Shown here: piece after piece, positions 1 to 64,000 of the stretch
How the letters are laid out: every line of letters starts with the position of its first letter
How positions within the stretch are numbered: the stretch's first letter is position 1
Assembly (NCBI GenBank): GCA_965222885.1
Contig: OZ244973.1
Span: 3,946,141-4,010,140 of the forward strand
DNA: 64,000 nucleotides
Reading direction: 5' to 3'
DNA from: Terriglobia bacterium
Lineage (GTDB): Bacteria > Acidobacteriota > Terriglobia > UBA7540 > JAPUME01
Position numbers and translations under genes: made by a program
Notes under the pieces: generated by a model
The model's database searches: none
The model's input: only the letters and a program-made list of their open reading frames with translations
What the model was told of the DNA's origin: nothing

Positions 1-806
1 GGGCGCGGGACGTTTACACCGAGTTCGCCATGCCGACGGTCGGTATGAAGACGAATCGGGGTTATTCCTCCAGTCCCATCGCCTACGAAGAAACGCTGAT
101 TCTGCCGGTGGGAGGCCCCGGTCAGGCTGTGGCGGCCTTCGATCAGAAAGACGGGTCCCTGGTTTGGAAGAGTCAGAACTTTGCGCTTTCGCCCTCCTCT
201 CCCATTCTGATCGAGATCGACGGACAAAAACAGCTGGTGATGTTCATGGCCTCCCAGATCGTAGGTCTCGACCCTCGGAACGGAACCCTGTTCTGGAGCC
301 ATCCCCACAAGACCCAATATGATCTCAATATCTCGACTCCGATCTGGGACAAGGACCATCTGCTTTTCATGTCGTCGGCCTACGACGGCGGCAGCCGCGT
401 CGTCCGTCTGAGCCGCCGACAAGGCGAGACTTCTGCGCAAGAGGTTTGGTTCAGCAAGCGAATGCGGATCCATTTCGGGACGGCAATCCGCATAGCCGAT
501 ACCGTCTATGGATCCAGCGGCGACTTTGGCCCGGCTTTTCTGATGGCAGTCAACGTAAGAACCGGTGAGGTGCTCTCGCGCCAGAGAGGGTTGGCCAAGG
601 CCCAGATGATCTACGCGGACGGCAAGTTTGTGATCTTGGATGAAGACGGTACTCTCGCCCTCGCGATTCCTGCCTCGAACGGCTTCCAGGTGATTGCAAA
701 AGCTCAGGTCCTCAAGTCACCCGCGTGGACCGTGCCAACTCTGGTGGGCACTCGCCTGTTCTTGCGAGACCGTGAATCGATGTTGTCGTTCGATCTATCG
801 CCGTAA
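1..806 (+). CDS. PQQ-like beta-propeller repeat protein, C-terminal part (5' end outside window)
   Basis: The frame is open from the window edge into ORF 30..806. By eye the product aligns with the C-terminal ~260 aa of the full-length paralog at 9627..11003 (VGG...V.AF....G...W and repeated propeller-strand patterns). Confidence 0.6.
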   Translation, partial: ARDVYTEFAMPTVGMKTNRGYSSSPIAYEETLILPVGGPGQAVAAFDQKDGSLVWKSQNFALSPSSPILIEIDGQKQLVMFMASQIVGLDPRNGTLFWSHPHKTQYDLNISTPIWDKDHLLFMSSAYDGGSRVVRLSRRQGETSAQEVWFSKRMRIHFGTAIRIADTVYGSSGDFGPAFLMAVNVRTGEVLSRQRGLAKAQMIYADGKFVILDEDGTLALAIPASNGFQVIAKAQVLKSPAWTVPTLVGTRLFLRDRESMLSFDLSP

Positions 807-908
807 TGCCGGCGGCGAAACAAGAATCGACCGCGAACCGGCCCGTGTGAAAAAGAATCCATACATGGCGGGGCCCTCGTTATTCTTCCCGCGTTCGGCC
901 GCATTCCC

Positions 909-1697
909 CTAAGAGTCCGAGAGCACCTTCCGTAAGCTTTCGCCGTTCTCTTTGAGCCACCCGTGGAGAATCATAATGTCCGTACCCATGCAAAAATGGC
1001 GCACGCCCATGTCCAGGTAATACTTGGCCCTATCCAAGGACTCGATCTCGGCTCGTGGGGGTATTCCTTTCTGCAAGCAAGTCTCGATCACCTGGCGTTC
1101 GACAGCCCTGATCGGGGGAGATTGCCAGGCACCGGCCCGGCCAACGCTCATGGAGTAATCCGCCGGGCCCCACTGAACCATATCAATCCCTCCCACCGAG
1201 AGGACTTCCTCGAGTTGCTCCACGGCGGTTTTCTTCTCGATCATCAGGACAACCACGACGTCATCCAAGGCGCGGACGTATTCGGGGGTTCCAGCGTCCC
1301 ACATATAGGTGCTGCGGCGAACACCGACGCCGTGTACTCCGCCTGATCCCGGTGTCTCGGGACGGACGGCGCGGACGCATTCGCGCGCGTCTTCGACATT
1401 CCGGCTATCTGCGAAAAGAACGCTTTGAAACCCTGCCCCAATCGCTCTTTGGGCCAGGAAGCGCCGCGGTTCCTGATCGATCTTGATCATTGCCGTCATA
1501 TCGAACAACTCCACCGCCCGGCAAAAATTGTCCAGACCGTGCAAATCAAAGGGCGCGTATTCGGAAACAAATTCAACATAGTCGAACATGCCGGTATGCC
1601 CCACGACTTCCACAACAGAGGGCCAGGAACTATGAAGGTGGGTACCCAGGGTGGGCCGGCCGGTCTGGAGAAGCTCCCGCAGTTTATTTCGCCTCAT
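909..1697 (-). CDS. HpcH/HpaI aldolase / citrate-lyase family protein
   Basis: 262 aa. The N-terminus LRELLQTGRPTLGTHL, FDYVEFVSEYAPFD and the C-terminal AKYYLDMGVRHFCMG resemble 2-keto-3-deoxyacid aldolases of the HpcH/HpaI family. Recognised from memory of the family. Confidence 0.55.
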   Translation of the reverse strand: MRRNKLRELLQTGRPTLGTHLHSSWPSVVEVVGHTGMFDYVEFVSEYAPFDLHGLDNFCRAVELFDMTAMIKIDQEPRRFLAQRAIGAGFQSVLFADSRNVEDARECVRAVRPETPGSGGVHGVGVRRSTYMWDAGTPEYVRALDDVVVVLMIEKKTAVEQLEEVLSVGGIDMVQWGPADYSMSVGRAGAWQSPPIRAVERQVIETCLQKGIPPRAEIESLDRAKYYLDMGVRHFCMGTDIMILHGWLKENGESLRKVLSDS

Positions 1698-2117
1698 GGT
1701 GGTATCTCCTGATTCTGTTTAAGTCCTGATATGACATGCCAAATGCCCGGCAGGCAATGACAAGCTCGGCGACCCCTGCAACTTTCATCCGCCGCCTATT
1801 TTCTCCTGTCGGGTTCCACCTCGTGATGAGTACCAAGTACCGAATCGTTGCCATGCGGGGACGGAGCCGACCTGGGACTTGCCCTGATTGTCGAAAGGGT
1901 GAGTGCCGGCGTGAGAAAGGCCAAGGCGGTGGCAGAAACCATGCGGTTTCCGCGCAGTTGCAACAGCACTTGCTGAGGAACCATTGATCCGAGCTTGTGG
2001 GTAAATAGGCCGCCGCTTCCAGCGAGGACCTCATCCTACCGGGGCCGAGATGGAAACGATACCGACACCCAACCCCGCAGGAATCACTGGGTAAAATCGA
2101 CTGAGCCCAGCAACCGC

Positions 2118-3275
2118 CTACCCGGTCACCTGCTCCAAGATGGCGAAATCACCGGGGTTCCACGCCTGCACGATGAGATAGTATTTTCCCTGAATCTCCC
2201 GCATCACCGCGTTGTGAATGTGGGTAAAGTTTTCCAAGCCGAGATCCGCTTTGGGCATAACCGTGGAAACAAGTTTGTCATGCTCGAAGATATAGATGGG
2301 AGCACCCTTGCTGCGATCGGGTCCATGAAGACAGCCCACCACTCCATATTTCCCCACGTAATCGACATCGCAAGGGTAAGAGCCCATCGGCAATTTTAAC
2401 GTGGAGCGATAATGGCCGTAGCGCGTGAATCGGTCCACCTCCGCACGGGGCCGATCCGAAATATCCAACCGCTTCTTGCCAGGGGGCACAGTAATGCCGT
2501 GTGCCGTGCCGAACTGGCCCATTCCGGTTCCCTTGCCGCCGAATGCGAGATCGTGCCAGACCGCCTTAAACGGATCGAAACTGAGTATCCGGGCCGTCAA
2601 CACGTAATCCAGGCTTGAATAGCCCGTCGCCACATAAAAAAGCCCGTCCAGTTCCTCCACGTCGGTCGGCACAAAATTACCTTGCCCGCCGAAATAGTCG
2701 TTGACCGCCGCCTGATCGAAGTCGTCCCCCGCGCCCGGCGCGTTCAGCGTGTGAACCAGCTTTCCTTCCAGGTCCGTTGTATGGACGTGGCCGGTCCGGT
2801 CCGCAGGAAAGGTTAAATACCCATTGCCATTAGAACCATGCCAGAAGGTGGTATTGTGCATGTTCGTGTCTTTAACGTCGGCCGCAGTATCCAGCAGCCG
2901 TATGCTTTTCAGATCGGCGCTGATCCGCAAAATTCCCGCACCCGGAAGCGCGAAGTATGTCTCGCCTTTTCCCTCGCGGCGATCAATGGCAAATCCGCCA
3001 TGGGCCGATTGCAAGACTTTTACAGCCGGCTCGGGCAGATGGTCGGAAGAGTACATGACCTTGAACCGCATCTTTCCCTGGCCGCTGATTCCCGCAGCCG
3101 GTGCGGGCATGGCACGGGCCGCCGCTTGCGTGGCCGCTCCTTTTTTGCAAAGCCGGAGGCCTCGGGGGTAGTGCGCCTGAACGGGTTCTACCCCCAGGCT
3201 GATTCCCAACACGACGAGGAACCCGCAAAACAGTACGTTTCTTAGTCGTTCCATCGCGAAAAACCTCCCTGACAT
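2118..3275 (-). CDS. secreted beta-propeller-like (NHL-like) protein, function unknown
   Basis: Signal-like N-terminus (VLFCGFLVVLGISLGVEPVQA). G-x-G-x-GQF..HGI type repeats are typical of NHL/six-bladed propellers. Confidence 0.35.
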   Translation of the reverse strand: MSGRFFAMERLRNVLFCGFLVVLGISLGVEPVQAHYPRGLRLCKKGAATQAAARAMPAPAAGISGQGKMRFKVMYSSDHLPEPAVKVLQSAHGGFAIDRREGKGETYFALPGAGILRISADLKSIRLLDTAADVKDTNMHNTTFWHGSNGNGYLTFPADRTGHVHTTDLEGKLVHTLNAPGAGDDFDQAAVNDYFGGQGNFVPTDVEELDGLFYVATGYSSLDYVLTARILSFDPFKAVWHDLAFGGKGTGMGQFGTAHGITVPPGKKRLDISDRPRAEVDRFTRYGHYRSTLKLPMGSYPCDVDYVGKYGVVGCLHGPDRSKGAPIYIFEHDKLVSTVMPKADLGLENFTHIHNAVMREIQGKYYLIVQAWNPGDFAILEQVTG

Positions 3276-3642
3276 GGAATTCCCTCTCGAAAGATTGCTG
3301 ACCTATTACCGGAACGAAAGTATGGTAGGTCTTTTAGCACATATTCTGCGGATTGAAAAGATGCAGATACACAGGGCCGGGGCCACCCGCCCGCAAGGGA
3401 AAGGCGAATTCAGAACTCCCCATGATGTGACGTTATCCGCTTCGGAATTAGCGGCTCCAATCCCAATAGGTAAGAGGTTGGACGGCGATGGCAAGGAAGC
3501 GCGGAATCGTCAGCCCGATCGCGGTTGTGCCGACTGGGTCCGTTGGGTGCATCGCGCCCGTCCGAACGATGGCCGGGACGATCGCCCCTTGCGGCTGGAA
3601 GCAAGGGACGCCGAGCCGCTTGATCCCGCCTAATCGCCGGCC

Positions 3643-4941
3643 TCATGCAAGCTGCTTGAGGACATCCTCGGCACATTGCAGAGTGTGATCTACGTGATTC
3701 TCGGTATGGCTGAAACCGAGGTGGTTCCGTTTTAGATTGAGCGGAAGCTCGAAGATGCCCCGTTCGATCATCCCACGCCGGTAGGCCAGAAAACGCTCGG
3801 TGTCGTTCCGCATCAGGTCGGTGTAATTCCGGACCGGCCCTTCCAGGAAATAGACCAGGAAGATGGACCCAAAACCGGCTACGGTAGCTTTCACCCCCAG
3901 CCGGGAGATGATCTCGCATAAACCCTGCCGCATTCGCTCTCCCAAGCGGAAAAGATAGTCGTGGACGTTCCGGGTTTCCATGACCTCGATGGTAGCCAGC
4001 GAAGCCGCGCAGCCAATCGAGTGGCCGTTATAGGTCCCGGCGAAGAAAACGTCTCCTTCCGGATGGGTGTTGAATCGATCCATCAGATCGGTCCGGCCGC
4101 AAATTGCGGCCATGGGGAAGCCGTTGGCCATGGCCTTGGCCAGCGTCGTAAGGTCGGGCATGACGCCGCAATGCTCTTGGTAGCCGCCCAGACCGTGCCG
4201 GAATCCGGTGATTACCTCATCGAAAATCAGGATGGATCCCCGGTCACGAGTCAGGCTGCTAAGCCCCGCCAGAAACCCCGGCTCCGGCAGCACACATCCG
4301 ATGTTATGGGGAATAGGCTCTACGATCACCGCTGCCACCTCTCCCCGATGGGCGTGAAAGGTCTGCTCCACGTCGTCCAAGTCGTTAAAAGTGCAAACCA
4401 ATGTGTTATCAATGGCCTCATCCAACATGCCGGCCGATCCGGGGTCCCGTTGGCCGATCTTCTCGGGGGTGCTGAGCGCGTTGCGGAGGACGTAATCGTG
4501 CCAGCCGTGGTAACAACCCTGAAATTTGATGATCTTCCTTCGCCCCGTCACCGCCCGGGCAAGGCGGATCGCGTGATGGGTGGCTTCCGAGCCGGCGTTG
4601 CAGAACAAGACCTTTTCCGCGCTGGGCACATGCTCGACGATCTTCTGCGCCAGACGAATTTCCAAGTCCGTCGTGCCTACTCCGTAAAGGTCGGTTCGAC
4701 CGAGGGTTTCGATCACTCGTTGATTGACAAGGGGAAAGTTGTGACCGAGAACCATGGGTCCAAAGGCGGCATGGTAATCGATGTACTCGGTTCCCTCATG
4801 GTCGATGATCTTGGCCCCTTCCGCCCGCACGAATAGAGGGTGGGGAGGGACATTGCGAATGGAGGTATGGACTCCTCCCGGCGCATACCGGACGGCGTCT
4901 TGAAAGGATAGCTCGAAAGCTGTAGAGGTCGGCGACTTCAT
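3643..4941 (-). CDS. class-III PLP aminotransferase (glutamate-1-semialdehyde aminomutase-like)
   Basis: 432 aa. Motifs: FCNAGSEATHHAIRLAR, FDEVITGFR, and TLAKAMANGFP with the PLP lysine context. Confidence 0.75.
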   Translation of the reverse strand: MKSPTSTAFELSFQDAVRYAPGGVHTSIRNVPPHPLFVRAEGAKIIDHEGTEYIDYHAAFGPMVLGHNFPLVNQRVIETLGRTDLYGVGTTDLEIRLAQKIVEHVPSAEKVLFCNAGSEATHHAIRLARAVTGRRKIIKFQGCYHGWHDYVLRNALSTPEKIGQRDPGSAGMLDEAIDNTLVCTFNDLDDVEQTFHAHRGEVAAVIVEPIPHNIGCVLPEPGFLAGLSSLTRDRGSILIFDEVITGFRHGLGGYQEHCGVMPDLTTLAKAMANGFPMAAICGRTDLMDRFNTHPEGDVFFAGTYNGHSIGCAASLATIEVMETRNVHDYLFRLGERMRQGLCEIISRLGVKATVAGFGSIFLVYFLEGPVRNYTDLMRNDTERFLAYRRGMIERGIFELPLNLKRNHLGFSHTENHVDHTLQCAEDVLKQLA

Positions 4942-5054
4942 CGGTTTACCTCAAGATTCTTGATTTTACCCTTACGGGTTACGAAAGCGGATGACTGTGG
5001 TTTCCTACTCCAAAACCGAGGAAATTGCAAGGGCCGGCCGAACACTCGGCAGGG

Positions 5055-6464
5055 TCAAAAAATCTTCACCCGTGTCTGCTCTCGCCATCTTTTGAGCCTT
5101 CGGTGGAGGTCAGCGACTTTTCCGGGCATTTGGGAAGCCAAATCCCGGCTCTCACCCACGTCGTCGTTCAGGTTGTAAAGCTCGCGCTTGCCGGTGGTAA
5201 AGTCTTCGTGGAGCTTCCAGTCATCCATGCGAATGGCGCCGCTTGATCTTCCGCCCAAGAAATGGGGGCTGCTCAACGGGTAATGCCAATAGAGAGCTTT
5301 CCGGGGAAGCTTTGCCTCCGGGTTCTTGAACACCCGAAGCAAGGAAACCCCGTCGAGAGGTGGCCGACGATCCGGCCGGAGGCCCGCGAGGGCGCAAAAG
5401 GATGGGTAGAAATCCACCGTCGTCACCGGAAGGCTCGAGACCGCGCCCGGCTCGACAGTCCCCGGCCAGCGCACAATCAAAGGGACGCGAATCCCACCCT
5501 CATAGAGGGTCGATTTGCCGGCCCGGAGAGGCCCATTGAGGGTAACGCCCGCCGCGGCGGACTCTCCGCCGTTGTCCGAGGTGAAGATCAACAGAGTGTT
5601 GTCCGTCAAGCTGAGCTCTTCGAGCTTGTCCACAATCATCCCCACGCCCTCATTGATGCTTTCAAGCTGGGCGGCCAGGTGAACATTGTTGAACTCGGCC
5701 TGTTCCCCCTTTCCGGCTCCGGGCTTCTTCTGGTATTTCGCCACTCGATCCGGCCGACCGACCAAGCGTGTATGGACCGCATAGTGGCTCAAGAAAAGAA
5801 AGAAAGACTCGTTCCGGTGACGTTCGATGAACTCGACCGCCTCCAGATTCATTCGGTCCACCAGATATTCTTTCCCCGGAAGCCGCGGGCGGATTTCACG
5901 GTTGAAGTGGTACGGATGAAAGTAGCTTCCGCCGCCGATACCGCGATTCTCCGAAATCAAAGTTTCATCAAAGCCGTGCTCGGCGGGAGGAACTTCCTTT
6001 GCTCCATAGTTCTTGTAACCCGTAAGATGCCATTTGCCCAAAATCCCGGTGGTGTACCCGCGTTGCCGAAGCGCCTCGGCCAGGGTGAAGTATGCAACGG
6101 AAAGATGTTTCGGGTCGTCGGGACGAAGGAAGTCGGTGATACCCACTCGCGTCGGATGCATGCCGGTAAGCAGGCTGGCCCGCGTAGGGGAACAGACCGG
6201 AGCCGCGGCGTAGGCGTCGGTGAATCGCATCCCTTCGGCCGCCAGCCGGTCCAGGTGGGGCGTTTCGTTAAAAGTGTTGCCATAGCAACCCAGCTCCGCC
6301 CAGCCTAAATCATCCGCCAGAATGAAAACGATATTCGGCGCCCGTTGGGGCTCCTCTCGGAAGAACACCCACACCGTTCCGAGGGTAAGGGTCAGAATGA
6401 AAGCCGCATAGAATGTAAATCTTGCCATCATTAGTTTTGGCGATTCCATTTTTGGAAATATCAT
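5055..6464 (-). CDS. sulfatase (arylsulfatase A family)
   Basis: NIVFILADDLGW and APVCSPTRASLLTG (C-x-P-x-R formylglycine motif). Hydrophobic N-terminal anchor or signal. Confidence 0.85.
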   Translation of the reverse strand: MIFPKMESPKLMMARFTFYAAFILTLTLGTVWVFFREEPQRAPNIVFILADDLGWAELGCYGNTFNETPHLDRLAAEGMRFTDAYAAAPVCSPTRASLLTGMHPTRVGITDFLRPDDPKHLSVAYFTLAEALRQRGYTTGILGKWHLTGYKNYGAKEVPPAEHGFDETLISENRGIGGGSYFHPYHFNREIRPRLPGKEYLVDRMNLEAVEFIERHRNESFFLFLSHYAVHTRLVGRPDRVAKYQKKPGAGKGEQAEFNNVHLAAQLESINEGVGMIVDKLEELSLTDNTLLIFTSDNGGESAAAGVTLNGPLRAGKSTLYEGGIRVPLIVRWPGTVEPGAVSSLPVTTVDFYPSFCALAGLRPDRRPPLDGVSLLRVFKNPEAKLPRKALYWHYPLSSPHFLGGRSSGAIRMDDWKLHEDFTTGKRELYNLNDDVGESRDLASQMPGKVADLHRRLKRWREQTRVKIF

Positions 6465-6582
6465 AAACTACGCACGATCGGGTTGCCAGTCGAAGAACCG
6501 GCGGTGGGGCGACTCTTGTGAAGCAGCCAGCCTTCTGAGAGAATCCCGGCATTCGCAGCCCGGACCGAGAGGGGACAGAGCC

Positions 6583-7842
6583 ATGAACCGTATTCTGCGG
6601 GTCCTGTTTGCCGGAGCCATCAGCCTAATCCTAGCGGGAGAAAACATGCGGGCGAATGACCCTGATTCCCATCGGGCCAGCCGGTCCACGAACACCTCGA
6701 AAGCGGTGGAACCTTTTGCGATTCAGGTTGAGGACTCGGTCCTGAAGGACCTTCAGGACCGACTGATGCGCACCCGTCTGCCGGACCAGCTTGCGGCGGC
6801 GAGGTGGGATTACGGGACCGATCTGGGCTATCTAAGAGAAGTCATCGAATACTGGCGCACGGAGTACGACTGGCGAGAGCAGGAACGCAAGCTCAATCAA
6901 CTCGACCATTTCAAAACCACGATCGACGGTCTCGACATTCACTTCATCCATCAACGCTCCCCGGAGAAGAGTGCGCTGCCGCTGGTTATCACGCACGGCT
7001 GGCCCGGCTCGGTCGCGGAATTCATGAAAGTTTTGGGGCCGCTAACCGACCCCGTCGCACACGGCGGACGCGCCGAGGACGCCTTTCACGTCGTCCTACC
7101 CTCGATGCCCGGCTACGGCTTTTCCGATAAGCCGCGCCAAAAGGGCTTCAACAGTGATCACGTCGGTCAGGTCGTGGCCAAGCTCATGGCCCGCCTGGGT
7201 TACTCCCGCTACGGAGCACAGGGAGGCGACTGGGGCGCCGCGGTCACCTCCTGGCTGGGCAGCCATGACGCGGCGCACGTGGCCGGGATTCATCTGAATA
7301 TGGTCTGGGTAGGTCCGCCCGAAGGAGCCGAAGACCCCGAAGAAGGCATCCCCGCCTGGGAGCTCGAACGCAGCCAGAAGCGCCGCGAGTGGTGGAAACA
7401 GGAGCGGGCCTACGGCGAGCTCCACGGCACCAAACCACAAACCCTCGGCTATGGGCTGAACGATTCACCCGCCGGCTTGGCAGCCTGGATTCTCGAAAAA
7501 TTCCGTACCTGGTGTGACTGTGACGGGCATCCCGAGAAACGTTTTACCCGAGACGAGCTGCTCACCAACGTAATGATCTATTGGGTAACTCGAACCATCA
7601 CTTCCTCCATGCGGCTCTACTATGAAACCCGCCACAACCCGCTCGCGCAAGGCCGCGTGGAGGTTCCCACCGGAGTGGCGATCTTCCCGGGTGAAATTGT
7701 CTTTTCGCCCCGCAAATGGGTGGAGGCCCGGTACAACGTTACCCGTTGGACGGAAATGCCCCGCGGCGGACACTTCGCCGCCATGGAAGAGCCTGAACTG
7801 TTCGTGGAGGACGTCCGGGCCTTCTTCCGCAATCTCCGGTAA
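6583..7842 (+). CDS. epoxide hydrolase family alpha/beta hydrolase
   Basis: Signal-like N-terminus. Epoxide-hydrolase N-terminal domain pattern (FAIQVEDSVLKDLQDRLMRTRLPD), HGWPGS motif, alpha/beta-hydrolase core. Confidence 0.75.
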   Translation: MNRILRVLFAGAISLILAGENMRANDPDSHRASRSTNTSKAVEPFAIQVEDSVLKDLQDRLMRTRLPDQLAAARWDYGTDLGYLREVIEYWRTEYDWREQERKLNQLDHFKTTIDGLDIHFIHQRSPEKSALPLVITHGWPGSVAEFMKVLGPLTDPVAHGGRAEDAFHVVLPSMPGYGFSDKPRQKGFNSDHVGQVVAKLMARLGYSRYGAQGGDWGAAVTSWLGSHDAAHVAGIHLNMVWVGPPEGAEDPEEGIPAWELERSQKRREWWKQERAYGELHGTKPQTLGYGLNDSPAGLAAWILEKFRTWCDCDGHPEKRFTRDELLTNVMIYWVTRTITSSMRLYYETRHNPLAQGRVEVPTGVAIFPGEIVFSPRKWVEARYNVTRWTEMPRGGHFAAMEEPELFVEDVRAFFRNLR

Positions 7843-7887
7843 GGCTCGCGTGCTCTGCCCGACTCGATGCTGCCGAGCCACGCGTGC

Positions 7888-9345
7888 TTAAAAGGGGAGT
7901 TTCGGCGTGTAGAGGCCGGGGGTTTCCTGCGTAGAGTGATACATCTTGAACCCCAGATAATTTCCGAAGGCTTCCCACAGTACGTTGCCGACGTGAGCCT
8001 GCGTTATGGCGACGTGGTGCGGGAAATGATTCAGCAGAACGTCGCGATAGAGGCGTTGGAGGTTTTGAATGCGGCACCAGCCGTACCCGCCGAAGGTGAC
8101 CGCCGGATTATCCTCAATCTGCCCCTGCGCCACCACCGCTTTCCAGGAACCGTCCGGGTCCTGAGTGACCCGCGACAGGGTAAGCGGGGATTGCTTGCAG
8201 GCAAACTCGACGACTCCCTGTGAATCCTCCCTCCGGGCGGCGCCACTGGAGGCGATGATCTCCTGCGTGCCCAATTTCGGTTGCGTCTTGGCAAAACTCT
8301 TGGGAAACACGCCGCAGTGCCATACGTTGACGAGTTCGTCGTCATCATTGTGCAGATTGTTCCAATCGGCCAGGGTCGCCGGCACGCCGCTGGCCAGCAA
8401 GCAGGCGTGCATCGACATGGTCCCCAAAATATCCGCCTCGCAGGCGGAGGGAATGCCCTCGTCCCCGAACCGGCTCATGGTCGTACAACTGCAAATGCCC
8501 AGGTTCGCCTGAATCGAAGTCCAGCACTGGACGGCCAGGGCGTCGAGTCCATTGGCTTCGCGCCACCGCCGCAAGAAGAGCTCGAATTTGGCGATCTTCA
8601 GCACCGCGCCGTCGGCGACCGCCGAGGTATCCGCGTACTCGCTGACCTGCCGGAGGGTCTTCTGCACCTCAAGGTCGTTGTCCGGGATCCGATTCACGCC
8701 GGCAATGGCTTCCGAAAGGTCCAACACGACGGTGGTTGGCCCTAACCGTTGCAACTGCTTCTCATCGAATCGGCAAGTCCAGAAGGCTTCCGGGCGGGCG
8801 CCAATCTGGCCGTAGCGTGCGTTCCGAATTTGATTGACGACCCGGCAGACGCGTGTAAACCAGTCCAAATCGTCGCGGAAAGACTCGTCGGTAGGAAAAC
8901 AGATCGGCCGTTTTGCCACACTGTACTTCACGCCAATCTGCCGCAGGCCCTCGCCGATCGAAAGCAGGCCGCAGAAGGCATCCCGCCGCTCGGTCTTCAT
9001 CGTGAGGCGTTCTTCTTCCTGACAGCCGAAGATCAGGACCGGCACATCGAGTCGAGCCCGGCGAACCACCCACGCCGCAGCTTGCTCGTCTCCGAAGTTG
9101 ACAGCGCCGATGACGATTCCCTGCACGTCGTGTTTCCGAAACAGGTCCGCGCACAACTCGGCCTCCCGGATGTTTTCGACGCACCCCACTTTGGTTTGTT
9201 GCTCGTCGGGCACCACCACCTCGATCCCCAACGCATTCATGGCGTCGAGGGTCTGCTGGCGCATCTTGGCGGCCAACCGGGGACTGAAAAATCCACGATT
9301 GGCGGGTACGAATCCGAGTTTAACTTTGGTCTGCGTGACGCTCAT
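7888..9345 (-). CDS. L-fucose/L-arabinose isomerase family protein
   Basis: 485 aa. The N-terminal KLGFVPANRGFF...GIEVV...GIVIGAVNFGDE pattern is typical of the family. Confidence 0.65.
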   Translation of the reverse strand: MSVTQTKVKLGFVPANRGFFSPRLAAKMRQQTLDAMNALGIEVVVPDEQQTKVGCVENIREAELCADLFRKHDVQGIVIGAVNFGDEQAAAWVVRRARLDVPVLIFGCQEEERLTMKTERRDAFCGLLSIGEGLRQIGVKYSVAKRPICFPTDESFRDDLDWFTRVCRVVNQIRNARYGQIGARPEAFWTCRFDEKQLQRLGPTTVVLDLSEAIAGVNRIPDNDLEVQKTLRQVSEYADTSAVADGAVLKIAKFELFLRRWREANGLDALAVQCWTSIQANLGICSCTTMSRFGDEGIPSACEADILGTMSMHACLLASGVPATLADWNNLHNDDDELVNVWHCGVFPKSFAKTQPKLGTQEIIASSGAARREDSQGVVEFACKQSPLTLSRVTQDPDGSWKAVVAQGQIEDNPAVTFGGYGWCRIQNLQRLYRDVLLNHFPHHVAITQAHVGNVLWEAFGNYLGFKMYHSTQETPGLYTPKLPF

Positions 9346-9626
9346 TTTTCTCTCCCTCCTGCCTTGCCCAGCCCATTCGCCGCGCCCAGCAAAAAGCGGC
9401 CGTCCAAAGCATTGGCGTCCTAAGCTTATTAGCAGAGAAAGGGGTCGCTAGGCAAATGAGAAAGAGCGGTCGGGACAAGGTGCCTCTTTCAGGCCCAATA
9501 GAAAACAGCCCACGCCAGGGTGGTCAAACGCCCCCACAGCAGGTAGAATAGGCGTCTCAAAAACCAGACGACGAGTTGGCAGCAACCCGCCGGGTCTGGC
9601 CCTTGTGAAACCTTGATCCGGCGGTT

Positions 9627-11003
9627 ATGACCGACCCGCGAGTGACTCTCATCGGGAGGCAACATCAGATGCCCATCCGAACCAAGACGGCTCGATTCAT
9701 TTTAGCGTTCGCTCTTCTGGGATGGCTGGTACAGGGTTTCCCTCTGCTTTCAGAGGATTGGCCGGAGTGGCGCGGCGCGGGCCGCAGAGGCATCTGGAAT
9801 GAAACCGGCATTCTGGAAAGGTTCCCCCCAAGCGGCCTGGAACTGAAATGGCGAACCCCGATCCACGGAGGTTACGCCGGGCCGGCGGTGGCCGACGGGC
9901 GCGTCTATGTCACGGATTTCATTTCGCATCCAGGCTCCGGAGGCATCGAGCGGGCTCTGTGTTTGAGCGAACAGACCGGAGAAGTCCTCTGGACGCATCA
10001 CTGGGAAGTGGACTACGCAGGAATGGATTACGCCTATGGCCCTCGCGCCACACCTACTGTGGACGGGGATCGAGTGTACACGCTGGGTGCGCAAGGGATG
10101 CTCCACTGTCTGGACGCCAAAACGGGGAAGGTAATCTGGAAAAAAGACTATGTCAAAGATTACCGAACCGAGCCGCCCGTCTGGGGAATGGTAGGCGCGC
10201 CGCTGGTGGACGGTAAGCGATTGATTTGCCTGGTCGGCGGCACACCCGACGCCAAAGTAATGGCTTTCAATAAACACACCGGAGAAGAAATGTGGCGGAC
10301 TCTCCGTTCTGATTCCGAGCCGGGATACAATCCACCCTTCCTGATCGAGAATGACCGAACGCGGCAAGTTATCATCTGGCACCCGAAGGCGGTGACTTCA
10401 CTGGACCCGGAGACGGGGGAAATTTATTGGGAACATCCCTTCAAGGTTCGTAGCGGCCTGACCGTGGCCACACCGGTCCTCAGTGGGCGGCAACTGCTGG
10501 TTTCCTCGTTTTATAACGGCTCGCGCCTGCTCCGGCTTGATCCGGATCAGCCCGGTGCGGAACTGGTCTGGAAAGGAAACAGTGACAGCGAAATTACCTC
10601 CGACGGCCTCCACGCGCTGATCACCACGCCCGTCATCCACGGGAACTACATCTACGGAATTTGCAGCTACGGGCAGTTCCGATGCCTGGATGCCCGCACG
10701 GGGAAAAGGGTATGGGAAACATTGGAGGTAACCCGGGAAAAAGCTCGTTGGGCCTGTGGCTTCATCGTTCAAAACCAAGACCGCTTTTTTATCAACAACG
10801 ACCGCGGCGACTTGATCCTCGCCCGGCTCGCACCTGAAGGGTATCAGGAGATCAGCCGCATCAAGCTCATCCAGCCGACCACGCCGGCAAGCCGCCGGCG
10901 AGAGCTGGGGGCGGTGAACTGGTCCCACCCAGCTTATGCCAATCGCCACATCATCATTCGAAACGATGTAGAGATACTGCGGTATTCATTAGAGAAACCA
11001 TAG
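9627..11003 (+). CDS. PQQ-like beta-propeller repeat protein (secreted)
   Basis: 458 aa. WPEWRG...GIWNE start typical of outer-membrane PQQ-like propellers. An alternative Met at 9669 precedes a signal-like helix. Paralog of the partial gene at 1..806. Confidence 0.65.
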   Translation: MTDPRVTLIGRQHQMPIRTKTARFILAFALLGWLVQGFPLLSEDWPEWRGAGRRGIWNETGILERFPPSGLELKWRTPIHGGYAGPAVADGRVYVTDFISHPGSGGIERALCLSEQTGEVLWTHHWEVDYAGMDYAYGPRATPTVDGDRVYTLGAQGMLHCLDAKTGKVIWKKDYVKDYRTEPPVWGMVGAPLVDGKRLICLVGGTPDAKVMAFNKHTGEEMWRTLRSDSEPGYNPPFLIENDRTRQVIIWHPKAVTSLDPETGEIYWEHPFKVRSGLTVATPVLSGRQLLVSSFYNGSRLLRLDPDQPGAELVWKGNSDSEITSDGLHALITTPVIHGNYIYGICSYGQFRCLDARTGKRVWETLEVTREKARWACGFIVQNQDRFFINNDRGDLILARLAPEGYQEISRIKLIQPTTPASRRRELGAVNWSHPAYANRHIIIRNDVEILRYSLEKP

Positions 11004-11033
11004 GTTCTCACCATGAAAAGGGGGTGAACTCAA

Positions 11034-12194
11034 GTGATGGATAAACCGAGCCTTTCCAGAAGGGACATGTTGATGCAGAGCGGGGCGGCGTTGGCCGGGT
11101 TCGCTCTATGGCCCGCGTCCCTGAAAAGTCAGATTCTCTCGGGCCGACCCGGGGAAGAGGTCATCCCTTTTCTGGACCCACCGCCCCCGCCATCCAGCCC
11201 CGGACGAAAACTGCTGGATTGGCAAAAACTCGACTCCTGGATCACCCCGAACGAGAAATTCTTCCAAGTCTCCCACTACGACAAGCCCGTCCTGAATGAA
11301 AGAACTTGGAAATTGGAAATCACGGGCTTGGTCCAGCACCCGAAAACCCTTACGTTGGGAGAGCTGAAGGCGCGGCAGCCGAAGGAAGTCATTTATACGT
11401 TGGAGTGCTCGGGAAATCACGGCTTTCCCTCGTTCGTCGGAGGCATCGGGAATGCACGTTGGGCCGGAACTCCACTGGCCTCCATCCTGAAGGAAGCCGG
11501 CGTTCTGGATAAGGGAATCGAGGTCGTCTTTTTCGGCACCGATGCAGGGGAGGAAGAAATCCGCGGCCACAAGGTGAAGCAGAACTTCGCCCGCAGCCTG
11601 TCTCTGGACGACGCGCTGAATCCGAACAACATCCTCTGCTACCAGATGAACGGGGAGCCGCTGCCCCCGCTCCACGGCTACCCGGTCCGACTGATTGCGC
11701 CCGGTTGGTTCGGAATCGCCAACGTCAAATGGCTCAAGCGGATCGAGGTGATCCATACGCGCTACATGGGACGCTTCATGGGTAGAGATTACGTGACCCT
11801 CCGGGGTGAGCAACGGAAGGGAGAAACCGTCTGGATGGAAACTTCCGTCGGGCGGACCTTGCTCAAGTCGGTTGCGGCCAAGGTCACCCGCAAGGATGAC
11901 CGCTACCGGATTATCGGCGCGGCCTGGGGAGCCCCCCTTCAGCGAGTCGAAGTTCGCATCGACGACGGCCCCTGGAGGCCGGCCACGATCAACGAGGGCC
12001 AGCAAGCCGAGTTCGCCTGGAAAATCTGGCACCTGGATTGGGAAAATCCCTCGTCGGGAGAACACACGATCGTCTCCCGCGCCGTCGATACCGAGGGCAA
12101 TATCCAGCCCGGCACGGACGATCCCTGGATCACCCTCAAGCGCACCTATTGGGAGAGTAACGGCCAGGTTCGGCGGCGAGTTCGGATCTCCTGA
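11034..12194 (+). CDS. sulfite-oxidase-family molybdopterin oxidoreductase (Tat-exported)
   Basis: Twin-arginine motif SRRDMLMQSGAALAGFAL. YTLECSGNHG (Mo-ligand Cys context). GYPVRLIAPGWFG. Confidence 0.75.
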   Translation: MMDKPSLSRRDMLMQSGAALAGFALWPASLKSQILSGRPGEEVIPFLDPPPPPSSPGRKLLDWQKLDSWITPNEKFFQVSHYDKPVLNERTWKLEITGLVQHPKTLTLGELKARQPKEVIYTLECSGNHGFPSFVGGIGNARWAGTPLASILKEAGVLDKGIEVVFFGTDAGEEEIRGHKVKQNFARSLSLDDALNPNNILCYQMNGEPLPPLHGYPVRLIAPGWFGIANVKWLKRIEVIHTRYMGRFMGRDYVTLRGEQRKGETVWMETSVGRTLLKSVAAKVTRKDDRYRIIGAAWGAPLQRVEVRIDDGPWRPATINEGQQAEFAWKIWHLDWENPSSGEHTIVSRAVDTEGNIQPGTDDPWITLKRTYWESNGQVRRRVRIS

Positions 12195-12416
12195 CTGCGC
12201 CACCCCCCAGGCTCCCTCGCTGTCCGGCCAAGCTCAACCGATGCCGGAATGGAGCCGTTGCCGTTTCCGGGTGAAACTTCCCAGGGCCATGCCCTTCGAG
12301 GGGCTTGACTTTGCTCTTGGTTTGGAAATAATGGGGGCGTCTCCAATCCAAACTTTTAGACCTCTTTCGGCCTACGCGGGGCCCAAGGGGAAATCTCCGG
12401 GAAAGGAATACCAGTC

Positions 12417-13466
12417 ATGCGAAAAATAAAGGGGCCTGCCGTTCTGCTGGCGCAATTTTTACGGGATGAAGAACCCTTCAACAACCTCAAGAACATCGCC
12501 AAGTGGTTTGCGGGGATGGGATACAAGGGGCTGCAGATCCCCGGTTGGGACCCCCGGACCATTGATCTCAACCAGGCCGCAGAATCGAAGACCTATTGTG
12601 ATGAATATAAAGGAATACTCCAGGAGCTGGGATTGGAGGTGACCGAGGTGGCAGGCCACTTGCAAGGCCAAGTTCTGGCGATCCACCCGGCCTACGAAGT
12701 CATGTTCGAGGCATTCCACCCGGAGGGTCTGAAGGGAGAGGCGAGAACCGACTGGGCCGCCGGGGAACTGAAAAAAGTCATCCAGGCTTCGGCCAATCTG
12801 GGCACTACCAACCTTCCGGTTATGTCGGGCGGCTTTGCCTGGCACACGATCTACCCTTGGCCTCAGCGCCCGCAGGGAATTGTTGACGAAGCCTTCAAAG
12901 AACTTGCCAAGCGCTGGAAGCCCATACTGGACGCCGCCCACGAAAAGGGACTCTACGTCACCTACGAGCTTCACCCGGGCTCGGACGTTTACGACGGGGC
13001 GACCTTCGAGATGTTCCTGAACTACACGCAGAATCATCCCGCCGCCGGTATCAACTACGATCCCAGCCACTTCGTTCTCCAGCAACTGGATTATTTGGAT
13101 TTCATCCGGCTCTATGGGGACCGCATCAAAGGCTTCCACGTCAAGGATGCCGAGTTCCGACCCAGCGGACGCGTCGGGGTCTATGGGGGCTACCAATCCT
13201 GGGCCGGACGCGCGGGGCGATTCCGCTCCTTGGGAGACGGGCAGGTGGACTTCCACCGTGTTTTTACCCTATTGACCGAGGCGGGCTTCGACGGCTGGGC
13301 CGTTCTGGAATGGGAGTGCTGTGTCAAAAGTCCCGAGCAAGGAGCCCGGGAAGGCGCCCCGTTCATCGCCCAGCACCTGATCGAAGCCACCGAGGTTGCC
13401 TTCGACGACTTCGCCGCGGGCAAGGCGGACCCGGAACGGAACCGAAAAATTCTCGGCTTAACTTAA
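12417..13466 (+). CDS. sugar phosphate isomerase/epimerase (xylose-isomerase-like TIM barrel)
   Basis: 349 aa. Pattern YELHPGSDVYDG...GINYDPSHFVLQ...HVKDAE...FDGWAVLEWE. Confidence 0.6.
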   Translation: MRKIKGPAVLLAQFLRDEEPFNNLKNIAKWFAGMGYKGLQIPGWDPRTIDLNQAAESKTYCDEYKGILQELGLEVTEVAGHLQGQVLAIHPAYEVMFEAFHPEGLKGEARTDWAAGELKKVIQASANLGTTNLPVMSGGFAWHTIYPWPQRPQGIVDEAFKELAKRWKPILDAAHEKGLYVTYELHPGSDVYDGATFEMFLNYTQNHPAAGINYDPSHFVLQQLDYLDFIRLYGDRIKGFHVKDAEFRPSGRVGVYGGYQSWAGRAGRFRSLGDGQVDFHRVFTLLTEAGFDGWAVLEWECCVKSPEQGAREGAPFIAQHLIEATEVAFDDFAAGKADPERNRKILGLT

Positions 13467-13513
13467 ATGAAGCAGGATGAAATCCAGATCAAAGGGAGAG
13501 GAAAGGACCTGGT

Positions 13514-14677
13514 ATGAATTCCCGGCAACGTAAACTGCGGATGGGGATGGTAGGGGGAGGGCAAGGCGCCTTCATCGGCGCAGTCCACCGGATTGCTGCC
13601 ACGCTGGATCAACAGGTGGAGCTGGTGACCGGCTGCTTCTCCCGCGACCCCGAAAATACAAGGGTGACGGGAGAGCAGCTCTATTTGGATCCCGGGCGCT
13701 GCTATAAGACCTATGAAGAGATGGCTGCTGCCGAGGCGAAACTGTCCGCCGATAAGCGCATCGACTTTGTCGCCGTCGTCACGCCGAATGTCTCGCACTA
13801 CGCTATTTCCAAGACGTTTCTGGAGACGGGTTTCCATGTGGTCTGCGACAAGCCCGTCACCCACAGCCTGGACGAGGCGAAGAAGCTGCGCGACGTGGTG
13901 AAAAAGACGGGGCTCGTCTTTACTCTCACGCACAACTACACGGGGCATCCTCTGGTCCGGCACGCCCGGCATCTGTTCGGTTCCAAGCAGATGGGCACGG
14001 TGCGGAAAGCGATTGTCGAATACCTGCAAGAGTTCCTGATGACGCCGCTCGAGAAACAGGGCATGAAGCAGGCCGTCTGGCGCGTCGATCCGGCGCAGGC
14101 AGGAATAGGCGGAACCCTGGGCGACGTCGGGACGCATTGCGTGAACCTTCTGGAATACGTAACCGGAGACCCGATCAGCGAGCTCTGCGCCGACAAAAGC
14201 ACCTTCCTGCCCGACCGCAAACTCGACGAGGATGCCAACATTCTGCTGCGATTTCGGGGCGGCGGGAAGGGTGTATTGACGATCAGTCAGATCGCCGCGG
14301 GAGAGGAGAACGGCCTGAAGTTACGCGTATATGCTACCGAAGGGGCCATCCGCTGGGAGCAAGAGAATCCCAACTACCTTGACGTTTATCGCCCGGGCCA
14401 ACCTCGGCAGACCCTCACTCGAGGCCATGCAGAATACCTTTCCGATCCGGCAACCTCCAGCACACGAATCCCGGTGGGGCATCCTGAAGGTTACCTGGAA
14501 GCCTTCGCGACGATTTACGCGGGAGCCGTGGAAGCCATTCGCCGCCACCTCGAGGGCAAGCCCATGAATCCCGAAGAGTACAACTTCCCTACCATCGACG
14601 ACGGCGTTCGGGGCATGGAGTTCATCACCAAAGCCGTTGCATCCGCTGAGAAGGGATCCGTTTGGGTGAAGATGTGA
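13514..14677 (+). CDS. Gfo/Idh/MocA family oxidoreductase
   Basis: Rossmann N-terminus LRMGMVGGGQGAFIG and CDKPV motif. Adjacent to a TIM-barrel isomerase, as is common for this family. Confidence 0.75.
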   Translation: MNSRQRKLRMGMVGGGQGAFIGAVHRIAATLDQQVELVTGCFSRDPENTRVTGEQLYLDPGRCYKTYEEMAAAEAKLSADKRIDFVAVVTPNVSHYAISKTFLETGFHVVCDKPVTHSLDEAKKLRDVVKKTGLVFTLTHNYTGHPLVRHARHLFGSKQMGTVRKAIVEYLQEFLMTPLEKQGMKQAVWRVDPAQAGIGGTLGDVGTHCVNLLEYVTGDPISELCADKSTFLPDRKLDEDANILLRFRGGGKGVLTISQIAAGEENGLKLRVYATEGAIRWEQENPNYLDVYRPGQPRQTLTRGHAEYLSDPATSSTRIPVGHPEGYLEAFATIYAGAVEAIRRHLEGKPMNPEEYNFPTIDDGVRGMEFITKAVASAEKGSVWVKM

Positions 14678-14767
14678 GATAGCAGCAGGCCCAAGAAGGT
14701 TCGGCTTTAGGGGGAGCGATGTCACCCTGCAGGCGAGGATTCTCTCCTTTCGGGTCCAGAAGGACTT

Positions 14768-15685
14768 TCAGATCTCCCTGAGCTTTTGAAGTTGCTCGAC
14801 AATCTGCCGGTCTCGTTTTTCGATCAGTTCAGTGGGATTGCGAACCGTCCAATCGTAGAATCCCCGTCCGGTCTTCATCCCCAACTGCTTCTGCTCGACC
14901 CGCTGCGAAAGGACGTTTCCGGCCGCATGATTGTCGGCAAGGTCCGTGAGCAGATAGTCCTGGATCGTTTTGATCAGGTCCAGTCCCACCAAGTCCATGT
15001 TCTCCAGAGGACCCACCGCCGGCATCCGCAAGCCGAAGGTAAGTTTAGCGACTAAATCGACCTCCTGCGGGCCGGCAACACCTTGCTCGACCAGAGCAAT
15101 AGCCTCCCGCCACAGGGCGTGCAACATCCGGTTGCCGACAAACCCGGGCACGTCCTTGTTGACCCTCACCGGCACCTTTCCCAGCGCTTCCACCAGCCCC
15201 ACCACTCGATCCATAGCCTCAGCGCGCGTATTTCCTCCCCGCACCACTTCTACCAGCGGCATCAGATGGGCCGGATTCCAGAAATGAGTGCCCACAAGCT
15301 GCCCGTCACATCCAGCCAGGCGGTCCATTTCCGAGATGCTGAGTCCGGAAGTGATGGTCGCCACGACACCGCCGCGGCGTATGCAGCCGGCCAACCGGCG
15401 AAAGAGCTTCACTTTCTCGGAGAGGTCCTCGGTGATCGCCTCGAAAACAATCTCAGCCTCGGAGTTGATCGGATCCACCTGGGGACAAGGAACAACTTCC
15501 CCGGGCGGTTTCTCAGACGTGCCTAGATGTTCGCCCATCCAGGTGTCCATCTCTCCGAGGCGCTCTTTCACCCGTCGGAGTTTCTCAGGGTCCCGATCGT
15601 GGACGAGCACCTGAAATCCGGCTCGCCGAGCCGATAGCGTCACCCCCAACCCCATCTGTCCCAGCCCGCAAACTCCCAGGGTCAT
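14768..15685 (-). CDS. 3-hydroxyacyl-CoA dehydrogenase family protein
   Basis: N-terminal GVCGLGQMGLGV NAD fold. HFWNPAHLMPLVEVV and PGFVGNRM motifs. Confidence 0.7.
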   Translation of the reverse strand: MTLGVCGLGQMGLGVTLSARRAGFQVLVHDRDPEKLRRVKERLGEMDTWMGEHLGTSEKPPGEVVPCPQVDPINSEAEIVFEAITEDLSEKVKLFRRLAGCIRRGGVVATITSGLSISEMDRLAGCDGQLVGTHFWNPAHLMPLVEVVRGGNTRAEAMDRVVGLVEALGKVPVRVNKDVPGFVGNRMLHALWREAIALVEQGVAGPQEVDLVAKLTFGLRMPAVGPLENMDLVGLDLIKTIQDYLLTDLADNHAAGNVLSQRVEQKQLGMKTGRGFYDWTVRNPTELIEKRDRQIVEQLQKLREI

Positions 15686-16512
15686 GGCTCTTCACTCCGC
15701 TTGGGTTTTTTGGGCGGGGCCGCAGAAACTCCGCTCAAGCCTCCCTGCACTCGTAAAACCTCACCCGTGATCCAGGCGGCCTTCTCGCTCAACAGGAAAC
15801 AGACTCCCTGGGCTATATCCAGCGCTTCGCCCCACCGGCCCAACGGGATAGACTGACGAATCTTTTCGATCATTTGATCCTCGGAAATGCCGAGACTCTG
15901 GGAACGTTGCGCCATCACCTTGCGATTGAAATCCGTATAAACGGGTCCCGGACTCACCGCGTTCACACGGACAGAATAGGGCGCAAGCTCCAGCGCCAGG
16001 GTGCGCGTCAAGCTGGTCACACCCGCTTTGGCCACGTTGTAGGCGGCCACCAGCGCGGCCGGGTTTTCCCCATTGAGCGAGGAGATGTTTACAATGGCTC
16101 CCGACTCCCGCTCGCGCATTCGAGAACCCACTTCCCGGCAGCAGAGGAAACATCCGGTGAGGTTGACGTCCAATACTTTACGCCACTCCTCAAGAGCCAG
16201 CCGGGTGGTCTCGCCGACGTTCTGGCCGAGACCCGCGTTGTTCACGAGAAAGTCGATCGGACCCCACTCCCGTTCAACCCTGTGTACCAGGTCTCGGACC
16301 GATGCTTCCTCGGTTACATCCGTTACCACGGCGAGTGCTTGTCCCCCCGCCGCGCGAATCTCAGCTTCGGCATTCTTGCCGGTAAGCGCGGAAATCTCCC
16401 CAATCACGACGCGGGCGCCACGCCGGGCAAGCTCGGCTGCGATTTCGCGGCCCAGCCCCTTTCCCGCACCCGTTACCACCGCTACCCGATCTTTGAATTC
16501 ATGCCCACTCAT
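15682..16512 (-). CDS. SDR family oxidoreductase
   Basis: VAVVTGAGKGLG (TGxxxGxG), NNAG, YNVAKAG (YxxxK). 4-nt overlap with the downstream gene. Confidence 0.8.
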   Translation of the reverse strand: MSGHEFKDRVAVVTGAGKGLGREIAAELARRGARVVIGEISALTGKNAEAEIRAAGGQALAVVTDVTEEASVRDLVHRVEREWGPIDFLVNNAGLGQNVGETTRLALEEWRKVLDVNLTGCFLCCREVGSRMRERESGAIVNISSLNGENPAALVAAYNVAKAGVTSLTRTLALELAPYSVRVNAVSPGPVYTDFNRKVMAQRSQSLGISEDQMIEKIRQSIPLGRWGEALDIAQGVCFLLSEKAAWITGEVLRVQGGLSGVSAAPPKKPKRSEEP

Positions 16513-16608
16513 AGCTGCCGCATCCTAGACGGATTTTAATAAGCCCGGAAGAAAACCCCCGGATTATGGGTTATACTTTTTCCAAATCTCAGGAGGAAGC
16601 TCATCACC

Positions 16609-17451
16609 ATGACCAGAGACCGAGGGAAGAAGCTTGCTACTGCGGGCGACCCTGCCCAGAATCCCGTCGCGCATTGTCACCGATTTCCGGGGATGTCGTG
16701 GGTGATGCTGCTTTCCACCTTAATCTTACTGGGCGCTTTCGCAACGGCGCAAAACACGTCGCAGGTGTACAACTCCGCCGACCGGCCTTCCGCGCTGGCT
16801 CTCATCGGTGACCGCTATCATAGCCCGATTTACATTCGGGATCATCTTGCGCCCGCGTTCGTGCGGGAAAACATTCCGGTGACGTTTATTGAAAACGACC
16901 AGGCGCTCACGGCCGAGGCTCTGCGGAAATTCCGGCTGCTGGTGATTCTCCGCGATGGCATGAACTGGCCCGACGGCTACGACAAACCCCACGTCAAGTG
17001 GATGACGGATGCCCAGCAGCAGGCCATCTGGGACTTCGTCCACGGAGGCGGAGGCTTCCTGGCACTGCACAATTCCCACGGCATCTACCCTCCGGACGGC
17101 CTCTATTACAAACTTTTCGGCGGAGACTACGGCGGCCACCCGCCTCCGGCCACCTTCACCGTCCGCATCGAAGATAAAAACCACTCGATTACCGCCGGAG
17201 TCGAGGATTTTGAGATTTTCGACGAACAGCACATGAGCAAATACTACCTGGACCGCGAACACCTGTTGCTGCGCAGCATGTCACGGGGAAACGATATGGC
17301 GCCCGCCGGATGGTGGCGTGAGCTCGGCAAGGGGCGGTTCGTCTATCTGGCTCCCGGACACACGCCGGAGGCTTTGGGGCACCCCATGATGCAGAGGTTG
17401 ATTCGCAACAGCTTCCGCTGGCTGCTTCGCCAGGACGAGGCCGCGCCCTAA
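16609..17451 (+). CDS. ThuA-domain protein
   Basis: Pattern FRLLVILRDG...GGGFLALHNS...GGHPP...F.I.DE. The likely true start is the Met at 16693, ahead of a signal-like helix. Confidence 0.5.
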   Translation: MTRDRGKKLATAGDPAQNPVAHCHRFPGMSWVMLLSTLILLGAFATAQNTSQVYNSADRPSALALIGDRYHSPIYIRDHLAPAFVRENIPVTFIENDQALTAEALRKFRLLVILRDGMNWPDGYDKPHVKWMTDAQQQAIWDFVHGGGGFLALHNSHGIYPPDGLYYKLFGGDYGGHPPPATFTVRIEDKNHSITAGVEDFEIFDEQHMSKYYLDREHLLLRSMSRGNDMAPAGWWRELGKGRFVYLAPGHTPEALGHPMMQRLIRNSFRWLLRQDEAAP

Positions 17452-17569
17452 CCAATGCGACGCCTCCCGCTCAAGGCAACCGTCCAGCAAAGCCATCCGC
17501 CTGACCCCTGCATTCTTCCCTCCCCTCCGACCCGCCAACCCTTGACTGGGCAAGAAGCCATGGAGGGCG

Positions 17570-18662
17570 CTACCGGACCCGGGCCAGCAAAAAGGCCTTC
17601 GTAAACATGGCGAGGTCGCCATCCAGGACCCGGTCCACGTCACCGATCTCCACCTTGGTGCGATGGTCCTTGACGAGCCGGTACGGGTGGAGGACATAGG
17701 ATCGAATCTGGCTGCCGAAGTCTATGTTGGCTTTGGAGGCTTCCAGCTTTTCGGTTTCGGCGCGCTTCCTTTGCAACTCGATCTCATAGAGTTTGGAACG
17801 CAGAATCTTCATGGCTATTTCGCGGTTGCGGTGCTGGGAACGTTCATTCTGGCACTGCGCCACGGTATTCGTAGGCAGGTGAGTGACGCGAACCGCCGAG
17901 TCGGTGACGTTAACGTGCTGCCCACCACTGCCTGAAGACCGATAGGTGTCAATGCGGATATCCTCGGGCCGAAGGTCGATTTCGATCTTGTCGTCGATCT
18001 CCGGGCTTACAAAAACGGAGGCAAAGGAGGTGTGGCGCCGCTTGGCGGCATCAAAAGGCGAAATACGAACCAGTCGGTGCACGCCGATTTCCGGGGTCAG
18101 CAGGCCGTAGGCTCTCTCTCCGGCGACGGTAAACGTAGCCGACTTCAATCCGGCCTCTTCCCCCGGCTGATATTCGTTCAAGGCCGCTCGAAAACCGCGC
18201 GACTCCGACCATCTTAGATACATACGCAGGAGCATTTCGGCCCAGTCCTGGGATTCGGTGCCGCCGGCACCCGGATGAATCGTGACAATGGCATTCGATC
18301 GATCATTCGGACCGCTGAGCAGGACGACACTTTCGATCTGATCCACGTCGGCTTCAGCCGCCGCCAAGCCGGCATCCAAATCGGCTGCCACTTCCTCACC
18401 TTCTCGGGCCAACTCCAAGTAGGTCTCCAGGTCGCTCAGTTTGGTTTCCAGTCGGGCTTGAGTCTCTACGTCCTGTTCCAGCGCACGGCGGGTCTGCGCG
18501 AGCCTTTGCGACCGTTCCCGGTCCGCCCAAACGTCCGGCGAGGCCAGCCGTTTCTCCACCTTTTCGAGCTCCCGCTTTTTAGCAGGAGCGTCAAAGAAAA
18601 CTCCGCAGGTCTTCCATGCGCGACTTCAGTCCGTTGAATCTCTTTTGATACTCGTCAATCAC
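17570..18662 (-). CDS. prfB: peptide chain release factor 2 (programmed +1 frameshift)
   Basis: The ORF track shows only the 329-aa downstream frame (SPF and GGQ motifs: SGSGGQHVN). Upstream, GTG at 18662 (RBS AAGGAG) opens 23 codons (MIDEYQKRFNGLKSRMEDLRSFL) that end at an in-frame TGA within CTT TGA C. A +1 shift continues DAPAKKRELEKVEKRLASPDVW. Confidence 0.9.
18590..18596 (-). promoter_or_regulatory. RF2 autoregulatory +1 frameshift site (CTT TGA C)
   Basis: The minus strand reads GGAG TTTT CTT TGA C. This is an SD-like GGAG, then the canonical CUU UGA C shift site. Confidence 0.85.
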
Positions 18663-18676
18663 GGTTTCTCCTTGTC

Positions 18677-20230
18677 CTACGAGTTTGTTTCCTGCAAGGG
18701 TCGAGATTGGGCGAAACCTGCCAGCAACGCGGCCAGGGATGCCAGGCAGCAAAACCAGGCAAAAATGTCACCGTGCCGAGTGTAGAGGCTCTGCTCGCCG
18801 TTGTAGTCGAACTTTCCCACCAGAAGGGTGGAGTGGAATTGGGGCGCCCGCTTTACGACCCGACCGTAGGGGTCCACCACGGCCGTAATTCCGTTATTGG
18901 CGGCTCGAAGCAGATAGCGGCGATTCTCAATGGCCCGCAAGCGAGCCATGGCCAAGTGCTGCGCGGGAGCCGACGATTCGCCGAACCAAGCATCGTTCGA
19001 AATGTTGATCAACACCTCCGCCCCCTGCAAGGCGAATTGCCGCACCAAACCGGGGAAAATGGCCTCGTAGCAGATGAACACGCCGAGGCGGCCCTGATCC
19101 GTCCGCCCGACGGGAAAATTGCGACCGGGCTGAAAATTTCCCGCTTCCGAAGTGATTTTTCCAATCTTGTCCGGGAAAGCCCAGGCAGGCACATACTCCC
19201 CGAAGGGAACCAAGTGAATCTTATCATACTCGAGCCGGAGCTCACCCCGAGGTGAGATCAAGACGGCGCTGTTGCGCGGCTTGGGAGGCGACTCATCGGT
19301 AAAGTTCACCGTGCCCAGCAGAAGGTAAGCATGGGCGTCTTGCGCCCAGGAGGTCACCCAACGACGAAACTCCACGTCGCGATGGAAGTAGAACGGAGCC
19401 GAGCTCTCCGGCCAGACCACCAGAGGAGCCTCCCGATGCGAATCCCGGCGGACCCGCTGAACGGTCATCTGGAACATTTGTCGCCAATCCTGGTATTCCG
19501 GGGCCCTTCCTGGTTGCTTGGGATCATCTCCGGGAAGAGGCACGTCCGGTTGAACCAAATAGGCCCTTGCCGTTCCCCTGGGTTCGCCTTGAGCAGGCGG
19601 CATGAACACCCCGTCGGCCAACGCCAGCACGCAAAGCCATGCTATCGCCATCCACTTCACCTTGCGGAAAGGTAACGACACTCCCGCCGCGATCCACGCA
19701 TTCGTCGCCAGGGCAAGAAATGAGAGTCCATAAACACCCGTCACGGCCGCCAACTGCCGGAGCCCCAGATCCGCCACGGCGTATCCCGTCAGATTCCAGG
19801 GAAACCCGGTGATCAGGTAGGTACGCGCGAATTCCAGTGCCACCCACAAGGCGGGAGCACTCGCCAGAGCCAAAAAACGAGAGCGGCGCGCCACCCATCC
19901 CACCGCGAATCCAAAGGCACCATAAAAGCCCGCCAGTACCAGAGCCATCAATAACAGCACCCCCACGGCCCACAGTCTGGGAAGGCCTCCGTACCGGTGC
20001 ACTACCCCGGTGATCCAGTAGCAACTGCTGAGAAAAAAGACCACTCCGGCCAGGTAACCCCAAAGGAAAGCCCGCGGGAGACGCGACTCCTCGAGGACCA
20101 CGACGAGGAGAGGGACGATTCCCACCCAGACAAGAAAGGAAATTTCGGCATTCGGAAAGCACAGGCTCAAGACCGCACCCGAAGCGGCGCTCAAGCCTGC
20201 CCGGTACACGACGGTGCGGGGAAAAGGCAT
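18677..20230 (-). CDS. lnt: apolipoprotein N-acyltransferase
   Basis: 517 aa. Multi-TM N-terminal half plus a C-terminal CN-hydrolase domain (VVWPESS, ICYEAIFP). Confidence 0.85.
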   Translation of the reverse strand: MPFPRTVVYRAGLSAASGAVLSLCFPNAEISFLVWVGIVPLLVVVLEESRLPRAFLWGYLAGVVFFLSSCYWITGVVHRYGGLPRLWAVGVLLLMALVLAGFYGAFGFAVGWVARRSRFLALASAPALWVALEFARTYLITGFPWNLTGYAVADLGLRQLAAVTGVYGLSFLALATNAWIAAGVSLPFRKVKWMAIAWLCVLALADGVFMPPAQGEPRGTARAYLVQPDVPLPGDDPKQPGRAPEYQDWRQMFQMTVQRVRRDSHREAPLVVWPESSAPFYFHRDVEFRRWVTSWAQDAHAYLLLGTVNFTDESPPKPRNSAVLISPRGELRLEYDKIHLVPFGEYVPAWAFPDKIGKITSEAGNFQPGRNFPVGRTDQGRLGVFICYEAIFPGLVRQFALQGAEVLINISNDAWFGESSAPAQHLAMARLRAIENRRYLLRAANNGITAVVDPYGRVVKRAPQFHSTLLVGKFDYNGEQSLYTRHGDIFAWFCCLASLAALLAGFAQSRPLQETNS

Positions 20231-20308
20231 CCGTTGACTAGAAACCTCAGAATGGGATGGTTCGGGCTGGAAGCGGTGACTTACCGCTTTTGAATGACTT
20301 CTGGGTGG

Positions 20309-20944
20309 CTACTGGCGAATAAATGGCTCAAACCCCTCTTGGGCCAGCTTTTTGCGGAAGACTTCCGCCTTTTCCCGCGTCGCAAAGGGACCCACCTGAA
20401 CCCGGAAAAGCTTGTCGCGGCCCTCCGCGTATTGCGGATGAACGATGAACACCGGATAGTCTTTGGCTTTTAAGGCATGGAGCAACACTTCCACGTCCTT
20501 CTCGGCACGAAGGGCGGCCACCTGTACGGCATAGCCGCTACGGACCGGGGTCCCCTTGGGGGGATTTTCGCGGGCCGGCGCGGAGGAGCCCGAAGGGCTT
20601 GATCCGCTTACCGAGTCCGGCTTTTCCAACCGGACGGCTGCTATCCTGGATTGTTCGGGCGCATTGAAACTCAGGGGCAACTTACCGGATTGGGAGTCCG
20701 CACCGGCCGCCGGTTCTTCCCCCAAGGTCGCTGCCTCCCCAAGAGGTGGCATCGACGGCGAGGTCCCTACCCGTTCCCAGGAAGGCAACAGCTCGCGCTC
20801 TTTGAGCCCCACCAGAAAACCCAGCGAGAAGAAGACTGCACACAGAGCTATGCCGCCGAGAAACACGAAGATCATTTCCCGGCTGGAAAGCCCTCGCGCC
20901 GACCGGAAAGTCGTCCTCTCTTTGCTCATCTTATTTCCTTTCAC
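20309..20944 (-). CDS. SPOR domain protein (membrane anchored)
   Basis: One TM helix, a low-complexity linker, and a C-terminal GYAVQVAALRAEKDVE...FRVQVGPFATREKAEVFRKKL SPOR pattern. Confidence 0.7.
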   Translation of the reverse strand: MKGNKMSKERTTFRSARGLSSREMIFVFLGGIALCAVFFSLGFLVGLKERELLPSWERVGTSPSMPPLGEAATLGEEPAAGADSQSGKLPLSFNAPEQSRIAAVRLEKPDSVSGSSPSGSSAPARENPPKGTPVRSGYAVQVAALRAEKDVEVLLHALKAKDYPVFIVHPQYAEGRDKLFRVQVGPFATREKAEVFRKKLAQEGFEPFIRQ

Positions 20945-21003
20945 GGCCTCGTCCGAGTCCGTCCCGGGTCGCGGGCGGCATCCACCCGATCGAGGACCGT
21001 TTT

Positions 21004-21768
21004 CTATGGGCTGCCGGACCCCTCCTTCACTCCAAACAGGTGTCCCAATAAGTCAACGGGGAGTGGGAAGACGATGGTCGTATTCTTCTCGGTGCCAATC
21101 TCGGTCAGAGTCTGCAAATAGCGAAGCTGAACCGCGATGGGCTCTGCGGCAATGTTCCCGGCCGCCTGGGCCAGCCTCGCAGAGGCCTGGAATTCGCCCT
21201 CGGCGTGGATGACCTTAGCACGGCGTTCGCGCTCGGCCTCGGCCTGCTTGGAGATGGCGCGGACCATTTCCTGGGGCAAATCGACGGTTTTTACCTCCAC
21301 CGATGTCACCTTGATGCCCCACGCGTCGGTTCGTTGATCCAGGATGGACTGGAGGCGGGAGTTGAGCTTTTCCCTTTGGGAAAGCAATTCATCGAGATCG
21401 GACTCGCCCAGCACCGACCGCAAGGTCGTTTGGGCGGCCTGGGAAGTCGCATAGAGATACCGCTCGACCTGGATGATGGCGCTCTGCGCATCCATCACCC
21501 GGTAGAATACCACCGCGTTGACCTTTACCGTGACGTTGTCCCGCGTGATGATGTCCTGAGGAGGAACATCCAGGGTGATAATCCGAAGATCGACTCTGAC
21601 GATCTTATCAATCGGCCAAAGGACCAGGATCAATCCGGGACCTTTGGGATTGGGCAACACCTTTCCCAGCCGAAAAATGACGCCCCGCTCGTATTCGCGG
21701 AGAATCTTTACCGAATTGTAAAACCAAATCACGAATAATATGATCCCGACAATCATCTGTGGACTCAT
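21004..21768 (-). CDS. SPFH/band-7 (stomatin-like) protein
   Basis: The [15 protein letters not shown] start is typical of slipin/stomatin family. 4-nt overlap with the upstream NfeD gene. Confidence 0.85.
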
Positions 21769-23129
21769 TTTGTCTCTCCTCCTGAGGGCGACTCGATTGG
21801 GAGCCGCGAATCCGCGATGGGCTCCACAACCAGAATCAATCCCTCCATGGATTTCACCCGGACGCGGGTGTCTTGCGAAATCTTCTCCTCACTTCGCGCG
21901 CTCCAGAGTTCTCCCCGAATGAAAACCGTGCCGGTCAGGTCCAGATCGCTCTGAGCGGTGCCGGTCGCATCCAGCATCTGCGCATCTCCGGTCATGGCCT
22001 TCCGACGATGGGCCGTTATGGCCGCGCGCAAGAGGATGACCGTAATAATACCCAAGGGAATCGCCACCCCCAAAGCGGTGGAGAGATGAATTCGGGCCTC
22101 GGGCCAAGGCGAATCCACCAGGATGAGCGAACCGATCACCATAGACAGGACCCCTCCGGCGGCCAGGATGCCATGGGAAGCAATCTGGGCTTCCAAAACG
22201 AAGAGAACCACGGCCAGAAACAGCAGCAAAACTCCGGTCCAATTGATCGGCAGGAAATTGAAGGCGAACAAGGAAAGAACCAGCGATATCGCCCCGGCCA
22301 CCCCCGGCACAATCAGACCCGGATTGGTGAATTCGACATACAGCCCGATAACCCCCAGAGCCGCCAATAGGAACGCAATGTTGGGCTCAATGATATTCGA
22401 AAGGAACCGTTCCCGGCGCGTCATGGGATAGGGGTCCACCTTGACTCCGGCCAGTTGCAGTACGACGGTCTCGTCGTTGAATCGGCGGATGGTCTTGCCA
22501 TCGAAATTCCGGAAGATTTCCTGAGTTGAAGTCGCAACGGCATTGATCAGATTGCCTTCCAGAGCCTCCTTTTCCGTGTAAGAACGGCTCTCGCGGACAC
22601 CCTTTTCGGCCAACTCCACATTGCGACCCCGCTTGGCCGCCAAACTGCGAATATAAGCCGCCGCGTCGTTGCGAATTTTTTCCTCCATGGTCTTGCCGAT
22701 TTGCCGGCCTCCCATGAGTACCGGGTGTGCGGCACCGGTGTTGGTGCCCGGAGCCATCACCGCCACGTCGGCGGCGATGAGAAGGAAAAAGCCCGCCGAA
22801 GCCGCCCGGCTGCCGCTCGGGGATACATAAACGATCACTGGAACCTGAGAATCCACCATTCCCTTGACGATTTCTCTGAGCGACTTTTCCAGTCCGCCCG
22901 GGGTGCTGAGGACAATGAGAACGGCCTCGGCCTGGATTTCATTGGCATGTTCAATTCCCCGCAGCGCGTATTCCGCGCTGACGGGCTGGATCATCTCGTC
23001 GAGATCAATCCGGACCACGGTGCCCGCTCCGGGCTGGTCGGGAGACACCGCTCCAACCCCCACCCCTGCCGCCAGCAACAGAAGCGCGCCGTAATGGGTG
23101 GCTCGCTTGCGTATGCGAAATGAAATCAT
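21765..23129 (-). CDS. NfeD-family membrane-bound ClpP-class serine protease
   Basis: [29 protein letters not shown], a multi-TM middle and a C-terminal OB-like NfeD domain. The start is placed at MISFRIRK (23129), which gives an ATGA overlap with the upstream gene. The track ORF extends to 23255. Confidence 0.8.
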
Positions 23130-24460
23130 AGCCGGTTCGTCAGCCCTGTCCCAAAGAGTGGAATCTTCCCGGCGAGAAACCTCTGCCCGGGCGGAGGCGG
23201 GCCGGCACCTCCGGGAAGAAGGATCGCCCGGGGTGGGTTGGAGTCCTCTTCCCACCGATGAAAACTGCGCGGGTCGTACTCCACCTTGATCCGCAACTGA
23301 AAATCGGGCCGCTCTCCGGGGAGAGCTTTGTCGCCCTTGTCTTCGATGATCCCGGTTCCCACGGTTGTTTCCCGACTCTCCCCTACCGGCTTAACGTGGT
23401 TATTTCTAGCGTGGATCCGGGCTGCCAAATTCCGGGCTTCCGTATCATCTTCACGAAGGCGCACCGATTCTTGCGCAAAGTGGGCAGCTCGTTCGAAATC
23501 CCCCAGTTGCCAAAACATCACGGCCAAGTTGAAAGAAAGGTCCGGGTCACTCGAGTCAAGCTCGTAAGCTCTCCCAAGGAGTTCCAAAGCCTCCTGAGGG
23601 TGGCCGCTTCGGGCCCGCAACAGGCCCAGATTATTGGATACTTCCGGCGCCTGGATCTCCTCAGCCAGTGCACGGAATGTAGATTCGGCCTTTCCGTAGT
23701 CTTCCAAAAGAAAATGGTCGATGCCCCGCAGGAAGAACGCTTCCCAGTATCGGCCATGCCCCGGCTTCAGTTTGCGGAGCCATTCGAGCGAAGGGGAGTA
23801 TTTCTTGTCGCCAAAGTAAACACGCCCCAACTCGAAAGCGGAACGGTAGTCATGCGGATCCAACTGGTAGGCCCGGGTGAAATAGCTTACCTGTTCATCC
23901 CAGTCGTCCGCCAGTAAGCCGCGAATGAAATTTTCAAAGGCATCCAGCTTGACCCGAGGAGCTCGCCGGACAAATTCTTTCTTTGCCATAGCGAACCCGG
24001 GATCGAGCTCGCGCCACAGGGCCCACGCGAGACGGAGCTGAATTTCCAGCAACTCTTCGAGTCTTCCTTGTTCTCGGAGAGCCGGCCTGAGCCGGCGGGC
24101 CTTCACGTCCACCAGCCGAGCCTGAGCCGAGAGAGTTTGTCCGTCCCATTGGAAACTTCCCGTTACGATCCAGTCCGCTTCGGTACTGCGAGCCATCTTG
24201 TAAAGGCTGGCCAGGGTCAATCCCGGAACCGCGGGCAGACCCAACGCTTGGTAGGCTTGCATGCGCTCTTCCCGCGAAATGGCATAACGGCGCGGCGAGA
24301 TTAATCGGGATTGCAAGGTCTCCGAAAAGCTTTCCGAAATCCATACAAGGTCCGAGCGACCACTCCGATTCTCGAAGGGGAAGACCACCACCGTCTCCGT
24401 TGCAGAAACAGAAAACAGGGGACCCGTCAGGAGGAGAACAACAGCAAGGCGAAGGATCAT
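23126..24460 (-). CDS. TPR repeat protein (secreted or lipoprotein-like)
   Basis: Multiple TPR-like A/Y/L repeats. The start is placed at MILRLAVVLLLTGPLF (24460), whereas the track ORF begins at 24559. Confidence 0.55.
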   Translation of the reverse strand: MILRLAVVLLLTGPLFSVSATETVVVFPFENRSGRSDLVWISESFSETLQSRLISPRRYAISREERMQAYQALGLPAVPGLTLASLYKMARSTEADWIVTGSFQWDGQTLSAQARLVDVKARRLRPALREQGRLEELLEIQLRLAWALWRELDPGFAMAKKEFVRRAPRVKLDAFENFIRGLLADDWDEQVSYFTRAYQLDPHDYRSAFELGRVYFGDKKYSPSLEWLRKLKPGHGRYWEAFFLRGIDHFLLEDYGKAESTFRALAEEIQAPEVSNNLGLLRARSGHPQEALELLGRAYELDSSDPDLSFNLAVMFWQLGDFERAAHFAQESVRLREDDTEARNLAARIHARNNHVKPVGESRETTVGTGIIEDKGDKALPGERPDFQLRIKVEYDPRSFHRWEEDSNPPRAILLPGGAGPPPPGQRFLAGKIPLFGTGLTNRL

Positions 24461-24636
24461 GTGAATTTCAACCCAACCTCGAGCGCAAATCCCATTATAG
24501 CAGACCCCAACCATGAAAGATGGGCGATTCCACCTCCGGCAACGCGGAAAGAGTTTCATTCCCCCGCATTCTCCGTTGCAGGGGGCCGCCGGGAAGTGAG
24601 ATCAAGAAACATCGCGAGCCGACGAGCGGCGTCAGC

Positions 24637-25443
24637 CTAATTCCGAATCGCAGTGGGCGGGTTGCTCAGGAGCTCCCCGAAGGGCGGGTAGTCGGCCATC
24701 CGCTGCAAGTCCGGGTCCTTCCGAATCTTTTCGAAATCGTCAAAGCCATCTTCGAGAGCCCGCCGGAGGTATCGGATGGCTTGCCCGAATCGGTCCAGGG
24801 AGGCAAAAATCTTGGCGACCCGGAAGTACATTTTTTCATCCCAGCTCCGAGTCTGCAGGGTGCTTCCGAAGGTGCCTGTCCGGCTCAGGATCTCGGGGTC
24901 AAGCTGCAGTGCAGCGCGGTATTCCTGGGCCGCCTGGTCAATCATTTTTCTGTGGAAGTAGGCAACCCCCAAATTCAGATGCAAGGTCGCATTGTCCGGG
25001 TCCAGCGCCAATGCCCGGAGATAAAGTTTGGTAGATTTCTTGTACTTGTTTTGCATGTAGAAAGTGGTGCCGAGGTTGTTGAGGGCCTGCGAGGACTTGC
25101 GGTCGATCCGATAAGCCCGTTTGTAAGCCTTGCGGGCCTTTCGGAAATTTCCGAAGGCCTGCCAAGCAATGCCGATCCGGTTCCACAAGGAAGCGTTGGA
25201 GCGATCCTTTTCCAAGGCCCGTTGATAGAAGGCGATGGCCTCCCGATACATCTTGCGGGCCATGTAAAGATTGGCTCTTTGTTCAAGCGTGATAGCGCGA
25301 GGCGGAGGAGGAACGCCTTGCCGCACGGGCCGAGCGGACAATTCCGGTGCCAGGGACAGGAAAGAGGCAGCGATGGGCTGCCCGCCGGGAGCCGCACCGG
25401 CCCCCAACACCAGGAAGAGAAGGATTCGGTATCCGACACTCAT
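24637..25443 (-). CDS. TPR repeat protein (secreted)
   Basis: Signal-like N-terminus. Repeated AxxxYxxAL...P.NA TPR units. Confidence 0.6.
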   Translation of the reverse strand: MSVGYRILLFLVLGAGAAPGGQPIAASFLSLAPELSARPVRQGVPPPPRAITLEQRANLYMARKMYREAIAFYQRALEKDRSNASLWNRIGIAWQAFGNFRKARKAYKRAYRIDRKSSQALNNLGTTFYMQNKYKKSTKLYLRALALDPDNATLHLNLGVAYFHRKMIDQAAQEYRAALQLDPEILSRTGTFGSTLQTRSWDEKMYFRVAKIFASLDRFGQAIRYLRRALEDGFDDFEKIRKDPDLQRMADYPPFGELLSNPPTAIRN

Positions 25444-25463
25444 TTCTCTTCCTCCAAAAAGCC

Positions 25464-28067
25464 CTAGGGTTCTTGTGAGGAAGCTTTGGGAATTTCTCCG
25501 TCCGAGGGTCGCTTCTGCTTCTTACCCTTGTTGTGAAACAGACCCAAAAACTTGCGGAATACACCTCGTCGCGACGGTGGTTTGGAGACTTCCAAGTCGG
25601 GAAGTACTTCCTCGCCCTCCCATCTTTCCATCTCATCGGCCCCAGCGGCAACCGGAACCGGCGGAAGATTCTCCTCGGAGGGTGACATCGTGGTTTGATC
25701 CTCGGCCAGAAGTCGGTCCAGGGCCGACCGAACCGGCAATGCATCCGGTTCCACCTCCGGTTCGGTACCTTCGACGAAGACCTCCAAGACGTTGCGAGGC
25801 TCGTTTTCGCTGAGAAATACCTCCTCAGGAACCTCGAACTTTTGATAGGAAATGCCGGGGGGAGGCCGGAAAGGCCCCGCATTCTTATAAGCGGGAAGTT
25901 CGGCGGCCCTTTTCATGAACATCGTCCAGATGGGCAAGGCGGAACTGGCTCCGCTAAGGCCCAATTCGCGGTCGTCGTCATATCCCACCCATACCGCGCA
26001 GAGCAGGTTGCTGGTGTAACCCACAAACCATCCGTCCCGCGAGGTTCCCGTCTTCCCGGCAGCGGGCAATTCGAAGCCCCTCCTGCGAACCCCGCCGCCG
26101 GTACCACGATTGATCACGGTCTGCAGTAGATGGGTCATGAGAAAGCTGATGCGCGGATCCAGCACTTGGCGGCTTTCGCGGGGACTTTGCCAAACGCTCA
26201 CACCCTCCGCATTGCGAACCTCGGCGATGGGGAAAGGGCTCCGGTACTCGCCTTGGTTGGCAAAGATCGTGTACGCTCCAATAATCTCCAGCGGCGTCGC
26301 CACGTACGCGCCCAAAGCAATCGCGGGCGTGGCCTCGACCTCGCGGTTAAACCCGGCCAGCGTGGCCAACTCCTCCACCTTCCAGTAGCCGATCGTTTCA
26401 GCCAGCTTGACCGTGGCCACGTTCAACGAAAGAGCCAGCGCCTTTCTCAGGGTGACCAAGCCGTGATATTGCTGCTTATAGTTCTCGGGTTCGTAAATCG
26501 CCTCCCCAAATTCAAACCGGGTAGGCTCATCCACAACCGTGCTGGCCGTAGTAATCAGGGGGTTCGAGCCGTCCACAGCCGAGTTCAGCGCGGCAGCGTA
26601 AACGAAAGGCTTGAAGGAGGATCCGGGTTGCCGCTTCGCCAGGGTATGGTTCAACTGGCTACTCCCATAATCGCGCCCTCCAACCAACGCCTTCACAGCC
26701 CCGGTATGGGGATCAATGGCCACCAGACACACCTGCGGCTGAAGCGGATCCTCGGGTCTCTCCAAGATACCCTTGGCAGCCAGGGCATTCAGGCGCTCGT
26801 TTATCGATTCTGTGCCCCCTTGGACGGCCTCCGAGGCAGCCCTCTGCAGGCCTAAATCGAGCGTCGTGTAAACCTGAAAATCTCCGGAGAGAATCTCCTC
26901 CTCAGGAAATCGTCCAAGCAATTGCTTACGAACCATATCGACGAAGTAGGGAGCCTGGCTGGCCTCCACATTGCGCGCCGCCACCTCCAGCCCGGTCCCT
27001 ATGGCCTGTTCCGCTTCGACCTGGCTGAGAGCCTCGATCTCCACCATCTGGCGGATCACCGTATCGCGCCGCTCGGTGGCCCGCTCGGGATATTTATAAG
27101 GGTAGTAAATATTCGGGGCCCGGATCATTCCGGCTAACAGGGCCGCCTCCGGCACCGTCAGATCCCACACCTCTTTGTTGAAATAAGCCCGGGCTGCCTC
27201 TCCGAAGCCGTGGACCGCGAAGCTGCCGCGGTGACCCAGATAAGTCTGATTGCCGTAAAGCTCAAAGATTTCCTCTTTGGTCAGTCGAGCTTCCAAAATC
27301 AGCGCAATATAAATCTCCGCCATTTTTCGCCTGTAGGTCCGGGCCGGCGTAAGGAAGAAATTCCGGGCCAACTGCATCGTGATGGTGCTCGCGCCCTGGA
27401 TGGCCTGTGGCCTCCTCAGGTTGTTGATGGCCGCCGCCAGGATGCGATAAAAATTGATCCCAATGTGGCTGAAAAACTGCCGGTCTTCGGTGGCGATCAC
27501 CGCATCCCGGACAACCGTCGGGATATCCGCATAGCGGAGCAACCGTCGCTTGGTTCGACTGCGACCGAACAGAGTGGTAATGGGTTCCGGTTCCAGAAGG
27601 TAAGAATAAAGGGGAAGCTTCTCTTGGCCGGCAACCATCGACTCAATCAGGCCGTCCTGGAAATAGAGCGTGATCGCCTTCCCGTCGCGGTGCAGGGAAC
27701 GTTTCCCGGGGTGGATCTGGATAAACTTTTCGCCCACCCGATAGTAGCCCACCGGGGAACGATCCACTTCCTCCGCATAGCCCGACCGCCTCAGTCGGCG
27801 CGCCACCTCCGCGGCGGAGAGTTCTTGTCCCCGGGTTATCTGCAGGGGGGCCGCGTAAACCGTCCCCGTCCGATTAAACACGTCCCCGCTGAAACGGCTG
27901 TCGATGATACCCGAGAAGAGCACGTAGTAATGCAGGAGAACTCCACCGGCGGCCAGAAAGATCACCACGCCGGCCGAAAAGGCCACCCGCAGGAACTTTT
28001 TCCGCAGGGGCAGCTTCGACCAAGGTTTGCGGATGCGGACTCGAATCGGAAACTTTTTTGATGCCAC
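25464..28067 (-). CDS. penicillin-binding protein 1A family (bifunctional transglycosylase/transpeptidase)
   Basis: GT51 motifs EDRQFFSHIGIN and GASTITMQLARN. Transpeptidase motifs GSSFKPF (SxxK) and KTGTS. Confidence 0.85.
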   Translation of the reverse strand: MASKKFPIRVRIRKPWSKLPLRKKFLRVAFSAGVVIFLAAGGVLLHYYVLFSGIIDSRFSGDVFNRTGTVYAAPLQITRGQELSAAEVARRLRRSGYAEEVDRSPVGYYRVGEKFIQIHPGKRSLHRDGKAITLYFQDGLIESMVAGQEKLPLYSYLLEPEPITTLFGRSRTKRRLLRYADIPTVVRDAVIATEDRQFFSHIGINFYRILAAAINNLRRPQAIQGASTITMQLARNFFLTPARTYRRKMAEIYIALILEARLTKEEIFELYGNQTYLGHRGSFAVHGFGEAARAYFNKEVWDLTVPEAALLAGMIRAPNIYYPYKYPERATERRDTVIRQMVEIEALSQVEAEQAIGTGLEVAARNVEASQAPYFVDMVRKQLLGRFPEEEILSGDFQVYTTLDLGLQRAASEAVQGGTESINERLNALAAKGILERPEDPLQPQVCLVAIDPHTGAVKALVGGRDYGSSQLNHTLAKRQPGSSFKPFVYAAALNSAVDGSNPLITTASTVVDEPTRFEFGEAIYEPENYKQQYHGLVTLRKALALSLNVATVKLAETIGYWKVEELATLAGFNREVEATPAIALGAYVATPLEIIGAYTIFANQGEYRSPFPIAEVRNAEGVSVWQSPRESRQVLDPRISFLMTHLLQTVINRGTGGGVRRRGFELPAAGKTGTSRDGWFVGYTSNLLCAVWVGYDDDRELGLSGASSALPIWTMFMKRAAELPAYKNAGPFRPPPGISYQKFEVPEEVFLSENEPRNVLEVFVEGTEPEVEPDALPVRSALDRLLAEDQTTMSPSEENLPPVPVAAGADEMERWEGEEVLPDLEVSKPPSRRGVFRKFLGLFHNKGKKQKRPSDGEIPKASSQEP

Positions 28068-28308
28068 GGGCTACAAACCCCGATTCACGCTGGAGGGATT
28101 CAAAGGGAGTTGAAAAGAGAAAAACATCATTTCGATGGGGGCCGTGTAGTGGACGTTTAGCGAAACCATCTTGAAGCCGGCCTCAACTTGAACCTGTGCG
28201 CGGGTGATCGGCCATTCCAGCGCGCGAGCCTCCTCGACAACCCGATGGAAACGGGCGTTGACCCTCGCGGATTTCCCAACCCACCGGGGACCCTCGGCCG
28301 CTACACCC

Positions 28309-29997
28309 TCACTGGGACTCGAGTGCCTTCACCACCTCCTCAATTCTAACATCGGCAGTTTTTCCTGTCGAGCGATCCAGAATTTCCGCCAACCCTTGGC
28401 CGAACTTCTTTCGTCCCAGGGTCACCCTGCGGGGGATACCCGTCAGGTCCGCGTCCTTGAACTTGACCCCCGGGCGTTCGGCTCGGTCGTCGAATAGCAC
28501 CTCCACCCCGCCGGCTTGCATCTGCCGATAAAGTTCCTCACCCGCTTGGCGGAGCCCCTCCTGATCCATATTGGCCACCGTGAGGACGACTTCAAAGGGC
28601 GCAATGGGTTGCGGGAGGGCCGTCCCGTCAGCGTCCATATTCTGCTCAACGGCAGCCGTCAGGATCCTCTCAAGCCCAATGCCGTAGGACCCCATAAGAA
28701 GGTGGACCTGTTTACCGGAGGGGTCGAGTACGGTAGCACCCATGGGCTCCGAGTAGCGCCGACCGAGCTGGAATACATGGCCGACTTCAATGGCCTTCGC
28801 AAGGGACACCGGGCGGCCGCAGCGCACGCAGAGGTCACCTTCCCCCACCTCCCTAAGATCGACATATTCAGCCTGAAAGTCTTGGCCAGGAGTAACATAG
28901 CGCAGGTGTGCATCTTTGCGGTTGGCGCCGGTGATCATGTTTCGGCGACCCTGGAGGGCTTCATCGGCGAGGATACGCACCCCCTCCACGCCTACGGGGC
29001 CCAAGTACCCGAGCGGCGCGCTCAGCCATGTTTCCGACTCCTGGGGCGATGCCGGCCGGAAAACGTCCGTTCCCAATGCGCTGCAAAGCTTGGACTCGCT
29101 GAGCTGATGGTCACCCCGCAGCAGCACCAGCACAGGTCGGCTCTCCACGTTGTAAATAAGCGACTTCATCAACCGCGCGGCGGGCTGCCGGGTAAAAGCT
29201 ACCAGATCCTCGATGGTGCGCTTCTCAGGGGTGGAAAACGGTTCCGGCACGCGCTCGGCTGAGTCATCCTCAATCGGGGAGGGCCGCGAGGTGGCCATTT
29301 CCCGATTCGCTGCATACCCGCACGGACACTGCACGACTACATCCTCCCCGGCATCGCTGAACACCACGAATTCGTGCGAAACCGTGCCCCCCATGGGTCC
29401 GGAAGCGGCTTCTACCGCATGGTACTTCAGCCCACAGCGCTCGAAGATACGGCAATAGGCGTCGTAGTGCTTGCGATAGCTGACCTCCATGCCGGCCTGA
29501 TCCAGGTCGAAGGAGTAGGAATCCTTCATCGTGAACTGCCGCATACGCAGAAGGCCCGACTTGGGACGCGGCTCATCGCGGAATTTCTCCTGAATCTGAT
29601 ACCAGAGCTGGGGCAATTGGCGGTAGGAGCGGATCTCACGGCGCGCGATGTCCGTCATGCCCTCCTCATGCGTCAGGGCCAGGCAGAGGGAGCGTTGATT
29701 GCGGTCGTTGAGTCGGAACATGGTGTCGCCCATCACGTCCCACCGCCCGCTTTCCTGCCATAACTCCGCTGGATTGAGCGCCGGCAGGTAGAACTCCTGC
29801 GCCCCGATGGCATCCATCTCCTCGCGGATGATCCGTGCGATCTTTAACAGCGACCTCTGCGCCAGGTAGAGATAGGCATAGACGCCGGCGGCCAACTGGC
29901 GTACGTAACCCGCCCGTAGGAGCAACCGGTGACTGGGCGCCTCGGCCTCCGCCGGTTCCTCGCGGAGAGTCGGTATGAAGATTTTGCTCCAGCGCAT
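28309..29997 (-). CDS. proS: proline--tRNA ligase
   Basis: Class II aaRS motifs (RPKSGLLRMRQFTMKDSYSF, GSYGIG) and an N-terminal FIPTLREEPAEAE. The start is placed at MRWSKIF (29997). Confidence 0.9.
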   Translation of the reverse strand: MRWSKIFIPTLREEPAEAEAPSHRLLLRAGYVRQLAAGVYAYLYLAQRSLLKIARIIREEMDAIGAQEFYLPALNPAELWQESGRWDVMGDTMFRLNDRNQRSLCLALTHEEGMTDIARREIRSYRQLPQLWYQIQEKFRDEPRPKSGLLRMRQFTMKDSYSFDLDQAGMEVSYRKHYDAYCRIFERCGLKYHAVEAASGPMGGTVSHEFVVFSDAGEDVVVQCPCGYAANREMATSRPSPIEDDSAERVPEPFSTPEKRTIEDLVAFTRQPAARLMKSLIYNVESRPVLVLLRGDHQLSESKLCSALGTDVFRPASPQESETWLSAPLGYLGPVGVEGVRILADEALQGRRNMITGANRKDAHLRYVTPGQDFQAEYVDLREVGEGDLCVRCGRPVSLAKAIEVGHVFQLGRRYSEPMGATVLDPSGKQVHLLMGSYGIGLERILTAAVEQNMDADGTALPQPIAPFEVVLTVANMDQEGLRQAGEELYRQMQAGGVEVLFDDRAERPGVKFKDADLTGIPRRVTLGRKKFGQGLAEILDRSTGKTADVRIEEVVKALESQ

Positions 29998-30922
29998 GCG
30001 GATTCCTTTCCGGGAAGCGGAAAATGGCATTGTTCAGGACAACTCCGCCCGTTGTCAAGCTGGCGATCACTCCTGCAGACAGGCGGTATGCAAAATAACC
30101 GGATCACCGCGCAGCCGGGGTTCCCTGCGCGGCAAACACGCTGTACACGTTCAGACATATATATTAATGCGTGACCCCTCACCCAGCGCTGTCTGCCGGC
30201 CAGGCGGACGGCCACTTGTCTATCCCGCCTGTACGGGCAGGCGAGCAGGGAGAGGCAGGCGGGGAAAGGTTTTCGATGGCAAGCCAACGGAGATGCGCGA
30301 TTGTGCCGCCGTCTAAACCTTCAGGATGCTTCCGGGTGAGCCGATTCGGCGGGAGATCGACAAGATGTCGGAAGCAGGTCCCTAATGTAAAGGCGCCGGA
30401 CCGATGCCGTTCGAAACGGAAAAGAACCGTCTGGAGGTGTCGTCGCGCGCGCCGAACACGGCTCGAATGCAGAAAAAGTACTAGATGTTGTGCACGTCTT
30501 GGTTTTCTGTCGTTTTTGCTTGACAGCCGTGTGAGGGTCTTGCGCATACTGGCATCGTAGTAAGAAGCAAGTCGCCGTAGCAGATGTTTTTAGATGAGGG
30601 AGCGGCGGCTAAAAAACTGATCGGGCGCTGCGGACCTCCCCGCTCCGTGGCGTGACGGAGGGCAGCGGTTGGGCGGGGACACCCGCTGCTGCCCCATGAG
30701 AAATCGTACTACCCCACAACCCATTTCCACTCGGCGCACGGGCCTGTCTGCGTGCGACGTACAGGCAGGCGCCGATCATTCCTGAACCCAACCCCAGGCT
30801 CTGCCGCCTCGCAGTACCTTCTCGACTTAGCGCCGGTAGTTTCCCCGGATTTCATCCGGCGGGAGTCGATGCAGGTCCAGACTGCTTGGCCAGAGCCAAA
30901 CTACAAAAAAAAGGAGTTAGCC

Positions 30923-31687
30923 ATGAGAAAATTCTGTTTCAGTCTGTTGTTTCTGACCTTTGTAACTGCCACCATCACCGACGTTCTTCTGGCTCAATAC
31001 GGTGAAGAGTATTGCGTCATCGTCTTGACAGGACAAAACCGCAACCGGACGGTTGCCGGGGCGGTCAATACAGAATGCGAGGGCATCCATAGTAAACCTT
31101 TTGGGAATTGGGGCGTGGCCTCAAATTACGGTCGCATACGAGACAAGGATCAGTTCCGAGGATGGTGGCCCCGGCACACTACAAGCACGAAGAAGCAATG
31201 GAATTCCTGCACCACAAAAAAAGCAAAATATCGGGCGCCAAACTGCACATACTACAGACGCTCTGTCCCTCCCACTCCGCCATATCGTTGCGATAAGCAA
31301 TACTCAAACGACGTCGTCACGCATGGCACGCTGCGATACCGAACTGCGGTTCAGCCCTGCCCTCCGCCCTGGTGGCCGGCGGGTTCTTCCAGCAGCGGCT
31401 GTCGGTGGGTTGGGACCGTGGGTCAGGCCAGCAACCACATGTCCCTCTACGAGCTCGACCCCGGGGGCGGTAACCAGTTGGTCGAAACGCTCTATTTCCC
31501 CGGCACCTCCGTCACGCTCACGGGCTGCACCAAGGAGGAGTGTCCCGAAAAAACAACGGGTTGGGTCCGGATGACGAGTTCCACTTCTTCAACTGCCAAG
31601 GTCGAAGCCGAGTTGCGCATGAAGGCAAGAGCCTACTTTCAGGCTTGCGACTGGTCCTGGACCGAGGGCGGGGGTAGTGGCAACTAA
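30923..31687 (+). CDS. hypothetical secreted Cys/Trp-rich protein
   Basis: AAGGAG RBS 7 nt upstream of the ATG. Signal peptide MRKFCFSLLFLTFVTATITDVLLAQ. About ten Cys in the mature part. No family recognised. Confidence 0.4.
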   Translation: MRKFCFSLLFLTFVTATITDVLLAQYGEEYCVIVLTGQNRNRTVAGAVNTECEGIHSKPFGNWGVASNYGRIRDKDQFRGWWPRHTTSTKKQWNSCTTKKAKYRAPNCTYYRRSVPPTPPYRCDKQYSNDVVTHGTLRYRTAVQPCPPPWWPAGSSSSGCRWVGTVGQASNHMSLYELDPGGGNQLVETLYFPGTSVTLTGCTKEECPEKTTGWVRMTSSTSSTAKVEAELRMKARAYFQACDWSWTEGGGSGN

Positions 31688-31713
31688 CTAGCCGAGAAAA
31701 AGGAGAAAAACAG

Positions 31714-32640
31714 ATGCGAAACACAAAGCTTATTACCATCCTTGGAAGTGTCGTTTTCCTGAGCCTGACCGTCTCTGCGGTGGCCGCACCGCTGGAGATC
31801 GTGGGCACGCTGCGCAACGTGGACGAGGTGCCGCTCAGTGGAAGGATTACGGTGATCCAGGAGACCTCCAGCGGCGTGACCTTCACTCATCACGAGGTCG
31901 ATAAGACCGGCCTGTTCAAAATGGCCATCGACTCCGAGGGAGAACTGGTGCTTCATGCATCAGCCCCGCAACACCCTGCGGGCGAGCGAGTGATCCCCGC
32001 CGGGACCACCGGGGTGGTGAACGTGGACTTCATCCTGCCCTTGGGCCAGGACGTGCAGGTGCGGGTGGTCGATGACCTGGGACAGGGCGTACCGGGAGCC
32101 GCCCTGCGGGTCCGCTACCACGAGCCCGGCAAACCCCTGCGGCGGGTCGGGTTCGATCACAAGGAGGTCACCGATGGGGATGGGCGTCTGACGCTGCGAG
32201 ACATGGGCATCGAGGTTCCCTTCGTGGTGGACGTTCTGGCCCCTCACTACCCGCCGATCTCTTCCAATCGCACCAAGCTGGGCGAGGGGAAGACCGAAAT
32301 GGAGGACATCGTGTTAGGGAAGCCGGGAGCGACGGTGGTGGTGGAACTGGTCGATAAGGCCGGGGACCCGGTTGCCGATGCTGGGATCAGGCTGCTGGCC
32401 GACCCGGCGGGATATCCCGCCGAGGCGCGGGGTTCCTGGCTGCATCCTTTGGCCTTCCGGCAGCGTGCGGTGACTTCCGCCCAGGGCAGTGCCCGGTTTA
32501 CAGGGGTGCCTCCGGGGCAGGCCGGCGTCTTCCACGGTTTTCTCCCAACTCCTTCCTTTCGTTGCTATTACACGGTTTTGGGGCTTCTGCTTTCGCTCGC
32601 AACGCCTATGGTTAGCCCGCTTGAGGGGCGAGTTTTCTGA
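31714..32640 (+). CDS. CarboxypepD_reg-like repeat protein, 3' end replaced by repeat S1 (probably truncated)
   Basis: Signal peptide plus several Ig-like carboxypeptidase-regulatory repeats (G.V.D..G.PV.GA.V). The last ~38 codons are a read-through of the S1 repeat that starts at 32527. Confidence 0.5.
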   Translation: MRNTKLITILGSVVFLSLTVSAVAAPLEIVGTLRNVDEVPLSGRITVIQETSSGVTFTHHEVDKTGLFKMAIDSEGELVLHASAPQHPAGERVIPAGTTGVVNVDFILPLGQDVQVRVVDDLGQGVPGAALRVRYHEPGKPLRRVGFDHKEVTDGDGRLTLRDMGIEVPFVVDVLAPHYPPISSNRTKLGEGKTEMEDIVLGKPGATVVVELVDKAGDPVADAGIRLLADPAGYPAEARGSWLHPLAFRQRAVTSAQGSARFTGVPPGQAGVFHGFLPTPSFRCYYTVLGLLLSLATPMVSPLEGRVF

Positions 32641-32656
32641 CGGTTTCTTGACGGTG
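32527..32656. repeat. repeat S1, copy a (~130 bp)
   Basis: Aligns along its whole length with 41697..41827. By eye roughly four-fifths of positions are identical, with one 1-nt indel. Shared blocks include gtcttccacg, caactccttcctttc, tacacggttttgggg, tttcgctcgcaacgccta and gacggttt. Confidence 0.8.
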
Positions 32657-32692
32657 GTTGCTGCCACGACCATGCTCTACTGGCTGCGTAGC
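32657..32692. repeat. repeat S3, copy a (36 bp)
   Basis: gttgctgccacgaccatgctctactggctgcgtagc matches 57289..57324 at 33 of 36 positions. Confidence 0.8.
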
Positions 32693-32918
32693 ACTTTTTT
32701 GCAGTAATAGTTTTTAATCTGCAATGGCCCTGCTCGTCGTAAGGATGCCTCAACAAGCCGGCCGTGAGCCTAATGAATCTTTGGACCCGCTCTCGTGAAC
32801 GAGCTTCGCGCTCAGGTGAACTATGGCGAGTCCAACACGGCAAATTACCCTCTTATTGCAGGTCTTCATTTTGCCGCAATTCCTCATCTTCAAACTGGAC
32901 AAAATATCCGGGACCCCT

Positions 32919-32970
32919 CAACGGCGTATGGACTAACATAGAAAAGGGGACGATAACTAGGGGCAGATCA
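32919..32970 (+). mobile_element. IS3/IS407-like right-end remnant
   Basis: caacggcgtatggactaacatagaaaaggggacgataactaggggcagatca parallels the orfB stop plus right IR of the IS at 53907..53958 (caacggcttatggactaacataacaaagtggaccaacaaccgggggcaggtca). Confidence 0.55.
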
Positions 32971-33072
32971 CGGTAGCGCGCCAACGACATCGTGGCCAAC
33001 CCAGGTGTCATTCGAGTATGTCGCGGCGGACCTGGTTGGTAGCTGCGCATCTTTATTAAAATAAGCCTGAGC

Positions 33073-34185
33073 ATGAATACTCATATTCGTGAAATCTCCA
33101 TCGGCGCTGGTCGCGTGTTGAAGGCAACGCCAGTTCTGGATACCTATTGGCGGTTTGCGCAGGTACGGCAGAGTATTTTTCACAGACGGGTGCTAGGCGA
33201 GGCGCCGCCTTGGACCGACGATCCAGTTCTCGCTGAGCACCGATTCACGAACGCGTACCGTGCCGCTGATCGCGTGAGCCAGTTCCTGATCCGCGACGTG
33301 ATTTATTCGGAACTAGAGACACCCGAGGAAGTGTTTTTTCGCACGCTCTTCTTCAAGATCTTCAACCGGATCGAAACGTGGAACTCTGTCCGCAATGTTG
33401 TTGAGCAGATCACCTGGAATGATTTCGACTTCGAACGATACGCTCAGACTCTGGATGCGATCCGTGCGAATGGCACGAGCATTTATTCAAACGCTTACAT
33501 CATGCCCTCACCACCCTTTGGGGAACAACGCAAGCACCGCAACCATCTTCGTCTTTTAGAACAGATGATGCGCGATCGGTTGCCCGATAGGATTGCATCT
33601 GCGTCATCCCTGGAGGCTGTATTCCTGGCTCTGCAGCAGTACCCGTCGTTCGGGCGATTTCTGGCTTTTCAGTTTGCTATTGACCTGAACTACAGCACAA
33701 TCTGCGACCACTCTGAAATGGATTTTGTAGTTGCGGGACCCGGTGCGTCGGATGGAATCAGGAAATGTTTCGTCGACACTGCGGGCCTGACGGATGAAGA
33801 AGTCATACGGGTTGTCACTGAGCGCGCCAGCGAGGAATTCGCGCGCCTAGATATTGAGTTTGACGACCTATGGGGGCGCCCCCTTCAGCTAATCGACTGC
33901 CAGAATCTGTTTTGTGAGGTCGGCAAGTACGCAAGGGTCGTGCATCCTGAGTATCAAAGTGTTTCTGGTCGAACCCGAATCAAACAACGCTTCTCGCCGC
34001 TATCAAAGGCTCTGCCTCAGTGGTATCCGCCGAAGTGGGGAATAGAGCCCCCGATCACGCCAGCGGCAACTGAGAGTAATAGCTGCGCTATGGGAGGCGA
34101 ACCGCCGTTCGGCCTCGAAATCTTCGCTGGCCCCCGTCGGAGATCCAATCATTCTCGTGAGGCGACAGCGATAACCCAGTCCTGA
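33073..34185 (+). CDS. putative DNA base hypermodification family protein (5-hmdU-DNA-kinase helical-domain / aGPT-pyrophosphorylase-like); tentative
   Basis: 370 aa. The N-terminal pattern YWRFAQVRQSIFHRR..G..PPWTDDPVL..HRFTNAYRAADRVSQFLI and the later FLAFQFAIDLNYS match my memory of bacterial proteins annotated as nucleotide kinase domain / putative DNA base hypermodification proteins. No search was run. Confidence 0.35.
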   Translation: MNTHIREISIGAGRVLKATPVLDTYWRFAQVRQSIFHRRVLGEAPPWTDDPVLAEHRFTNAYRAADRVSQFLIRDVIYSELETPEEVFFRTLFFKIFNRIETWNSVRNVVEQITWNDFDFERYAQTLDAIRANGTSIYSNAYIMPSPPFGEQRKHRNHLRLLEQMMRDRLPDRIASASSLEAVFLALQQYPSFGRFLAFQFAIDLNYSTICDHSEMDFVVAGPGASDGIRKCFVDTAGLTDEEVIRVVTERASEEFARLDIEFDDLWGRPLQLIDCQNLFCEVGKYARVVHPEYQSVSGRTRIKQRFSPLSKALPQWYPPKWGIEPPITPAATESNSCAMGGEPPFGLEIFAGPRRRSNHSREATAITQS

Positions 34186-34450
34186 TCCAGCAAGAGGACG
34201 GTATGGACCGCACATCCGCCGCGGGCCACCCGCGTAGCGACAGGCGTCCAAGAGTGTGGCAACGTAAAATGCTCTGGCAGTGTGGTCAGTTCGACTTGTT
34301 CGAAGTCGATAGATTGTTGATCCTCTACTCTCAAGGCCTTGTAGACCGCCTCCTTCATGGCGAAATGGGCAGTGATGAAGAGCGTAGCTCTAGCACCGTC
34401 AACCTGCTTTAGCCGCGAGCGCTCCGCAGTAGTCAGTACTCGCTCCGCTA

Positions 34451-35570
34451 GTGGACTGTCGCAAAGTAACTTTATCTATGGAGAGGGCGTCTATACAGTA
34501 TGCCCTTTCAAAGCGAACCGTTCGTGTTGAGCCAACAGCAACGATCCGAACTCGAGGAGGTCGCCCGTTCGCAATCGCTGCCCGCCGGCTTTGTCTTACG
34601 CGCTCGAATCATCGCGTTACTCGCCGACGGCCTCTCCTACGCCGCCGTCGCCGACAAACTGGATTGCTCCACACCGACCGTCGGGAAATGGAAGAAACGC
34701 TTCCTCGAACACGGACTCGACGGACTGGAAACCCACCGTCCCGGGCAACCACCCTCGAAACTCACCGCCCGCTTGCGTGCCAAAATCCTCAATGCCACCC
34801 GCCGCCAGCCTGGCGACGGTTCGACCCACTGGTCCTGCCGCAAACTCGCCAAAGAACTCAGCATCAGCAAAGACTTGGTTCATCGTGTTTGGCGGGAAGC
34901 CGATCTCAAGCCGCATCGGTTGGAGCGCTACATGGCCTCCAACGACCCCGACTTCGAGCGCAAAGCTGCCGACATCATCGGTCTCTACCTCGATCCGCCG
35001 CGCCATGCCGCCGTGTTCTGCGTGGACGAAAAGACCGCTATGCAAGCGCTCGACCGTCGCGACCGCGTCTTGCCGCTGTCCCCTGGACGCGCCGAGCGGC
35101 ATGGTTTCGAGTACAAGCGCAACGGCACTCTCTCCCTCTACGCCGCCTTAAACACCAAGACTGGGCAGGTGCATGGGAAGACCGCCGCGCGTCACACCAG
35201 CCAGGACTGCGTCGAGTTTCTCGGTGAGGTCGTCGCCCGCTGCGAGCCCGACCAGGAGATTCACCTCATCCTCGACAACCTCTCGGCTCACAAGACCAAG
35301 CAGGTGGCAGCGTTCCTCGAGCGGCACCCCAACGTCGCCTTACACTTCACGCCGACTTACTCGTCGTGGCTGAACCAGGTCGAGTTGTGGTTTTCTAAGG
35401 TGCAACGCGACGTCATTGCCCGCGGCGTGTTCCCCTCCACCACCGATCTCGCCCGCAAACTCCGCCGCTACATCAACGCCTACTCGAAAGACGCCAAGCC
35501 TTTCCGCTGGAAATACTCCAGGCCCTCCCGCCGCATCCGCCATGGTAAAACTATCTCTGCGACAGTCCAC
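34451..35570 (+). mobile_element. IS630-family insertion sequence (copy 1)
   Basis: Terminal IRs gtggactgtcgcaaagta / gtggactgtcgcagagat. Flanking TA duplication at 34449-50 and 35571-72. The transposase stop codon uses the target TA. Confidence 0.85.
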
Positions 35571-35573
35571 TAG
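34500..35573 (+). CDS. IS630 family transposase
   Basis: 357 aa. N-terminal HTH region and a DDE core (FCVDEKTAMQALDR...ILDNLSAHKT...HFTPTYSSWLNQVELWF). Confidence 0.85.
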   Translation: MPFQSEPFVLSQQQRSELEEVARSQSLPAGFVLRARIIALLADGLSYAAVADKLDCSTPTVGKWKKRFLEHGLDGLETHRPGQPPSKLTARLRAKILNATRRQPGDGSTHWSCRKLAKELSISKDLVHRVWREADLKPHRLERYMASNDPDFERKAADIIGLYLDPPRHAAVFCVDEKTAMQALDRRDRVLPLSPGRAERHGFEYKRNGTLSLYAALNTKTGQVHGKTAARHTSQDCVEFLGEVVARCEPDQEIHLILDNLSAHKTKQVAAFLERHPNVALHFTPTYSSWLNQVELWFSKVQRDVIARGVFPSTTDLARKLRRYINAYSKDAKPFRWKYSRPSRRIRHGKTISATVH

Positions 35574-36097
35574 TTTCTGATCGGTCTCCTCCGCACACTC
35601 AACGTCAATCCCGACCCCCTCAGCGACAGTGGCCACCGCCAGCGTCAACGGTCCCTTTCGACTGATCGAACCGGCAAAGCCTAGTGGGACGATAGGTGCA
35701 CCCGAGGCCGCCGAGAGGATTGGGACGCGTGGAGCCGCAAGATGCGCGAGCGCTGTGGTCAGACACATCCGTCCGGCGATCCATCTACGACGATAGTCCG
35801 GCTCAAGTGCAGAGGCGTGTGTCAGTTCCGTTGGATGGAGTGTCTGGAGGGTTCGAGCCGTTGGGTTGTCTGGGCATATAGCGCAAATAAGCGTCCCAGC
35901 AGGACAGCCGGCAAGCTCTTCTGGGGTCCAGTACGGACGTGATCTGCCGAGAATTCCGGGAGGTGGGGGGGTAAGGGGCACAATGGATGCTACCAGATTC
36001 CAAGATGTTAGAAAACAAAAACTATTCCCTTGGCAAATGTTTGTTTATCGAACATAATGATGTTATTCGGTTCGACTGAATTGATCGGAGGTATTTA

Positions 36098-36493
36098 GTG
36101 AACTCGCTTCCTGTGGACAAGGTGCAGTTCGACGCTAAAGCACCTGAATTGAAGGCCCTCACGCGCGATTGGGCGGACCGGGAATGTACGCCCTTTAACG
36201 AGGCAGTCCGTCGCGCGGCCGGTCTTCCGAAAGGCAGCAGCGGTTCGATCTGGGAGATGCCTTCCATCGATTCGAAGCGCGTCGTCTCATTGCTCGTAGA
36301 ACTCGAGCCGGTTTTGAGCTGCAAGCTGCCATTGACGCTAGTCAAGCGTGGTGGCTACATTAGCACGGACGACCTTGTCGCCGACTTGATGCCTAAGATT
36401 CGCGGGTATTGTTCAGAGCCGTCGGCTCCGACCGCAAACCCACAGGATGGAGGCGCTACCGCGGTAGTGACCACCAGTTCGCCCATTTTCTAG
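36098..36493 (+). CDS. carrier-protein-like small protein (possible phosphopantetheine attachment site); tentative
   Basis: GTG start with a GGAGG RBS. The segment WEMPSIDSKRVVSLLVELEPVLSCKLPLTLVKRGGYISTDDLVADL aligns by eye with the PCP/ACP core (GGxDS-L..v.L...le...g..LP...lf...T...La..l). It is divergent from the PPTase gene. Confidence 0.35.
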   Translation: MNSLPVDKVQFDAKAPELKALTRDWADRECTPFNEAVRRAAGLPKGSSGSIWEMPSIDSKRVVSLLVELEPVLSCKLPLTLVKRGGYISTDDLVADLMPKIRGYCSEPSAPTANPQDGGATAVVTTSSPIF

Positions 36494-36502
36494 GGGGACA
36501 CC

Positions 36503-36850
36503 ATGGACACTGAAACAACGACTCTCGGTGCTCGACTTCGCGAGGCACGCGAGTATTTCCGGCTATCACAGGATGAAGTGGCCAGAGTAATCGGACTACC
36601 AAGGGCCGCGATCTCCCTAATCGAGAATGGGCGGCGCAAGGTCGCAGCGCTTGAGTTGAAGAAGTTCGCGGATTTGTACCAGCGACCCGTTACCGATTTC
36701 ACTGGAGATGTCGAAGTAGCCAGTCCAGTTCGGGAGACAGTTCAGCACTTGACGCGCGTCGCTACAAAGCTGGCAGAGGCTGACCAAGCTGAGTTGGTCC
36801 GGTTCGCTGAATTCCTTGGCTCGAGAGCAGCGAAGAAGCGGGAGGCCTGA
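36503..36850 (+). CDS. XRE-family helix-turn-helix transcriptional regulator
   Basis: LGARLREAREYFRLSQDEVARVIGLPRAAISLIENGRRKV is a canonical Cro/C1-type HTH. Confidence 0.85.
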   Translation: MDTETTTLGARLREAREYFRLSQDEVARVIGLPRAAISLIENGRRKVAALELKKFADLYQRPVTDFTGDVEVASPVRETVQHLTRVATKLAEADQAELVRFAEFLGSRAAKKREA

Positions 36851-36852
36851 CG

Positions 36853-37845
36853 ATGGCCGCGCGCGAAGCAATTCTCGAAGGCACTCAGGCAGCGCAACGC
36901 CTTCACGCTCAACTTGGTACACGCGCAGCCGTGGAACAAGGGGGGCTTTCGTATATCGATGTGTTTGCTGTTGCGATGGAATTGGGCGCCGTGTTGCTCT
37001 TTCGCAGGCTGGAGGGAATGTTGGGAGCATACCTCGCCGATTCCGGGATACCCGGAATTATTGTTTCGACGCAGCGGAGCCTCCACATCCAGCGCTTTAC
37101 AGTGGCCCACGAGATCGGCCATCTATTCATGCGTCACGACTTGAGCCTGGATCAGCAAGTTGGCCTCTGGAGGGGCTCGTCAAGAGACTTGGGAGAGGTT
37201 GCCGCTGATGCATTCGCTTCCGAGTTCATGTTGCCTCGATGGTTGTACGTTCACCACTCAGCTCGGCAGCGATGGGACAGTGCCGCTCTTCAGGATCCTC
37301 GCTTGGTTTATCAACTCTCGCTGCGCCTTGGCGCGAGCTATGACGCAACCTGCTGGGGCCTCAAAGGACATCGAATTCTAAAGCCACACGAGATGGCCAA
37401 GCTGTGGGATGTTGAGCCGAAGGAACTGAAGGTTGCTGCGCTTGCCGGCATGGCAGACCGAATAGATCCGTGGGCGGATGTCTGGGTGATTACGGAGGCT
37501 GACAACGGTTTGAGATTCCAGGGTGGCCCGAACGACATCGTTGTGTTTAGGATCCCGGAACGGGCGTCCGCTGGCTATCTCTGGGACGAATCACAACTAT
37601 GGAAAGACGGATTTGAATTGCTGGCCGATGATCGCGAAGAAGGAGATGAAGAGGAGTGTGGCAGTACGCTCACACGTGTGCTGGTGACGCGCGTGAGGGA
37701 ATCGTGCGAATGCCAAGTCTCACTCTCCGAGCGTCGCCCATGGCAACCGGACGAATCAGTCGGTAAGCTCGCCATCGCGTTCGACATGCAAGGTAAAGAG
37801 GATGGCCTGCCCAGGCTGGCTAGGAAGGCGATCGTCGCTGCATGA
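36853..37845 (+). CDS. ImmA/IrrE-family zinc metallopeptidase fused to a C-terminal chagasin-like (MEROPS I42) cysteine-peptidase-inhibitor domain
   Basis: HEIGH at aa 86-90 (nt 37108-37122) followed by AADAFASEFMLP. The C-terminal ~110 aa (nt ~37465-37797) align by eye with chagasin: NG.....G..V.F.IPERASAGYLW (cf. NPTTGFAW), ECGSTLTRVLVTRV (cf. GAGGTEHFHVTV), SERRPWQP (cf. YMRPWTGP). Confidence 0.7.
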   Translation: MAAREAILEGTQAAQRLHAQLGTRAAVEQGGLSYIDVFAVAMELGAVLLFRRLEGMLGAYLADSGIPGIIVSTQRSLHIQRFTVAHEIGHLFMRHDLSLDQQVGLWRGSSRDLGEVAADAFASEFMLPRWLYVHHSARQRWDSAALQDPRLVYQLSLRLGASYDATCWGLKGHRILKPHEMAKLWDVEPKELKVAALAGMADRIDPWADVWVITEADNGLRFQGGPNDIVVFRIPERASAGYLWDESQLWKDGFELLADDREEGDEEECGSTLTRVLVTRVRESCECQVSLSERRPWQPDESVGKLAIAFDMQGKEDGLPRLARKAIVAA

Positions 37846-38483
37846 GTATCATCGTCGATGTCGACTTGCGAAGCAAGCTCGGCGACACGCGTGATCAACG
37901 ACAGAGACCGACCTGCTTGGCATTCGCCGTGTCGGCCGCTCACGAGGCCAGTCGAGTGTCGAACGACTATCTCTCTACCGAGTTCCTCTTTTTTAGCGGT
38001 GCGCAGCGATCGCACCGCGATCCAAACCGTGGCCTTAGTAGAACCGCAGTCGCGGAAGCCCTGCGGGAAGATGGGCAACCTTGCGAGGCTGCGTGGCCGT
38101 ATCGGGTGGAACCGCCTGCCGCCGCGAATTGGAAGGCGCCGGAGAATTGCGAGCCCCTTCACAGGGCGACGGTCACATTTACCTCCGGGACCTTGACCGA
38201 GGTTGGACAGACGCTTCGCATCGGGGTGCCGGTAGTGCTAGTAGTATCGCTCACGATGGCAATGTATGTGCCCGATGCGAACGGAATTGTTCGGTCTCGT
38301 CAGAGTGACGTCACCACGACGAGCCGCCACGCATTGTTGGCGGTCGGTTTAGGACATGACAACGACGGTGAGTACATCTTGGTGCGCAACAGCTGGGGAG
38401 CGCGCTGGGGACTGCTGGGTCATGCTTGGTGTCACGGTTCCTGTTTCGTCGGCCGACTCCATTGGACAGGTACGATTTCCTAG
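37842..38483 (+). CDS. papain-like C1 family cysteine peptidase (no signal peptide)
   Basis: DQRQRPTCLAFAVSAAHE (oxyanion Gln plus catalytic Cys25), SRHALLAVGLG (His), YILVRNSWGARWG (Asn-Ser-Trp-Gly). ATGA overlap with the upstream inhibitor-fusion gene. Confidence 0.75.
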   Translation: MSIIVDVDLRSKLGDTRDQRQRPTCLAFAVSAAHEASRVSNDYLSTEFLFFSGAQRSHRDPNRGLSRTAVAEALREDGQPCEAAWPYRVEPPAAANWKAPENCEPLHRATVTFTSGTLTEVGQTLRIGVPVVLVVSLTMAMYVPDANGIVRSRQSDVTTTSRHALLAVGLGHDNDGEYILVRNSWGARWGLLGHAWCHGSCFVGRLHWTGTIS

Positions 38484-38495
38484 AGAGGCACGCAG

Positions 38496-39314
38496 ATGAA
38501 GCTGATCGCTGCTGATACTCTGGCACAAGCCTGGCTACAGGGTTGTGGTCACCTTCGCGACCTAGCTGGATGGGTGGATACGACTGTGGTGTTGCAGATC
38601 GCTGAGCCTACACTGGTTCGTTCCCAGGACCGGGCGGTCGCGGAGAGACTTAACGAGTATCTGGTAAGCCACGGCAGGTTTAGCAATCACACTGTGGCCG
38701 AAACGATTTTCCCAGGATACGAGTACGTACACAGGGGCGTTAAAGGCGTATACGAAGTGTATCCAGACGAGATCTATCCGAGAATCAAAGGCCACAAGGA
38801 TATGCGTCGGTGGGGAGCGTACGCATACAGGCTGTTGCGCCGGAGGGATGAGAGTGGAAAGGTCTACAATCCGCTGTCACAATGCATCAAAAAGATGAAG
38901 GACAAGCAACCAAAACGTGCAGCCTATGAGATGGGTTTGGGCTTTGACCTCGCGGTGTATGACGACAATGCAGACAGGGAGTCCAGGATGGGAGGGCCTT
39001 GCCTCAGCCATCTCAGTTTCAAGTTCATCGAGAAGAGAATTCAGCTGACCGCGCTCTATCGTTCGCACTACTATGTGCAGCGAGCGTACGGGAATCTGCT
39101 CGGGCTTGCTAGGTTGCAGTCGTTCGTCGCTTACCAGGTCGGTGTCGAGCCTGGACCGCTCGTGTGTCATTCGACAATGGCCGTCCTGGAGCACGGAAAG
39201 CCGTGGGGCTGGTCGAAAGGCGAGGTTTCGCCTCTTCTCAGCGAATGTGAGGCCCTTATGAAAGGCCAGACCCCGACCGCCTTTGTCGCGCAGTCAATGG
39301 GCCATCATGCCTGA
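38496..39314 (+). CDS. thymidylate synthase / dNMP hydroxymethylase-fold protein
   Basis: GGPCLSHLSFKFIEKRIQLTALYRSHYYVQRAYGNLLGLARLQSFVAYQVGVEPGPLVCH parallels the ThyA core [39 protein letters not shown]...G......GD.H. The catalytic-Cys context is retained. Confidence 0.6.
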   Translation: MKLIAADTLAQAWLQGCGHLRDLAGWVDTTVVLQIAEPTLVRSQDRAVAERLNEYLVSHGRFSNHTVAETIFPGYEYVHRGVKGVYEVYPDEIYPRIKGHKDMRRWGAYAYRLLRRRDESGKVYNPLSQCIKKMKDKQPKRAAYEMGLGFDLAVYDDNADRESRMGGPCLSHLSFKFIEKRIQLTALYRSHYYVQRAYGNLLGLARLQSFVAYQVGVEPGPLVCHSTMAVLEHGKPWGWSKGEVSPLLSECEALMKGQTPTAFVAQSMGHHA

Positions 39315-40554
39315 ACCCAAGAGCACGAGTGGTGTTGTATTGCCCTCCGATATTACGTGGGACAGTGGCGTGCACCTTCTTGAATATCAGCGGGCCGTTC
39401 GCGAAACTGACCGTCTGCCACAAGACGATTTAGGCACTCCGGTGCTAGGTCTATTCGGCGAGGTTGGCAGTTTGCTGTCTGTCGTCAAGAAGAGGAAGCG
39501 TGACGCCGTAGCCTATGTTGGCTATGACGCCGCGATCATTGAGGAACTCGGCGATGCGCTTTGGTACTTCACCTGCATTGCGAATCGCGTAGCGCTAGAC
39601 CTGTCTGTCCTCGCGCAGGGGGTGTTTTGCGATGCGAGTGACCGGGATGAGTGCCAGGCGGATGAGTTTGGCACGTGGGGTGACGTCCAGTCCGCTCGTC
39701 CGCTGGCCGAAGACGAGGATCTGTTCGCCTCGATGAGCCTCCTCGCTGGCCTGACGGGGAAACTCGTTGGCGGCTTGCGCGGTGGACTTGTCGAAGGCCG
39801 GGAGCGGTTGTCTGGAGACATGAGCGCTGTTCTTCGATCGTTGATTGGGTTCGCCACCGCAGCTGACCTCGATCTGGACGTGGCAGCTCGCCAAAACCTC
39901 GAGAAGATCTTCAGTCGGTATCCTCGGGAACTCAAATACCCGCCGCTCCCGGACGATAACGTGACGTTACACGAGCGGCTTCCGCGTCGATTCGACCTGT
40001 TCGTTGGCGAACACGATGTCAATGGCAAAACCTACGTGATGCTGATCTGCAACGGCGTGATCATAGGAGACCGTGTGACCGACAACAAAGCTGAGGAAGA
40101 CGACTATAGGTTCCACGATGTCTTTCACGTTGCCTATGCAGTTCATTTGAGTTGGTCTCCGATCCTGCGCGGGCTGTTCCGGGTAAAGCGAAAGAGCATG
40201 CCTGGGGTTGACGAGAACGAAGACGGGGCGCGCGCCGGTCTCATAGAGGAAGGCGTTGCTACGTTTATTTTTGGTCGTGCCCTTGAACAGAACCTGTTCG
40301 AAGATCTAGAGCACCTTGACTTCGATCTACTGAAACTAGTTAGAGGTTTCGTTCGTGGGTTCGAGGTCGAGCGCTGTGCGCTGTGGCAGTGGGAGCGAGC
40401 GATCCTTGATGGATTCAAGGTGTACCGCGAGTTCAAGAAGAACCGCCGCGGATATGTAGTTGCGGACCTAGTCGCCCACACCATCGAGTTTAGGGCAGCA
40501 GGCCGGGACGAGGACGGACTCAATTCTGTTGCAATCGTGGGTCGCCGCGAATAG
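39307..40554 (+). CDS. MazG-like all-alpha NTP pyrophosphohydrolase domain protein with a large uncharacterised C-terminal half
   Basis: LGLFGEVGSLLSVVKKRKRD......EELGDALWYFTCIANRVALDL is a MazG/HisE-type EExxE/D helix pair. ATG 39307 overlaps the upstream stop (ATGCCTGA). An alternative in-frame start lies at 39283. Confidence 0.6.
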   Translation: MPEPKSTSGVVLPSDITWDSGVHLLEYQRAVRETDRLPQDDLGTPVLGLFGEVGSLLSVVKKRKRDAVAYVGYDAAIIEELGDALWYFTCIANRVALDLSVLAQGVFCDASDRDECQADEFGTWGDVQSARPLAEDEDLFASMSLLAGLTGKLVGGLRGGLVEGRERLSGDMSAVLRSLIGFATAADLDLDVAARQNLEKIFSRYPRELKYPPLPDDNVTLHERLPRRFDLFVGEHDVNGKTYVMLICNGVIIGDRVTDNKAEEDDYRFHDVFHVAYAVHLSWSPILRGLFRVKRKSMPGVDENEDGARAGLIEEGVATFIFGRALEQNLFEDLEHLDFDLLKLVRGFVRGFEVERCALWQWERAILDGFKVYREFKKNRRGYVVADLVAHTIEFRAAGRDEDGLNSVAIVGRRE

Positions 40555-40627
40555 CGACAAATGGTGATTATGAGGGGCTCGTTCGGCCCCGGAGGTCAAC
40601 GCTTAGGATGTGTAGAAAGGCACCTCT

Positions 40628-41443
40628 GTGAGCTTCTGGAGTGGGGAAACTCTTGCTGCGCGGCTTCCTGGACTGGTCGAGCCGTTCAAAGAGTCAAAGA
40701 TCGACTGTGCTGCGTACACGCTCCAAGTTGGCCCAGAAGTGTATGTCTCCCCCTCCATCGTCGACGATGCCTCAACAACGAAGGTGCGGCTGAGAGAGGG
40801 CCAGTCCTTCGCTATACCTGCGGGTCAGTTTGCGTTCTTACTGACAGAAGAGCGAATTCGCGTACCAAGTTCCGCGTTGGCATTCATCTCCATCAAGGCG
40901 CGCATTAAGTTTAAGGGTCTTGTGAATGTGTCGGGATTCCACGTTGATCCTGGATATGAGGGCCGACTCATCTTCTCGGTGTTCAACGCAGGTCCCGCAC
41001 CTGTCCATCTTGCTCGGGGCGACGACTGTTTCCTGATGTGGTTCGCCAGCCTGGATGTGTCCTCGGAAGAGATCAAAAAGATGCCTGGTTTCGATGCCAT
41101 TCCGTCTAGCCTGATCAATCCCATCGCTGGGGAGATTCAGTCTTTCGCGGGACTGCTTGAGAAGATTCGCTCGACAGAAAAACGGATAGATGTGATCGAC
41201 AAGGCCCAATCGAAGATATTGGCCATTGCCACTCCCATCTTCGCGGCGTTATTGACACTGGCGATCATGCTTGGATTTCGTGCTTGTGAGGCTCCACCGA
41301 CTGTTTTACAGGTTGCGCCAGTCGGCGGATCATTGCCCCAACTCTCGGACCCTGGTCCATCATCGGCTTCGCAACCTGGGGCACCGGACGCAGCACCTCC
41401 ACAGGGCCAGGCTCCACCAGACCAGTCGGTGGCCGCCCCTTAG
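40628..41443 (+). CDS. dCTP deaminase/dUTPase-superfamily (Dcd-like) protein with a C-terminal TM helix and Pro/Gln/Ala-rich tail
   Basis: The N-terminal 145 aa follow the Dcd pattern (I.PF....I....Y.L.VG.E......L..G..F.IPAGQFA.LLTEE.I.VP......I..K.....GL.N.SGFHVDPGYEGRLIFSVFNAG..PV.L..GD....MWF). ILAIATPIFAALLTLAIMLGF (nt 41216-41278) is a predicted TM helix. Confidence 0.65.
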   Translation: MSFWSGETLAARLPGLVEPFKESKIDCAAYTLQVGPEVYVSPSIVDDASTTKVRLREGQSFAIPAGQFAFLLTEERIRVPSSALAFISIKARIKFKGLVNVSGFHVDPGYEGRLIFSVFNAGPAPVHLARGDDCFLMWFASLDVSSEEIKKMPGFDAIPSSLINPIAGEIQSFAGLLEKIRSTEKRIDVIDKAQSKILAIATPIFAALLTLAIMLGFRACEAPPTVLQVAPVGGSLPQLSDPGPSSASQPGAPDAAPPQGQAPPDQSVAAP

Positions 41444-41696
41444 GAGCAAGAGGGACGCGACTGACGCCCAAAGTATATCTTGGCCTCGCAGGCCTCAAGG
41501 CGATCATTCAGGCTGCATCCGCCTAGTAGTACCGGCTTGTGTTATTGGTTGGCCCGGCAGGATTCTAAAAGAGCGACCTGCTCAAGGCCCCGGCCGAGGG
41601 ACGTTGCCGAGTGGGCGGTGTGAAATTGGTGCTGATTAGAATGGTTGACGCCGATCGATTTGTTAAACGGCCAAGCTTTGTCAAGTTAAGATATTG

Positions 41697-41827
41697 TCTT
41701 CCACGATTTTCTAACAACTCCTTCCTTTCATTGCTTTTACACGGTTTTGGGGCGTCAGTTTTCGCTCGCAACGCCTACCGCCTGACCCGCTGGATGGGCG
41801 GGTTTTTTGACGGTTTATTGGCGGTGT
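41697..41827. repeat. repeat S1, copy b (~131 bp)
   Basis: Direct repeat of 32527..32656 in the same orientation. Followed immediately by the terminal IR of the degenerate IS3. Confidence 0.8.
41786..41809 (+). terminator. rho-independent terminator-like hairpin inside S1 copy b
   Basis: Stem acccgc / gcgggt (6 bp), 7-nt loop tggatgg, then a T6 run. The corresponding hairpin in S1 copy a is weaker. Confidence 0.4.
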
Positions 41828-42870
41828 GACCAGACCGATCTTTTGTACCAATCCTAGGGAGAGAGTTTACATCACAGCCTGGGGCTGCGAAATCGGTTCT
41901 GGGAGAAGAAATGGATTACCGGCCCCCGGCGCCGGGGGCCGGTAATCCAGCGCCGAGTGCGGTCTCCGGGTGTTGTATTCCTCCCGCCATTGCTCCATCA
42001 CGATCTGGGCCTCCTGCAACGAGTAGAAGATCTCCCCGTTCAGGCATTCATCCCGCAACTTCCCATTGAAACTCTCACCATACCCGTTCTCCCATGGACT
42101 ACCTGGTTCGATGTACAACCTTCCGGTCCCGAGATTCCCCAGCCATTGGCGCAACTTCCGGGCGACGAACTCCGGGCCGTTATCGGATCGAATGTGCTCC
42201 GGGATCCCTCGCCACAGCATCACCTCCGACAACGTCTCGATCACCTCCAGGCTGCCCATCCTTCGCTCCACTCGGATCGCCAGACATTCCCGCGTATACT
42301 CGTCCAGCAGCGTCAGCAACCGCAGCGTCCTTCCATCGTGGGTTCTGGCGCTAACAAAGTCATAGCTCCAGACGTGGTTGCGATGTTCCGGGCGCAGTCT
42401 CACACAGGAACCGTCGTTCCGCCAGAGTCGTCTTCGCGGCCGTTGTTTTGGCGGCCCTTTCAAACCTTCCCCACGCCAGATTCGCTGCACCCGATCCTTG
42501 CCTACCGACCAGCCTGCGTTCCGCAGCTACGCCGTGATTCGTCGATAGCCGTACCGCCCGTATTGCGCCGCCAGAGCGACCACCGCCCGGGTCAGCTCAT
42601 CCTCGTCCAGTCGATGAATCGGCTGGTATCGTTGCGTCCCCCTCCATGGCCCCAGCAGCCGGCAGGCGTGCCGTTCCGACAGGCCATGCTTCCCCCGTGC
42701 CCGCTCCACCGCACAACGTCGCCGCTCAGGGCTCAGAAGTTTCCCGGGGCCACCTCCTGCAAGACTTGCTTCTCCAGCGACAACTCCGCCACCAGCCGCT
42801 TCAACCGCGTGTTTTCCTTCTCCAACTCTTTCAGCCGTTTCGCCTGATCCAGCTTCGTTAGTGGCTCAGG
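41828..42870 (-). mobile_element. degenerate IS3-family (IS407-like) element: right IR + orfB with in-frame TAG + 3' end of orfA; left part missing
   Basis: Terminal tgaccagaccgatcttttgtacca. orfB is split by TAG at 42527-42529 (..YGYRRITA*LRNAGW..). The slippery GGGAAAC is at 42739-42745 (minus). Homology to the intact copy's orfA stops near 42860-42880, and AT-rich unrelated sequence follows. Confidence 0.75.
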
Positions 42871-42980
42871 TTGAACTGTAAGTCTTTGTTTTCATTGGTC
42901 TGAAATTTCAAACTTAGACACTACCCCTATTTGAGGTATTGACATGACATGGGGTAGGTAATTCAGCATATAATTCCCAA

Positions 42981-43148
42981 ATGGAAATACTGTTGATTGC
43001 GAAGGCGCTCGGAGAATTGTGGATGTCGCGCAGTGAAAATCGCTGTTTATTCGTGATGCCGAAAGGACCGAACTGGGAAGATATCAGAGCCGCGATTGAA
43101 CGTCCATCGAAATGGACGCTGGCGGCTGACGACAGCTTGTTTCACTAA
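42981..43148 (+). CDS. small hypothetical ORF (55 aa), possibly a gene fragment
   Basis: Below the ORF-track cutoff. MEILLIAKALGELWMSRSENRCLFVMPKGPNWEDIRAAIE... Preceded by a perfect TATAAT at 42969-42974, only 6 nt from the ATG. Confidence 0.2.
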   Translation: MEILLIAKALGELWMSRSENRCLFVMPKGPNWEDIRAAIERPSKWTLAADDSLFH

Positions 43149-43269
43149 GACAACCGTAAGGCGATACGCGCTCTGATCCTCGTAGAGCCGACGGGAAGCC
43201 GGCGCTACGAAACCGAAGACAGAGCCGTTTTTCCATCTCCGCGATGAAAGCCGAGTTCAGATTGCGCCG

Positions 43270-43294
43270 TCGCCAGCACGCCCTCGTTGGCGGC
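43270..43294. repeat. 25-bp perfect direct repeat, copy 1
   Basis: tcgccagcacgccctcgttggcggc, identical to 44794..44818. Confidence 0.9.
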
Positions 43295-43323
43295 AAGACG
43301 GCGGCCTGAGAAAGGGGGCGCGC

Positions 43324-44730
43324 ATGACCTCGGAGGAATTCGCAGCCGAGAACTGGATCGACCGCCTCGCGCCGGCGCTTCGCAGCTTGGCCGACGCACA
43401 GAAACCCTACCTGCAGGGATACTACAAGGAGAATCCGCGTGTGCATGTCGTGCTCGAAAAGCGGGGCGGCAATCCGTCGGCCTTCCCGCTGGACGATTTA
43501 CGCGACCTCTATGCAATGGCGTACCACAGCAAGGTGTTCGGCAAAGAGGAGTATTACGCGCCCCTGTGCGCGGTGCTGGACCCCGTTCGGAACATTCTGC
43601 GGTCGCATCCCACGCTGGCGCGGGTCGCGAGTCCGATCATCGGCCAGGACGAATTCTGGATGGAAATCCTCGGTGCCGGCAACTCGACCTCCCCGGCGGA
43701 CCTGATCGCGGGACTGATGGCGCGGACCGCGGAGCTGTCCGGCGACCGCTTCCGGACGGCGGCGGGCGAACTGAACGCGCTCCTCACTCCGGCCGCGGAA
43801 AGAGGGCCGGCCAGCGTGCCGGGAGAGCTGGATGTCGGATACGATGCAGTGCTGTTCTACGGCCTGACCCTGAAGGAAAGGATCGACATTGTGGACGGAA
43901 TAGTGCTCCTTCCTTTCGAACAGGCACGGGCGTTTGTGGACGAGAGCTTGGTGGAAGAGCTCGCCCCGCCGGGCGCCGGATTCCATAGATGTTGGTCGGT
44001 CGGGGCGGCGGTCAGACCGTTCCGGTGGAGGCCCGCGTTCCGCCGAACCGGCTATGAAAGCGATCCGGAACTGGAAAATCCGGGGCCGTTTTTCCGGGAG
44101 GCGTGGACCTTCCTGGAACTTCTTGCCGTGGCGCACGCGGCGCCGGTGCTGTGCCTTGCTACATTGTCCCCTTGCATCGACCGGTCTGCCGGTCGGCTCC
44201 TGGGTCGGGCGGATCATAGCGGTAGCCTCGACCGTGGCCGCTCGGCGCAAGGGTTCAATGGGTTCGAGGAGTGTCCGGAGCTAGCGCCCGAGGTGCTTGC
44301 CGAAGCGAGGGAAGCTTTCGAGAAACGAAAGAGTGAACGGTACGCTAGGGTGGCTCCGATCGTCGGTCGGCTTGCCGAAGCGCTCGCGAGGGATGGACGG
44401 TTCGCGGGCGACGACAGGATTCTGGATGTCGCAATCGCGCTGGAACGAATGTATGGACTGGACGGCGGTGAGATATCCCACAAGATGCGGACGCGGGCTG
44501 CATGGTTTCTTGGCGTTGACTCAGAAAGCAGGTTCCGGGAAATGAAGGCAGTCAAGGAGTTCTACGAAGCGCGATCGGCGATCGTCCATAACCGGAAGAA
44601 GAAGGCATCCTGGCAGAGAGATCGCGAGGCGTTCGACAAGGGATTCGACATCGCCAGAAGGACGCTGTTCAAGCTGTTGCACGAAGGCCCACCGGAGAGT
44701 TGGGACGAGTTGGTGATCGTGGGCGACTGA
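43324..44730 (+). CDS. ApeA-like HEPN-domain protein (putative single-gene defence/abortive-infection RNase)
   Basis: 468 aa. The C-terminal ~120 aa have an alpha-helical HEPN pattern ending in FYEARSAIVHNRK (R-x4-H). The large N-terminal domain is unrecognised. Confidence 0.45.
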   Translation: MTSEEFAAENWIDRLAPALRSLADAQKPYLQGYYKENPRVHVVLEKRGGNPSAFPLDDLRDLYAMAYHSKVFGKEEYYAPLCAVLDPVRNILRSHPTLARVASPIIGQDEFWMEILGAGNSTSPADLIAGLMARTAELSGDRFRTAAGELNALLTPAAERGPASVPGELDVGYDAVLFYGLTLKERIDIVDGIVLLPFEQARAFVDESLVEELAPPGAGFHRCWSVGAAVRPFRWRPAFRRTGYESDPELENPGPFFREAWTFLELLAVAHAAPVLCLATLSPCIDRSAGRLLGRADHSGSLDRGRSAQGFNGFEECPELAPEVLAEAREAFEKRKSERYARVAPIVGRLAEALARDGRFAGDDRILDVAIALERMYGLDGGEISHKMRTRAAWFLGVDSESRFREMKAVKEFYEARSAIVHNRKKKASWQRDREAFDKGFDIARRTLFKLLHEGPPESWDELVIVGD

Positions 44731-44793
44731 GCCGAACTGGTCAGGTGCGCAGCAGGTCGGAACTCACCGCGTGTCCCAGCGCCCGCAGCGCCA

Positions 44794-44818
44794 TCGCCAG
44801 CACGCCCTCGTTGGCGGC
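44794..44818. repeat. 25-bp perfect direct repeat, copy 2
   Basis: tcgccagcacgccctcgttggcggc. On the minus strand both copies encode AANEGVLA within different short reading frames. Confidence 0.9.
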
Positions 44819-45329
44819 GTAACCGGGCGTCTTCAGCCAGGATTTCCAGCACCGTCCGGCGCAGATGGGGTCGCTTGAAGCTGCTGAAATCCGTCACTTG
44901 CGACCTCCGTGCAGCAGATATTCATGGATCAGGTCCAGAGTGCTCTTCATGCCGTGCACCTCCCCTTCCAGCCGCGCCTGCGAGGCGCTGATCTGGTCGA
45001 TGCGTTCATGGATGCGGCGCATTTCGCCGTTTCTCCGCGCCGGCAGGGGTGGGGCCGGTTGGGGCCTGGGCGGCGGAGCGCCATTCAGATCGGGCAGGAA
45101 GGTGCCCGCCCGTTCCTCGGCGCGCCGCTTGACGACGTAGGGGTAGGCGCGGTTTTCGCGGCAGACCCAGGCAGACGCCCAGGGCAATGAGAAGAATAGA
45201 GATCGAGTTCCATGTTCCCTCCCAGGATCATCCTACGGTGGGAACGCAGGGAAGATAATGCTGATGGCAATCAGGGTGAAGGCGGTGGGCGATGGCGGTA
45301 TCGGGAAGGGATGGGGCGAGAGTCAGGGA

Positions 45330-45590
45330 ATCCCCGTGCCATCTCGCCTTTGCGCGTCGAATACACGCCGTCAACTGCTTTCTTGATCCGGCTGATCTCC
45401 TACTTTAAGAGGTCCGGCTTCAGCAACAAGTCAAAAAGTGCTAGAGACTCCTCGGTCAGTTCTTCGCAGAATGCTCGCTTTTCTTCTCCGCTTAAGGACG
45501 CGGCCAACTTGAGCAGTTCGTCGAAGGTGCGTTCGACCGTAGCCCGGCCCTTTTCGTTGTTGTCGCGGCAGTGCTTGTCGATGGAGAATT
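45330..45590 (-). pseudogene. relic of a type I restriction enzyme R subunit C-terminus (DUF3387-like)
   Basis: Minus-strand translation is FSIDKHCRDNNEKGRATVERTFDELLKLAASLSGEEKRAFCEELTEESLALFDLLLKPDLLK*EISRIKKAV... This is the HsdR C-terminal pattern (E.LsEEelA.FDLL.KP.L.k.Ei..iK) with an in-frame TAG at 45400-45402 and no upstream gene body. Confidence 0.4.
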
Positions 45591-45801
45591 ATATACAATT
45601 TTAGCCAAGCGGATTAAGGGTGGAGGAGAACTGTTAATGACTACTGCAATCCAGAATGGTCGGGAAGGCTCCTTATGAGAACGGCCCTCGCTAAAAGATC
45701 ATGAATTGATTTCAGAGATTCAATGTCTTGCTCGCTCAGCTGACCCATTCCAAGTGCGCCTTGCTAGAATCCCGAAGCAGCATCGTAGTTCAGGTGATCT
45801 A

Positions 45802-46896
45802 CTAGTGTACTGTCCCGGAAATATATGAGCAAAGTCGTTCGACCTTAGCGAGGATGGATTCGGCCGTGGCGGTCCAGACGAAAGGACTGGTGTTGGCGTT
45901 GTAATGTTCGACGAAGCGCTCGATGTTACGGACGAGAGCCTTGACGCTGGAGAAGGAACCTCGGCGAATGGCCTTCTGGGTAATGATGCCGAACCAGCGT
46001 TCGACTTGGTTGAGCCAGGACGCATAGGTTGGGGTGAAATGAACGTGGTAGCGGGGACGCCGAGCGAGCCAAGCGCGGACTTTGGGATGTTTGTGAGTAG
46101 CGTAGTTATCGACGATGAGATGGACGTCGAGGTTGTGCGGCACACTGCCGTCGATCTGACGCAGGAAAGTGAGGAACTCCTGATGACGGTGTCGCGGTTT
46201 ACAGCGGGTGATGACTCTCCCGGTGGCCACATCGAGAGCCGCGAACAGAGTGGTCGTGCCGTGACGTTTGTAATCATGGGTGACGCCTTCGACGTAGCCG
46301 AGGCCCATGGGGAGAACGGGCTGAGTTCGCTGAAGAGCTTGAACCTGGGTCTTCTCATCGACCGAGAGCACCACGGCGTGGTCCGGGGGATTGAGGTAGA
46401 GACCGACGATGTCGCGGACTTTCTCGACGAAGAACGGGTCGTTGGAAATCTTGAAATGCCGCTGGCGATGCGGCTGGACGCCGAACAGATCGAACCACCG
46501 CTGGACCGTGCTCTTTGAGACTCCCGTGTGTTCCGCCATGGAACGCACGCTCCAGTGCGAACGATCGGGAGGTTCGGTTTGCAGGGCCGTGTTGATGACT
46601 TCCGCAACACGTTCATCCTCATGCGTGCGGGGGCGTCCGGGACGCAGTTCATCGTGTAGTCCGGGGATTCCATGTTCACGATAGCGCTTTCGCCACTTGC
46701 CCACGGTCGTATTGGTGACACCCAGACGCCGGGCCACGGTAGAGCCGGGAACGCCTTCGGCGCAGGCCAGCACAATCTGGGCCCTCAGCACCAGACTATG
46801 CGGCAAGGTTCGGGAGCGGGCGAGGCTCCCCAGTTCCGATTCCTCACTCTCACTGAGAGTGAGGGGAGTAACGGGGCGACCGCGTGGCATGGGCAT
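45802..46896 (-). CDS. IS630 family transposase
   Basis: The start is placed at MPMPRGRP, inside the element, whereas the track ORF runs on to 47196 outside the IR. DDE core LSVDEKTQVQALQR...IVDNYATHKH...HFTPTYASWLNQVERWF. The stop uses the target TA. Confidence 0.85.
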   Translation of the reverse strand: MPMPRGRPVTPLTLSESEESELGSLARSRTLPHSLVLRAQIVLACAEGVPGSTVARRLGVTNTTVGKWRKRYREHGIPGLHDELRPGRPRTHEDERVAEVINTALQTEPPDRSHWSVRSMAEHTGVSKSTVQRWFDLFGVQPHRQRHFKISNDPFFVEKVRDIVGLYLNPPDHAVVLSVDEKTQVQALQRTQPVLPMGLGYVEGVTHDYKRHGTTTLFAALDVATGRVITRCKPRHRHQEFLTFLRQIDGSVPHNLDVHLIVDNYATHKHPKVRAWLARRPRYHVHFTPTYASWLNQVERWFGIITQKAIRRGSFSSVKALVRNIERFVEHYNANTSPFVWTATAESILAKVERLCSYISGTVH

Positions 46897-46953
46897 ACCT
46901 CCAGAGGCCAAAGGTTGCCCATTAATATATCGCTTATTACCGGGACAGTACAC
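45805..46953 (-). mobile_element. IS630-family insertion sequence (copy 2)
   Basis: IRs gtgtactgtcccggaaata / gtgtactgtcccggtaata. TA duplication at 45803-04 and 46954-55. Confidence 0.85.
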
Positions 46954-47224
46954 TAGCCAGCCGGATGTCTTATTCCGATGATCTTCTTCATCAACTTCAA
47001 GAAGTACGGCTGCCAGATAGGAGAGAAATGCGGCCAGAGGTTTTGTGAGGTCTCGGGGTTCCGTTTCCATATCAAGCCAGAATATCCACGCCATAGCAGA
47101 CAGTCCTGAGTGGGCCAGGCGAGCCTGGGGATGAGGCGAGCCTGTACCCCCTTGCTGGCTCACACTGGGCTGAGGTCTGCTATGGCAAGTAGTCACCTTA
47201 TCCTGGCCTCAAGGGGGGTTTCCA

Positions 47225-47716
47225 ATGAGATTCCAGCTAACACTTGTCGCAGCGCTTTTCTTCCTGTCCATTCCAAACCTGTTTGCCCAAGGGACTCCAG
47301 TGGATGTGTGGAGCGACCCATCGGCCAAATACTGGATTGTAGGTAATGACCAACTCACAGGAAAATTCAGGCTCATTTCGACCCGGAGAGTGGGCAGGAG
47401 TGGAGAAAGCTGGGCGATTCGCCTGGCCGATTGCTCCATTCCAAAGTTCGCATATCTGGGGGATGCTTCCACTTTCTCTCAGGCACAATCTCAAGCGTGG
47501 ACCAAGGAAGCTTCGTGCCGACCGACGAGCGCACATCAGACAATGGAGTCTGTGTGCAAGAAAAATCGCCTCTCGACGTGCACAGTGGCTTCTTCCCATG
47601 TGATTGCTTTCTTTATGGTTTCGGCCCCGGTGCGGCCACTGACCGCGCCGCACCGGGGCACACCGAAGGTGGACGGGAGCGACCCCCGGTGTGGGTGGCA
47701 AGGGCTGTGCACATGA
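47225..47716 (+). CDS. hypothetical secreted protein
   Basis: Signal peptide MRFQLTLVAALFFLSIPNLFAQG. The first ~100 aa look protein-like, while the C-terminal part is of doubtful quality. Confidence 0.3.
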   Translation: MRFQLTLVAALFFLSIPNLFAQGTPVDVWSDPSAKYWIVGNDQLTGKFRLISTRRVGRSGESWAIRLADCSIPKFAYLGDASTFSQAQSQAWTKEASCRPTSAHQTMESVCKKNRLSTCTVASSHVIAFFMVSAPVRPLTAPHRGTPKVDGSDPRCGWQGLCT

Positions 47717-47843
47717 GCCCACCCCGCGCTGCCAATCCAGGCAGCCCAAACAGGGGGTCGCGCTCCCGTCCAAATCAATCCTTGCGGGAAGGAAGTCAAA
47801 GCGATGAGTAGGTCGGCCACGATGATGCTGGTGGGTTTCGGCG

Positions 47844-48275
47844 CTACGGGAGTGCTTCGCCCCGCCGCCTGAGCGCGCTTTCCCTGCCCCGGCGGAAATC
47901 CCGTGCTGGACCTCTCACTCGCCGTACGACCTCCTCCACGATCCGCGGTGCTTCTTCCCTCACTTCACATTCCCAGTAGCGAAGCACATTCCACCCTGCT
48001 GCCACCAGCTTTTGGTCATCTCTTCGGTCGCGAGCTTGGTTCTTTCGGAGCTTCTCGTTCCAGAAGGAAAAATTGTGCACTGGCGTGGAGTAGCGATCGG
48101 GACAGCCGTGCCAGAAACATCCGTCGACGAATACCTCGACTTTCGGGCCAACGAAGCAAAGATCCGGCCGGGTTCCGGCAATCCTGCGATGCAGACGGTG
48201 TCGCAGACCTGCACTCCAAAGAGCCCGCCGAAGCCTAATTTCCGGTTCGGTGTCGTTCCTTCCGACGGCCTGCAT
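47844..48275 (-). CDS. vsr: very short patch repair endonuclease
   Basis: RNDTEPEIRLRRALWSAGLRHRLH, PDLCF....VEVFVDGCFWHGC, FW..K...N..RD, GW.VLRYWE are Vsr hallmark motifs. Confidence 0.85.
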   Translation of the reverse strand: MQAVGRNDTEPEIRLRRALWSAGLRHRLHRRIAGTRPDLCFVGPKVEVFVDGCFWHGCPDRYSTPVHNFSFWNEKLRKNQARDRRDDQKLVAAGWNVLRYWECEVREEAPRIVEEVVRRVRGPARDFRRGRESALRRRGEALP

Positions 48276-48471
48276 GACCTGTCGGCGTTCTTCGGGAGGG
48301 AACGGGTCCAGCTCCCACCGGGGTCACAAGACGGCACTGACAGCCTCCCGTTTCCGAGCCGCGTTCGATACGCGTCGGTCTGTGCGAAGGAGAAGCCCCT
48401 GTGGTCGCCCGTCATCCAACAAGTCGGCCAGAACCTTCCCGTGAGCCTCCGTCTGTGAAATGGAGCAACCG

Positions 48472-49767
48472 TCAGCCGACCGTCACCTTGCCCAACTCTT
48501 TTTCATCGAACTCGACCCCCAGGCCGGGAGCGGTCGGCACTTCGACATAGCCCCCCCGATAGCCCAGCGGCTGTTTGAGCAGCCGGTTTCCCAGGGGTCC
48601 GAGATGGTACTCGCCACCTTCGAGAATCACGGCGTTCGGTGTAGCAGCGCACAAATGGATCGCCGCCGCACGGTAGGGCGCAGACCCCATGCTCGAATGC
48701 GGTGCGTGCAGGACGTTGTGTGCGTGGGCCATGATCGCGATGCGTTTGTATTCCGTGAGGCCGACGCGCGAAACGTCGGGGTTGATGATGTCCACGGCGC
48801 GTTTGTGGAACAGGTCGCGGAACTGGAAGCGGTTGCTGTATTGCTCGCCCGCGCAGATCGGGACATCTAGCGCGTCGGCAAGGCGGGCGTAGCCGTCGAT
48901 ATCTTCAGGCATCAACACGTCCTCCCACCAGCCGACGTTGCCGATTCGGTCCAGCTCGCGCCCGACCCGGGTCGCTTCGTGTAGGGTGTAGGAGCCCAAC
49001 GAGTCCACCAGAATCTCTCCCTTGCCTTTGAGGACTTCAGCCACGGCAGCGACACGCTCCACGTACCCCGCGCCGCCCCCCTTGGCCAATCCCATCTTCA
49101 ACACCGTGTAGCCCTTGCCGGTCAAGCGTTTCACATTCTCAACCAGTTTGGCCATCGTGGCACCGCCCACGCCCTGATAAGTTGGGATTGTGTCGCGGAA
49201 CTTGCCTCCCAGCAACAGATGAACGGGCATGTTTGCAGCCTTGCCAAGAATGTCCCACAAAGCGATGTCGATGCCCGCCATGGCACGTTTGAAGAACCCG
49301 CTGTTGTATCCGCGCAGCCGTTGTGTCGAGTACATCTTTTCCCACAGCACTTCGATGTCCAGCGCATTCTCCCCTAACAGGATCGGGCGGAAGAGGTCGC
49401 TGATGACGGTTTTGACGACGCGGGGCGTCATTACGGCATGCGACTCGCCCCAGCCAACCAGCCCTTCATCAGTGGTCACCTTGACAAGCAGCGTTTGCCA
49501 CTGCTCTGTCTCCCCCTGCCGCACCACCTCAGCGTGCTCAAGTCGCTGCCGCAGGCCCTTGCCACCGGTCATGCGGCCGACCGGTGTCATGGATACGAAG
49601 TAGTCCTCCGGATGCTTGTCAAGATCCGGGGGGTCGCGTAGGATGAAGGCTTCGATTTCAGCGATTCTCTGCGGAGGGTGGGCGGCGGCAACGCCCTGGG
49701 CTCTTAGAAATCCAAGCCCCGCCGGGATCACCCCCGCGGTCATCTTCAGCATTTCCCGTCTCGTCAT
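48472..49767 (-). CDS. enolase-superfamily enzyme (mandelate racemase/muconate lactonizing family), Tat-signal
   Basis: MTRREMLKMTAGVIPAGLGFL, KVTTDEGLVGWGES, a metal-ligand region DSLGSY..., and WWEDVL. Confidence 0.7.
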   Translation of the reverse strand: MTRREMLKMTAGVIPAGLGFLRAQGVAAAHPPQRIAEIEAFILRDPPDLDKHPEDYFVSMTPVGRMTGGKGLRQRLEHAEVVRQGETEQWQTLLVKVTTDEGLVGWGESHAVMTPRVVKTVISDLFRPILLGENALDIEVLWEKMYSTQRLRGYNSGFFKRAMAGIDIALWDILGKAANMPVHLLLGGKFRDTIPTYQGVGGATMAKLVENVKRLTGKGYTVLKMGLAKGGGAGYVERVAAVAEVLKGKGEILVDSLGSYTLHEATRVGRELDRIGNVGWWEDVLMPEDIDGYARLADALDVPICAGEQYSNRFQFRDLFHKRAVDIINPDVSRVGLTEYKRIAIMAHAHNVLHAPHSSMGSAPYRAAAIHLCAATPNAVILEGGEYHLGPLGNRLLKQPLGYRGGYVEVPTAPGLGVEFDEKELGKVTVG

Positions 49768-50519
49768 GGCCGGGAGAACCTCCTTGGAAGAAGATAGCCG
49801 GTTTGAGAAGAGTGACGTAAGACTCCAGGCTTGCCGGGAACCAATTCCACGGTTCGCAGGCTCGAGAGCCGCCCTTCTTTTCCCGAATGACGGAAACCAG
49901 AAGCTCCTGGATCTTATCCGCGAAGCGTTTCACCTCTGCTTCAGGCGCGCCCCGAGGCAGCAGATCGTCCCATTTGTCCAGGAGAGGGTGTTCCCTGGGA
50001 GAGTTCCCAAGATACTTCACCCAGCGTTCAAGGGTCTCTGGATCCAACGATGCCTGCTGGGCGATCTGCTTGAGGTCGCCCTTTGTCGGCCCCAGTACTC
50101 GCCACGCGGCAACCATGTAAGAGGAGGTTCGCAGGGCTAGGATGTCCACGAACTGACGACTCTGCGTCCTGAGAAATTCTTTGAGGGCAGCCTCCTCGGA
50201 GTTCACACCGAATTTTCCCCATTGGCAACCTCCGGCCTCAATCCGATAGAGGCTCCTGAGAGGTTTACACTGCCGTAGCAGCGGGGCTCAGGAATGTCAG
50301 CAATTATCGAAATACTCAGAAATCACGCTTAATAGGACTTTCGATATAACCATCTTAGACCGTGACCGAGGGCAAGTCAACGCTCCGAATGTCTCAGTGT
50401 AGCAATTTCCCTGCCGTTGGATTCTCTCCGCCCGTATTGGAGCGATGCACCGGTATCCCAAAACATTGTTGGGGAAATTTTGTTATGATAATACACGCCA
50501 CCAAAGGAGGATCGAGAAA

Positions 50520-50978
50520 ATGAACCCAACGACTTCTCGTACTTCGTTCGTCCATGGGTGCCAGGCTTCGCTTCTTGCAGCGAGTATTCTTTTCGTGCTC
50601 GCGCCGGTACTTTGGGCGCAATCCGGCTCAAGCAGTTTAAGCGGGCTGGTTACCGACGCCACCGGCGGCGTCATGCCCGGAGCCAAGATCACCGTTTCGA
50701 ACATTGAGAATGGACTGGAAAGGGTTGCTTCGGTCGATGCCGAAGGGCGTTACACCTTCGCCCAGCTCCCGGCCGGCACCTACTCCTTGGCGGCGAAAAG
50801 CGTGGGCTTCGCGGATGTTGTCGTCGAAGGCATCAAGGTCCGGGTCGCCACCAATTCGACATTCAACGTCGTATTCGAATCCTTGCAAGCCGTGGCGGAG
50901 ACGGTCACCATCTCCGCGGATGCCGTTCAATTGAACACCACTGTGCGCGGTTTGTTCAAGTCAGAAGTTACACTATGA
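50520..50978 (+). pseudogene. TonB-dependent receptor, N-terminal fragment (signal + CarboxypepD_reg domain only)
   Basis: AGGAGG RBS. The signal peptide and the pattern LSGLVTDATGGVMPGAKITVSNIENGLERVASVDAEGRYTFAQLPAGTYSL are typical of acidobacterial TBDR N-termini. The ORF ends after ~150 aa, where a plug and barrel should follow. Confidence 0.6.
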
Positions 50979-52048
50979 CGCAACCGATGGATCCGAACCC
51001 ACGAGGGCCTGCCCATCAGGTAAACAACCCCTCAAATCGCTTCCTGACCGAGGTCGGCCACGATCTGGGGCGGCGTGATTTTTTGCGAATCTCCATGGCG
51101 GCTGGACTGGGTTCGATTTTCTTCTGCAATCTGGCCAGAGCCCTGCCCGATAGTGGTGACAAGAAATTCCGGGGAATTTTCCCGATCGTCCAAACTCCGT
51201 ACACGGAGTCCAACCGAGTTGACTTCGCCACACTTCAGAAAGAAGTAGAATTCCTGGATCGCGCCGGCGTTCACGGCATCGTCTGGCCACAGCGTGCCAG
51301 CCAGTACAACCACCTCTCCTTCGAAGAACGTATTGAGGGCGCAGAGGTTATCGTGTCCGCCAGCAAATGGCTAAAACCCGTGGTGGTCATCGGGGTGCAG
51401 GGGCCCGATACGGCGACGGCCATCAAGTACGCCAAGCACGCCGAAAAGCTCCAACCGGACGCCATCATCGCACTGCCCGAGCGTGACCGCGTCAAGCTTG
51501 ATCTGGACCAGGTCGCTCGCTACTATGCCGCCATCGCGAAAACCTGTAGCCTCCCGCTGTTCGTCCAGACCACCGGCAATATGAGCGTGGAATTCGTGGT
51601 GAAGATGGCTCGGGAAATTCCTACCTTACGCTTCATTAAGGACGAGGCCGGACACACCCTCTCTCGCATTGGTGAGTTTCGCCGTGCAGGCGCTGATCTG
51701 GGCCTGTCAGTGTTCACGGGTAGCCACGGACGAACGTTGATCGATGAGATGATCCGGGGTGTCGCGGGGAACATGCCAGCGGCTGGCTGGGTAGATCTGT
51801 ACGTCAAGGTCTGGGATTCCTGGCATGCCGGCAAGCAAACCGAGGCCCTCGCGACGTTCTCGAAGATCATGCTCTTCGTCACCCAATCAATGGCCTACGG
51901 AATACCTGCCCTGCACTACGTCCTGCATCTGCGCGGCGTCTTTCCGAATGGGAAGGTTCGTGGCACGGATTACCCTCCGCTGGACCCACCCGCGAAACAG
52001 TCGTTGGAAAAGACTTTTGAGTTTGTGAAGCCATATTTCACGGGCTGA
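50975..52048 (+). CDS. dihydrodipicolinate synthase family protein (DapA-like lyase), Tat-type leader
   Basis: GRRDFLRISMAAGLG leader. GVHGIVWPQRASQYNHLSFEERIEG, and FIKDEAG (Schiff-base Lys context). Confidence 0.65.
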   Translation: MTQPMDPNPRGPAHQVNNPSNRFLTEVGHDLGRRDFLRISMAAGLGSIFFCNLARALPDSGDKKFRGIFPIVQTPYTESNRVDFATLQKEVEFLDRAGVHGIVWPQRASQYNHLSFEERIEGAEVIVSASKWLKPVVVIGVQGPDTATAIKYAKHAEKLQPDAIIALPERDRVKLDLDQVARYYAAIAKTCSLPLFVQTTGNMSVEFVVKMAREIPTLRFIKDEAGHTLSRIGEFRRAGADLGLSVFTGSHGRTLIDEMIRGVAGNMPAAGWVDLYVKVWDSWHAGKQTEALATFSKIMLFVTQSMAYGIPALHYVLHLRGVFPNGKVRGTDYPPLDPPAKQSLEKTFEFVKPYFTG

Positions 52049-52772
52049 TCCAGTCGGGCCCAGATCCGCTCGATCTCGTTATGGACCTGAACCAAGCGAA
52101 GGATTGCGCCCGCATCGGCTGTGCTCCGCTCCGCCGGCCTCGGTGAGTGTAAACGTTTGCGACAGGGCAAGGCGATTGGAGACGTCGACGCGGAAATAAT
52201 CGGCGGTCAGCGTGAAGGATCCTGTGTCGACCACCAGCCCGGCGGTGGTGTTGACGGACGTCTCGGGCTCGAGCGGCTTGCCGCCCTTCAGCTCAGCCGC
52301 CAGGAAGGTGGAGGGCACGTTGGCGCTGTCGACCAACTGCAGCGTTTTCGGGTCGATGGTGGTCTGCACGTTGAGCGTGTTCTGCTGGCCAGGCGTCGGA
52401 GCGCGGAATCCGGTGCTGATGCCGCCGCGCACTGAGATCGCGTCAGTCAGCTCCAAACGGGCCGACAGTTTACCGTTCGTCGTGGGGCCGAAGAGGTCGA
52501 AGTGCTCGAATCGGAGGGCGCCGCCCACCGTCCACCGGTCATTCGGATCCTGCAACTCCAGGTCGCCGTAGAGCGCCACGTTACTGCGATTCCAGGCACC
52601 GGCCGTATAGTCGGGAAATCCGGGAAATCCGTTGGAGCCGGAGACGAAGCCCTGCGCGGCGTACGGTCCCACCTCCCACGACGGTTTGCCACCAGTGACC
52701 TTCCCCCCTTAAGACGGTCCAGTTGATAAGTTAGAGTAAAGGGTTTCAACTGGACTTGAAAAAGGGGGAAGG

Positions 52773-53051
52773 ATGGCTAAGAAGCGGTATACGGCCGAAC
52801 AGATCATCCGACATCTACGAGAGGCAGAAGTGGAACTGGCCAAAGGCCAGACAACCGGAGAGGTCTGTCGGAAGTTGGGAATCACGGAACAGACATATTA
52901 TCGATGGCGGAAGGAGTACGGGAGCTTACGGGTTGATCAGGTGAGGCGACTGAAGGAACTGGAACGGGAGAATGGCCGACTGAAGAAGTTGGTAGCGGAT
53001 CAGGCGTTGGACCTTGCGATTCTGAAGGAGGCATCCTCGGGAAACTTCTGA
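52773..53051 (+). CDS. IS3 family transposase OrfA (HTH)
   Basis: MAKKRYTAEQIIRHLREAEV...TYYRWRKEYG...RLKELERENGRLKKLVA leucine-zipper end. Confidence 0.85.
   Translation: MAKKRYTAEQIIRHLREAEVELAKGQTTGEVCRKLGITEQTYYRWRKEYGSLRVDQVRRLKELERENGRLKKLVADQALDLAILKEASSGNF
53039..53045 (+). promoter_or_regulatory. slippery heptamer G GGA AAC at the end of IS3 orfA
   Basis: Correctly phased X XXY YYZ in the orfA frame. The same heptamer is present in the degenerate copy, where the -1 frame does lead into orfB. Confidence 0.5.
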
Positions 53052-53073
53052 GCCCGCGTCGACGGAGGAGGCA

Positions 53074-53928
53074 GTGGAGCGTGTCTGCCAGACCTTGGGA
53101 GTGTCGGAGTGTCGGGCGTGTCGAGTGCTGAGGCAGTACCGATCCACCCAGCGGCATCGAACCTTGACACCACAGGATGAACCGCGACTGGTGACCCGGA
53201 CGCTGCAGTTAGCCGGCGAGTACGGTCGATACGGCTACCGGCGGATCACGGCGCTGTTGCGACGGGAGGGGTGGAGGGTGAACCATAAGCGGGTGGAGAG
53301 AATCTGGAGGCAGGAGGGACTGAAAGTGCCGCAGAAACAACCCCGGAAAGGCCGCCTGTGGTGGAACGATGGGTCGTGTCTTCGGTTAAGACCGTGCTGG
53401 CGGGATCATGTCTGGGCGTACGATTTTGTGGCAGATCGAACCCGGGACGGTCGTCCCCTGAAGATGTTGACGGTGGTGGATGAGTACACGCGAGAATGTT
53501 TGGCCATCGACGTAGAACGGCGAGCTGATTCGATACGTGTCTTGGAACGGCTGGCAGCCTTGTTTGTGGAGCGAGGAGTTCCCGATTACCTTCGCTCGGA
53601 TAATGGATCCGAGTTCACAGCACGCTTGGTTCGGAACTGGCTGGAGCGGGTAGGGGTAAAGACCTTGTTCGTCGAGCCGGGGAGCCCATGGGAAAACGGG
53701 TATGTAGAATCGTTGAACGGGAAGTTTCGAGACGAGTTTCTCAATAGAGAGATCTTCTACACCTTGCGGGAAGCGAAGGTGTTGATGGAGGGATGGCGAC
53801 GGGAGTATAACAAAGTTCACCCGCACAGCGCGTTGGGCTACCGGCCGCCAGCCCCGGAAACGATCCTGCCGTTACCGCCGGGTTCCGCTCCGCTCCACCC
53901 GGCTGCAACGGCTTATGGACTAACATAA
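53074..53928 (+). CDS. IS3 family transposase OrfB (rve integrase core), out of the expected frame
   Basis: YGYRRITALLRREGW...WAYDFV...VVDEYTRECL...LRSDNGSEFTA...PGSPWENGYVESLNGKFRDE. The frame is +1 relative to orfA, not -1. Confidence 0.8.
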   Translation: MERVCQTLGVSECRACRVLRQYRSTQRHRTLTPQDEPRLVTRTLQLAGEYGRYGYRRITALLRREGWRVNHKRVERIWRQEGLKVPQKQPRKGRLWWNDGSCLRLRPCWRDHVWAYDFVADRTRDGRPLKMLTVVDEYTRECLAIDVERRADSIRVLERLAALFVERGVPDYLRSDNGSEFTARLVRNWLERVGVKTLFVEPGSPWENGYVESLNGKFRDEFLNREIFYTLREAKVLMEGWRREYNKVHPHSALGYRPPAPETILPLPPGSAPLHPAATAYGLT

Positions 53929-54332
53929 CAAAGTGGACCAACAACCGGGGGCAGGTCACACCAGGGGAATGAAATAGAGGGACTTCAATGGGAAACCTTC
54001 GCACGGGGGAGCATGCCCCCTTTTTCCGTGACTGACCCAGTGCTGTTCTCGGCGATGTTCAGGGTGTTACCCAGGCCCATACTAACTGACTTGCTACGCC
54101 ATAATCAGACACTCAGTAACCGTTACTTTTACTTCAAAGGCTATCGAATAACCGAATTCAGTACCGACGCTCGAACAACTTCGCGGCAGCGGCTTGTTAG
54201 GGGTCCGCGCTGACACGGCCCGAATCGGTCTAGCGAGCTTAAGCATCGAATTTCTCCAGCGTCTCCGATTCCGGCTCCGGCACCCCGTAACGGCCGTTCG
54301 AGAAGTGCCGGTCAACTCCGCTTGCCGCCTTC

Positions 54333-55118
54333 CTAGAGGTCGATATCGACACCGGTCGGGCAGTGGTCGGAGCCCCGCTCGTTGAGCCAGATGAAGGCGT
54401 CGTTCAATCGTTTCATCGCGGTCGGCGACGCGAGGATGTAGTCGATCCGCCACCCGACGTTCCGCTCGCGCGCGCCGCCCCATTGCCGCCACCAAGTGTA
54501 ATGGCCGGGCTCGTCGGGATGCAGGGCGCGAAAGGTGTCCACCCAGCCCGCTTCGAGCCAGCGGTCGAGTTCGGCCCGCTCCTCGGGGAGAAACCCGCTG
54601 TTCTTGACATTGGATTTCGGGCGAGCGAGGTCGATCTCCCGGTGCGCGGTGTTGTAATCCCCGATCACGAGCACCGGGCACCGGCGCCGTAGCCGCTGCG
54701 CACGGTCGAATACCGCCCGATAGAAGTCGAGTTTGTAGCCGACCCGGCTGTTGTCCCGGTCCTTCCCGCTCCCCTTGGGGAAGTAGCCGTTTACAACCGC
54801 GAACCGCCCGCGGTCGGTCCGGAAGTGAGCGGCGATGAACCGGCCCTCGATGTCAAACCGAGGCTCTCCGAGGGAGGTCTCCATCCGGTCGGGCTGGAGC
54901 TTCGAGTAGATGCCGACACCACTGTATCCCCGGCGCTCGGCTACCGTGAACGCAGCGTGCCAGTCGGGCACCGTGCGTGCGGCGGGAGGGATCTCCTCGT
55001 GTAGCGCGCGGACCTCCTGGACGCCGAGGATGTCGGCTCCGGACCGATCCAAAAAGTCCACGAACCCGCGCCGTACGCAAGCGCGAATCCCGTTTACGTT
55101 CCAACTCACAACCCGCAT
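54333..55118 (-). CDS. xth: exodeoxyribonuclease III
   Basis: MRVVSWNVNGIRA...ILGVQE...GDYNTAHREIDL...WRIDYILAS...SDHCP. The start is placed at 55118, whereas the track ORF begins at 55202. Confidence 0.85.
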   Translation of the reverse strand: MRVVSWNVNGIRACVRRGFVDFLDRSGADILGVQEVRALHEEIPPAARTVPDWHAAFTVAERRGYSGVGIYSKLQPDRMETSLGEPRFDIEGRFIAAHFRTDRGRFAVVNGYFPKGSGKDRDNSRVGYKLDFYRAVFDRAQRLRRRCPVLVIGDYNTAHREIDLARPKSNVKNSGFLPEERAELDRWLEAGWVDTFRALHPDEPGHYTWWRQWGGARERNVGWRIDYILASPTAMKRLNDAFIWLNERGSDHCPTGVDIDL

Positions 55119-55529
55119 CGGTTCCCCCTCCGCCACGCCGACCACTAGGCGTCCGCCGTTGGTGGAGCGTCTCTCCGAGGACGCGCCCGCGCTGGTCAGC
55201 ATCGACCACGGCGGAGGCGAGAGCGGTCAAGCCAGGGCTCTGCCGAGGCGAAGACGTTGGACAGCCATAGTTCAGCAAAGTGCTGGTGCATTTCACACCT
55301 GATCCGCAACGCTTAGAGGATGCTCCCAGACCGAATGGAACGGGACTCGCTCCCCTCTCCCGGCCCAGGGCATCATCCCGAAGTGCCGGAACGTTGCGAA
55401 GATCAGTTCGCGCTTCTCGTGCGAACAGGGCACCAATTTATCGCCTTGACGATTCCAAGCATCTCTGACCTGCCATCGAGAGCACCGATCTAGCCATGGC
55501 GGCCGCTACGATTGGTCGAATAGGCCCAG

Positions 55530-56189
55530 CTACACGAAATTCAGGTTGAGTGTAGTGACGTAGTACGGCCGCAATTCGACCGTGATCACAAGCTTTGCAG
55601 TCTTGTCGTCTGCTTGCGGATCAAGCAGAGTGTCCGTCTCCACGGAGAAATCACTCACTTGTGTGTCATCCTCTAGCAAACAAAAGAACGGGTACTCACC
55701 CGGTCCAGGTTTGGAATCATCGTCAACAAGCTCATTTGGGCTCTTAGGCATGCGAAGCGCGTCAATCAGTGTCTTGACGCGATTGTCGATATCCCCCGCA
55801 CTAATCACCTGGCCGGGGATATCTCGGCGCAGAAACAGAATCTTCAATGAGCACAGAAGTGAGAATGGTTTCAGCACGAGAGGAACAAAACGGTATCCGT
55901 ACTGGTGGTATTCGGCTGCCGCTTCTATTGCTTTCCTGAGTGGGACCATCTCAGCGGGATCTGGTGCCCACTGCGCATATATGCTATCTGCTGCGGGCAC
56001 TTGTTCCCTCCAGTGTTTGGGAGAAACCTTGTACTCGCTAAGAAACCTGTCAGTTTCCCATAGGCACTTTAGCTGCTTGTGGAAGTGACGCCTAATTCCG
56101 TGCTTGTGATTCGCTAGACGGTTTGTTTCCGTTTTGGGCTCGTTCCCAGTGGGCCTTAATTTACCCTCATAGGTGAGACGGAACTTCAT
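55530..56189 (-). CDS. hypothetical protein with a RusA-like core motif; tentative
   Basis: 219 aa. LKILFLRRD.....ISAGDIDNRVKTLIDALRMP....LLEDDTQVSDFSVE resembles the RusA resolvase pattern (D.DN..K...DAL.....DD.QV), with a long insert. Confidence 0.3.
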   Translation of the reverse strand: MKFRLTYEGKLRPTGNEPKTETNRLANHKHGIRRHFHKQLKCLWETDRFLSEYKVSPKHWREQVPAADSIYAQWAPDPAEMVPLRKAIEAAAEYHQYGYRFVPLVLKPFSLLCSLKILFLRRDIPGQVISAGDIDNRVKTLIDALRMPKSPNELVDDDSKPGPGEYPFFCLLEDDTQVSDFSVETDTLLDPQADDKTAKLVITVELRPYYVTTLNLNFV

Positions 56190-56290
56190 AAGATTCCATG
56201 ATACCGCGAAGGCCCCCTGGCGCGCTCAATGACGGGACTTGAGGACCTCTCAGGATTACCCAGGAGCCACGCACAATGGCCGGGCCGGCT

Positions 56291-56734
56291 CTAACCCTGT
56301 CCGAACCTCAAATTGTTCTCAACTTCCCGTAAATAGGTCAGATACCTTTCGCGGAAATCGTCAGGATTTTGGACGGTCCTCGCATTGAGTTCCCGACACT
56401 TAATTGCTACTTTCTCGTGGTCGAATTCCATCGGTTCAGGTGAGTGGGCAAATTTGTTACGAATCTTTGCGACAGTACGCAGGCCATCTCGAATCTCCTT
56501 ATCATAAAGTCCGAGGGCATAAGCAATTTCTATCTTGACCCGGAGTCGTAGCTCGCGAGAATCCTTGAATGTTTTGTCACGGGATTCTATAGCTTTTTGT
56601 AGCCGGTCTTCGAAAAGGGCTACAGCAAGAACAGCGGCACCTCTATCGCTCTCTCCGTCAAACAACTGGTAGTAGTTATAGGACTCGGCGTAAGCCTCTT
56701 CGAGGCTTTCTTTGACCGTCCTTTTCTCGCTCAT
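56291..56734 (-). CDS. HEPN-superfamily protein (MtlR/DUF4145-like)
   Basis: 147 aa, all-helical pattern. ESDRGAAVLAVALFEDRLQKAI and KIRNKFAHS (R-x4-H). Confidence 0.5.
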   Translation of the reverse strand: MSEKRTVKESLEEAYAESYNYYQLFDGESDRGAAVLAVALFEDRLQKAIESRDKTFKDSRELRLRVKIEIAYALGLYDKEIRDGLRTVAKIRNKFAHSPEPMEFDHEKVAIKCRELNARTVQNPDDFRERYLTYLREVENNLRFGQG

Positions 56735-56877
56735 CTAGTTTCCTCCTCGACGCGCCCGATCCGAAGATTCCGGCGCGGCGTGGCGCTCCGAATGGTCGAT
56801 AAAGGTCCCCTGGGATTGTCGATCTCGGATTTACTTACAGCCCCAGCTTGGCGGCGCGCATCGACCAGCATCTTCGA

Positions 56878-56900
56878 TGACCAGACCGATTTTTGTACCA
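56878..56900. repeat. repeat S2: second copy of the IS3-type terminal IR
   Basis: tgaccagaccgatttttgtacca matches 41828..41851 with one 1-nt indel. Weaker similarity continues ~15 nt further and also to the left-end region of IS3 copy 2 (ccagt...tagagtaaagg vs ccagt...tagatgaagg). Confidence 0.7.
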
Positions 56901-56997
56901 GTCGTTGTGAGTGATTAGATGAAGGCGTTGGCTTCTTGAGACCGAGTAGCCTGGGTCGTGATGCAACGACCCAGTCTTGGAAGGGAGGAGCTGAGCG

Positions 56998-57288
56998 ATG
57001 CACCTAATCGGATGCGATTTTCACACACGTTTTCAGCAGATGGCAATGACGGATTGCCGGAGCGGCGAGATCATCGAGCGCCGACTGGACCACGAGACAG
57101 GTGAAGCACGGAAGTTTTACGCAGCACTTCCGGGTCCGGCGCGCATCGGGATGGAAGCCACCGGGCGAACCAACTGGTTTGAGCGGATGCTCGCCGAGCA
57201 GGGACACGAACTCTGGGTAGGAGACGCAGCACAGATCCGTGCGGGGGTGGTCCGGAAACAAAAGATCGATCGCCGATTACTGCAACAA
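56998..57288 (+). pseudogene. IS110-family transposase, N-terminal (DEDD) fragment only
   Basis: MHLIGCDFHTRFQQMAMTDCRSGEIIERRLDHETGEARKFYAALPGPARIGMEATGRTNWFERMLAEQGHELWVGDAAQIRAGVVRKQKIDRR matches the IS110 N-terminal domain. The homology stops after DRR, where S3 begins. Confidence 0.7.
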
Positions 57289-57324
57289 GTTGCTGTCACG
57301 GCCATGCTCTACTGGCTGCGCAGC
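57289..57324. repeat. repeat S3, copy b (36 bp)
   Basis: gttgctgtcacggccatgctctactggctgcgcagc matches 32657..32692 at 33 of 36 positions. Confidence 0.8.
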
Positions 57325-57601
57325 TTGTTGTCGAGCGCGATCCAGTCGTTGCGATACCAGCGTTTGATGGCCTCCACCTGCTCCTGCAACTCGCTCCCCG
57401 GCGTCGGACCTGAGGTTCTTCCTCGATCAATTGTTGTTGGGAAAATTCTAACCAGTCCTTGTGGTATGCCTGCGTAGGTCCAATCCCTTATGCGCTCGTT
57501 TTGTCGAGCGGGATCTCATAGGCGGTTCGCGGAACTCATCGTGAACAGAGAGTTGCATTGGCCGCTCCTGGACGCCCGAGCAGCCGTGGGAAGCAGCGCT
57601 G

Positions 57602-60600
57602 TTAGTCTCGGGCCGTCGTTTGGTTCTTGGCCTGCGGCGGCGCATAGGTCAGTCCGAAAACGTTATCCGTCAGCCATCGCCGGAACGACTCGTTGTCTGT
57701 GAACTGCTTGAAGAGTTGCATGTCGTCGTTCAGCACGGCAGTCATCACACGCCTCAGGGCTTCGTCATGCTCGATCCGGGCGTTCTGCCTGTCGGAGTTC
57801 TCCCGTGCGTTGCGGTAGGCGGTGTCCTCGGCAACCCTGGCTGGAATCTCATTCGTAATGAGGCGGCGAACCCGGTCTTGGTCCTCCCAGGGGATATCCC
57901 CGAACTGGTCGTTGAAGGTCTTGAGGATTTTCGAGAGGCGATCGAGTTCGGGTTCCGGCCTGGAGCCGCCGCCGCTGGTCGGCACCGGCTCGATCTCGAC
58001 ATCCGCGTCCGCTAGTTGGACGTGTATCGCCGCCTTCTTCTCGACCCGGTAGCTGTCCATGTCGATGGACTCAAGGATGCCTTTGGACAGATCCTCTTCC
58101 ACGGGCGCGGGGAGCTTCGGCACGAGGAAGTTCAGGAAGATCGAGAGCTTCTCCCACTCGGCGTTCGTGTAGGGCAGGATCGAGGCGAGGAACCCGTACG
58201 CGCGCACAAACGCCTTGGCTTTGCCCTTGAAGTCCACCTGCCCGTCCTCGTCGAGCTGCTCCTTGTAGACCGCGACGCAGGCATCGAGGATGGGATCGAG
58301 CCGGTCGCGGTCGGCCCCTCCTAGATAGAGCGTCACGAGCTGCTCGATCTCCGCGTCGGAATACACCTGACAGCCGTCGAGTTCAGCCTTGAGGTCATGC
58401 AGCTTGTTGGGGTCCGTCTCCTCGCTGAGGATCGTCGTCCGGTAGTAGTCGGCGAACGCCTCCCGGATGGTATCGGCACCGTTCATGAAGTCGAGCACAA
58501 ACGCGTCGTGTTTCTGCGGGTGCGCCCGATTGAGACGCGACAGCGTCTGGACCGCCTTGATCCCGGACAAGATCTTGTCTACGTACATCGTGTGCAACAG
58601 CGGCTCGTCGTACCCGGTCTGGAACTTGTCGGCACAAATGAGGAACCGATACGGGTCCTGCTGGATCTCGTCGGCGATCCGCCCGGACGGGAAGCTATTG
58701 AGGGACACCTCACTGACCTGCACCCCGCCATGCTCGTGCTCGCCCGAGAAGGCGACGATGGCCCGATACGGACTCTTGCGCTCCAGCAGGTACTGCCGGA
58801 TCGCGTGGTAATACTGGATCGCGCGCTCGATGCCGCCGGTCACCACCATCGCGCGGGCCTTGCCACCGATCTTGTTGAGCGCCAGCACCTGTTCGTGGAA
58901 GTGGTCCACCATGATCTCGGCCTTGATCTGGATGGCATGTTCGTGGCTCTCCACGTAGCGGCGCAGCTTCTTCCGGGCGCGTTTGGTGTCGAACTCGGGA
59001 TCCCCCTCGATCTTCTTGATGAGCTTGTAGTAGCTCGCGACCGGTGTGTAGTGCCGCAGCACGTCCAGGATGAAGCCCTCCTGAATCGCCTGCTTCATGG
59101 TGTAGCTGTGGAAGGGGCGGTGCCTGGTCTGCCCGTCCGCCTCGCCGAAGATCTCCAGCGTCTTGTTCTTGGGCGTGGCGGTGAAGGCGAAGTAACTCGC
59201 GTTTGGTAGGAGCTTCCGCGCCGCCATGATGCGGTTGATCGTGTCCTCGGTGGTCTCGTCGTCCTCCTCTGCGCCCGCCTCGGATAGCGCCATGTTGACC
59301 GCAGCTGCGGTCCTGCCGCCCTGGCTCGAATGCGCCTCGTCGATGATGATGGCGAAACGCCGGCCCCGCTGCTCGTTCCCGATTTCGTCGAGGATGAATG
59401 GGAACTTCTGCACCGTCGAGATGATGATCTTCTTGCCGCTCTCGATAAACCTGCGGAGGTCACCCGATCGGTCGGCATGGCCGACGGTGGCCCCGACTTG
59501 GGCGAACTGCTTGATCGTGTCGCGGATCTGCTTGTCGAGGAGGCGTCGGTCGGTGACCACGATGATGGAGTCGAACACCCCTGCGTCGTTCTTCCTGAGT
59601 CCGATCAACTGGTGGGCGAGCCAGGCGATGGAGTTGGACTTCCCGCTGCCGGCCGAATGCTGGATGAGATATCGCTTCCCGGCGCCGTGCCGGCGCGTAT
59701 CAGCCAAGAGCCGCCGTACTACGTCGAGTTGGTGGTAGCGCGGCCAGATCTGCTCCTTCCTCTTCTTGCCCGTCTTCTCATCCTTGGTCTCGACGACCTG
59801 CGCGTAGTTCTCCAGGATGTTGGTCAGCCCGTCACGGGTGAGCAGGCGCGTCCAGAGGTAGTCGGTCTTGAGGCCATCCGGGTTAGGCGGGTTCCCGGCG
59901 CCGTCATTCCAGCCCTGATTGAAGGGCAGGAACCACGAGGTCTTTCCCTTGAGGTGCGTGCAGAACCGCACTTCGTGGTCGTCCACCGCGAAGTGCGCCA
60001 CCGAGCGGCCGAACTCGAAGAGCTTCTCGCGGGGGGCGCGGTCACGCTTGTACTGCTCCACTGCGTCCTCGACCGTCTGCTTGGTAAGACTGTTCTTCAG
60101 CTCGAACGTAGCGATCGGTAGGCCGTTGATGAACAGACCGAGGTCAAGCGCTCGCTGGGTTTCGTCGCGGTTGTAGCGGAGCTGGCGTGTGACGGAGAAG
60201 CGGTTCTGCGCGTAGCGTTCAGTGGCAACGGGGTTTCCGGGAGACGGCGTGCCGTAGAAGAGTTCGACATGATGTGGTCCGTCCTTGACTCCCTTGCGGA
60301 GTACGTCGATCACGCCGCGTTTGCTGACCTCGCCCTGGAGGCGCGCCAGAAACTTGCGCCGGGTCGGGCTATCCTGACCCAGGTCCAGTGATTCGGCAGC
60401 GTTCGTCTGGGTGGTGCAGAGGAAGGCGGAAAGCTGAGCGAGGTCCACGCAGTACTCCCGGTCGTAGTCCTGCGGGTCCCCGCAGACCCAGCCAGAGCCG
60501 TAGCTGGATGGCCGCTCCCGCACGACGCCCTCCTGAGTCGTGTCGCAGGGTTGGCCCGTCAGGGCCGTGCAAGATGAGGCGCTCAAGCCCCCTCTCGCTG

Positions 60601-60614
60601 GTGTCGGTGGTCAC
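57602..60614 (-). CDS. hsdR: type I restriction endonuclease subunit R (apparent 1-nt frameshift near the 5' end)
   Basis: HSDR_N region (FINGLPIATFELKNS), helicase motifs (LIQHSAGSGKS, IIIDEAHSSQGG, FTATPK, QTGYDEP). The family-typical N-terminus VTTDTSERGLERLI is in another frame (GTG 60614) and joins CTALTGQPCD only if nt ~60572 is skipped. Confidence 0.85.
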
Positions 60615-60632
60615 GTCACTCCTCGGCTCTCT

Positions 60633-60950
60633 TCAAATGACGATCTCCTTCGCCTCCCCAGAACCCATCTCGTTTACCGCAGCGCGGATCTCGTCGACCC
60701 GCAACTGGATGAGGGGCCAAGCGGTTGAGAGCAGCACCATGATGGAAATACTCCTATCGGCGAGGTTTTGCTGGTGCCGGATATTCTGGTCTGTGGTAAT
60801 CAGGAGGTCATAGCCTTCGTCTTCCGCGGCTTCGAGTAGATCCCCGTTATCGAGGTCGGACCAGCCCCGTTCAGAAGCGGTGTCCACCGAGTGTTCGGCG
60901 AGGTAGTGCTGGAGGGGTCTCGGAGTACCTTGATCGAATAGAATATTCAC
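60633..60950 (-). CDS. DUF5615-like PIN-fold protein (putative toxin)
   Basis: MNILFDQGTP.PL...L.......A.E.GW..L.NGDLL..AE..GYD.LITTDQNI..QQNL. Partner of the DUF433 gene upstream, with a 4-nt overlap. Confidence 0.6.
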   Translation of the reverse strand: MNILFDQGTPRPLQHYLAEHSVDTASERGWSDLDNGDLLEAAEDEGYDLLITTDQNIRHQQNLADRSISIMVLLSTAWPLIQLRVDEIRAAVNEMGSGEAKEIVI

Positions 60951-61174
60951 ACGACAGCCGAATCTGCCAAGGCTTTCATTTCGTGCTCAAGAACCGCCCT
61001 GACTTGCCATTCCCCTACACCTGGAAACCAGTCCAGGAATTGCTCTATTGATGCTCCTTCCTTGAGATTTTCAAATAGAGCGGATACGGGCACACGAGTT
61101 CCTTGAAAGACCCAGGCTCCACTGAGCTTTTCCGGGCGGCGTTCTACCGCCGGGCACGTCTCCCAGTTCGTCAT
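60947..61174 (-). CDS. DUF433-like protein (putative antitoxin)
   Basis: 75 aa. The G.WVF.GTRVPVSALFENL.EG.SI..FL..FP pattern is typical of DUF433. Confidence 0.6.
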   Translation of the reverse strand: MTNWETCPAVERRPEKLSGAWVFQGTRVPVSALFENLKEGASIEQFLDWFPGVGEWQVRAVLEHEMKALADSAVV

Positions 61175-61992
61175 ACGGTTACCTCACTTTCCATTGCTAG
61201 TTCCCCTGCCGACTCGTTGGCGTCATAGGGGTTGTGGTCCATATCATCCGCCAATGGGACGTCCCCGTCTATATGGTCACGGTCCTTCGCATCCTCCGGC
61301 AGCCGGGCGGCCGCCTCGCGCACATCGAGCTTCCCGGTGACCACGTCTGCGATGAGGCGGGTGCGGTATTCCCGGAGAAGGGCTATCTCAATCTCTGTGC
61401 GTTCCACCGCACGATCAATATTCGCTGTGGACTCATCCAAGAAGCGCAGTAGAAGCTCTTGTTCAGAGAGTGGAGGAAGGGGCACTGGCAGGTCAGCGTA
61501 TCTGTCAGCTCCGATGTTTTGGATCGTGGCGATGATGAAGGTGGCATCCTTCCACATGGCGAACCGCGCGCTTTGAGTGAACGCAAAGAAGAAGGACGGG
61601 TGAAGGATCGAACGGTTAGGCCGAGCTCGGATCAGGTAGCCAGCATGGCACGCAATCCCGGTCTCCTCGTCTACCAGGAACGCCTTGCCCACAGTCGCCC
61701 CGCTTCGTGCGAGTAACACATCACCTGGCTCCACAAGATAGTCCTTCGCTGTTTGCAGCGGGAGGGAACGGAAGGTATCTTTCCGTAGCGTCCCGTTCTT
61801 TGAGAAGTCAGTTATCCGCAGGTAACGGGGCCACGCTGGGTCGGTGTGTTCTGCGGCAGCGTTGGCACCATAAGTCAGCTTCCTCCTGATCAGATAACGG
61901 AGCCGCCGCACCTCCCAATGCTCCGGCACGTCCCCGAGCCACTCCACGCCGGAGGGCTTGTAGGCCGGGTAGGGCTTGAGATCGGCGATCAT
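61171..61992 (-). CDS. hsdS: type I restriction-modification specificity subunit, half-size (single TRD)
   Basis: The start pattern YPAYKPSGVEWLGDVPEHWEV.RL and the C-terminal conserved helix LPPLSEQE....FLD........I.....EI.LL.EYRT.LI.DVVTGK..V are present. 273 aa is about half the usual two-TRD length. Confidence 0.75.
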   Translation of the reverse strand: MIADLKPYPAYKPSGVEWLGDVPEHWEVRRLRYLIRRKLTYGANAAAEHTDPAWPRYLRITDFSKNGTLRKDTFRSLPLQTAKDYLVEPGDVLLARSGATVGKAFLVDEETGIACHAGYLIRARPNRSILHPSFFFAFTQSARFAMWKDATFIIATIQNIGADRYADLPVPLPPLSEQELLLRFLDESTANIDRAVERTEIEIALLREYRTRLIADVVTGKLDVREAAARLPEDAKDRDHIDGDVPLADDMDHNPYDANESAGELAMESEVTV

Positions 61993-64000
61993 GCTTCGGC
62001 CTCCCCGTTACCCATCTGCTTCTCGAAGGCTTGGCGCACGAGGCCCATCACGTAGGGTAGCTCGTCAGGTGTGCTCAGGAATACCTCCACGTCGCCGTTG
62101 CCCCAGCGGCCGAGGTTCGTTACATCCTTGGCGAGCCCCCTCGGGTCGTGCAGCTCGTGGAAGTGCAGGTTGAGCAAGAGGCGCAGACGGCTCTTTTGCG
62201 GCACCACGTCTACGAAGTTGGTCTCGGCCTTGTAGGCGACGTAGAGCTTCAGCATCTCCTCGCTGACGCAGGAGTCGAGCGCCATGACCTCCTTGCGGAA
62301 CGTCTCGAACAGCGGCCGCATGGGACTGTCCTCGGCGAGATACAGGTGGTCGTCTAGGGTGTACCCGGTGGGGCGTTCCGCCTTCGGGTGATAGGCCTCC
62401 AGCACCTCGGGTGGCAGCGCGGGTGGCGGCACCCACACCTGCACGGCCTGCTCCGCGAGCCGCTTTGCGCGCATCTTGATAGTGGCTTCGTTCCAGGTGT
62501 TCAAGGCGCCTAAACCCTCGTTGAGTCGTAGCGGGCTCTCTTTAAAGCCGCCTTGCATGTCGCGCTTCTCCCCAAATGGCCGGTCGCTGTACTCGGCGTT
62601 GTAGCCGGTGAGCGTAAGGTTGCCGAGGGTGTGCAGCCAGGTCTCCTGTACGCGCCGCCACTTCGGGCCAAGTGCCTCACACCACGTCGCCGAGAGGTTC
62701 TCGTTCTGGGGCAGGATGTGCTCGATGGTGTACTCGTCCACCGGCACGCGCTCCTTGCGGTCGTGGTTTTCCAGCCGCCGCAGCCAGTAGCTCCGACGCG
62801 GGAAGTTGTAGAGGTCGCGCACGGACATCTCACGCTTGAACTCCTCGTCACCGGGAAAGCGTCGGTAGGACGACAGGGTGAAGAAGTGCGCCTGGATACT
62901 CTCGATGTAGCGGTCTTTCTGGAGCACACGTCCGAAGGTGGCGAAGGTCTTGTTGAGCGAGTTGGTGGGAATGGCACACACCGCCCGGCGGAATACGTAG
63001 GCCTCGACCAGCCGTACGGCCCGGACGAAATCCTTCGTCGGGAGCCGGCCCTGAACGTGGTCATCATAGAGCTCCAGGAGGAAGGGAAAGGCCACATCTA
63101 CCTTCAGCGCGCGGAGATCCTGGAACGCCGACGCGAGGGCTTTGTCAGGTTCCTTGTCGAGAGCCATCGCACAGTAATACCCAGCGTAGGCATGGATGTC
63201 GGCAACGAGGGCGTCCACGCCAGCCGCTTTCACCTCGGGCAAGCGTGCGTGGCCCTTGAAGGCCTCGTAGACTGCCCGGACGTTCGGGATCACGCCGCCG
63301 GTCTTGAGCGTCAAGTAGTGACGTATGAAGCTGTCGAAGTGCGTGCCGTAGGCCTCCTGCCCGAAGGCGACCTCCATCGGCCGCCAGTGCTCCTCGTAGA
63401 GACGCGTCTGCTGGGCGGTGTCCAGACCCATCAGGATGAAATTGCGGATCAGGTCGGCCTGACTCAACTCGCGGCCAGTCGAGTTCATGCTCTCGAAGAT
63501 GAGCTGAGGGTTGTCCTGATCACGACTGAGGGCGATATCCACGATCATGAGCTTTGCGAGTCCCTTGCATAGCGGAGTGAGATCGGCCCCAACCGCCTGC
63601 ACCCATTCCTCGAAGAAGGTGAAGTTCTCCCTGATGCGGAGCGAGGGCTCGGCCGGCTGCGGTTTCTGCTGCATCAGGGCGAGCAGGCTCTGCTTGTCCG
63701 TCTGGGTGAGCAGAAGCTTGAAGCCGCGCTCGCCCTTTTCCAGGGTGTTGAGGAGGTAGTAGCTGCGTATCTTCTCTGCCGAGAAACCGTCCAGGGGCTC
63801 CCTGTCACTCACGCGCCTCGCCAAGGCTTCGAGAATGAGCATCACGGTCGTGAGGCGCTGCTGACCGTCGATGACGAGCAGTGGCGACTGGCTGGAGACC
63901 TGATAGAGCCCCTTTTCGATGTAGACGATGGAGCCAACGAAGTGGGCCGCGATGGCGTCGTTACTGCCCGTCCGCAGGATGTCGTTCCATAGCTGGCGGC
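61989..64000 (-). CDS. DUF262 + DUF1524 (GmrSD-like) protein, N-terminus outside window
   Basis: The frame stays open to the window edge. It contains VIDGQQRLTTVMLILEAL (DUF262 DGQQR motif) and later EYTIEHILPQN (DUF1524 His-Me finger-like motif). Confidence 0.75.
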   Translation of the reverse strand, partial: RQLWNDILRTGSNDAIAAHFVGSIVYIEKGLYQVSSQSPLLVIDGQQRLTTVMLILEALARRVSDREPLDGFSAEKIRSYYLLNTLEKGERGFKLLLTQTDKQSLLALMQQKPQPAEPSLRIRENFTFFEEWVQAVGADLTPLCKGLAKLMIVDIALSRDQDNPQLIFESMNSTGRELSQADLIRNFILMGLDTAQQTRLYEEHWRPMEVAFGQEAYGTHFDSFIRHYLTLKTGGVIPNVRAVYEAFKGHARLPEVKAAGVDALVADIHAYAGYYCAMALDKEPDKALASAFQDLRALKVDVAFPFLLELYDDHVQGRLPTKDFVRAVRLVEAYVFRRAVCAIPTNSLNKTFATFGRVLQKDRYIESIQAHFFTLSSYRRFPGDEEFKREMSVRDLYNFPRRSYWLRRLENHDRKERVPVDEYTIEHILPQNENLSATWCEALGPKWRRVQETWLHTLGNLTLTGYNAEYSDRPFGEKRDMQGGFKESPLRLNEGLGALNTWNEATIKMRAKRLAEQAVQVWVPPPALPPEVLEAYHPKAERPTGYTLDDHLYLAEDSPMRPLFETFRKEVMALDSCVSEEMLKLYVAYKAETNFVDVVPQKSRLRLLLNLHFHELHDPRGLAKDVTNLGRWGNGDVEVFLSTPDELPYVMGLVRQAFEKQMGNGEAEA

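Follow-up and report, generated by a model that had tools for sequence, protein, structure and literature searches.

What would a bacterium do with a gene that resembles the DNA base hypermodification proteins of phages? The question is raised by an open reading frame (ORF) at 33073..34185 (+) in the window, that is, the whole stretch of 64,000 nucleotides from a Terriglobia bacterium analysed here. According to the ORF listing, it has an ATG start and encodes 370 aa, and its translation holds EAPPWTDDPVLAEHRFTNAYRAADRVSQFLIRDV, exactly as quoted in a first-pass annotation made from the sequence alone. That annotation had placed the gene in an AT-richer segment, which is borne out by a GC content of 0.530 at 33–34 kb versus 0.58–0.62 in the flanks, and had likened it to a hypermodification family. 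A Pfam search gave this resemblance a name: PF18723 (HMUDK_hel, formerly aGPT-Pplase clade 1) matches the ORF end to end (E=7.8e-108, 360.5 bits; gathering cutoff, 25 bits), covering positions 1–280 of the 281 in the profile. The HMUDK_hel domain occupies aa 19–295, conservation reaches W322 and the tail (aa 333–370) is disordered. PHROG 2396 is also matched by the ORF.

More than 8,000 homologues of the ORF were found at E<1e-5, and PF18723 spans 5,077 clusters (50% identity) at E<=1e-3. A chance ORF is excluded by the Pfam E value, by these homologues and by a dN/dS of 0.24, computed against a 96% relative; the ORF is under purifying selection. Across phyla, homologues share 55–70% identity, with approximately 100 invariant positions in alignment A1. 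The protein encoded in the window is unusually acidic, with a pI of 6.1 against a family median of 9.35. The names given in the first-pass annotation do occur on homologues, which include a 'nucleotide kinase domain-containing protein' and a 'putative DNA base hypermodification protein'. However, the nucleotide-kinase annotation of PF18723 proteins is misleading and is corrected here: PF18723 is the sole Pfam family on the ORF, even at E<=10, and no P-loop nucleotide kinase domain was detected. A 5-hmdU DNA kinase was rejected as the identity of the ORF, since the kinase domain is absent. Its product is a stand-alone PF18723 protein, not a kinase. A PDB sequence search with the ORF returned nothing at E<=1, and no enzymatic activity is known for any PF18723 member, phage or bacterial.

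The same annotation stated that members of these families were shown to act on 5-hmdU in phage DNA, a claim that does not carry over to the ORF, for which hmU in DNA is a putative substrate. The activity was demonstrated for PF18748, the P-loop kinase, and for PF18724, the transferase; neither is present in the ORF or in the surrounding gene cassette, and HMUDK_hel was dispensable in the phage reconstitutions. M6 gp55 was unneeded for the glycinyl-thymidine (Nalpha-GlyT) intermediate in a lysate reconstitution, and the kinase domain of SP10 gp186 alone phosphorylates hmU DNA, the C-terminal part being dispensable in vitro (PMC8989533). The part of gp186 beyond the kinase is, we infer, its HMUDK_hel domain.

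The phage PF18723 proteins, namely those of the M6 gp55 type (AN14_14), SP10 gp186, LuckyBarnes gp38 and those of PhiW-14 and phiRSL1, belong to the same Pfam family as the ORF with an identity of just 22–35%. The gp55-type protein aligned to the ORF family with an hhalign probability of 99%, and the predicted all-alpha fold is the same (TM about 0.6 between models). Matches were found in 505 phage records, all below 60% identity, mostly from thymidine-hypermodifying phages (Salmonella/Klebsiella/Dickeya ViI-type and Pseudomonas M6-type), as well as from Vibrio, Microbacterium and other phages. In the phage loci, as in the cassette, a TS-family gene is close by; in AN14, the homologue lies between the kinase and dUMP hydroxymethylase genes. 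The phage versions have a P-loop 5-hmdU DNA kinase as fusion partner or neighbour, and an amino-acid:DNA transferase and tailoring enzymes are encoded alongside. The bacterial version lacks these partners; it is accompanied by MazG-MazG_C and a regulator/protease module. From the phage thymidine-hypermodification pathway (dUMP hydroxymethylase, 5-HMUDK and transferase), the cassette has a divergent TS-fold gene only.

The AF2 model of the ORF protein (pLDDT 79) predicts an all-alpha fold. With this model, Foldseek retrieved phage members from BFVD at E 4e-13 to 3e-6 (TMq 0.49–0.64), those of SP10 (gp186), PhiW-14 and phiRSL1 among them. Three motifs recur in bacterial and phage PF18723 proteins alike: WTxDP, the GPG loop and C-E-x-x-K-Y, whose Cys is invariant. 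Alignment A5, which contains both groups, shows no variation at D275, C281, E282, K285 or Y286 and at least 90% conservation of D50. Amino-acid:DNA transferase models in BFVD were also matched (E 4.6e-3, TM 0.49). These PF18724 transferases (aGPT-Pplase clade 2) include M6 gp51, ViI gp247, PaMx11 gp46 (PUGT, PDB 8Z2M/8Z2N), YuA and SH-Ab 15599 Pplase2, and have a helical, HhH-related fold class in common with the ORF. Their Cys is catalytic (PMC13458397, PMC11472151). By eye, three motifs are collinear between transferases and ORF (N-terminal D-P, FG(P/R)...D and x-x-x-x-C); the non-significant hhalign match of A5 to the transferase profile A4 (32 sequences; prob 1.4%, E 0.037) extends over FG...D and the Cys motif but not over D-P. 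C281 falls on the transferase catalytic Cys247 in this non-significant match, and Asp50 lines up with transferase Asp24 by eye only. The Glu243-Thr244 metal site of the transferases corresponds to Gln277-Asn278 in the ORF, the metal-binding Glu thus being Gln277. No significant sequence or profile match links the two families: the Pfam search found no PF18724 match on the ORF, and aligning the family to one transferase sequence with hhalign produced no match. In the PDB, the best Foldseek matches, albeit weak (E 0.14, TM 0.29–0.45), were HhH DNA glycosylases (3-methyladenine glycosylase 2H56 and OGG1), whose catalytic Asp/Lys signature was not identified in the ORF protein. These matches agree with the published view of a glycosylase-like HhH fold in this protein group (PMC8989533, PMC5889632).

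The genomic setting of the ORF was delimited by blastn comparison with another contig (L001) and its gene map. A block of 96% identity is shared over 32915–34452 and 35566–41639, and outside 32915..41639 the flanks of the window and of L001 are unrelated. The block starts 158 bp upstream of the HMUDK_hel ATG, in agreement with the earlier placement of the gene at the left edge of an island. This cassette, of about 7.6 kb, is horizontally mobile, with HMUDK_hel as its signature gene, and comprises genes for HMUDK_hel, a PPTase, an ACP-like protein, CapH, CapP-chagasin, a C1 peptidase, and TS-like, MazG-MazG_C and DCD-like proteins. Homologues of HMUDK_hel were found on 22 plasmids; hsdS/hsdM directly adjoin the cassette copy in L001, and a copy on the S. 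fredii NXT3 plasmid pSfreNXT3a, at about 8.1–13.0 kb, adjoins VapBC and an ABC-three-component system. Two further genes had been assigned to the same island: the GmrSD-like gene is 20 kb distant and outside the cassette, and vsr is absent from the ORFs scanned.

The operon downstream is encoded on the + strand. An ACP-like small protein of 131 aa (36098..36493) contains an invariant D58-S59-K60 motif in alignment A3. It has no Pfam match, either alone or across eight orthologues, and no PDB match; hhalign against the type II PP-binding family gave a probability of 38% and E 3e-4, with Ser59 on the phosphopantetheine (Ppant) Ser, and its operon slot is that of the PF00550-positive protein. It is, on account of this alignment, the DS motif and the gene position only, a putative phosphopantetheine carrier. 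It is followed by a CapH-like XRE-family HTH regulator (36503..36850; HTH_3 E=7e-12, PADLOC capH E=3.4e-8) and a CapP-like M78/IrrE metallopeptidase with a chagasin-type (I42) domain (36853..37845; Peptidase_M78 E=9e-12, I42 E=2.9e-5, PADLOC capP E=1e-16 (9.6e-17)). The I42 domain, of the cysteine-protease inhibitor type, was matched in 9/9 CapP-like orthologues (best E 4e-9). Adjacent XRE HTH and M78/IrrE peptidase genes thus head the effector genes, as in CapH/CapP operons. The next gene (37842..38483) encodes a papain-family C1 cysteine peptidase (Peptidase_C1 E=3.5e-12), whose Cys/His/Asn triad motifs are recognizable by eye.

Three nucleotide-enzyme genes complete the operon. The divergent thymidylate-synthase-fold enzyme (38496..39314) matches PHROG 5131 and, under the model cutoff, TIGR03283 (E=3.4e-13); it has an invariant FPCLSH cysteine in alignment A6, and its S. 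fredii orthologue is named thymidylate synthase by PGAP. A PDB profile search with this family produced only spurious kinase-receptor matches. The MazG + MazG_C protein (39283..40554; MazG_C E=2.9e-71, MazG E=5e-5) has an uncertain start codon. The AF2 model of its MazG domain, of the all-alpha dNTP pyrophosphatase kind, resembles dimeric dUTPases, iMazG and DCTPP1, and the 'kinase' label of MazG_C received no confirmation in the fold search, which was dominated by the MazG half. A frameshift in the TS-like or MazG gene was considered and rejected, as both have lengths usual for their families (272 and about 416 aa) and the deviating gene calls are those of L001. The last gene (40628..41443) encodes a dCTP-deaminase/dUTPase-fold (DCD-like) protein (PF22769 E=5e-14; TIGR02274 E=5e-18, under the model cutoff), with a C-terminal hydrophobic helix (aa 197–215, hydropathy 2.51) followed by a Pro-rich tail. 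HMUDK_hel, TS-like, MazG_C and DCD-like proteins have no models in PADLOC, whose dCTP-deaminase models miss the DCD-like gene. A promoter-like site (TTGGCA-17-CATAAT; 36030..36058, +) was found upstream of the operon by a consensus scan (10/12 matches); the region count is not above shuffles, and the evidence is weak. When the sequences preceding HMUDK_hel and the operon were compared for a shared operator, no convincing common word or palindrome emerged.

The PPTase gene was correctly described as convergent with the ORF, the 3' ends of the two overlapping by about 37 nt, but it is split by an insertion that had gone unseen. Its 5' part lies at 35573..35981 (-) and encodes the 4PPT_N domain (Pfam E=1e-10), and its 3' part, the ACPS domain half of this Sfp-type PPTase (PF01648 ACPS in the L001 gene), lies cut off at 34149..34450 (-). 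Between them, an IS630-family element of 1,120 bp (34451..35570, +; DDE_3 and HTH_23) carries a transposase ORF at 34500-35573. Its terminal inverted repeats are GTGGACTGTCGCA/TGCGACAGTCCAC, the target duplication is TA and the corresponding site in L001 is empty. In silico excision of the element restores a 236-aa PPTase ORF that is 93% identical to the PPTase of L001. Since the PPTase is broken in this genome, the cassette system may be impaired here.

To assess how constant these associations are, we analysed 55 loci with full flanks from genomes and 21 full-flank TS-like loci from metagenomes. HMUDK_hel homologues were part of a cassette class in 51/55 genome loci and, in the reverse test, HMUDK_hel was present in 19/21 TS-like metagenome loci. 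The predicted co-occurrence with TS-like, MazG and Dcd genes is therefore strong in both directions. The most frequent class (type I, 27/55) combines TIR, SLOG, Nmad2 and MazG-MazG_C. CapH/CapP with a TS-like and a carrier protein accounts for 15/55, and the same set plus a papain-like protease, the type of the window, for 7/55. TS-like loci have a fixed order, ACP>capH>capP>C1>TS>[MazG_C|DCD|second TS]>HMUDK_hel. MazG_C is encoded in 44/55 genome loci, 35 of them with no more than 700 bp separating it from HMUDK_hel, and the CapH/CapP pair is kept in 22/55 genome loci and 19–21 of the 21 TS-like loci. Type I cassettes (TIR-SLOG, ThsB_TIR, Nmad2) are located inside type I R-M loci and are mostly devoid of a TS-fold gene; a hydroxymethyl-pyrimidine therefore cannot be the universal substrate. 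Fusions were also observed: Thymidylate_kin-HMUDK_hel, HMUDK_hel-MazG-MazG_C, NADAR-HMUDK_hel-N6_N4 DNA methylase and HMUDK_hel-MT-A70. Neither the PF18748 kinase nor the PF18724 transferase was found in the ORF, the cassette or the 75 + 80 related loci, the M6 kinase query having been run on the related loci, and the cassette ORFs of the window having no kinase-family Pfam match. A scan of viral contigs yielded 16 loci, none with the kinase or the transferase. Although a stand-alone protein, bacterial HMUDK_hel is thus hardly ever isolated: it is the component that stays constant across a small number of mobile cassettes.

Among tested systems, E. coli DS-4 (working name NTTI; DefensePredictor, Science 2026, PMC13092281), composed of TS, a dNMP kinase, HMUDK_hel, TIR and Nmad2, comes closest. 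Its homologue WP_087900470 is 26% identical to the ORF over 314 aa (E 8e-32), with the Cys aligned, and the conserved motifs align between the ORF and both this protein and the gp55 type. DS-4 fits the TIR/Nmad2 class, to which 27/55 close homologues of the ORF belong, and the class of the window is a sister architecture. It lacks the TIR, Nmad2 and P-loop dNMP kinase of DS-4, its TS-fold protein is only remotely related to the DS-4 TS (hhalign prob 16%), and it has instead CapH/CapP, the chagasin domain, the papain-like protease, the ACP-like protein, PPTase, MazG-MazG_C and the DCD-like protein. Protection by DS-4 is weak: lambda is the sole entry in Table S7, with smaller plaques and a -log EOP of 0.93 (PMC13092281). 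The adjacent XRE HTH and M78/IrrE pair is common to the cassette and to CapH/CapP-controlled defence operons (CBASS and others). Here, however, a chagasin-type inhibitor domain extends CapP, the next gene encodes a papain-like protease, and nucleotide and DNA-base enzymes take the place of cyclic-nucleotide synthases as the effectors. Unlike the PF18724 transferase pathway, the cassette has no kinase to make a phosphorylated substrate.

Taken as a whole, we lean slightly towards HMUDK_hel being a Cys281-dependent, DNA-directed pyrimidine-C5 enzyme that serves an inducible defence cassette as its effector. A role of the cassette in defence is probable; DNA as the substrate of HMUDK_hel is an evenly balanced proposition, and Cys-C6 chemistry on a 5-hydroxymethylpyrimidine is a tentative one. 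Gating by CapH/CapP, sister architectures with TIR/SLOG and DS-4 speak for inducible defence rather than constitutive genome hypermodification. CapH would repress the operon until infection or DNA damage triggers CapP. The DCD-like protein and MazG would then convert dCTP/dUTP to dUMP/dCMP, and the TS-fold enzyme would add a one-carbon group, probably hydroxymethyl, at C5. Once the altered pyrimidine had been incorporated into replicating DNA, HMUDK_hel, a presumed all-alpha relative of base-flipping amino-acid:DNA transferases, would act on it via Cys281 and Asp50, and replicating phage DNA would be poisoned or marked. In a far more speculative version, which we consider a long shot, the Cys281 transferase would generate a C5 exocyclic methylene on the cassette-fed hydroxymethyl-pyrimidine and capture the phosphopantetheine thiol of the carrier, and the DNA-protein or DNA-pantetheine adduct would block phage replication. 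Several observations count against the favoured reading: PF18723 activity is undemonstrated and M6 gp55 dispensable (PMC8989533), the evidence for transferase homology is a fold match of modest quality plus a profile alignment short of significance, most type I loci have no TS-fold gene, and DS-4 has a weak phenotype and a different sensor set. Likewise, the TS-fold protein matches TS models only under their cutoffs, the window protein departs from the family's basic pI, the cassette's PPTase is disrupted here, the MazG_C 'kinase' label is unconfirmed, and PADLOC models cover none of HMUDK_hel, TS-like, MazG_C and DCD-like.

HMUDK_hel might instead perform no chemistry, its helical domain binding DNA or a modified base and recruiting a partner enzyme, which would be MazG-MazG_C in this cassette, a P-loop kinase in phages and in DS-4, and a methyltransferase in the fusions. 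Its fusion or adjacency to several unrelated enzyme classes, the activity of phage kinases without it and the in vitro dispensability of gp55 (PMC8989533), the present Pfam name (a helical domain) and the weak fold links to catalytic families all agree with such an adaptor. We nonetheless consider it rather unlikely, given the very strong sequence constraint across phyla, the retention of the invariant Cys, three Asp and the GPG loop in phage members too, and the persistence of HMUDK_hel as a separate gene while the partner slot varies (MazG_C, DCD or a second TS). Alternatively, DNA may never be the substrate, the cassette depleting or corrupting pyrimidine dNTPs through dCTP deamination, dNTP pyrophosphohydrolysis or C5 alkylation, with HMUDK_hel acting on free nucleotides or as a regulator. 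DCD-like, MazG and TS-fold proteins are nucleotide enzymes, a nucleotide enzyme always fills the slot adjoining HMUDK_hel, and defence by dCTP deaminases through nucleotide depletion is reportedly an established mechanism, described by Tal and colleagues in 2022. Fusions of HMUDK_hel to DNA methyltransferases (N6_N4_Mtase, MT-A70) and NADAR, the basic family median pI and the failure of PADLOC dCTP-deaminase models to match the DCD-like gene make this explanation improbable, as does the fact that the nearest structurally characterized relatives flip bases from duplex DNA (PMC11472151, PMC13458397).

Phages M6, ViI, SP10 and PhiW-14 are the models for a further explanation, implicit in the first-pass annotation, by which hypermodified thymine or cytosine would be constitutively present in host or mobile-element DNA and protect it from restriction. 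The dominance of thymidine-hypermodifying lineages among phage matches, the AN14 gene arrangement and the TS-fold, MazG and DCD genes of the cassette speak for it. It is nevertheless very unlikely: neither PF18748 nor PF18724, the defining enzymes of the phage pathway, was found in the ORF, its cassette or the related loci; a CapH/CapP-type stress switch heads the operon, and TIR/SLOG modules occur in sister cassettes; replication-coupled modification would be unable to separate self from non-self; and phage structural genes are absent nearby.

Of these cassette classes, one (DS-4) was recently reported to influence phage infection, and that of the window contributes an unusual set of controls and effectors: CapH, a CapP-protease inhibitor fusion, a papain-like protease, and a carrier protein accompanied by a dedicated PPTase. 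Should the adduct-forming version be true, it would mean immunity by enzymatic DNA hypermodification or cross-linking and would give a function to the phage clade-1 proteins. Defence would be borrowing phage base-modification chemistry if the cassette makes a modified pyrimidine in DNA and then processes it, and the 'spare' clade-1 gene of thymidine-hypermodifying phages would then be explained as well.

The open reading frame (ORF) at 33073-34185 (+) starts with ATG, encodes 370 aa and contains the string EAPPWTDDPVLAEHRFTNAYRAADRVSQFLI quoted in the first-pass annotation. The GC content is 0.53 at 33-34 kb of the window, against 0.58-0.62 in the surrounding kilobases. Its sole Pfam match is PF18723 (HMUDK_hel), which spans residues 19-295 and profile positions 1-280 of 281 (E=7.8e-108, 360 bits). 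The ORF is thus genuine, and the family proposed for it, HMUDK_hel/aGPT-Pplase, is the correct one. No second Pfam match was found, even at E<=10, and NCBIfam and PADLOC contained no model for the ORF, while PHROGs assigned it to phrog_2396, function unknown. Homologues are labelled 'nucleotide kinase domain-containing protein', 'putative DNA base hypermodification protein' or 'aGPT-Pplase clade 1'. Pfam detected no kinase domain in the protein. The kinase reading is not supported, and calling a stand-alone PF18723 copy a 'kinase' is misleading; the reading of the ORF as a genome hypermodification gene was not borne out either. The protein is acidic (pI 6.1 versus a median of 9.35), the lowest value in a 35-sequence family sample.

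tblastn searches of phage genomes retrieved PF18723 homologues in 505 phage records, every one below 60% identity. The majority belong to thymidine-hypermodifying lineages (ViI-like Salmonella, Klebsiella and Dickeya phages and M6-like Pseudomonas phages), and the remainder include Vibrio and Microbacterium phages. In AN14, a phage of the M6 species, the homologue AN14_14 lies immediately after the P-loop kinase gene; Pfam assigns AN14_14 to HMUDK_hel, the kinase to PF18748 and the transferase to PF18724. The glycinyl-thymidine intermediate needs just M6 gp54 (kinase) and gp51 (transferase), omission of gp55 making no difference, and SP10 gp186 with a C-terminal deletion that leaves the kinase domain alone still phosphorylates hmU DNA (Lee et al., PMC8989533). 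Because M6 gp55 is dispensable and the SP10 gp186 kinase domain sufficient, the PF18723 domain is without demonstrated activity. Bacterial-type HMUDK_hel proteins (42-51% identity, motif DCQN[LV]FC) also occur, without cassette partners, on IMG/VR contigs (L080, L082, L084-L089 and L092) that may be either phages or pieces of host genome.

The AlphaFold2 model of the window protein, built from 35 sequences, is all-alpha (mean pLDDT 79, pTM 0.78), with a disordered tail at 333-370. Suggestive matches in the PDB were limited to HhH DNA glycosylases and were weak (2H56, E 0.14). Among viral models, it matched SP10 gp186 (E 4e-13) and 'helical domain' proteins of PhiW-14, phiRSL1, Nodularia and Microbacterium phages, as well as 'Pplase1' models (2e-8); amino-acid:DNA transferase models gave a weaker match (E 4.6e-3, prob 1.0, TM 0.49). 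The alignment of bacterial, viral-contig and phage sequences contains 22 invariant positions, including D275, C281, E282, K285 and Y286, with D50 nearly so. The transferase family has an invariant Cys (C247 in PaMx11 gp46, C226 in SH-Ab 15599) and Asp/Glu/Thr metal ligands, and its target base is flipped from duplex DNA (PMC11472151, PMC13458397). Profile-profile alignment of the HMUDK_hel and transferase families was not significant (prob 1.4%, E 0.037); it placed FGRFLAFQ..D over FGPWIGFK..D and DCQNLFC281 over EVETVLC247, the same register as that read by eye in the AN14 sequences. The Glu-Thr metal ligands of the transferases are, in contrast, replaced by Gln-Asn in the window protein. On this basis, Cys281 would plausibly be the catalytic nucleophile, as an inference rather than an established result.

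The first-pass annotation had linked the ORF to the TS-like, MazG and Dcd genes that follow it in the window, a link that was upheld in both a forward (55 genome loci) and a reverse (21 metagenome loci) scan. The forward scan, using one genome per species, yielded 75 HMUDK_hel loci from many phyla (48-69% identity), 55 of which had at least 5 kb on either side and were classified. Type I cassettes (27/55) have the order TIR-SLOG, ThsB_TIR, Nmad2, MazG-MazG_C, ThsB_TIR and HMUDK_hel, with 4-nt gene overlaps, and frequently lie inside a type I R-M locus. In type II (15/55), MazG_C, TS-like, CapP, CapH and a PP-binding protein accompany HMUDK_hel, and type III (7/55) adds a C1 peptidase to this set and, in most loci, a PPTase. 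Two further loci encode MazG_C, CapH and a carrier protein, and four lack any cassette partner. MazG_C was present in 44 of the 55 loci, in 35 of them less than 700 bp from HMUDK_hel. In the reverse direction, a TS-like profile search of metagenomes retrieved 554 relatives, of which 80 loci were kept, with the recurrent order ACP, capH, capP, C1, TS-like, [MazG_C/DCD/second, canonical TS] and HMUDK_hel. Among the 21 with at least 4.5 kb on either side, HMUDK_hel was found in 19, capP in 21, C1 in 20, a carrier protein in 18, DCD in 14 and MazG_C in 8. The slot between TS-like and HMUDK_hel in these metagenome loci (L095-L174) is occupied by one of MazG-MazG_C, DCD-like and an additional, canonical TS-family gene; MazG-MazG_C and DCD are both found in the window. 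Natural fusions (P0361, P0364, P0365, P0366, P0367, P0392, P0422 and P0468) of the bacterial-type domain, with the orders Thymidylate_kin-HMUDK_hel (a thymidylate-kinase-like P-loop), HMUDK_hel-MazG-MazG_C, NADAR-HMUDK_hel-N6_N4 DNA methylase and HMUDK_hel-MT-A70, confirm the cassette partnerships. The part conserved among the cassettes is HMUDK_hel together with a nucleotide enzyme.

L001, a contig from a different sample, has a copy of these genes that is 96% identical. In blastn comparisons, the window and this contig have just two blocks in common, 32915-34452 and 35566-41639, between unrelated flanks; the cassette therefore moved as a single unit, which begins 158 bp before the HMUDK_hel ATG and ends ~200 bp beyond the DCD-like stop. 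Between the two copies, dN/dS was 0.24 for HMUDK_hel, 0.10-0.28 for most other tested cassette genes and 0.65 for the ACP-like gene. In the window, an IS630-family element (34451-35570; 13-bp terminal inverted repeats, TA duplication) lies inside the Sfp-type PPTase gene, with halves at 34149-34450 and 35573-35981, while in L001 it is absent and the site empty. Its in-silico removal restores an uninterrupted 236-aa PPTase reading frame, and its transposase stop codon is made up by the duplicated TA and the flanking G. The insertion may have disabled the carrier-protein branch in the window genome.

In 10 genome and 18 metagenome loci, the cassette has a PPTase homologue, in most cases directly upstream of the carrier gene. 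CapH/CapP-type cassettes always begin with a small carrier-like gene (window 36098-36493; L034:13895-14185 (-); L175:4425-4733) and are accompanied by a PPTase, which is AcpS or of the Sfp type. The 131-aa ACP-like protein encoded first in the window operon has no Pfam match; a D-S-K motif is invariant in its family, and its gene occupies the position of the type II protein that scores above the cutoff for PF00550 PP-binding (22.9 bits against 20.8). When aligned with that type II family, its Ser59 falls on the serine that would carry phosphopantetheine (prob 38%, E 3e-4). CapH and CapP of the window match PADLOC models. In type III, CapP bears a chagasin-type I42 domain, an inhibitor of papain-like proteases, in 9/9 orthologues, and CapP-chagasin (36853-37845) overlaps by 4 nt a papain-family peptidase (37842-38483) with intact Cys/His/Asn triad motifs; type II cassettes have neither. 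This suggests an inhibitor-protease pair acting as a built-in switch.

In the MazG-MazG_C model, the MazG half resembles dimeric dUTPases, iMazG and DCTPP1, and the fold search found no structural match for the MazG_C part itself. Near its C-terminus, the DCD-like protein (40628-41443) has a strongly hydrophobic segment at aa 197-215 (Kyte-Doolittle 2.5), with a Pro-rich tail after it, and would be a membrane-anchored dCTP-deaminase-fold protein. In the most probable mechanism, and from family knowledge, the DCD-fold protein and MazG would convert dCTP/dUTP to the monophosphate, and the TS-fold enzyme would transfer a one-carbon unit onto C5; the same logic underlies how phages make hm-dUTP and hm-dCTP in T4 and SPO1 metabolism. 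The operon would be silenced by CapH/CapP pending DNA damage or infection, in line with what Lau et al. reportedly described in 2022. HMUDK_hel would then act via Cys281 on the modified pyrimidine within DNA; the strongest indirect pointer to DNA as its substrate comes from the methyltransferase fusions. Less probable are constitutive self-modification by the cassette, an HMUDK_hel that serves as a non-catalytic DNA-targeting adaptor, and one whose only target is free nucleotides. A TS gene is missing from most type I cassettes, which argues against a universal hm-pyrimidine substrate.

Downstream of the cassette, the window is IS-rich, with IS3-type integrase ORFs, another IS630-type transposase, extended at its N-terminus, and a 468-aa ORF without a match in Pfam, NCBIfam, PADLOC or PHROGs (the IS-type ORFs at 41867-42490, 45802-47196 and 53074-53928, the 468-aa ORF at 43324-44730). 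Some 16-20 kb beyond the cassette are genes for HsdR (type I R-M; 57602-60586), HsdS (61171-61992) and a type IV restriction protein of the GmrSD family (61989-63845); in L001, the cassette immediately adjoins hsdS/hsdM. A type II cassette (record 5345-13033) also occurs on pSfreNXT3a, a conjugative plasmid of cultured Sinorhizobium fredii NXT3 (L175), comprising canonical TS, DCD, a carrier-like protein, HTH, ImmA/IrrE, TS-like, HMUDK_hel, a MazG family gene and, at its end, acpS, and flanked by VapBC and an ABC-three-component system. Its location in a cultured strain, between these neighbours, makes it a handy test bed.

The literature search found experimental data on bacterial PF18723 systems only in the DefensePredictor study (PMC13092281), and no paper on the CapH/CapP-chagasin/papain/ACP/PPTase architecture. 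That study counts DS-4 (working name NTTI) among 42 validated systems, with genes for thymidylate synthase, P-loop dNMP kinase, TIR and Nmad2 proteins and for a PF18723 member annotated as 'putative DNA base hypermodification protein'; phage lambda is its sole entry in Table S7 (smaller plaques, -log(EOP)=0.93), and neither mutants nor a mechanism are given (PMC13092281). Systems with aGPT-Pplase, MazG, MazG-C, dUTPase and NMAD are predictions untested there (PMC13092281). The PF18723 protein of DS-4 shares 26% identity with the window protein (E 8e-32), with the Cys aligned. Like DS-4, the window cassette has HMUDK_hel and a TS-fold gene, but another gene set takes the place of TIR, Nmad2 and kinase. 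The ORF adds a member to a known but biochemically blank family, and its cassette is an undescribed variant of a type newly beginning to be tied to phage defence.

Follow-up and report, generated by a model that had tools for sequence, protein, structure and literature searches.

What would a phosphopantetheinyl transferase (PPTase) do amongst nucleotide enzymes that make neither lipid nor peptide? In the 64,000-nt stretch of DNA analysed here (the window), a minus-strand PPTase gene of the Sfp/EntD type is split between its catalytic motifs by an IS630 element, and a small carrier-like gene starts nearby on the other strand. A preliminary description of the locus had read the two as a dedicated PPTase/carrier pair at the head of a nucleotide-enzyme operon, with fortuitous similarity to carrier proteins as the alternative. 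Here, we ask whether the small protein belongs to the carrier superfamily, whether the PPTase is its partner, and what the surrounding cassette might do.

A recent insertion splits the PPTase gene

The IS630-family element occupies 34451..35570 on the plus strand and is the only copy within the window. Its intact inverted repeats and TA duplication, pointed out before, were readily reproduced: the terminal repeats (GTGGACTGTCGCA) match over 13 bp without a mismatch, and the target TA is found on both sides (34449-34450 and 35571-35572). The transposase ORF (34500..35573, 357 aa) is intact and contains a DDE_3 domain (Pfam, 1.6e-26) along with HTH_23/HTH_32/HTH_29 domains. The insertion into the PPTase gene is recent.

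Deletion of 34451..35572, proposed in the preliminary description to fuse two ORFs into one PPTase, indeed yields a single minus-strand ORF of 236 aa (...GSISRKG...GIDVECAEETDQK and, across the junction, LAERVLTTAERSRL...MKEAVYKAL...) with the Pfam domains ACPS (9.9e-16) and 4PPT_N (1.3e-10). According to reconstruction and alignment, the 5' fragment (35571..35981, minus strand) encodes residues 1-137, including 4PPT_N and the GSISRK and GIDVE motifs, and the 3' fragment (34149..34450, minus strand) encodes residues about 138-236 with the KEAVYK motif. D126 and E128 of the GxD/E motif lie on one side of the break and K169, E170 and K174 of the KEAxxK motif on the other, both motifs being invariant across the aligned PPTase clade; the insertion would thereby part the metal-binding motif from the KE motif and inactivate the enzyme. 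At its 3' end, the PPTase gene is convergent with the HMUDK_hel gene, the two overlapping by 37 nt (34149..34185).

Uninterrupted alleles exist in related genomes (about 96.7% DNA identity). Locus L001 is collinear over the IS site and encodes an intact PPTase of 237 aa, and the empty site of L034 (TCGCTCCGCTAGTTTCTGATCGG) equals the repaired junction exactly, with one TA. The PPTase clade is tiny (10 close homologues, after which matches drop to E 5e-14), specific to the cassette described below, and as rare as the carrier family.

The 131-aa protein is very probably a divergent carrier

The neighbouring ORF (36098..36493, plus strand, 131 aa) has a GTG start at 36098 with a GGAGG motif ahead of it. 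Its divergent arrangement relative to the PPTase start (35981) was described correctly, the gap being 116 nt rather than 117. The reported core around a DS(K/L) serine is present as I57-D58-S59-K60, within a P-x-I-D-S-K motif whose Ser59 codon lies at 36272-36274. Profile matches, conservation and AlphaFold models all point to a divergent carrier protein with Ser59 as the predicted phosphopantetheine site and a predicted disordered tail beyond about residue 110. The family is small, with about 200 relatives among 1.84 billion representative proteins. Across 138 members (19-93% identity), only two columns never vary, Ser59 and Gly86; conservation reaches 90% or more at D58, G85 and Y87.

The 131-aa protein itself has no match in Pfam. 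Its family does connect to PP-binding (PF00550), which matches 16 of 150 members (best 1.5e-4) and is the sole recurrent Pfam family among them, barring the PPTase domains of two fused ORFs. DltC emerged from several comparisons. The NCBIfam DltC model matches the 131-aa protein (E 0.033), placing S59 opposite model position 36, and DltC accounts for three of the top four matches of the family profile to PDB sequences, DS aligned on DS. hhalign of the family against a DltC alignment gave P = 4.6e-4 to 6.7e-4 at a probability of just 27-33%, the modified serine again in register. Besides, a DltC-only HMM matched 20 of the 150 members (E <= 0.01) in the same register, compared with none of 150 in each of 20 shuffles and none in the reversed set. 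In the AlphaFold models (pLDDT 76 and 83), a helix begins at S59 and is followed by a short and a final helix. Two Foldseek searches with these models returned nothing significant (best E about 0.8, TM about 0.5, rmsd 6-8 A); carrier proteins were the commonest class among the top, non-significant matches.

The likeness to DltC and other stand-alone type II carriers (PF00550) thus comprises a small helical protein, a D-S motif where the second major helix begins, the pattern DSxxxVxLLxxLExxxGxxLP... spanning helices II to IV, and a location beside a PPTase gene. In contrast to these carriers, the 131-aa protein stays below Pfam thresholds, has a Lys after the serine where known carriers are usually hydrophobic, and contains an invariant GGY motif before the last helix. 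Compared with helix I of known carriers, its N-terminal helix (34 residues) is far longer and more strongly conserved, W25/R28/E29/C30 being invariant in the close subfamily. It also lacks a partner ligase such as DltA or a synthase, and is found in a nucleotide-enzyme/peptidase cassette rather than in a lipid, polyketide, peptide or teichoic-acid pathway.

The PPTase is linked to the carrier gene across relatives

The linkage of the two genes extends to relatives, the PPTase adjoining the carrier gene in about 20 of 24 assessable loci (the window, L001-L009, L011, L012, L014, L015, L017-L019, L021-L023 and L025); L013 and L020 have partial PPTase copies at a contig edge. Adjacency holds at carrier identities of 30-92%, in two gene orientations (divergent in one subfamily, co-directional in another) and with two PPTase classes, as a single-domain AcpS-type enzyme lies beside the carrier gene on Rhizobium plasmid pRlX4. 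In L008, the PPTase has shifted to the opposite end of the cassette, still within it, and ORF P0053 is a PPTase fused to a carrier domain, its N-terminal half being odd. Three cassettes with a carrier-XRE-ImmA-C1 core (L026, L027, L029) show no PPTase within the available flanks. A dedicated PPTase is therefore not strictly required, and a housekeeping enzyme may sometimes replace it.

Taken together, the DltC register, the invariance of Ser59 and the PPTase linkage make fortuitous similarity unlikely. The 131-aa ORF very probably encodes a genuine, if highly divergent, carrier protein, and on the best explanation of its sequence relationships it founds a small, previously unclassified branch of the phosphopantetheine-binding (ACP/PCP/DltC) superfamily. 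The idea of a dedicated pair is likewise supported by homology, Ser59 invariance and conserved adjacency: the adjacent Sfp/EntD-type PPTase would be the activating enzyme of the carrier and would move 4'-phosphopantetheine from CoA onto Ser59, at the start of predicted helix II.

Two other accounts of the pair have to be weighed against this. The 131-aa protein might escape phosphopantetheinylation altogether, its DS motif being fortuitous, and act as a small helical adaptor or regulator, e.g. to activate ImmA or as an anti-repressor; the PPTase would then have another target or be an effector itself. The missing direct Pfam match and significant structural match, the atypical DSK motif, the long N-terminal helix with its invariant residues, the constant first position of the gene ahead of the XRE-ImmA pair and the three cassettes without PPTase would all fit such a role. 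However, Ser59 is invariant where nearly everything else varies, every weak database match converges on carrier proteins in an identical serine register with nothing from shuffled controls, PPTase adjacency survives inversion, relocation and a change of PPTase class, and no other cassette protein resembles a PPTase substrate; we thus rate the adaptor role as quite unlikely. Far less probable still is that both genes are remnants of some unrelated locus for fatty acids or secondary metabolites, placed beside the nucleotide operon by coincidence. PPTases of the Sfp/EntD type usually work for NRPS/PKS clusters, and the best partial NCBIfam matches of this PPTase are EntD, Npt and PptT, yet no synthase occurs in the window or in any of the related loci (about 30), the two genes stay neighbours in different phyla and at carrier identities as low as 30%, and the cassette moves as a unit with the pair inside. 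The synteny data effectively refute this possibility.

A mobile cassette of nucleotide enzymes and peptidases

In blastn, the window matches L001 at 96.7% identity over 32971-34452 and 35566-41672, between unrelated flanks, and L034 presents a third, different upstream context. Since 32971..41672 (including the IS) is the sole stretch in common with L001 and L034, the cassette, about 7.6 kb, is mobile, and the PPTase/carrier pair is integral to it. It comprises nine genes, mainly for pyrimidine-nucleotide enzymes and peptidases plus the PPTase and carrier, and their order recurs in about 30 loci, found in Myxococcota, on a Rhizobium plasmid and in metagenomes. Apart from the PPTase gene, every cassette gene in the window is intact and shares 92-98% identity with its L001 counterpart.

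First on the plus strand lies the gene for a 370-aa HMUDK_hel protein (33073..34185; full-length match to Pfam PF18723, 7.8e-108), which is found in most cassette copies at variable positions. The region between the PPTase and carrier genes (35982..36097) would serve as a divergent control region: consensus matching revealed a sigma-70-like promoter (TTGGCA-17-CATAAT, 36030-36058, plus strand) and, overlapping it, an imperfect inverted repeat (36048-36058 / 36065-36075) that is a candidate operator for the XRE protein. The gene for this XRE-type HTH regulator (36503..36850, plus strand, 115 aa; Pfam HTH_3 7e-12) comes next after the carrier in every locus with downstream sequence. It precedes a CapP-like ImmA/IrrE (M78) metallopeptidase gene (36853..37845, plus strand) with a HEIGH motif (Pfam Peptidase_M78 8.8e-12; PADLOC capP 9.6e-17). 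Residues 227-301 of the metallopeptidase form a C-terminal chagasin-like (I42) domain (Inhibitor_I42 2.9e-5, below the gathering score); in L031, the I42 match is unmarked (E at most 1e-5).

The start of a papain-family (C1) cysteine peptidase gene (37842..38483, plus strand, 213 aa; Pfam Peptidase_C1 3.5e-12) overlaps the ImmA stop. Its product has no signal peptide or propeptide and retains the Cys/His/Asn triad motifs PTCLAFA, RHALLAVG and VRNSWG. Always directly after it is a gene for a divergent thymidylate-synthase-fold protein (38496..39314, plus strand, 272 aa; TIGR03283 3.4e-13, below the cut-off; PHROG thymidylate synthase 5.7e-7). A MazG-like NTP pyrophosphohydrolase fused to MazG_C (39283..40554, plus strand, 423 aa; Pfam MazG_C 2.9e-71, MazG 5.2e-5) and a dCTP-deaminase/dUTPase-fold protein (40628..41443, plus strand, 271 aa; Pfam DCD 5.4e-14, TIGR02274 5.1e-18) that ends in a hydrophobic helix and a tail rich in Pro and Ala complete the set. 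Variant cassettes contain further genes: TIR and Nmad2 in L005, thymidylate kinase, HMUDK_hel and canonical thymidylate synthase in L031, and Nmad2 and UDG-like genes in some. Caspase-family, pYEATS, restriction-modification and toxin-antitoxin genes are found as cassette neighbours.

The absence of synthase, ligase and condensation genes from the surroundings had been noted for this locus and applies to every cassette copy examined, i.e. of the window and about 30 related loci; neither did any copy examined contain an enzyme loading the carrier. PADLOC (2023) recognised nothing in the cassette apart from capP, and 50,697 phage records contained no carrier relatives.

Discussion

Parts of this cassette resemble known systems. 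Like PPTases embedded in biosynthetic clusters, e.g. the Sfp/EntD-type Gra-ORF32 of the granaticin cluster (PMC9813960), the enzyme studied here has the 4PPT_N + ACPS architecture, the GSIS(H/R)K, G(I/V)D(V/L)E and KEAxxK motifs, and a place next to its presumed carrier substrate. Unlike them, it occurs without PKS, NRPS or FAS, belongs to a tiny (about 10 close members), cassette-specific clade, is replaced by an AcpS-type enzyme in one cassette lineage, and is IS-split here.

CapH and CapP are an XRE repressor and an ImmA-like protease that regulate CBASS and other defence operons. The cassette shares with them an XRE HTH gene at the operon head and, directly behind it, a gene for an M78 metallopeptidase with HExxH, whereas the additional chagasin-like inhibitor domain, the papain-like peptidase that comes next and the carrier gene ahead of the XRE gene set it apart. 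By analogy, the XRE repressor probably governs the divergent promoter region, and the CapP-like protease probably removes it upon DNA damage or infection.

The enzyme content recalls DS-4 ('NTTI', DefensePredictor) of E. coli, which combines thymidylate synthase, an adenylate-kinase-like protein, HMUDK_hel, TIR and Nmad2 and was validated as protective against phage (PMC13092281). Window HMUDK_hel is 26% identical to DS-4 gene 3 (E 8e-32; sequence from the supplement of PMC13092281), and both systems include a gene of the thymidylate synthase superfamily and one for a nucleotide kinase or pyrophosphatase, with the L005 and L031 variants contributing the further overlaps listed above. On the other hand, DS-4 works with neither the PPTase/carrier pair nor XRE, ImmA and C1 peptidase genes; TIR and Nmad2, in turn, are missing from the window, and BLASTP does not align the thymidylate-synthase-like proteins. 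With phage thymidine hypermodification, which employs a 5-HMUDK kinase and aGPT-Pplase/AADT (PMC8989533, PMC5889632), the cassette has in common HMUDK_hel, a Pfam domain named for phage 5-hmdU DNA kinases, and a similar upstream logic of pyrimidine-nucleotide enzymes. Yet Pfam detected no P-loop 5-HMUDK kinase domain, aGPT-Pplase/AADT, PLP or radical-SAM enzyme in the cassette, which is cellular or plasmid-borne with a carrier that has no phage relative, whereas the phage pathways use free amino acids and no carrier protein.

Part of its pyrimidine enzyme set recalls DS-4, and we read the cassette as an inducible defence system; its domain content, mobility and neighbourhood suggest that it is probably anti-phage. 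A less favoured view, which we hold to be unlikely, is that of a mobile, self-directed nucleotide or DNA-base hypermodification pathway that leaves an epigenetic or anti-restriction mark, with the holo-carrier supplying the acyl, aminoacyl or peptidyl group to be appended and the papain-like enzyme as transferase, in keeping with the 'base or protein modification' considered in the preliminary description. NCBI labels HMUDK_hel relatives 'putative DNA base hypermodification protein', group delivery is the normal job of carrier proteins, and Nmad2 and UDG-like genes occur in cassette variants. Besides, the dCTP-deaminase-like, MazG, thymidylate-synthase-like and kinase-like set resembles the phage pathways leading to 5-hydroxymethyl-dU, from which thymidine hypermodification starts (PMC8989533). 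Against this, the P-loop 5-HMUDK kinase and aGPT-Pplase/AADT domains went undetected, every cassette copy lacks a carrier-loading enzyme, the carrier has no relatives in phage records, and the related DS-4 protects against phage. The CapP-like ImmA with its XRE control, the L005 TIR gene and the neighbouring caspase-family, pYEATS, restriction-modification and toxin-antitoxin genes point to a conflict system instead. A separate question is whether the IS disables the system at all: a host housekeeping AcpS or Sfp-type PPTase might modify the carrier, making the dedicated gene dispensable and its loss neutral or at most modulatory. We consider this rather unlikely. The three PPTase-less cassettes, the interchangeable PPTase class (AcpS type in L030) and the intactness of the other cassette genes would accommodate it, but the linked PPTase is kept in about 20 of 24 assessable loci, which suggests that a housekeeping enzyme is usually not enough. 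In addition, dN/dS between the window and L001 is higher for the carrier than for any other cassette gene (1.09 versus 0.11-0.39, Fisher p = 0.02), albeit from small counts and with changes on both lineages.

In summary, we consider it fairly probable that the locus combines a new carrier branch, its dedicated PPTase and an inducible anti-phage cassette in which the PPTase was inactivated by the IS. A PPTase/carrier pair within a defence or nucleotide-modification cassette was not found described in the literature. The anti-phage or anti-mobile-element system proposed here would alter or deplete pyrimidine dNTPs, or modify DNA bases, by means of its dCTP-deaminase-like, MazG/MazG_C, thymidylate-synthase-like and HMUDK_hel enzymes, with the thiol arm of the holo-carrier as a required cofactor and a cytoplasmic papain-like peptidase whose likely inhibitor is the chagasin-like domain fused to ImmA. 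Because no copy has an adenylating or ligase gene, the arm is probably a free thiol or charged without ATP, speculatively by transthioesterification from a papain-like acyl-enzyme intermediate or by PPTase transfer from acyl-CoA. In the IS-bearing genome, the carrier would remain in its apo form unless a housekeeping PPTase steps in.

A mobile cassette pairs a phosphopantetheinyl transferase with a carrier-like protein

A phosphopantetheinyl transferase (PPTase) gene and a carrier-like gene co-occur as part of one mobile cassette, whose conserved order runs from the PPTase and the carrier through an XRE regulator, an ImmA/I42 protein, a C1 peptidase and a thymidylate-synthase-like protein to a variable nucleotide module. 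In the window, the 131-aa carrier-like ORF (36098..36493, plus strand) has a start preceded by GGAGG and lying 116 nt from the start codon of the minus-strand PPTase gene. A candidate sigma-70-like promoter at 36030-36058 is overlapped by an inverted repeat (36048-36075).

We mapped the window proteins onto 34 related loci. In the window's own subfamily, which includes Sorangium sp. So ce1014, a Polyangiaceae MAG and a Myxococcales MAG, the PPTase gene directly adjoins the carrier gene in divergent orientation. A second subfamily, with carriers only 30-40% identical, has an Sfp-type PPTase immediately upstream on the same strand (L011, L012, L014, L015, L017-L019, L021-L023 and L025, with a partial PPTase at the contig edge in L013 and L020). 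On the Rhizobium ruizarguesonis plasmid pRlX4 (L030) the upstream gene encodes a single-domain AcpS-type PPTase instead (annotated acpS; Pfam ACPS, 5.7e-11), and in the Polyangiaceae MAG (L008) PPTase and HMUDK_hel genes have shifted to the opposite, far end of the cassette, yet remain within it. No PPTase was found in the available sequence of L026, L027 and L029. Adjacency of the two genes has thus outlasted inversion, relocation and a swap of PPTase class. The preliminary description had named unlinked genes in related genomes as evidence that would speak against a dedicated pair; the PPTase is in fact retained in about 20 of the 24 assessable loci, and this synteny rules out that a metabolic PPTase lies beside the carrier gene by chance. 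Its remark that no synthase, ligase or condensation gene lies near the pair extends to the relatives, given that adenylation, ligase, ketosynthase and condensation genes are absent from every one of the 34 loci.

Besides, two database proteins join PPTase and carrier sequences in one ORF. P0053 (656 aa) carries an Sfp-type PPTase fused directly to a carrier domain, with an N-terminal half that resembles mis-joined DUF1611 and alanine-racemase pieces, and in P0112 a carrier fragment is linked to a PPTase; each may be a genuine fusion or the product of faulty assembly or gene calling. A further protein, P0041, comes from an 876-bp contig that gives no gene context.

The window and its close relative L001 share only 32971..41672, with unrelated flanks on both sides, and the second close relative, L034, provides a third upstream context, so that the cassette alone is common to all three; the cassette is therefore mobile. 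Among its neighbours across the loci are transposases, PIN/PhdYeFM and HEPN/NTase pairs, restriction-modification and MobA/MobL genes, and caspase-family and pYEATS genes, as is typical of variable islands. In the window, the cassette is followed by an IS3-type (rve) transposase gene (41867..42490), a second IS630-like transposase (45802..47196), an additional rve transposase (53074..53928) and a type I restriction R subunit (57602..60586). Individual relatives vary on this theme. In L030 (CP140872.1, 584188-594628), alpha/beta hydrolase, caspase-family and pYEATS-domain genes lie directly upstream, and the single thymidylate-synthase-like and MazG genes are replaced by three small hypothetical ones, among which there may be a split thymidylate-synthase-like gene. 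In L029, a type I restriction hsdR gene sits immediately upstream, and the cassette itself contains a UDG-like gene. In L008 (13225-15768, 17405-19131), an insertion of some 1.4 kb with a transposase-like ORF interrupts MazG, making this a second cassette struck by a mobile element.

A family of probable carrier proteins

The 131-aa protein itself matched nothing in Pfam (E <= 0.1), PADLOC or PHROG; its sole direct match was the NCBIfam model DltC (E 0.033, far below the cut-off), which places Ser59 on model position 36. A word-indexed search among 5.8 billion proteins returned 21 relatives, and an exhaustive profile search among 1.84 billion representatives returned 209 at E <= 0.001, nearly all of 100-135 aa. 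This defines a family of about 200 proteins that is captured by no Pfam model. Across 138 members (19-93% identity), Ser59 and Gly86 are the only invariant columns, and Asp58, Gly85 and Tyr87 are at least 90% conserved; in the close subfamily, W25, R28, E29, C30, C75 and C105 are invariant as well.

The link between this family and carrier proteins draws on several independent lines of evidence. Of 150 members searched individually in Pfam, 16 matched PP-binding (PF00550) at E <= 0.05 (best 1.5e-4); apart from PPTase domains in two fused ORFs, no other family recurred. An HMM built from DltC alone detected 20 of the 150 at E <= 0.01, compared with none in each of 20 residue shuffles and none among reversed sequences. 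With the close-subfamily profile, D-alanyl carrier proteins accounted for three of the top four PDB sequences, DS aligned on DS, and hhalign against a database DltC alignment gave P values of 4.6e-4 to 6.7e-4 over helices II-IV in the same serine register, at a probability of only 27-33%. In all database alignments, the serine of D58-S59 falls on the DltC serine, at the N-terminus of helix II where carriers bear their (D/H)S motif. Two AlphaFold models, built from 22- and 138-sequence alignments (pLDDT 76 and 83), open with a long N-terminal helix and a loop; the next helix starts precisely at Ser59 and is followed by a short one and then by the last. Foldseek found no significant PDB match for either (E >= 0.78, TM ~0.5, rmsd 6-8 A); carrier proteins are the commonest class among its top, non-significant matches, the best being PptT-ACP, DltC and the Pks13 ACP.

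Collectively, these sequence comparisons make a good case for remote homology to PP-binding proteins, at matches of which no single one reached a curated threshold. The carrier-protein pattern that the preliminary description had seen around the DS serine thus stands as regards the invariant Ser59 and the converging DltC and PP-binding matches, while neither a curated family assignment nor a significant fold match came with it. Three traits set the family apart from ordinary carriers: the serine is followed by a lysine, there is an invariant GGY motif, and the first helix, of 34 residues, is conserved. A sub-branch in L027 and L029, in which no PPTase is linked, has a canonical D-S-L motif (LPxIDSLGVVSGL).

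Insertion of an IS630 element into the PPTase gene

Removing 34451..35572 in silico, that is, the insertion sequence plus one TA, fuses two minus-strand fragments into a single ORF of 236 aa, as the preliminary description had noted. Both Pfam domains of the repaired ORF exceed their gathering scores (ACPS, 9.9e-16; 4PPT_N, 1.3e-10), and NCBIfam adds partial matches to EntD, Npt and PptT. Alignment with PPTase relatives revealed conserved GSIS(H/R)K, G(I/V)D(V/L)E and KEAxxK motifs, with S105, I106, K109, G124, D126, K169, E170 and K174 invariant and E128 at least 90% conserved; in its 4PPT_N-ACPS architecture and Mg/CoA-binding motifs the ORF is an Sfp/EntD-type PPTase. Its clade is rare like the carrier family, with ten close homologues before the next match falls to E 5e-14. 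The element sits after K137 and separates the acidic metal-binding motif (D126/E128) from the KE motif (K169/E170). Judged from the sequence, the PPTase gene is inactivated by this insertion, and neither predicted fragment can be active.

The element (34451..35570) has perfect 13-bp terminal inverted repeats (GTGGACTGTCGCA), is flanked by TA on either side (34449-34450 and 35571-35572) and encodes an intact transposase of 357 aa with Pfam matches to DDE_3 (1.6e-26) and to the homeodomain-like HTH families HTH_23, HTH_32 and HTH_29. A DDE_3/HTH transposase, terminal inverted repeats and TA duplication define the IS630 family, and all three place the element in this Tc1/mariner-like group. The window holds this one copy only. 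The transposase ORF (34500..35573) runs across the right inverted repeat, and its stop codon, TAG, is made of the duplicated target TA and the flanking G; as the ORF ends beyond the element (35570), the stop is therefore supplied by the insertion site.

Two genome-scale contigs, L001 (4.93 Mb) and L034 (4.86 Mb), carry the cassette free of the element and with an intact PPTase allele, and the window and L001 share about 96.7% DNA identity over the cassette. The empty site in L034, TCGCTCCGCTAGTTTCTGATCGG, is identical to the repaired junction and has a single TA. Intact ends, TA duplication and an empty site in relatives together bear out the earlier view of a clean and recent insertion. A short-read contig with an identical carrier gene ends about 24 bp within the right end of the element.

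Two further features of the PPTase gene were recorded. According to gene calls, the convergent 3' ends of the HMUDK_hel and PPTase genes overlap by 37 nt (34149-34185), and so they do in L001 (9167-9203) and L034 (2172-2208). In the Myxococcales MAG (L007, 1991-2393) the PPTase seems frameshifted and truncated; the contig contains ambiguous bases, and faulty assembly, not a genuine pseudogene, may be the cause.

The carrier gene has a dN/dS of about 1.09 between the window (36098-36493) and L001 (10001-10396), based on 10 nonsynonymous and 3 synonymous changes, as compared with 0.11-0.39 for the eight other cassette genes (Fisher p = 0.02). The window carrier has N34 and S74, where at least 90% of the close subfamily have D34 and position 74 is mostly G. 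Because the counts are small and derived changes fall on both lineages, we do not uphold relaxed selection after PPTase loss as a firm claim.

Gene content and relation to known systems

The XRE gene encodes an HTH regulator (HTH_3, 7e-12) and adjoins the gene for an ImmA/IrrE metallopeptidase (Peptidase_M78, 8.8e-12; HEIGH motif; PADLOC capP, 9.6e-17), the arrangement of an HTH gene next to an M78 gene with HExxH that marks CapH/CapP-type pairs; capP is the only component within the cassette that PADLOC 2023 recognises. The next gene, whose start overlaps the ImmA stop, encodes a cytoplasmic papain-family C1 peptidase that retains its Cys/His/Asn motifs and is devoid of a signal peptide or propeptide. 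In the 36853-38483 region, residues 227-301 in the C-terminal part of ImmA match a chagasin-like I42 domain (E 2.9e-5, under the gathering score); in L031 the match reaches an E of at most 1e-5. Together with the adjoining peptidase, the I42 domain resembles an inhibitor-protease pair that has been joined to a CapP-like regulator.

Downstream lies the thymidylate-synthase-fold protein (262-272 aa), followed in the window by MazG with MazG_C and a dCTP-deaminase-like protein, HMUDK_hel being on the opposite side; other loci have a thymidylate kinase, a canonical thymidylate synthase, a small MazG-like protein, TIR, Nmad2 or a UDG-like gene. The dCTP-deaminase-like protein (40628-41443) is extended at its C-terminus by about 70 residues, which comprise a hydrophobic helix (ILAIATPIFAALLTLAIMLGF) that probably spans the membrane and a tail rich in Pro and Ala; its counterpart in L005 is shorter, at 212 aa. 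No useful match came from PDB sequence searches with the HMUDK_hel, MazG/MazG_C and thymidylate-synthase-like proteins, nor did scans of the window for Rfam families and tRNAs return anything.

The HMUDK_hel, MazG_C and Nmad2 domains were reportedly defined, most likely, by the Aravind group (Iyer and colleagues in 2013, Burroughs and colleagues in 2015). Literature text searches that combined PPTase or carrier with anti-phage, defence or conflict terms returned nothing relevant; those domain-defining papers may contain an earlier mention. A partial counterpart of the nucleotide module is DS-4 ('NTTI'), which was cloned from E. coli in the DefensePredictor study and scored as protective, its mechanism not being discussed, and which comprises a thymidylate synthase, a kinase, HMUDK_hel, TIR and Nmad2 (PMC13092281). 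The window's HMUDK_hel protein is 26% identical to that of DS-4 (E 8e-32), and the window likewise has a thymidylate-synthase-fold protein, together with MazG_C, but it lacks TIR and Nmad2, and the thymidylate-synthase-like proteins of the two systems yield no BLASTP alignment. DS-4, in turn, has no PPTase, carrier, XRE, ImmA or C1 peptidase. By its gene set, the window cassette is a related nucleotide module and not a member of DS-4. What we rate as new is the carrier-protein branch and the upstream module on a DS-4-like nucleotide system.

Possible roles of the phosphopantetheine arm

Carrier proteins and PPTases typify the pathways to fatty acids, polyketides, non-ribosomal peptides and teichoic acids, in which, to our knowledge, they always work with a loading enzyme. 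Conservation of a dedicated pair in a peptidase and pyrimidine-nucleotide cassette without such a loader implies an unrecognised use of the phosphopantetheine arm. In the scheme that we propose, the PPTase would turn the apo-carrier into its holo form at Ser59. The XRE protein would repress the divergent promoters until the CapP-like ImmA lifts repression upon DNA damage or infection, and the chagasin-like domain would restrain the papain-like peptidase. The nucleotide enzymes might convert or deplete pyrimidine dNTPs, from dCTP to dUTP or dUMP and on to a C5-modified dUMP that is then rephosphorylated, and the HMUDK_hel protein would act on the resulting product or on DNA.

As for the arm itself, the cassette encodes no ATP-dependent loader for the carrier, and we favour, speculatively, a free-thiol role or an ATP-independent charging, be it from a papain-like acyl-enzyme or straight from acyl-CoA via the PPTase. 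The boldest form of this idea, and a long shot in our own estimate, is that the holo-carrier serves as an ATP-free-charged thiol in a nucleotide-based immune or modification system. In one version, the C1 enzyme would cleave a protein and hand its acyl-enzyme thioester to the arm, i.e. protease-driven loading; in the other, the arm would trap the electrophilic C5-methylene intermediate of the thymidylate-synthase-like enzyme, leaving a pyrimidine nucleotide tethered to the carrier. Both the function of the arm and a defence role of the cassette are thus hypothetical.

Other readings of the cassette have to be weighed against this scheme. That the 131-aa protein is a regulator rather than a carrier seems quite improbable, since it would leave the invariant serine, the convergent carrier matches and the PPTase linkage difficult to explain. 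A self-directed base-hypermodification pathway is less far-fetched, yet still unlikely: unlike the phage thymidine hypermodification systems (5-HMUDK plus aGPT-Pplase), the window has only the helical HMUDK_hel domain (residues 19-295 of 370), the defining kinase and transferase domains are missing in that no cassette protein matched a P-loop kinase or aGPT-Pplase family, and no relative of the carrier was found in a phage collection of 50,697 records. The consequences of the insertion are a separate matter. The window carrier should be in its apo form, unless a housekeeping PPTase substitutes, and cassettes without a PPTase indicate that such substitution can happen; that the insertion is neutral for this reason is somewhat doubtful, though a shade more plausible than hypermodification.

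Returning to the proposed use of a dedicated holo-carrier, the cassette adds a new upstream module to the protective, mechanistically unexplained DS-4-like nucleotide-enzyme defence systems, and the split allele, together with the intact alleles of the sister genomes, represents a natural knock-out/wild-type pair for the role of the PPTase. The carrier/PPTase pair holds real potential for new chemistry, and either version of loading, if true, would take thiotemplate chemistry beyond the synthesis of lipids, polyketides and peptides and make it part of an inducible conflict system.

Follow-up and report, generated by a model that had tools for sequence, protein, structure and literature searches.

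An ImmA/IrrE-type metallopeptidase fused to a chagasin-like inhibitor domain and coupled to a papain-family peptidase: an apparent safety catch at the front of a widespread mobile gene cluster

Background

Why should a metallopeptidase of the kind that operates transcriptional switches end in a chagasin-like inhibitor domain, with its stop codon overlapping the start of a gene for a papain-type cysteine peptidase? The question is raised by a locus in a Terriglobia bacterium, within a window of 64,000 nucleotides (contig OZ244973.1 of assembly GCA_965222885.1). A sequence-only reading of the locus had picked out two open reading frames, at 36853-37845 (+ strand, 330 aa) and 37842-38483 (+ strand, 213 aa), both of which exist as described, and had called the first an ImmA metalloprotease with an I42 inhibitor domain and the second a papain-like protease with no signal peptide. 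It then proposed that the two form a protease/anti-protease pair resembling a toxin-antitoxin system, tied to an XRE switch, in which loss of the ImmA-I42 protein would both release the protease and derepress the operon. The identities of the proteins and the tie to the switch held up in what follows, while the picture of a free-standing pair and the direction of the regulatory effect had to be revised.

An ImmA/IrrE-type peptidase with an inhibitor-like domain in the place of GAF

Profiles, PADLOC, AlphaFold2/Foldseek comparisons and conservation agree on the layout of the 330-aa protein: a peptidase and helical region (aa 1-200), an I42 domain (aa ~207-311) and a conserved 19-residue tail (aa 312-330) ending in -AA. 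The first part was recognized by Pfam Peptidase_M78 (E 8.8e-12, 45.3 bits against a cut-off of 22, aa 42-167) and by the PADLOC capP model (E 9.6e-17), the latter match being confined to aa 32-157. The HEIGH motif that had suggested the assignment occupies aa 86-90, and H86, E87, H90 and E115 are invariant in an alignment of 30 homologues. A profile alignment places these four residues on the zinc motif of CapP, where H97, H101 and E128 are zinc ligands and E98 is catalytic (bioRxiv 10.64898/2026.05.16.725639). The AlphaFold2 model (pLDDT 89.8, pTM 0.89) matched IrrE (3dti), PprI (8sln) and CapP (7t5t) over its N-terminal part with Foldseek probability 1.00, at ranks below the I42 structures, and the alignments with CapP and IrrE span about 180-190 columns. 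The protein thus has the HExxH motif, the Glu of the third ligand, a score above the curated cut-off and the IrrE-like fold of an M78 peptidase.

The inhibitor domain is harder to detect. As a single sequence searched against PDB sequences, the fusion gave marginal matches to IrrE (E 0.19) and none to an I42 inhibitor, so that a family profile was needed; likewise, Pfam Inhibitor_I42 matched the window protein at aa 227-301 with a sub-threshold score (E 2.9e-5, 24.7 bits against a gathering cut-off of 27.2), and most of its homologues carry a precomputed PF09394 match. The fusion-family profile found the solved I42 inhibitors EhICP2 (E 1.7e-9), P. aeruginosa ICP (5e-5) and chagasin (6e-3). The nine best Foldseek matches to the model among PDB structures are chains of EhICP2 and chagasin (E 1.5e-6 to 1.1e-5), which superimpose with target TM-scores of 0.76-0.85 and an rmsd of 2.1-2.9 Å over 107-115 columns; pLDDT is about 89-95 within the domain and about 71 in the region of L4. 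By family profile and AlphaFold2/Foldseek, aa ~207-311 (37471-37785, + strand) are predicted to adopt the Ig-like chagasin/I42 fold. The last ~110 residues had been proposed as the inhibitor, and the domain is indeed there; its extent was slightly misjudged, as the 19-residue tail lies beyond it.

The canonical chagasin loops are NPTTG[FY]xW (L2), GxGG (L4) and RPW (L6), and these motifs can be seen in the aligned PDB I42 sequences. All three align with the window protein as had been proposed: in the comparison of the family profile with solved inhibitors, ssaGylW falls on PSTGYAW/PTTGFRW, iGge on VGFP/VGSG, and rrpW on RPW. The corresponding residues are E236 and G241-Y-x-W244 in L2, G270 in L4 and R295-P-W297 in L6, so that L6 is kept whole, L2 keeps G-Y-x-W without the NPTT, and L4 keeps one invariant Gly. 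Across 30 homologues G241, W244, G270 and W297 do not vary, and E236, Y242, R295 and P296 each reach 90% conservation or more; even in homologues with an overall identity as low as about 29%, no part of the domain is better conserved than these loop residues.

The fusion can be compared with two groups of known proteins. It shares with the free-standing inhibitors of MEROPS family I42 (chagasin, the amoebiasins EhICP1/2 and P. aeruginosa ICP) the Ig-like fold, the profile match, parts of the three loop signatures (G-[YF]-x-W of L2, a Gly of L4, R-P-W of L6) and a neighbour from the expected target class, the product of the next gene being a C1A peptidase of cathepsin-L-like fold. In contrast to those inhibitors, it is a cytoplasmic domain joined to the C-terminus of a metallopeptidase, it is followed by a tail ending in -AA, its L2 has no NPTT, and its putative target is encoded in the same operon and translationally coupled. 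With CapH/CapP, with IrrE(PprI)/DdrO of Deinococcus and with ImmR/ImmA of ICEBs1 and prophages it shares an XRE gene directly 5' of the M78 gene and the HExxH motif with a downstream Glu. The likeness to CapH/CapP extends to the fold, to PADLOC matches for both capH and capP, and to a place at the head of a candidate defence operon. CapP consists of a peptidase domain (residues 1-141), an HTH (142-182) and a GAF domain (182-288); the peptidase and GAF domains form an ssDNA-binding groove in CapP and IrrE, and CapP has in addition a cysteine-switch loop (bioRxiv 10.64898/2026.05.16.725639). The capP match stops at aa 157 and the chagasin match covers aa 207-311, and therefore the position of the C-terminal GAF domain appears to be taken by I42. 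The fusion also has no conserved Cys between HExxH and E115, its equivalent loop carrying invariant H95, S98 and D100 instead, and a second protease gene lies immediately downstream of it. Since both the GAF domain and the cysteine-switch Cys are lacking, the fusion is not a CapP or IrrE orthologue, even if it may be CapP-like in its action.

A coupled papain-family peptidase without a pro-region

The gene for the second protease (37842-38483, + strand) begins inside the last codons of the first: the junction reads GTC GCT GCA TGA, with the C1 ATG at 37842, which is the ATGA overlap reported earlier. In most of 80 loci the distance from the ImmA stop to the C1 start is -4 nt (ATGA-type) or no more than about 8 nt, as judged from the starts of ORFs and matches. 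The -AA terminus of the fusion recurs in 86 of 116 homologues and in 66 of 78 loci, and could partly be ribosome-binding-site sequence for the downstream gene.

Pfam Peptidase_C1 matched the 213-aa product well above its cut-off (E 3.5e-12, 47.3 bits against 20.7), and the papain residues Q19, C25, H163 and N183 are intact. In 80 orthologues, two of which are gapped at the H163, N183, S184 and W185 columns, Q19 and C25 are universal, H163 is found in 78, N183 in 77, and S184 and W185 each in 76; a second set, of 35 sequences, shows no variation at any of the six positions. The structural model (pLDDT 95.8) matched xylellain and cathepsins S, L and K at TM about 0.78, the best match being xylellain (3ois, E 7e-13, query TM 0.80).

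The enzyme differs from xylellain and other bacterial C1A peptidases, with which it shares the catalytic set, in being reduced to the mature domain. Its residue 11 aligns with residue 11 of mature fibroinase, no hydrophobic stretch or signal peptide is visible at the N-terminus, and none of the 120 C1 homologues listed has a pro-region, full-length members being 211-233 aa long. Papain has three disulfide pairs. In the clade studied here no Cys other than C25 reaches 90% conservation, either in the 80 orthologues or in the second set, so that those pairs cannot be conserved. The protein thus combines the catalytic residues of papain with neither the pre-pro-enzyme organization nor the conserved disulfides, and its sequence places it as a C1A fold member of an atypical, predicted cytoplasmic, mature-only clade. 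The conservation patterns in the alignments point to purifying selection on both active sites (M78 and C1) and on the inhibitory loops.

The operon and the module around it

The two genes are the third and fourth of a predicted and conserved five-gene operon, which runs from an ACP-like carrier through an XRE repressor, ImmA-I42 and C1 to a thymidylate-synthase-like enzyme. A promoter-like TTGGCA-17-CATAAT with an overlapping imperfect inverted repeat, TCGAACATAAT N6 ATTCGGTTCGA, lies just upstream (36030-36075, + strand; 10/12 in a consensus scan, inverted-repeat I2), and these consensus matches make it a candidate promoter/operator.

The first gene (36098-36493, + strand) encodes a small carrier-like protein of 131 aa, identified by alignment and by a profile search of the PDB. 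A small ORF occupies this position directly 5' of XRE in 74 of 80 loci and is ACP-like in the 28 that were aligned. All of these share Ser59, set in a 'DS[LK]' motif, as well as a GGY motif, and PP-binding was detected in four of them; a PDB search with their profile matched about 50 acyl carrier proteins (best E 7.5e-4), Ser59 aligning with the serine that carries phosphopantetheine. The XRE-family HTH protein (36503-36850, + strand, 115 aa; Pfam HTH_3 E 7e-12) is CapH/ImmR/DdrO-like and is the presumed ImmA substrate. Its gene ends 2 nt upstream of ImmA-I42, PADLOC capH matches it over its full length (E 3.4e-8), RmrA models match it too, and an XRE gene is present in every locus whose contig extends that far. 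Together with naturally occurring single-chain HTH-M78-I42 fusions, this bears out the proposed tie to an XRE/ImmA switch.

The thymidylate-synthase-like protein (38496-39314, + strand, 272 aa) follows C1 in 74 of 80 loci, and C169 and R189 are among the residues invariant in 28 homologues. It is too divergent from PF00303 for a Pfam match, and its profile gave no meaningful PDB sequence match. NCBIfam TIGR03283 (thy_syn_methano, E 3.4e-13, below its cut-off) was the only model to detect it.

The operon belongs, as judged from sequence comparison, to a mobile module of roughly 7.6 kb. Downstream lie a MazG nucleotide pyrophosphohydrolase fused to MazG_C (39283-40554, + strand; MazG_C E 2.9e-71, MazG E 5e-5), whose start codon is uncertain, the relative in locus L086 being called about 50 codons shorter, and a dCTP-deaminase-like protein extended at its C-terminus by a hydrophobic and Pro-rich stretch (40628-41443, + strand; Pfam DCD E 5.4e-14, NCBIfam dCTP_deam E 5e-18). 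The latter gene is the last of the module shared with L086, a 96-98% identical relative in which the shared module is kept at 96%; the end of the module lies at about 41639 by blastn. Upstream, and also common to both loci, is an accessory gene for an HMUDK_hel protein, the helical domain of 5-hmdU DNA kinase (33073-34185, + strand; PF18723 E 7.8e-108), relatives of which carry the NCBI name 'putative DNA base hypermodification protein'. HMUDK_hel adjoins the cassette in about 35 of 80 loci, and MazG-MazG_C lies within about 3 kb of it, on either strand, in 66 of 80; the MazG-MazG_C neighbourhoods carry either UDG or HMUDK, dCTP deaminase and 4'-phosphopantetheinyl transferase (PPTase).

The window's own PPTase gene is broken. 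Its N-terminal part (35340-35981, - strand; Pfam 4PPT_N E 1e-10) diverges from the operon, and a C-terminal remnant (34149-34358, - strand; 41% identity to the PPTase of locus L001) contains a 'KEAVYKAL' stretch that we take to be a PPTase motif. Between them sits an IS630-family insertion that is foreign to the system (34453-35565, + strand; transposase ORF 34500-35573, Pfam DDE_3 and HTH_23). L086 lacks it, blastn against that locus giving breakpoints at 34452 and 35566, and has an uninterrupted ACPS-domain gene called at the insertion point. The window copy of the module may therefore not be fully functional. Besides the window, about 10 loci have PPTase homologues on the flanks of the cassette, an archaeal (Haloarcula) plasmid among them, whereas most UDG-type loci have none nearby.

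By gene content, the neighbourhoods show a nucleotide-modification set of 5-hmdU type, a thymidylate-synthase-like gene accompanied by HMUDK_hel and/or MazG_C, dCTP deaminase or UDG. These parts recur in phage pyrimidine (thymidine) hypermodification sets, in predicted MazG/MazG_C/UDG systems and in DefensePredictor DS-4 'NTTI' of E. coli (TS, kinase, HMUDK_hel, TIR and Nmad2), which has been validated experimentally as defensive (PMC13092281), and a defence-island or mobile-element context is common as well. The likeness is one of gene content, the window's thymidylate-synthase-like protein being too divergent for Pfam PF00303, and none of the sets compared has the XRE, ImmA-I42 and C1 front end or the ACP-like carrier. 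On this analysis the module is probably an anti-phage nucleotide-modifying gene cluster.

Distribution and mobility

A database search of the kind suggested earlier, for other ImmA-I42 fusions beside C1 peptidases, found the fusion in at least 416 species-representative genomes and on 21 plasmids, one of them the Haloarcula plasmid. A C1 sequence lies directly 3' of ImmA-I42 in all 80 ImmA-seeded loci and is intact, where the contig allows, in all except three; I42 and C1 are very strongly linked, and bacteria of different phyla, plasmids and an archaeon all keep the arrangement. L086 adjoins a type I restriction-modification system together with Phd/YefM antitoxin genes; other loci have integrases as neighbours or are carried by conjugative plasmids. 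Viruses hardly carry the fusion at all (no phage record, and present in one of 35 viral-contig matches), and a phage origin is not supported.

The earlier remark that no ImmA-I42 fusion had been described was right in one sense and wrong in another. Hundreds of database proteins combine PF06114 with PF09394, some of them named 'protease inhibitor I42 family protein' by NCBI, so that the fusion is neither rare nor unseen, and the genes of the system are annotated mostly as 'hypothetical'. No published description was found in a search whose scope stopped short of the likeliest place, Iyer et al. 2013 on DNA base modification. The fusion thus appears to be already annotated in databases, yet undescribed in the literature.

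A model for the control module, and its alternatives

We think these observations are best explained by a switch of CapH/CapP type in which I42 has replaced GAF and clamps the co-translated C1 peptidase, the whole serving to gate a nucleotide-modifying, defence-like system; we give this model a probability of about 55%. ImmA-I42 and C1 would be the control module of the five-gene operon. XRE would repress the operon until a signal led ImmA to cleave it, as CapP, IrrE and ImmA do, and meanwhile I42 would bind C1 about 1:1 through L2, L4 and L6 and hold it latent, thereby standing in for the missing pro-peptide. The single-chain HTH-M78-I42 proteins agree with this model, as do the loci in which the inhibitor gene has outlasted C1. 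More speculatively, C1 might be freed by the signal, or when the fusion is turned over by way of its conserved -AA tail, a putative degron of ClpX type, and might then serve as an effector or as an activator of nucleotide-modifying enzymes; these in turn might produce or use up pyrimidine nucleotides, by 5-hm-dU-type chemistry, in an inducible response to phage. A more specific version, which we regard as tentative, is a two-protease relay: the signalled, CapP-like fusion would both remove XRE and release the latent C1, which would activate or clear the way for the thymidylate-synthase-like, MazG and UDG/HMUDK proteins, possibly via an ACP-tethered intermediate.

This model reverses one element of the sequence-only reading. 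By the precedent of ImmA, IrrE and CapP, it is the repressor that the metalloprotease cuts, so that destroying ImmA-I42 would be expected to stabilize the repressor and not to derepress the operon.

That reading had also treated the pair as a free-standing two-gene module. In its fullest form this would be an addiction pair like RosmerTA (RmrA, an HTH + M78 antitoxin; RmrT, the toxin) and the COG2856/Xre pairs, with C1 as toxin, XRE and ImmA-I42 as antitoxin and autoregulator, and the nucleotide genes as unrelated cargo. Several features fit: 15 PADLOC RmrA models match XRE or ImmA, single-chain HTH-M78(-I42) versions exist, a potentially harmful enzyme is encoded downstream, the fusion has a degron-like -AA terminus, and it occurs on plasmids. 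There is also an asymmetry typical of toxin-antitoxin systems, in that the inhibitor gene stays intact where C1 is decayed or disrupted (L087, L088, L025, L028 and L030), and an M78 gene stands directly 5' of C1 in six of six sampled C1 proteins, wherever the contig reaches. The sample of orphan inhibitors is small, however, and the ImmA-seeded loci are biased by the way they were found. Furthermore, the candidate toxin here is a C1A peptidase with a dedicated inhibitor domain, and it sits in a five-gene operon with nucleotide-metabolism partners rather than in a two-gene one. The ACP-like and thymidylate-synthase-like flanks are kept from Proteobacteria to the haloarchaeal plasmid, with MazG-MazG_C also nearby in most loci, and conservation of this order is not expected of unrelated cargo. 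An addiction pair, though plausible, is an unlikely account of the locus, and C1, embedded as it is in a conserved operon, need not be a simple toxin.

The carrier and the PPTase in the module raise a different prospect, that the role of C1 could be biosynthetic or processing rather than killing. C1 might mature a protein of the module, or its Cys might act with a phosphopantetheinylated carrier, as an enzyme of a nucleotide-modification pathway whose activity I42 times or limits. A carrier with an invariant Ser does head the operon, PPTase genes flank the cassette in the window, L086, the Haloarcula plasmid and about 8 other loci, and C1 always stands between the regulator and the thymidylate-synthase-like enzyme. 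C1A enzymes are peptidases, however, and we know of none that acts on carrier-protein thioesters; most UDG-type loci have no PPTase nearby, and a stoichiometric inhibitor carried on the protease of a transcription switch would be unusual control for maturation of a housekeeping type. We consider this proposal as doubtful as the addiction pair.

Less probable again is that the I42-fold domain merely replaces GAF as a structural or sensor element, for example a ligand- or partner-binding beta-sandwich that does not inhibit C1, with C1 independent or a co-protease on XRE. The domain occupies the GAF position of CapP/IrrE, the AlphaFold2 model is confident (pTM 0.89) in its packing onto the peptidase core, and both the lost NPTT of L2 and the sub-threshold Pfam score would be in keeping with this reading. 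A sensor role would not predict that the three inhibitory-loop signatures are the best-conserved part of the domain, nor that C1A, the known target class of I42, co-occurs in every sampled locus not visibly decayed, with conserved translational coupling. Chance or artefact is ruled out by conservation of the fusion in hundreds of genomes.

Implications

Switches built from XRE and ImmA (CapH/CapP) are increasingly recognized as general regulators of immune operons in bacteria. The replacement of the sensor domain by an inhibitor of the next gene's product would couple transcriptional induction to the release of a latent protease, a form of wiring that is so far undescribed, and the fusion and its C1 partner look like a safety catch that fronts a gene cluster both widespread and mobile. 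Such an arrangement would explain how a C1A enzyme can be produced without a pro-peptide, and it would give I42 inhibitors and C1A peptidases an intracellular job in bacteria and archaea, where their roles are largely obscure. The ImmA-I42/C1 pair also marks a compact, horizontally mobile system, which ranks as a strong candidate for an anti-phage mechanism based on nucleotides. If the two-protease relay is true, a defined role would for the first time be assigned to an intracellular I42/C1A pair of a prokaryote, which would also be a candidate evolutionary source of the protozoan chagasin inhibitors.

Architecture of the fusion protein and the adjacent peptidase

The ImmA-I42 protein (330 aa; 36853-37845, + strand) joins an M78 metallopeptidase of the ImmA/IrrE kind to a C-terminal chagasin-type domain (aa ~207-311). 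Its peptidase part matches Pfam Peptidase_M78 over the cut-off (E 8.8e-12) as well as PADLOC capP (E 9.6e-17), and 30 homologues of 41-73% identity all share H86, E87, H90 and E115; the preceding XRE protein matches PADLOC capH (E 3.4e-8). The I42 part, taken as a single sequence, scores just below the Pfam gathering score (24.7 versus 27.2 bits; E 2.9e-5), and most homologues carry a precomputed PF09394 match. A family profile recovers the solved I42 inhibitors EhICP2 (E 1.7e-9), P. aeruginosa ICP (5e-5), amoebiasin-1 (1e-3) and chagasin (6e-3), and the three chagasin motifs picked out in the sequence-only reading fall in register with these inhibitors in the profile alignment. The nine best PDB matches of an AlphaFold2 model (pLDDT 89.8, pTM 0.89) are EhICP2 and chagasin chains (target TM 0.76-0.85, rmsd 2.1-2.9 A, 107-115 columns), followed by IrrE, PprI and CapP over residues about 1-200. 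Because both profile and model match solved I42 inhibitors, the Ig-like chagasin fold proposed earlier for the C-terminal domain is borne out.

The metallopeptidase differs from CapP in the segment that links HExxH to the third zinc ligand: CapP has a "cysteine switch" there, but the corresponding loop of ImmA-I42 (aa 96-115, 37138-37197) has no Cys. H95, S98 and D100 are invariant in the homologue alignment. The model falls to low confidence only at aa 104-109, inside this loop, which may be a different autoinhibitory loop.

The downstream C1 peptidase (213 aa; 37842-38483, + strand) is a papain-like C1A protein that matches Pfam Peptidase_C1 at E 3.5e-12. Among 80 orthologues, Q19 and C25 are present in all, H163 in 78 and N183 in 77, with two sequences gapped at the H163/N183 columns; all four residues are invariant in a second set (n=35). 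With TM about 0.78, xylellain and cathepsins S, L and K are structural matches of the C1 model (pLDDT 95.8). The N-terminus of the protein coincides with the mature-domain boundary, every full-length member of 120 listed relatives has 211-233 aa with PF00112 as its single domain, and C25 is the only cysteine conserved at the level of at least 90% in the two sets; C1 is therefore predicted to be a cytoplasmic enzyme with neither a pro-peptide nor conserved disulfides.

Distribution and linkage of the pair

Relatives of the fusion occur in at least 416 genomes in a scan of one genome per species, and the best 80 of these come from Alpha-, Beta- and Gammaproteobacteria, Myxococcota, Acidobacteriota, Nitrospirota, Planctomycetota, Gemmatimonadota and Binatota. 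A C1 sequence lies directly downstream in all 80 loci, a sample biased by its collection through ImmA motifs, and the junctions, as judged from ORF and match starts, are mostly -4 nt or at most about 8 nt. When the search was seeded with C1 instead, an M78 gene was found directly upstream in 6/6 sampled proteins (40-98% identical to the query) wherever the contig reaches, this sample being small (six proteins, nine places). The fusion is carried by 21 plasmids, 11 of them conjugative; one of the 21, from Haloarcula marina, has the same gene order at 29% identity. No fusion was found in phage records, and one of 35 viral-contig matches carries it.

An exhaustive search with the I42 domain only returned 253 clusters at 50% identity, most about 330 aa long with the domain C-terminal. 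A few clusters have 453-485 aa; five of these were scanned with Pfam, giving an HTH domain in four and M78 in three, and the fifth protein (P0280) has only a weak tblastn match to XRE. Single-chain HTH-M78-I42 proteins of 458-485 aa are found in four loci (L087, 5029-6794; L088, 6001-7562; L089; L090). Downstream, C1 has decayed in L087 to 120 aa that lack Gln19 and in L088 to 34 aa; no C1 was detected in L089, and in L090 it is represented only by a short ORF that matches its N-terminus and lies right before the contig stops. One of the four adjoins CRISPR cas1/cas2, and one a bacterial ubiquitin-like (E1/E2/JAB) system. These single-chain proteins look like orphan antitoxins. In a variant module (L091, 3199-10315; also L092), ImmA-I42 has 453 aa, being extended N-terminally by an XRE-like part, and is followed by C1 and a thymidylate-synthase-like gene; the opposite strand encodes HMUDK_hel, a metallophosphatase of 735 aa and a canonical ThyA (PF00303), and a phage-type integrase adjoins.

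The inhibitor gene is intact while C1 has been lost in several loci, through reduction to remnants (L087, L088), truncation (L025), or disruption or partial deletion (L028, L030); none of the six sampled C1 proteins lacks the upstream M78 gene. That the inhibitor outlives C1 fits the logic of a labile inhibitor and a stable protease, although this is suggestive only. The same can be said of the C-terminus of ImmA-I42 (37786-37842), where the last two residues are -AA in 86 of the 116 database homologues and in 66 of the 78 loci, and which we take to resemble an ssrA/ClpX C-terminal degron; this tail could also partly encode a ribosome-binding site. In loci of the UDG type (L005, L031, L033 and others), C1 (tail '...DVS...AAA') and the thymidylate-synthase-like protein likewise end in -AA. 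Elsewhere, an identical C1 protein occurs on two contigs (L131, 2954-4001; L132, 1306-2322), one of which, from a long-read assembly, has an ImmA called at just 252 aa and separated from C1 by 289 nt, the other having an intact 338-aa ImmA-I42. A sequencing frameshift probably accounts for the short call; were the truncation real, it would be the sole example of such an inhibitor beside an intact C1.

The surrounding operon and island

The pair sits in a series of + strand genes, which begins with a 131-aa ORF (36098-36493) and an XRE/HTH_3 protein (36503-36850) and continues past C1 with a 272-aa thymidylate-synthase-like ORF (38496-39314), a MazG-MazG_C protein (39283-40554) and a dCTP-deaminase-like protein (40628-41443). 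The spacings from the first ORF to the thymidylate-synthase-like gene, read from the window sequence, are +9, +2, -4 (GC ATG A) and +12 nt; the tightly packed genes form a single, translationally coupled operon. In the AT-rich gap 5' of the first gene, a sigma-70-like site (TTGGCA-17-CATAAT) is overlapped by an imperfect inverted repeat (36030-36075), both as consensus matches only.

The first ORF, annotated as "hypothetical" everywhere, has a counterpart in 74 of the 80 loci and on the archaeal plasmid (also L081, 6268-6603, and L082, 6318-6650). In an alignment of 28 sequences, the Ser of a 'DS[LK]' motif and a GGY are invariant; the profile matches acyl carrier proteins of the PDB, about 50 in all and at E values down to 7.5e-4, with the invariant Ser on the phosphopantetheine site, and the protein is thus a predicted ACP-like carrier. 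A 4'-phosphopantetheinyl transferase (PPTase) gene lies divergently upstream of the operon; L086 (a 98% relative) and about 8 further loci have one too, as does the Haloarcula plasmid. In the window the gene is split (parts 34149-34358 and 35340-35981, both - strand) by a 1.1-kb IS630-family insertion (34453-35565) that is absent from L086, with which the window shares a module spanning 32915-41639 (96% identical). The window copy of the system may be partly disabled.

The thymidylate-synthase-like gene follows C1 in 74 of the 80 loci; its product matches NCBIfam TIGR03283 (E 3.4e-13), with Cys169 invariant. A 1-nt frame difference near codon 234 separates the window copy from that of L086 (10655-11605); the window copy looks intact because its frame keeps the conserved C-terminal motif, and the difference is a frameshift or assembly error in L086. 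MazG-MazG_C is found within about 3 kb of the cassette in 66/80 loci, accompanied by a family-4-type UDG in about 43 loci or by HMUDK_hel, to which some loci, like the window, add a dCTP deaminase and a PPTase. The dCTP-deaminase-like protein of the window has a ~130-aa C-terminal extension, unusual for the family, that combines a hydrophobic segment resembling a transmembrane helix (ILAIATPIFAALLTLAIMLGF) with a tail rich in Pro, Gln and Ala.

The housekeeping genes for PBP1 (25464-28067) and ProRS (28309-30030) lie upstream of the island that holds the module. This island also contains two uncharacterised ORFs, one with no Pfam match (30752-31687) and one with a CarboxypepD_reg domain (31714-32640), and further mobile-element genes, namely an IS3-type integrase fragment (41867-42490) and a second IS630-like transposase (45802-47196). 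Beyond the module, L086 encodes a type I restriction-modification system as well as Phd/YefM antitoxins, and other copies adjoin integrases. The E. coli DS-4 'NTTI' system, which has been validated as anti-phage, shares with the module a thymidylate synthase and an HMUDK_hel protein, and the same study (PMC13092281) predicted a defensive role for sets of MazG, MazG_C and UDG.

A model for the module

Each part is of a known kind: the M78/XRE switch, the I42 inhibitor, the C1A peptidase and the nucleotide-modification genes. The fusion itself is already visible in databases, where its members carry both Pfam domains and, at NCBI, the label 'ImmA/IrrE family metallo-endopeptidase' or 'protease inhibitor I42 family protein'. 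A literature search found no paper on the fusion, the obligate C1 partner or the five-gene core; an earlier mention is possible, for example in Iyer et al. 2013 (Nucleic Acids Res 41:7635), presumably the most relevant comparative-genomics paper for this neighbourhood.

I42 inhibitors block C1A peptidases through loops L2, L4 and L6. ImmA, IrrE and CapP cleave an adjacent XRE repressor upon a DNA-damage signal, and in IrrE and CapP single-stranded DNA binds the groove between the peptidase and a C-terminal GAF domain (bioRxiv 10.64898/2026.05.16.725639). For the present system, the analysis establishes the domain anatomy, with intact active sites and the partly conserved signatures of the inhibitory loops, a strictly kept and coupled gene order, and a setting in mobile elements and defence islands. 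The sequence-only reading cast ImmA-I42 and C1 as a toxin-antitoxin-like pair, in which self-cleavage or degradation of the fusion would free C1 and derepress the operon at once. The two events are not automatically simultaneous, because destruction of ImmA-I42 also removes the enzyme expected to cleave XRE. An autonomous toxin-antitoxin pair of the RosmerTA type appears improbable since the two genes have constant partners, which argue that C1 serves a larger system. Equally improbable is that C1 is a processing or biosynthetic enzyme tied to the ACP-like carrier. Least likely is that I42 is a mere substitute for GAF without inhibitory function, a reading that suits its position and sits poorly with the kept loop signatures.

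In the model preferred here, the operon would be repressed by XRE until ImmA cleaves XRE on a signal. The I42 domain, in the GAF position, would bind C1 while the coupled cistron downstream is being translated and keep it latent, standing in for the missing pro-peptide; release could follow a signal-induced rearrangement or turnover of the fusion. Freed C1 would provide a proteolysis that kills or arrests the cell, or that activates the nucleotide-modifying enzymes. While this mechanism is inferred, the anatomy is solid and the distribution wide.
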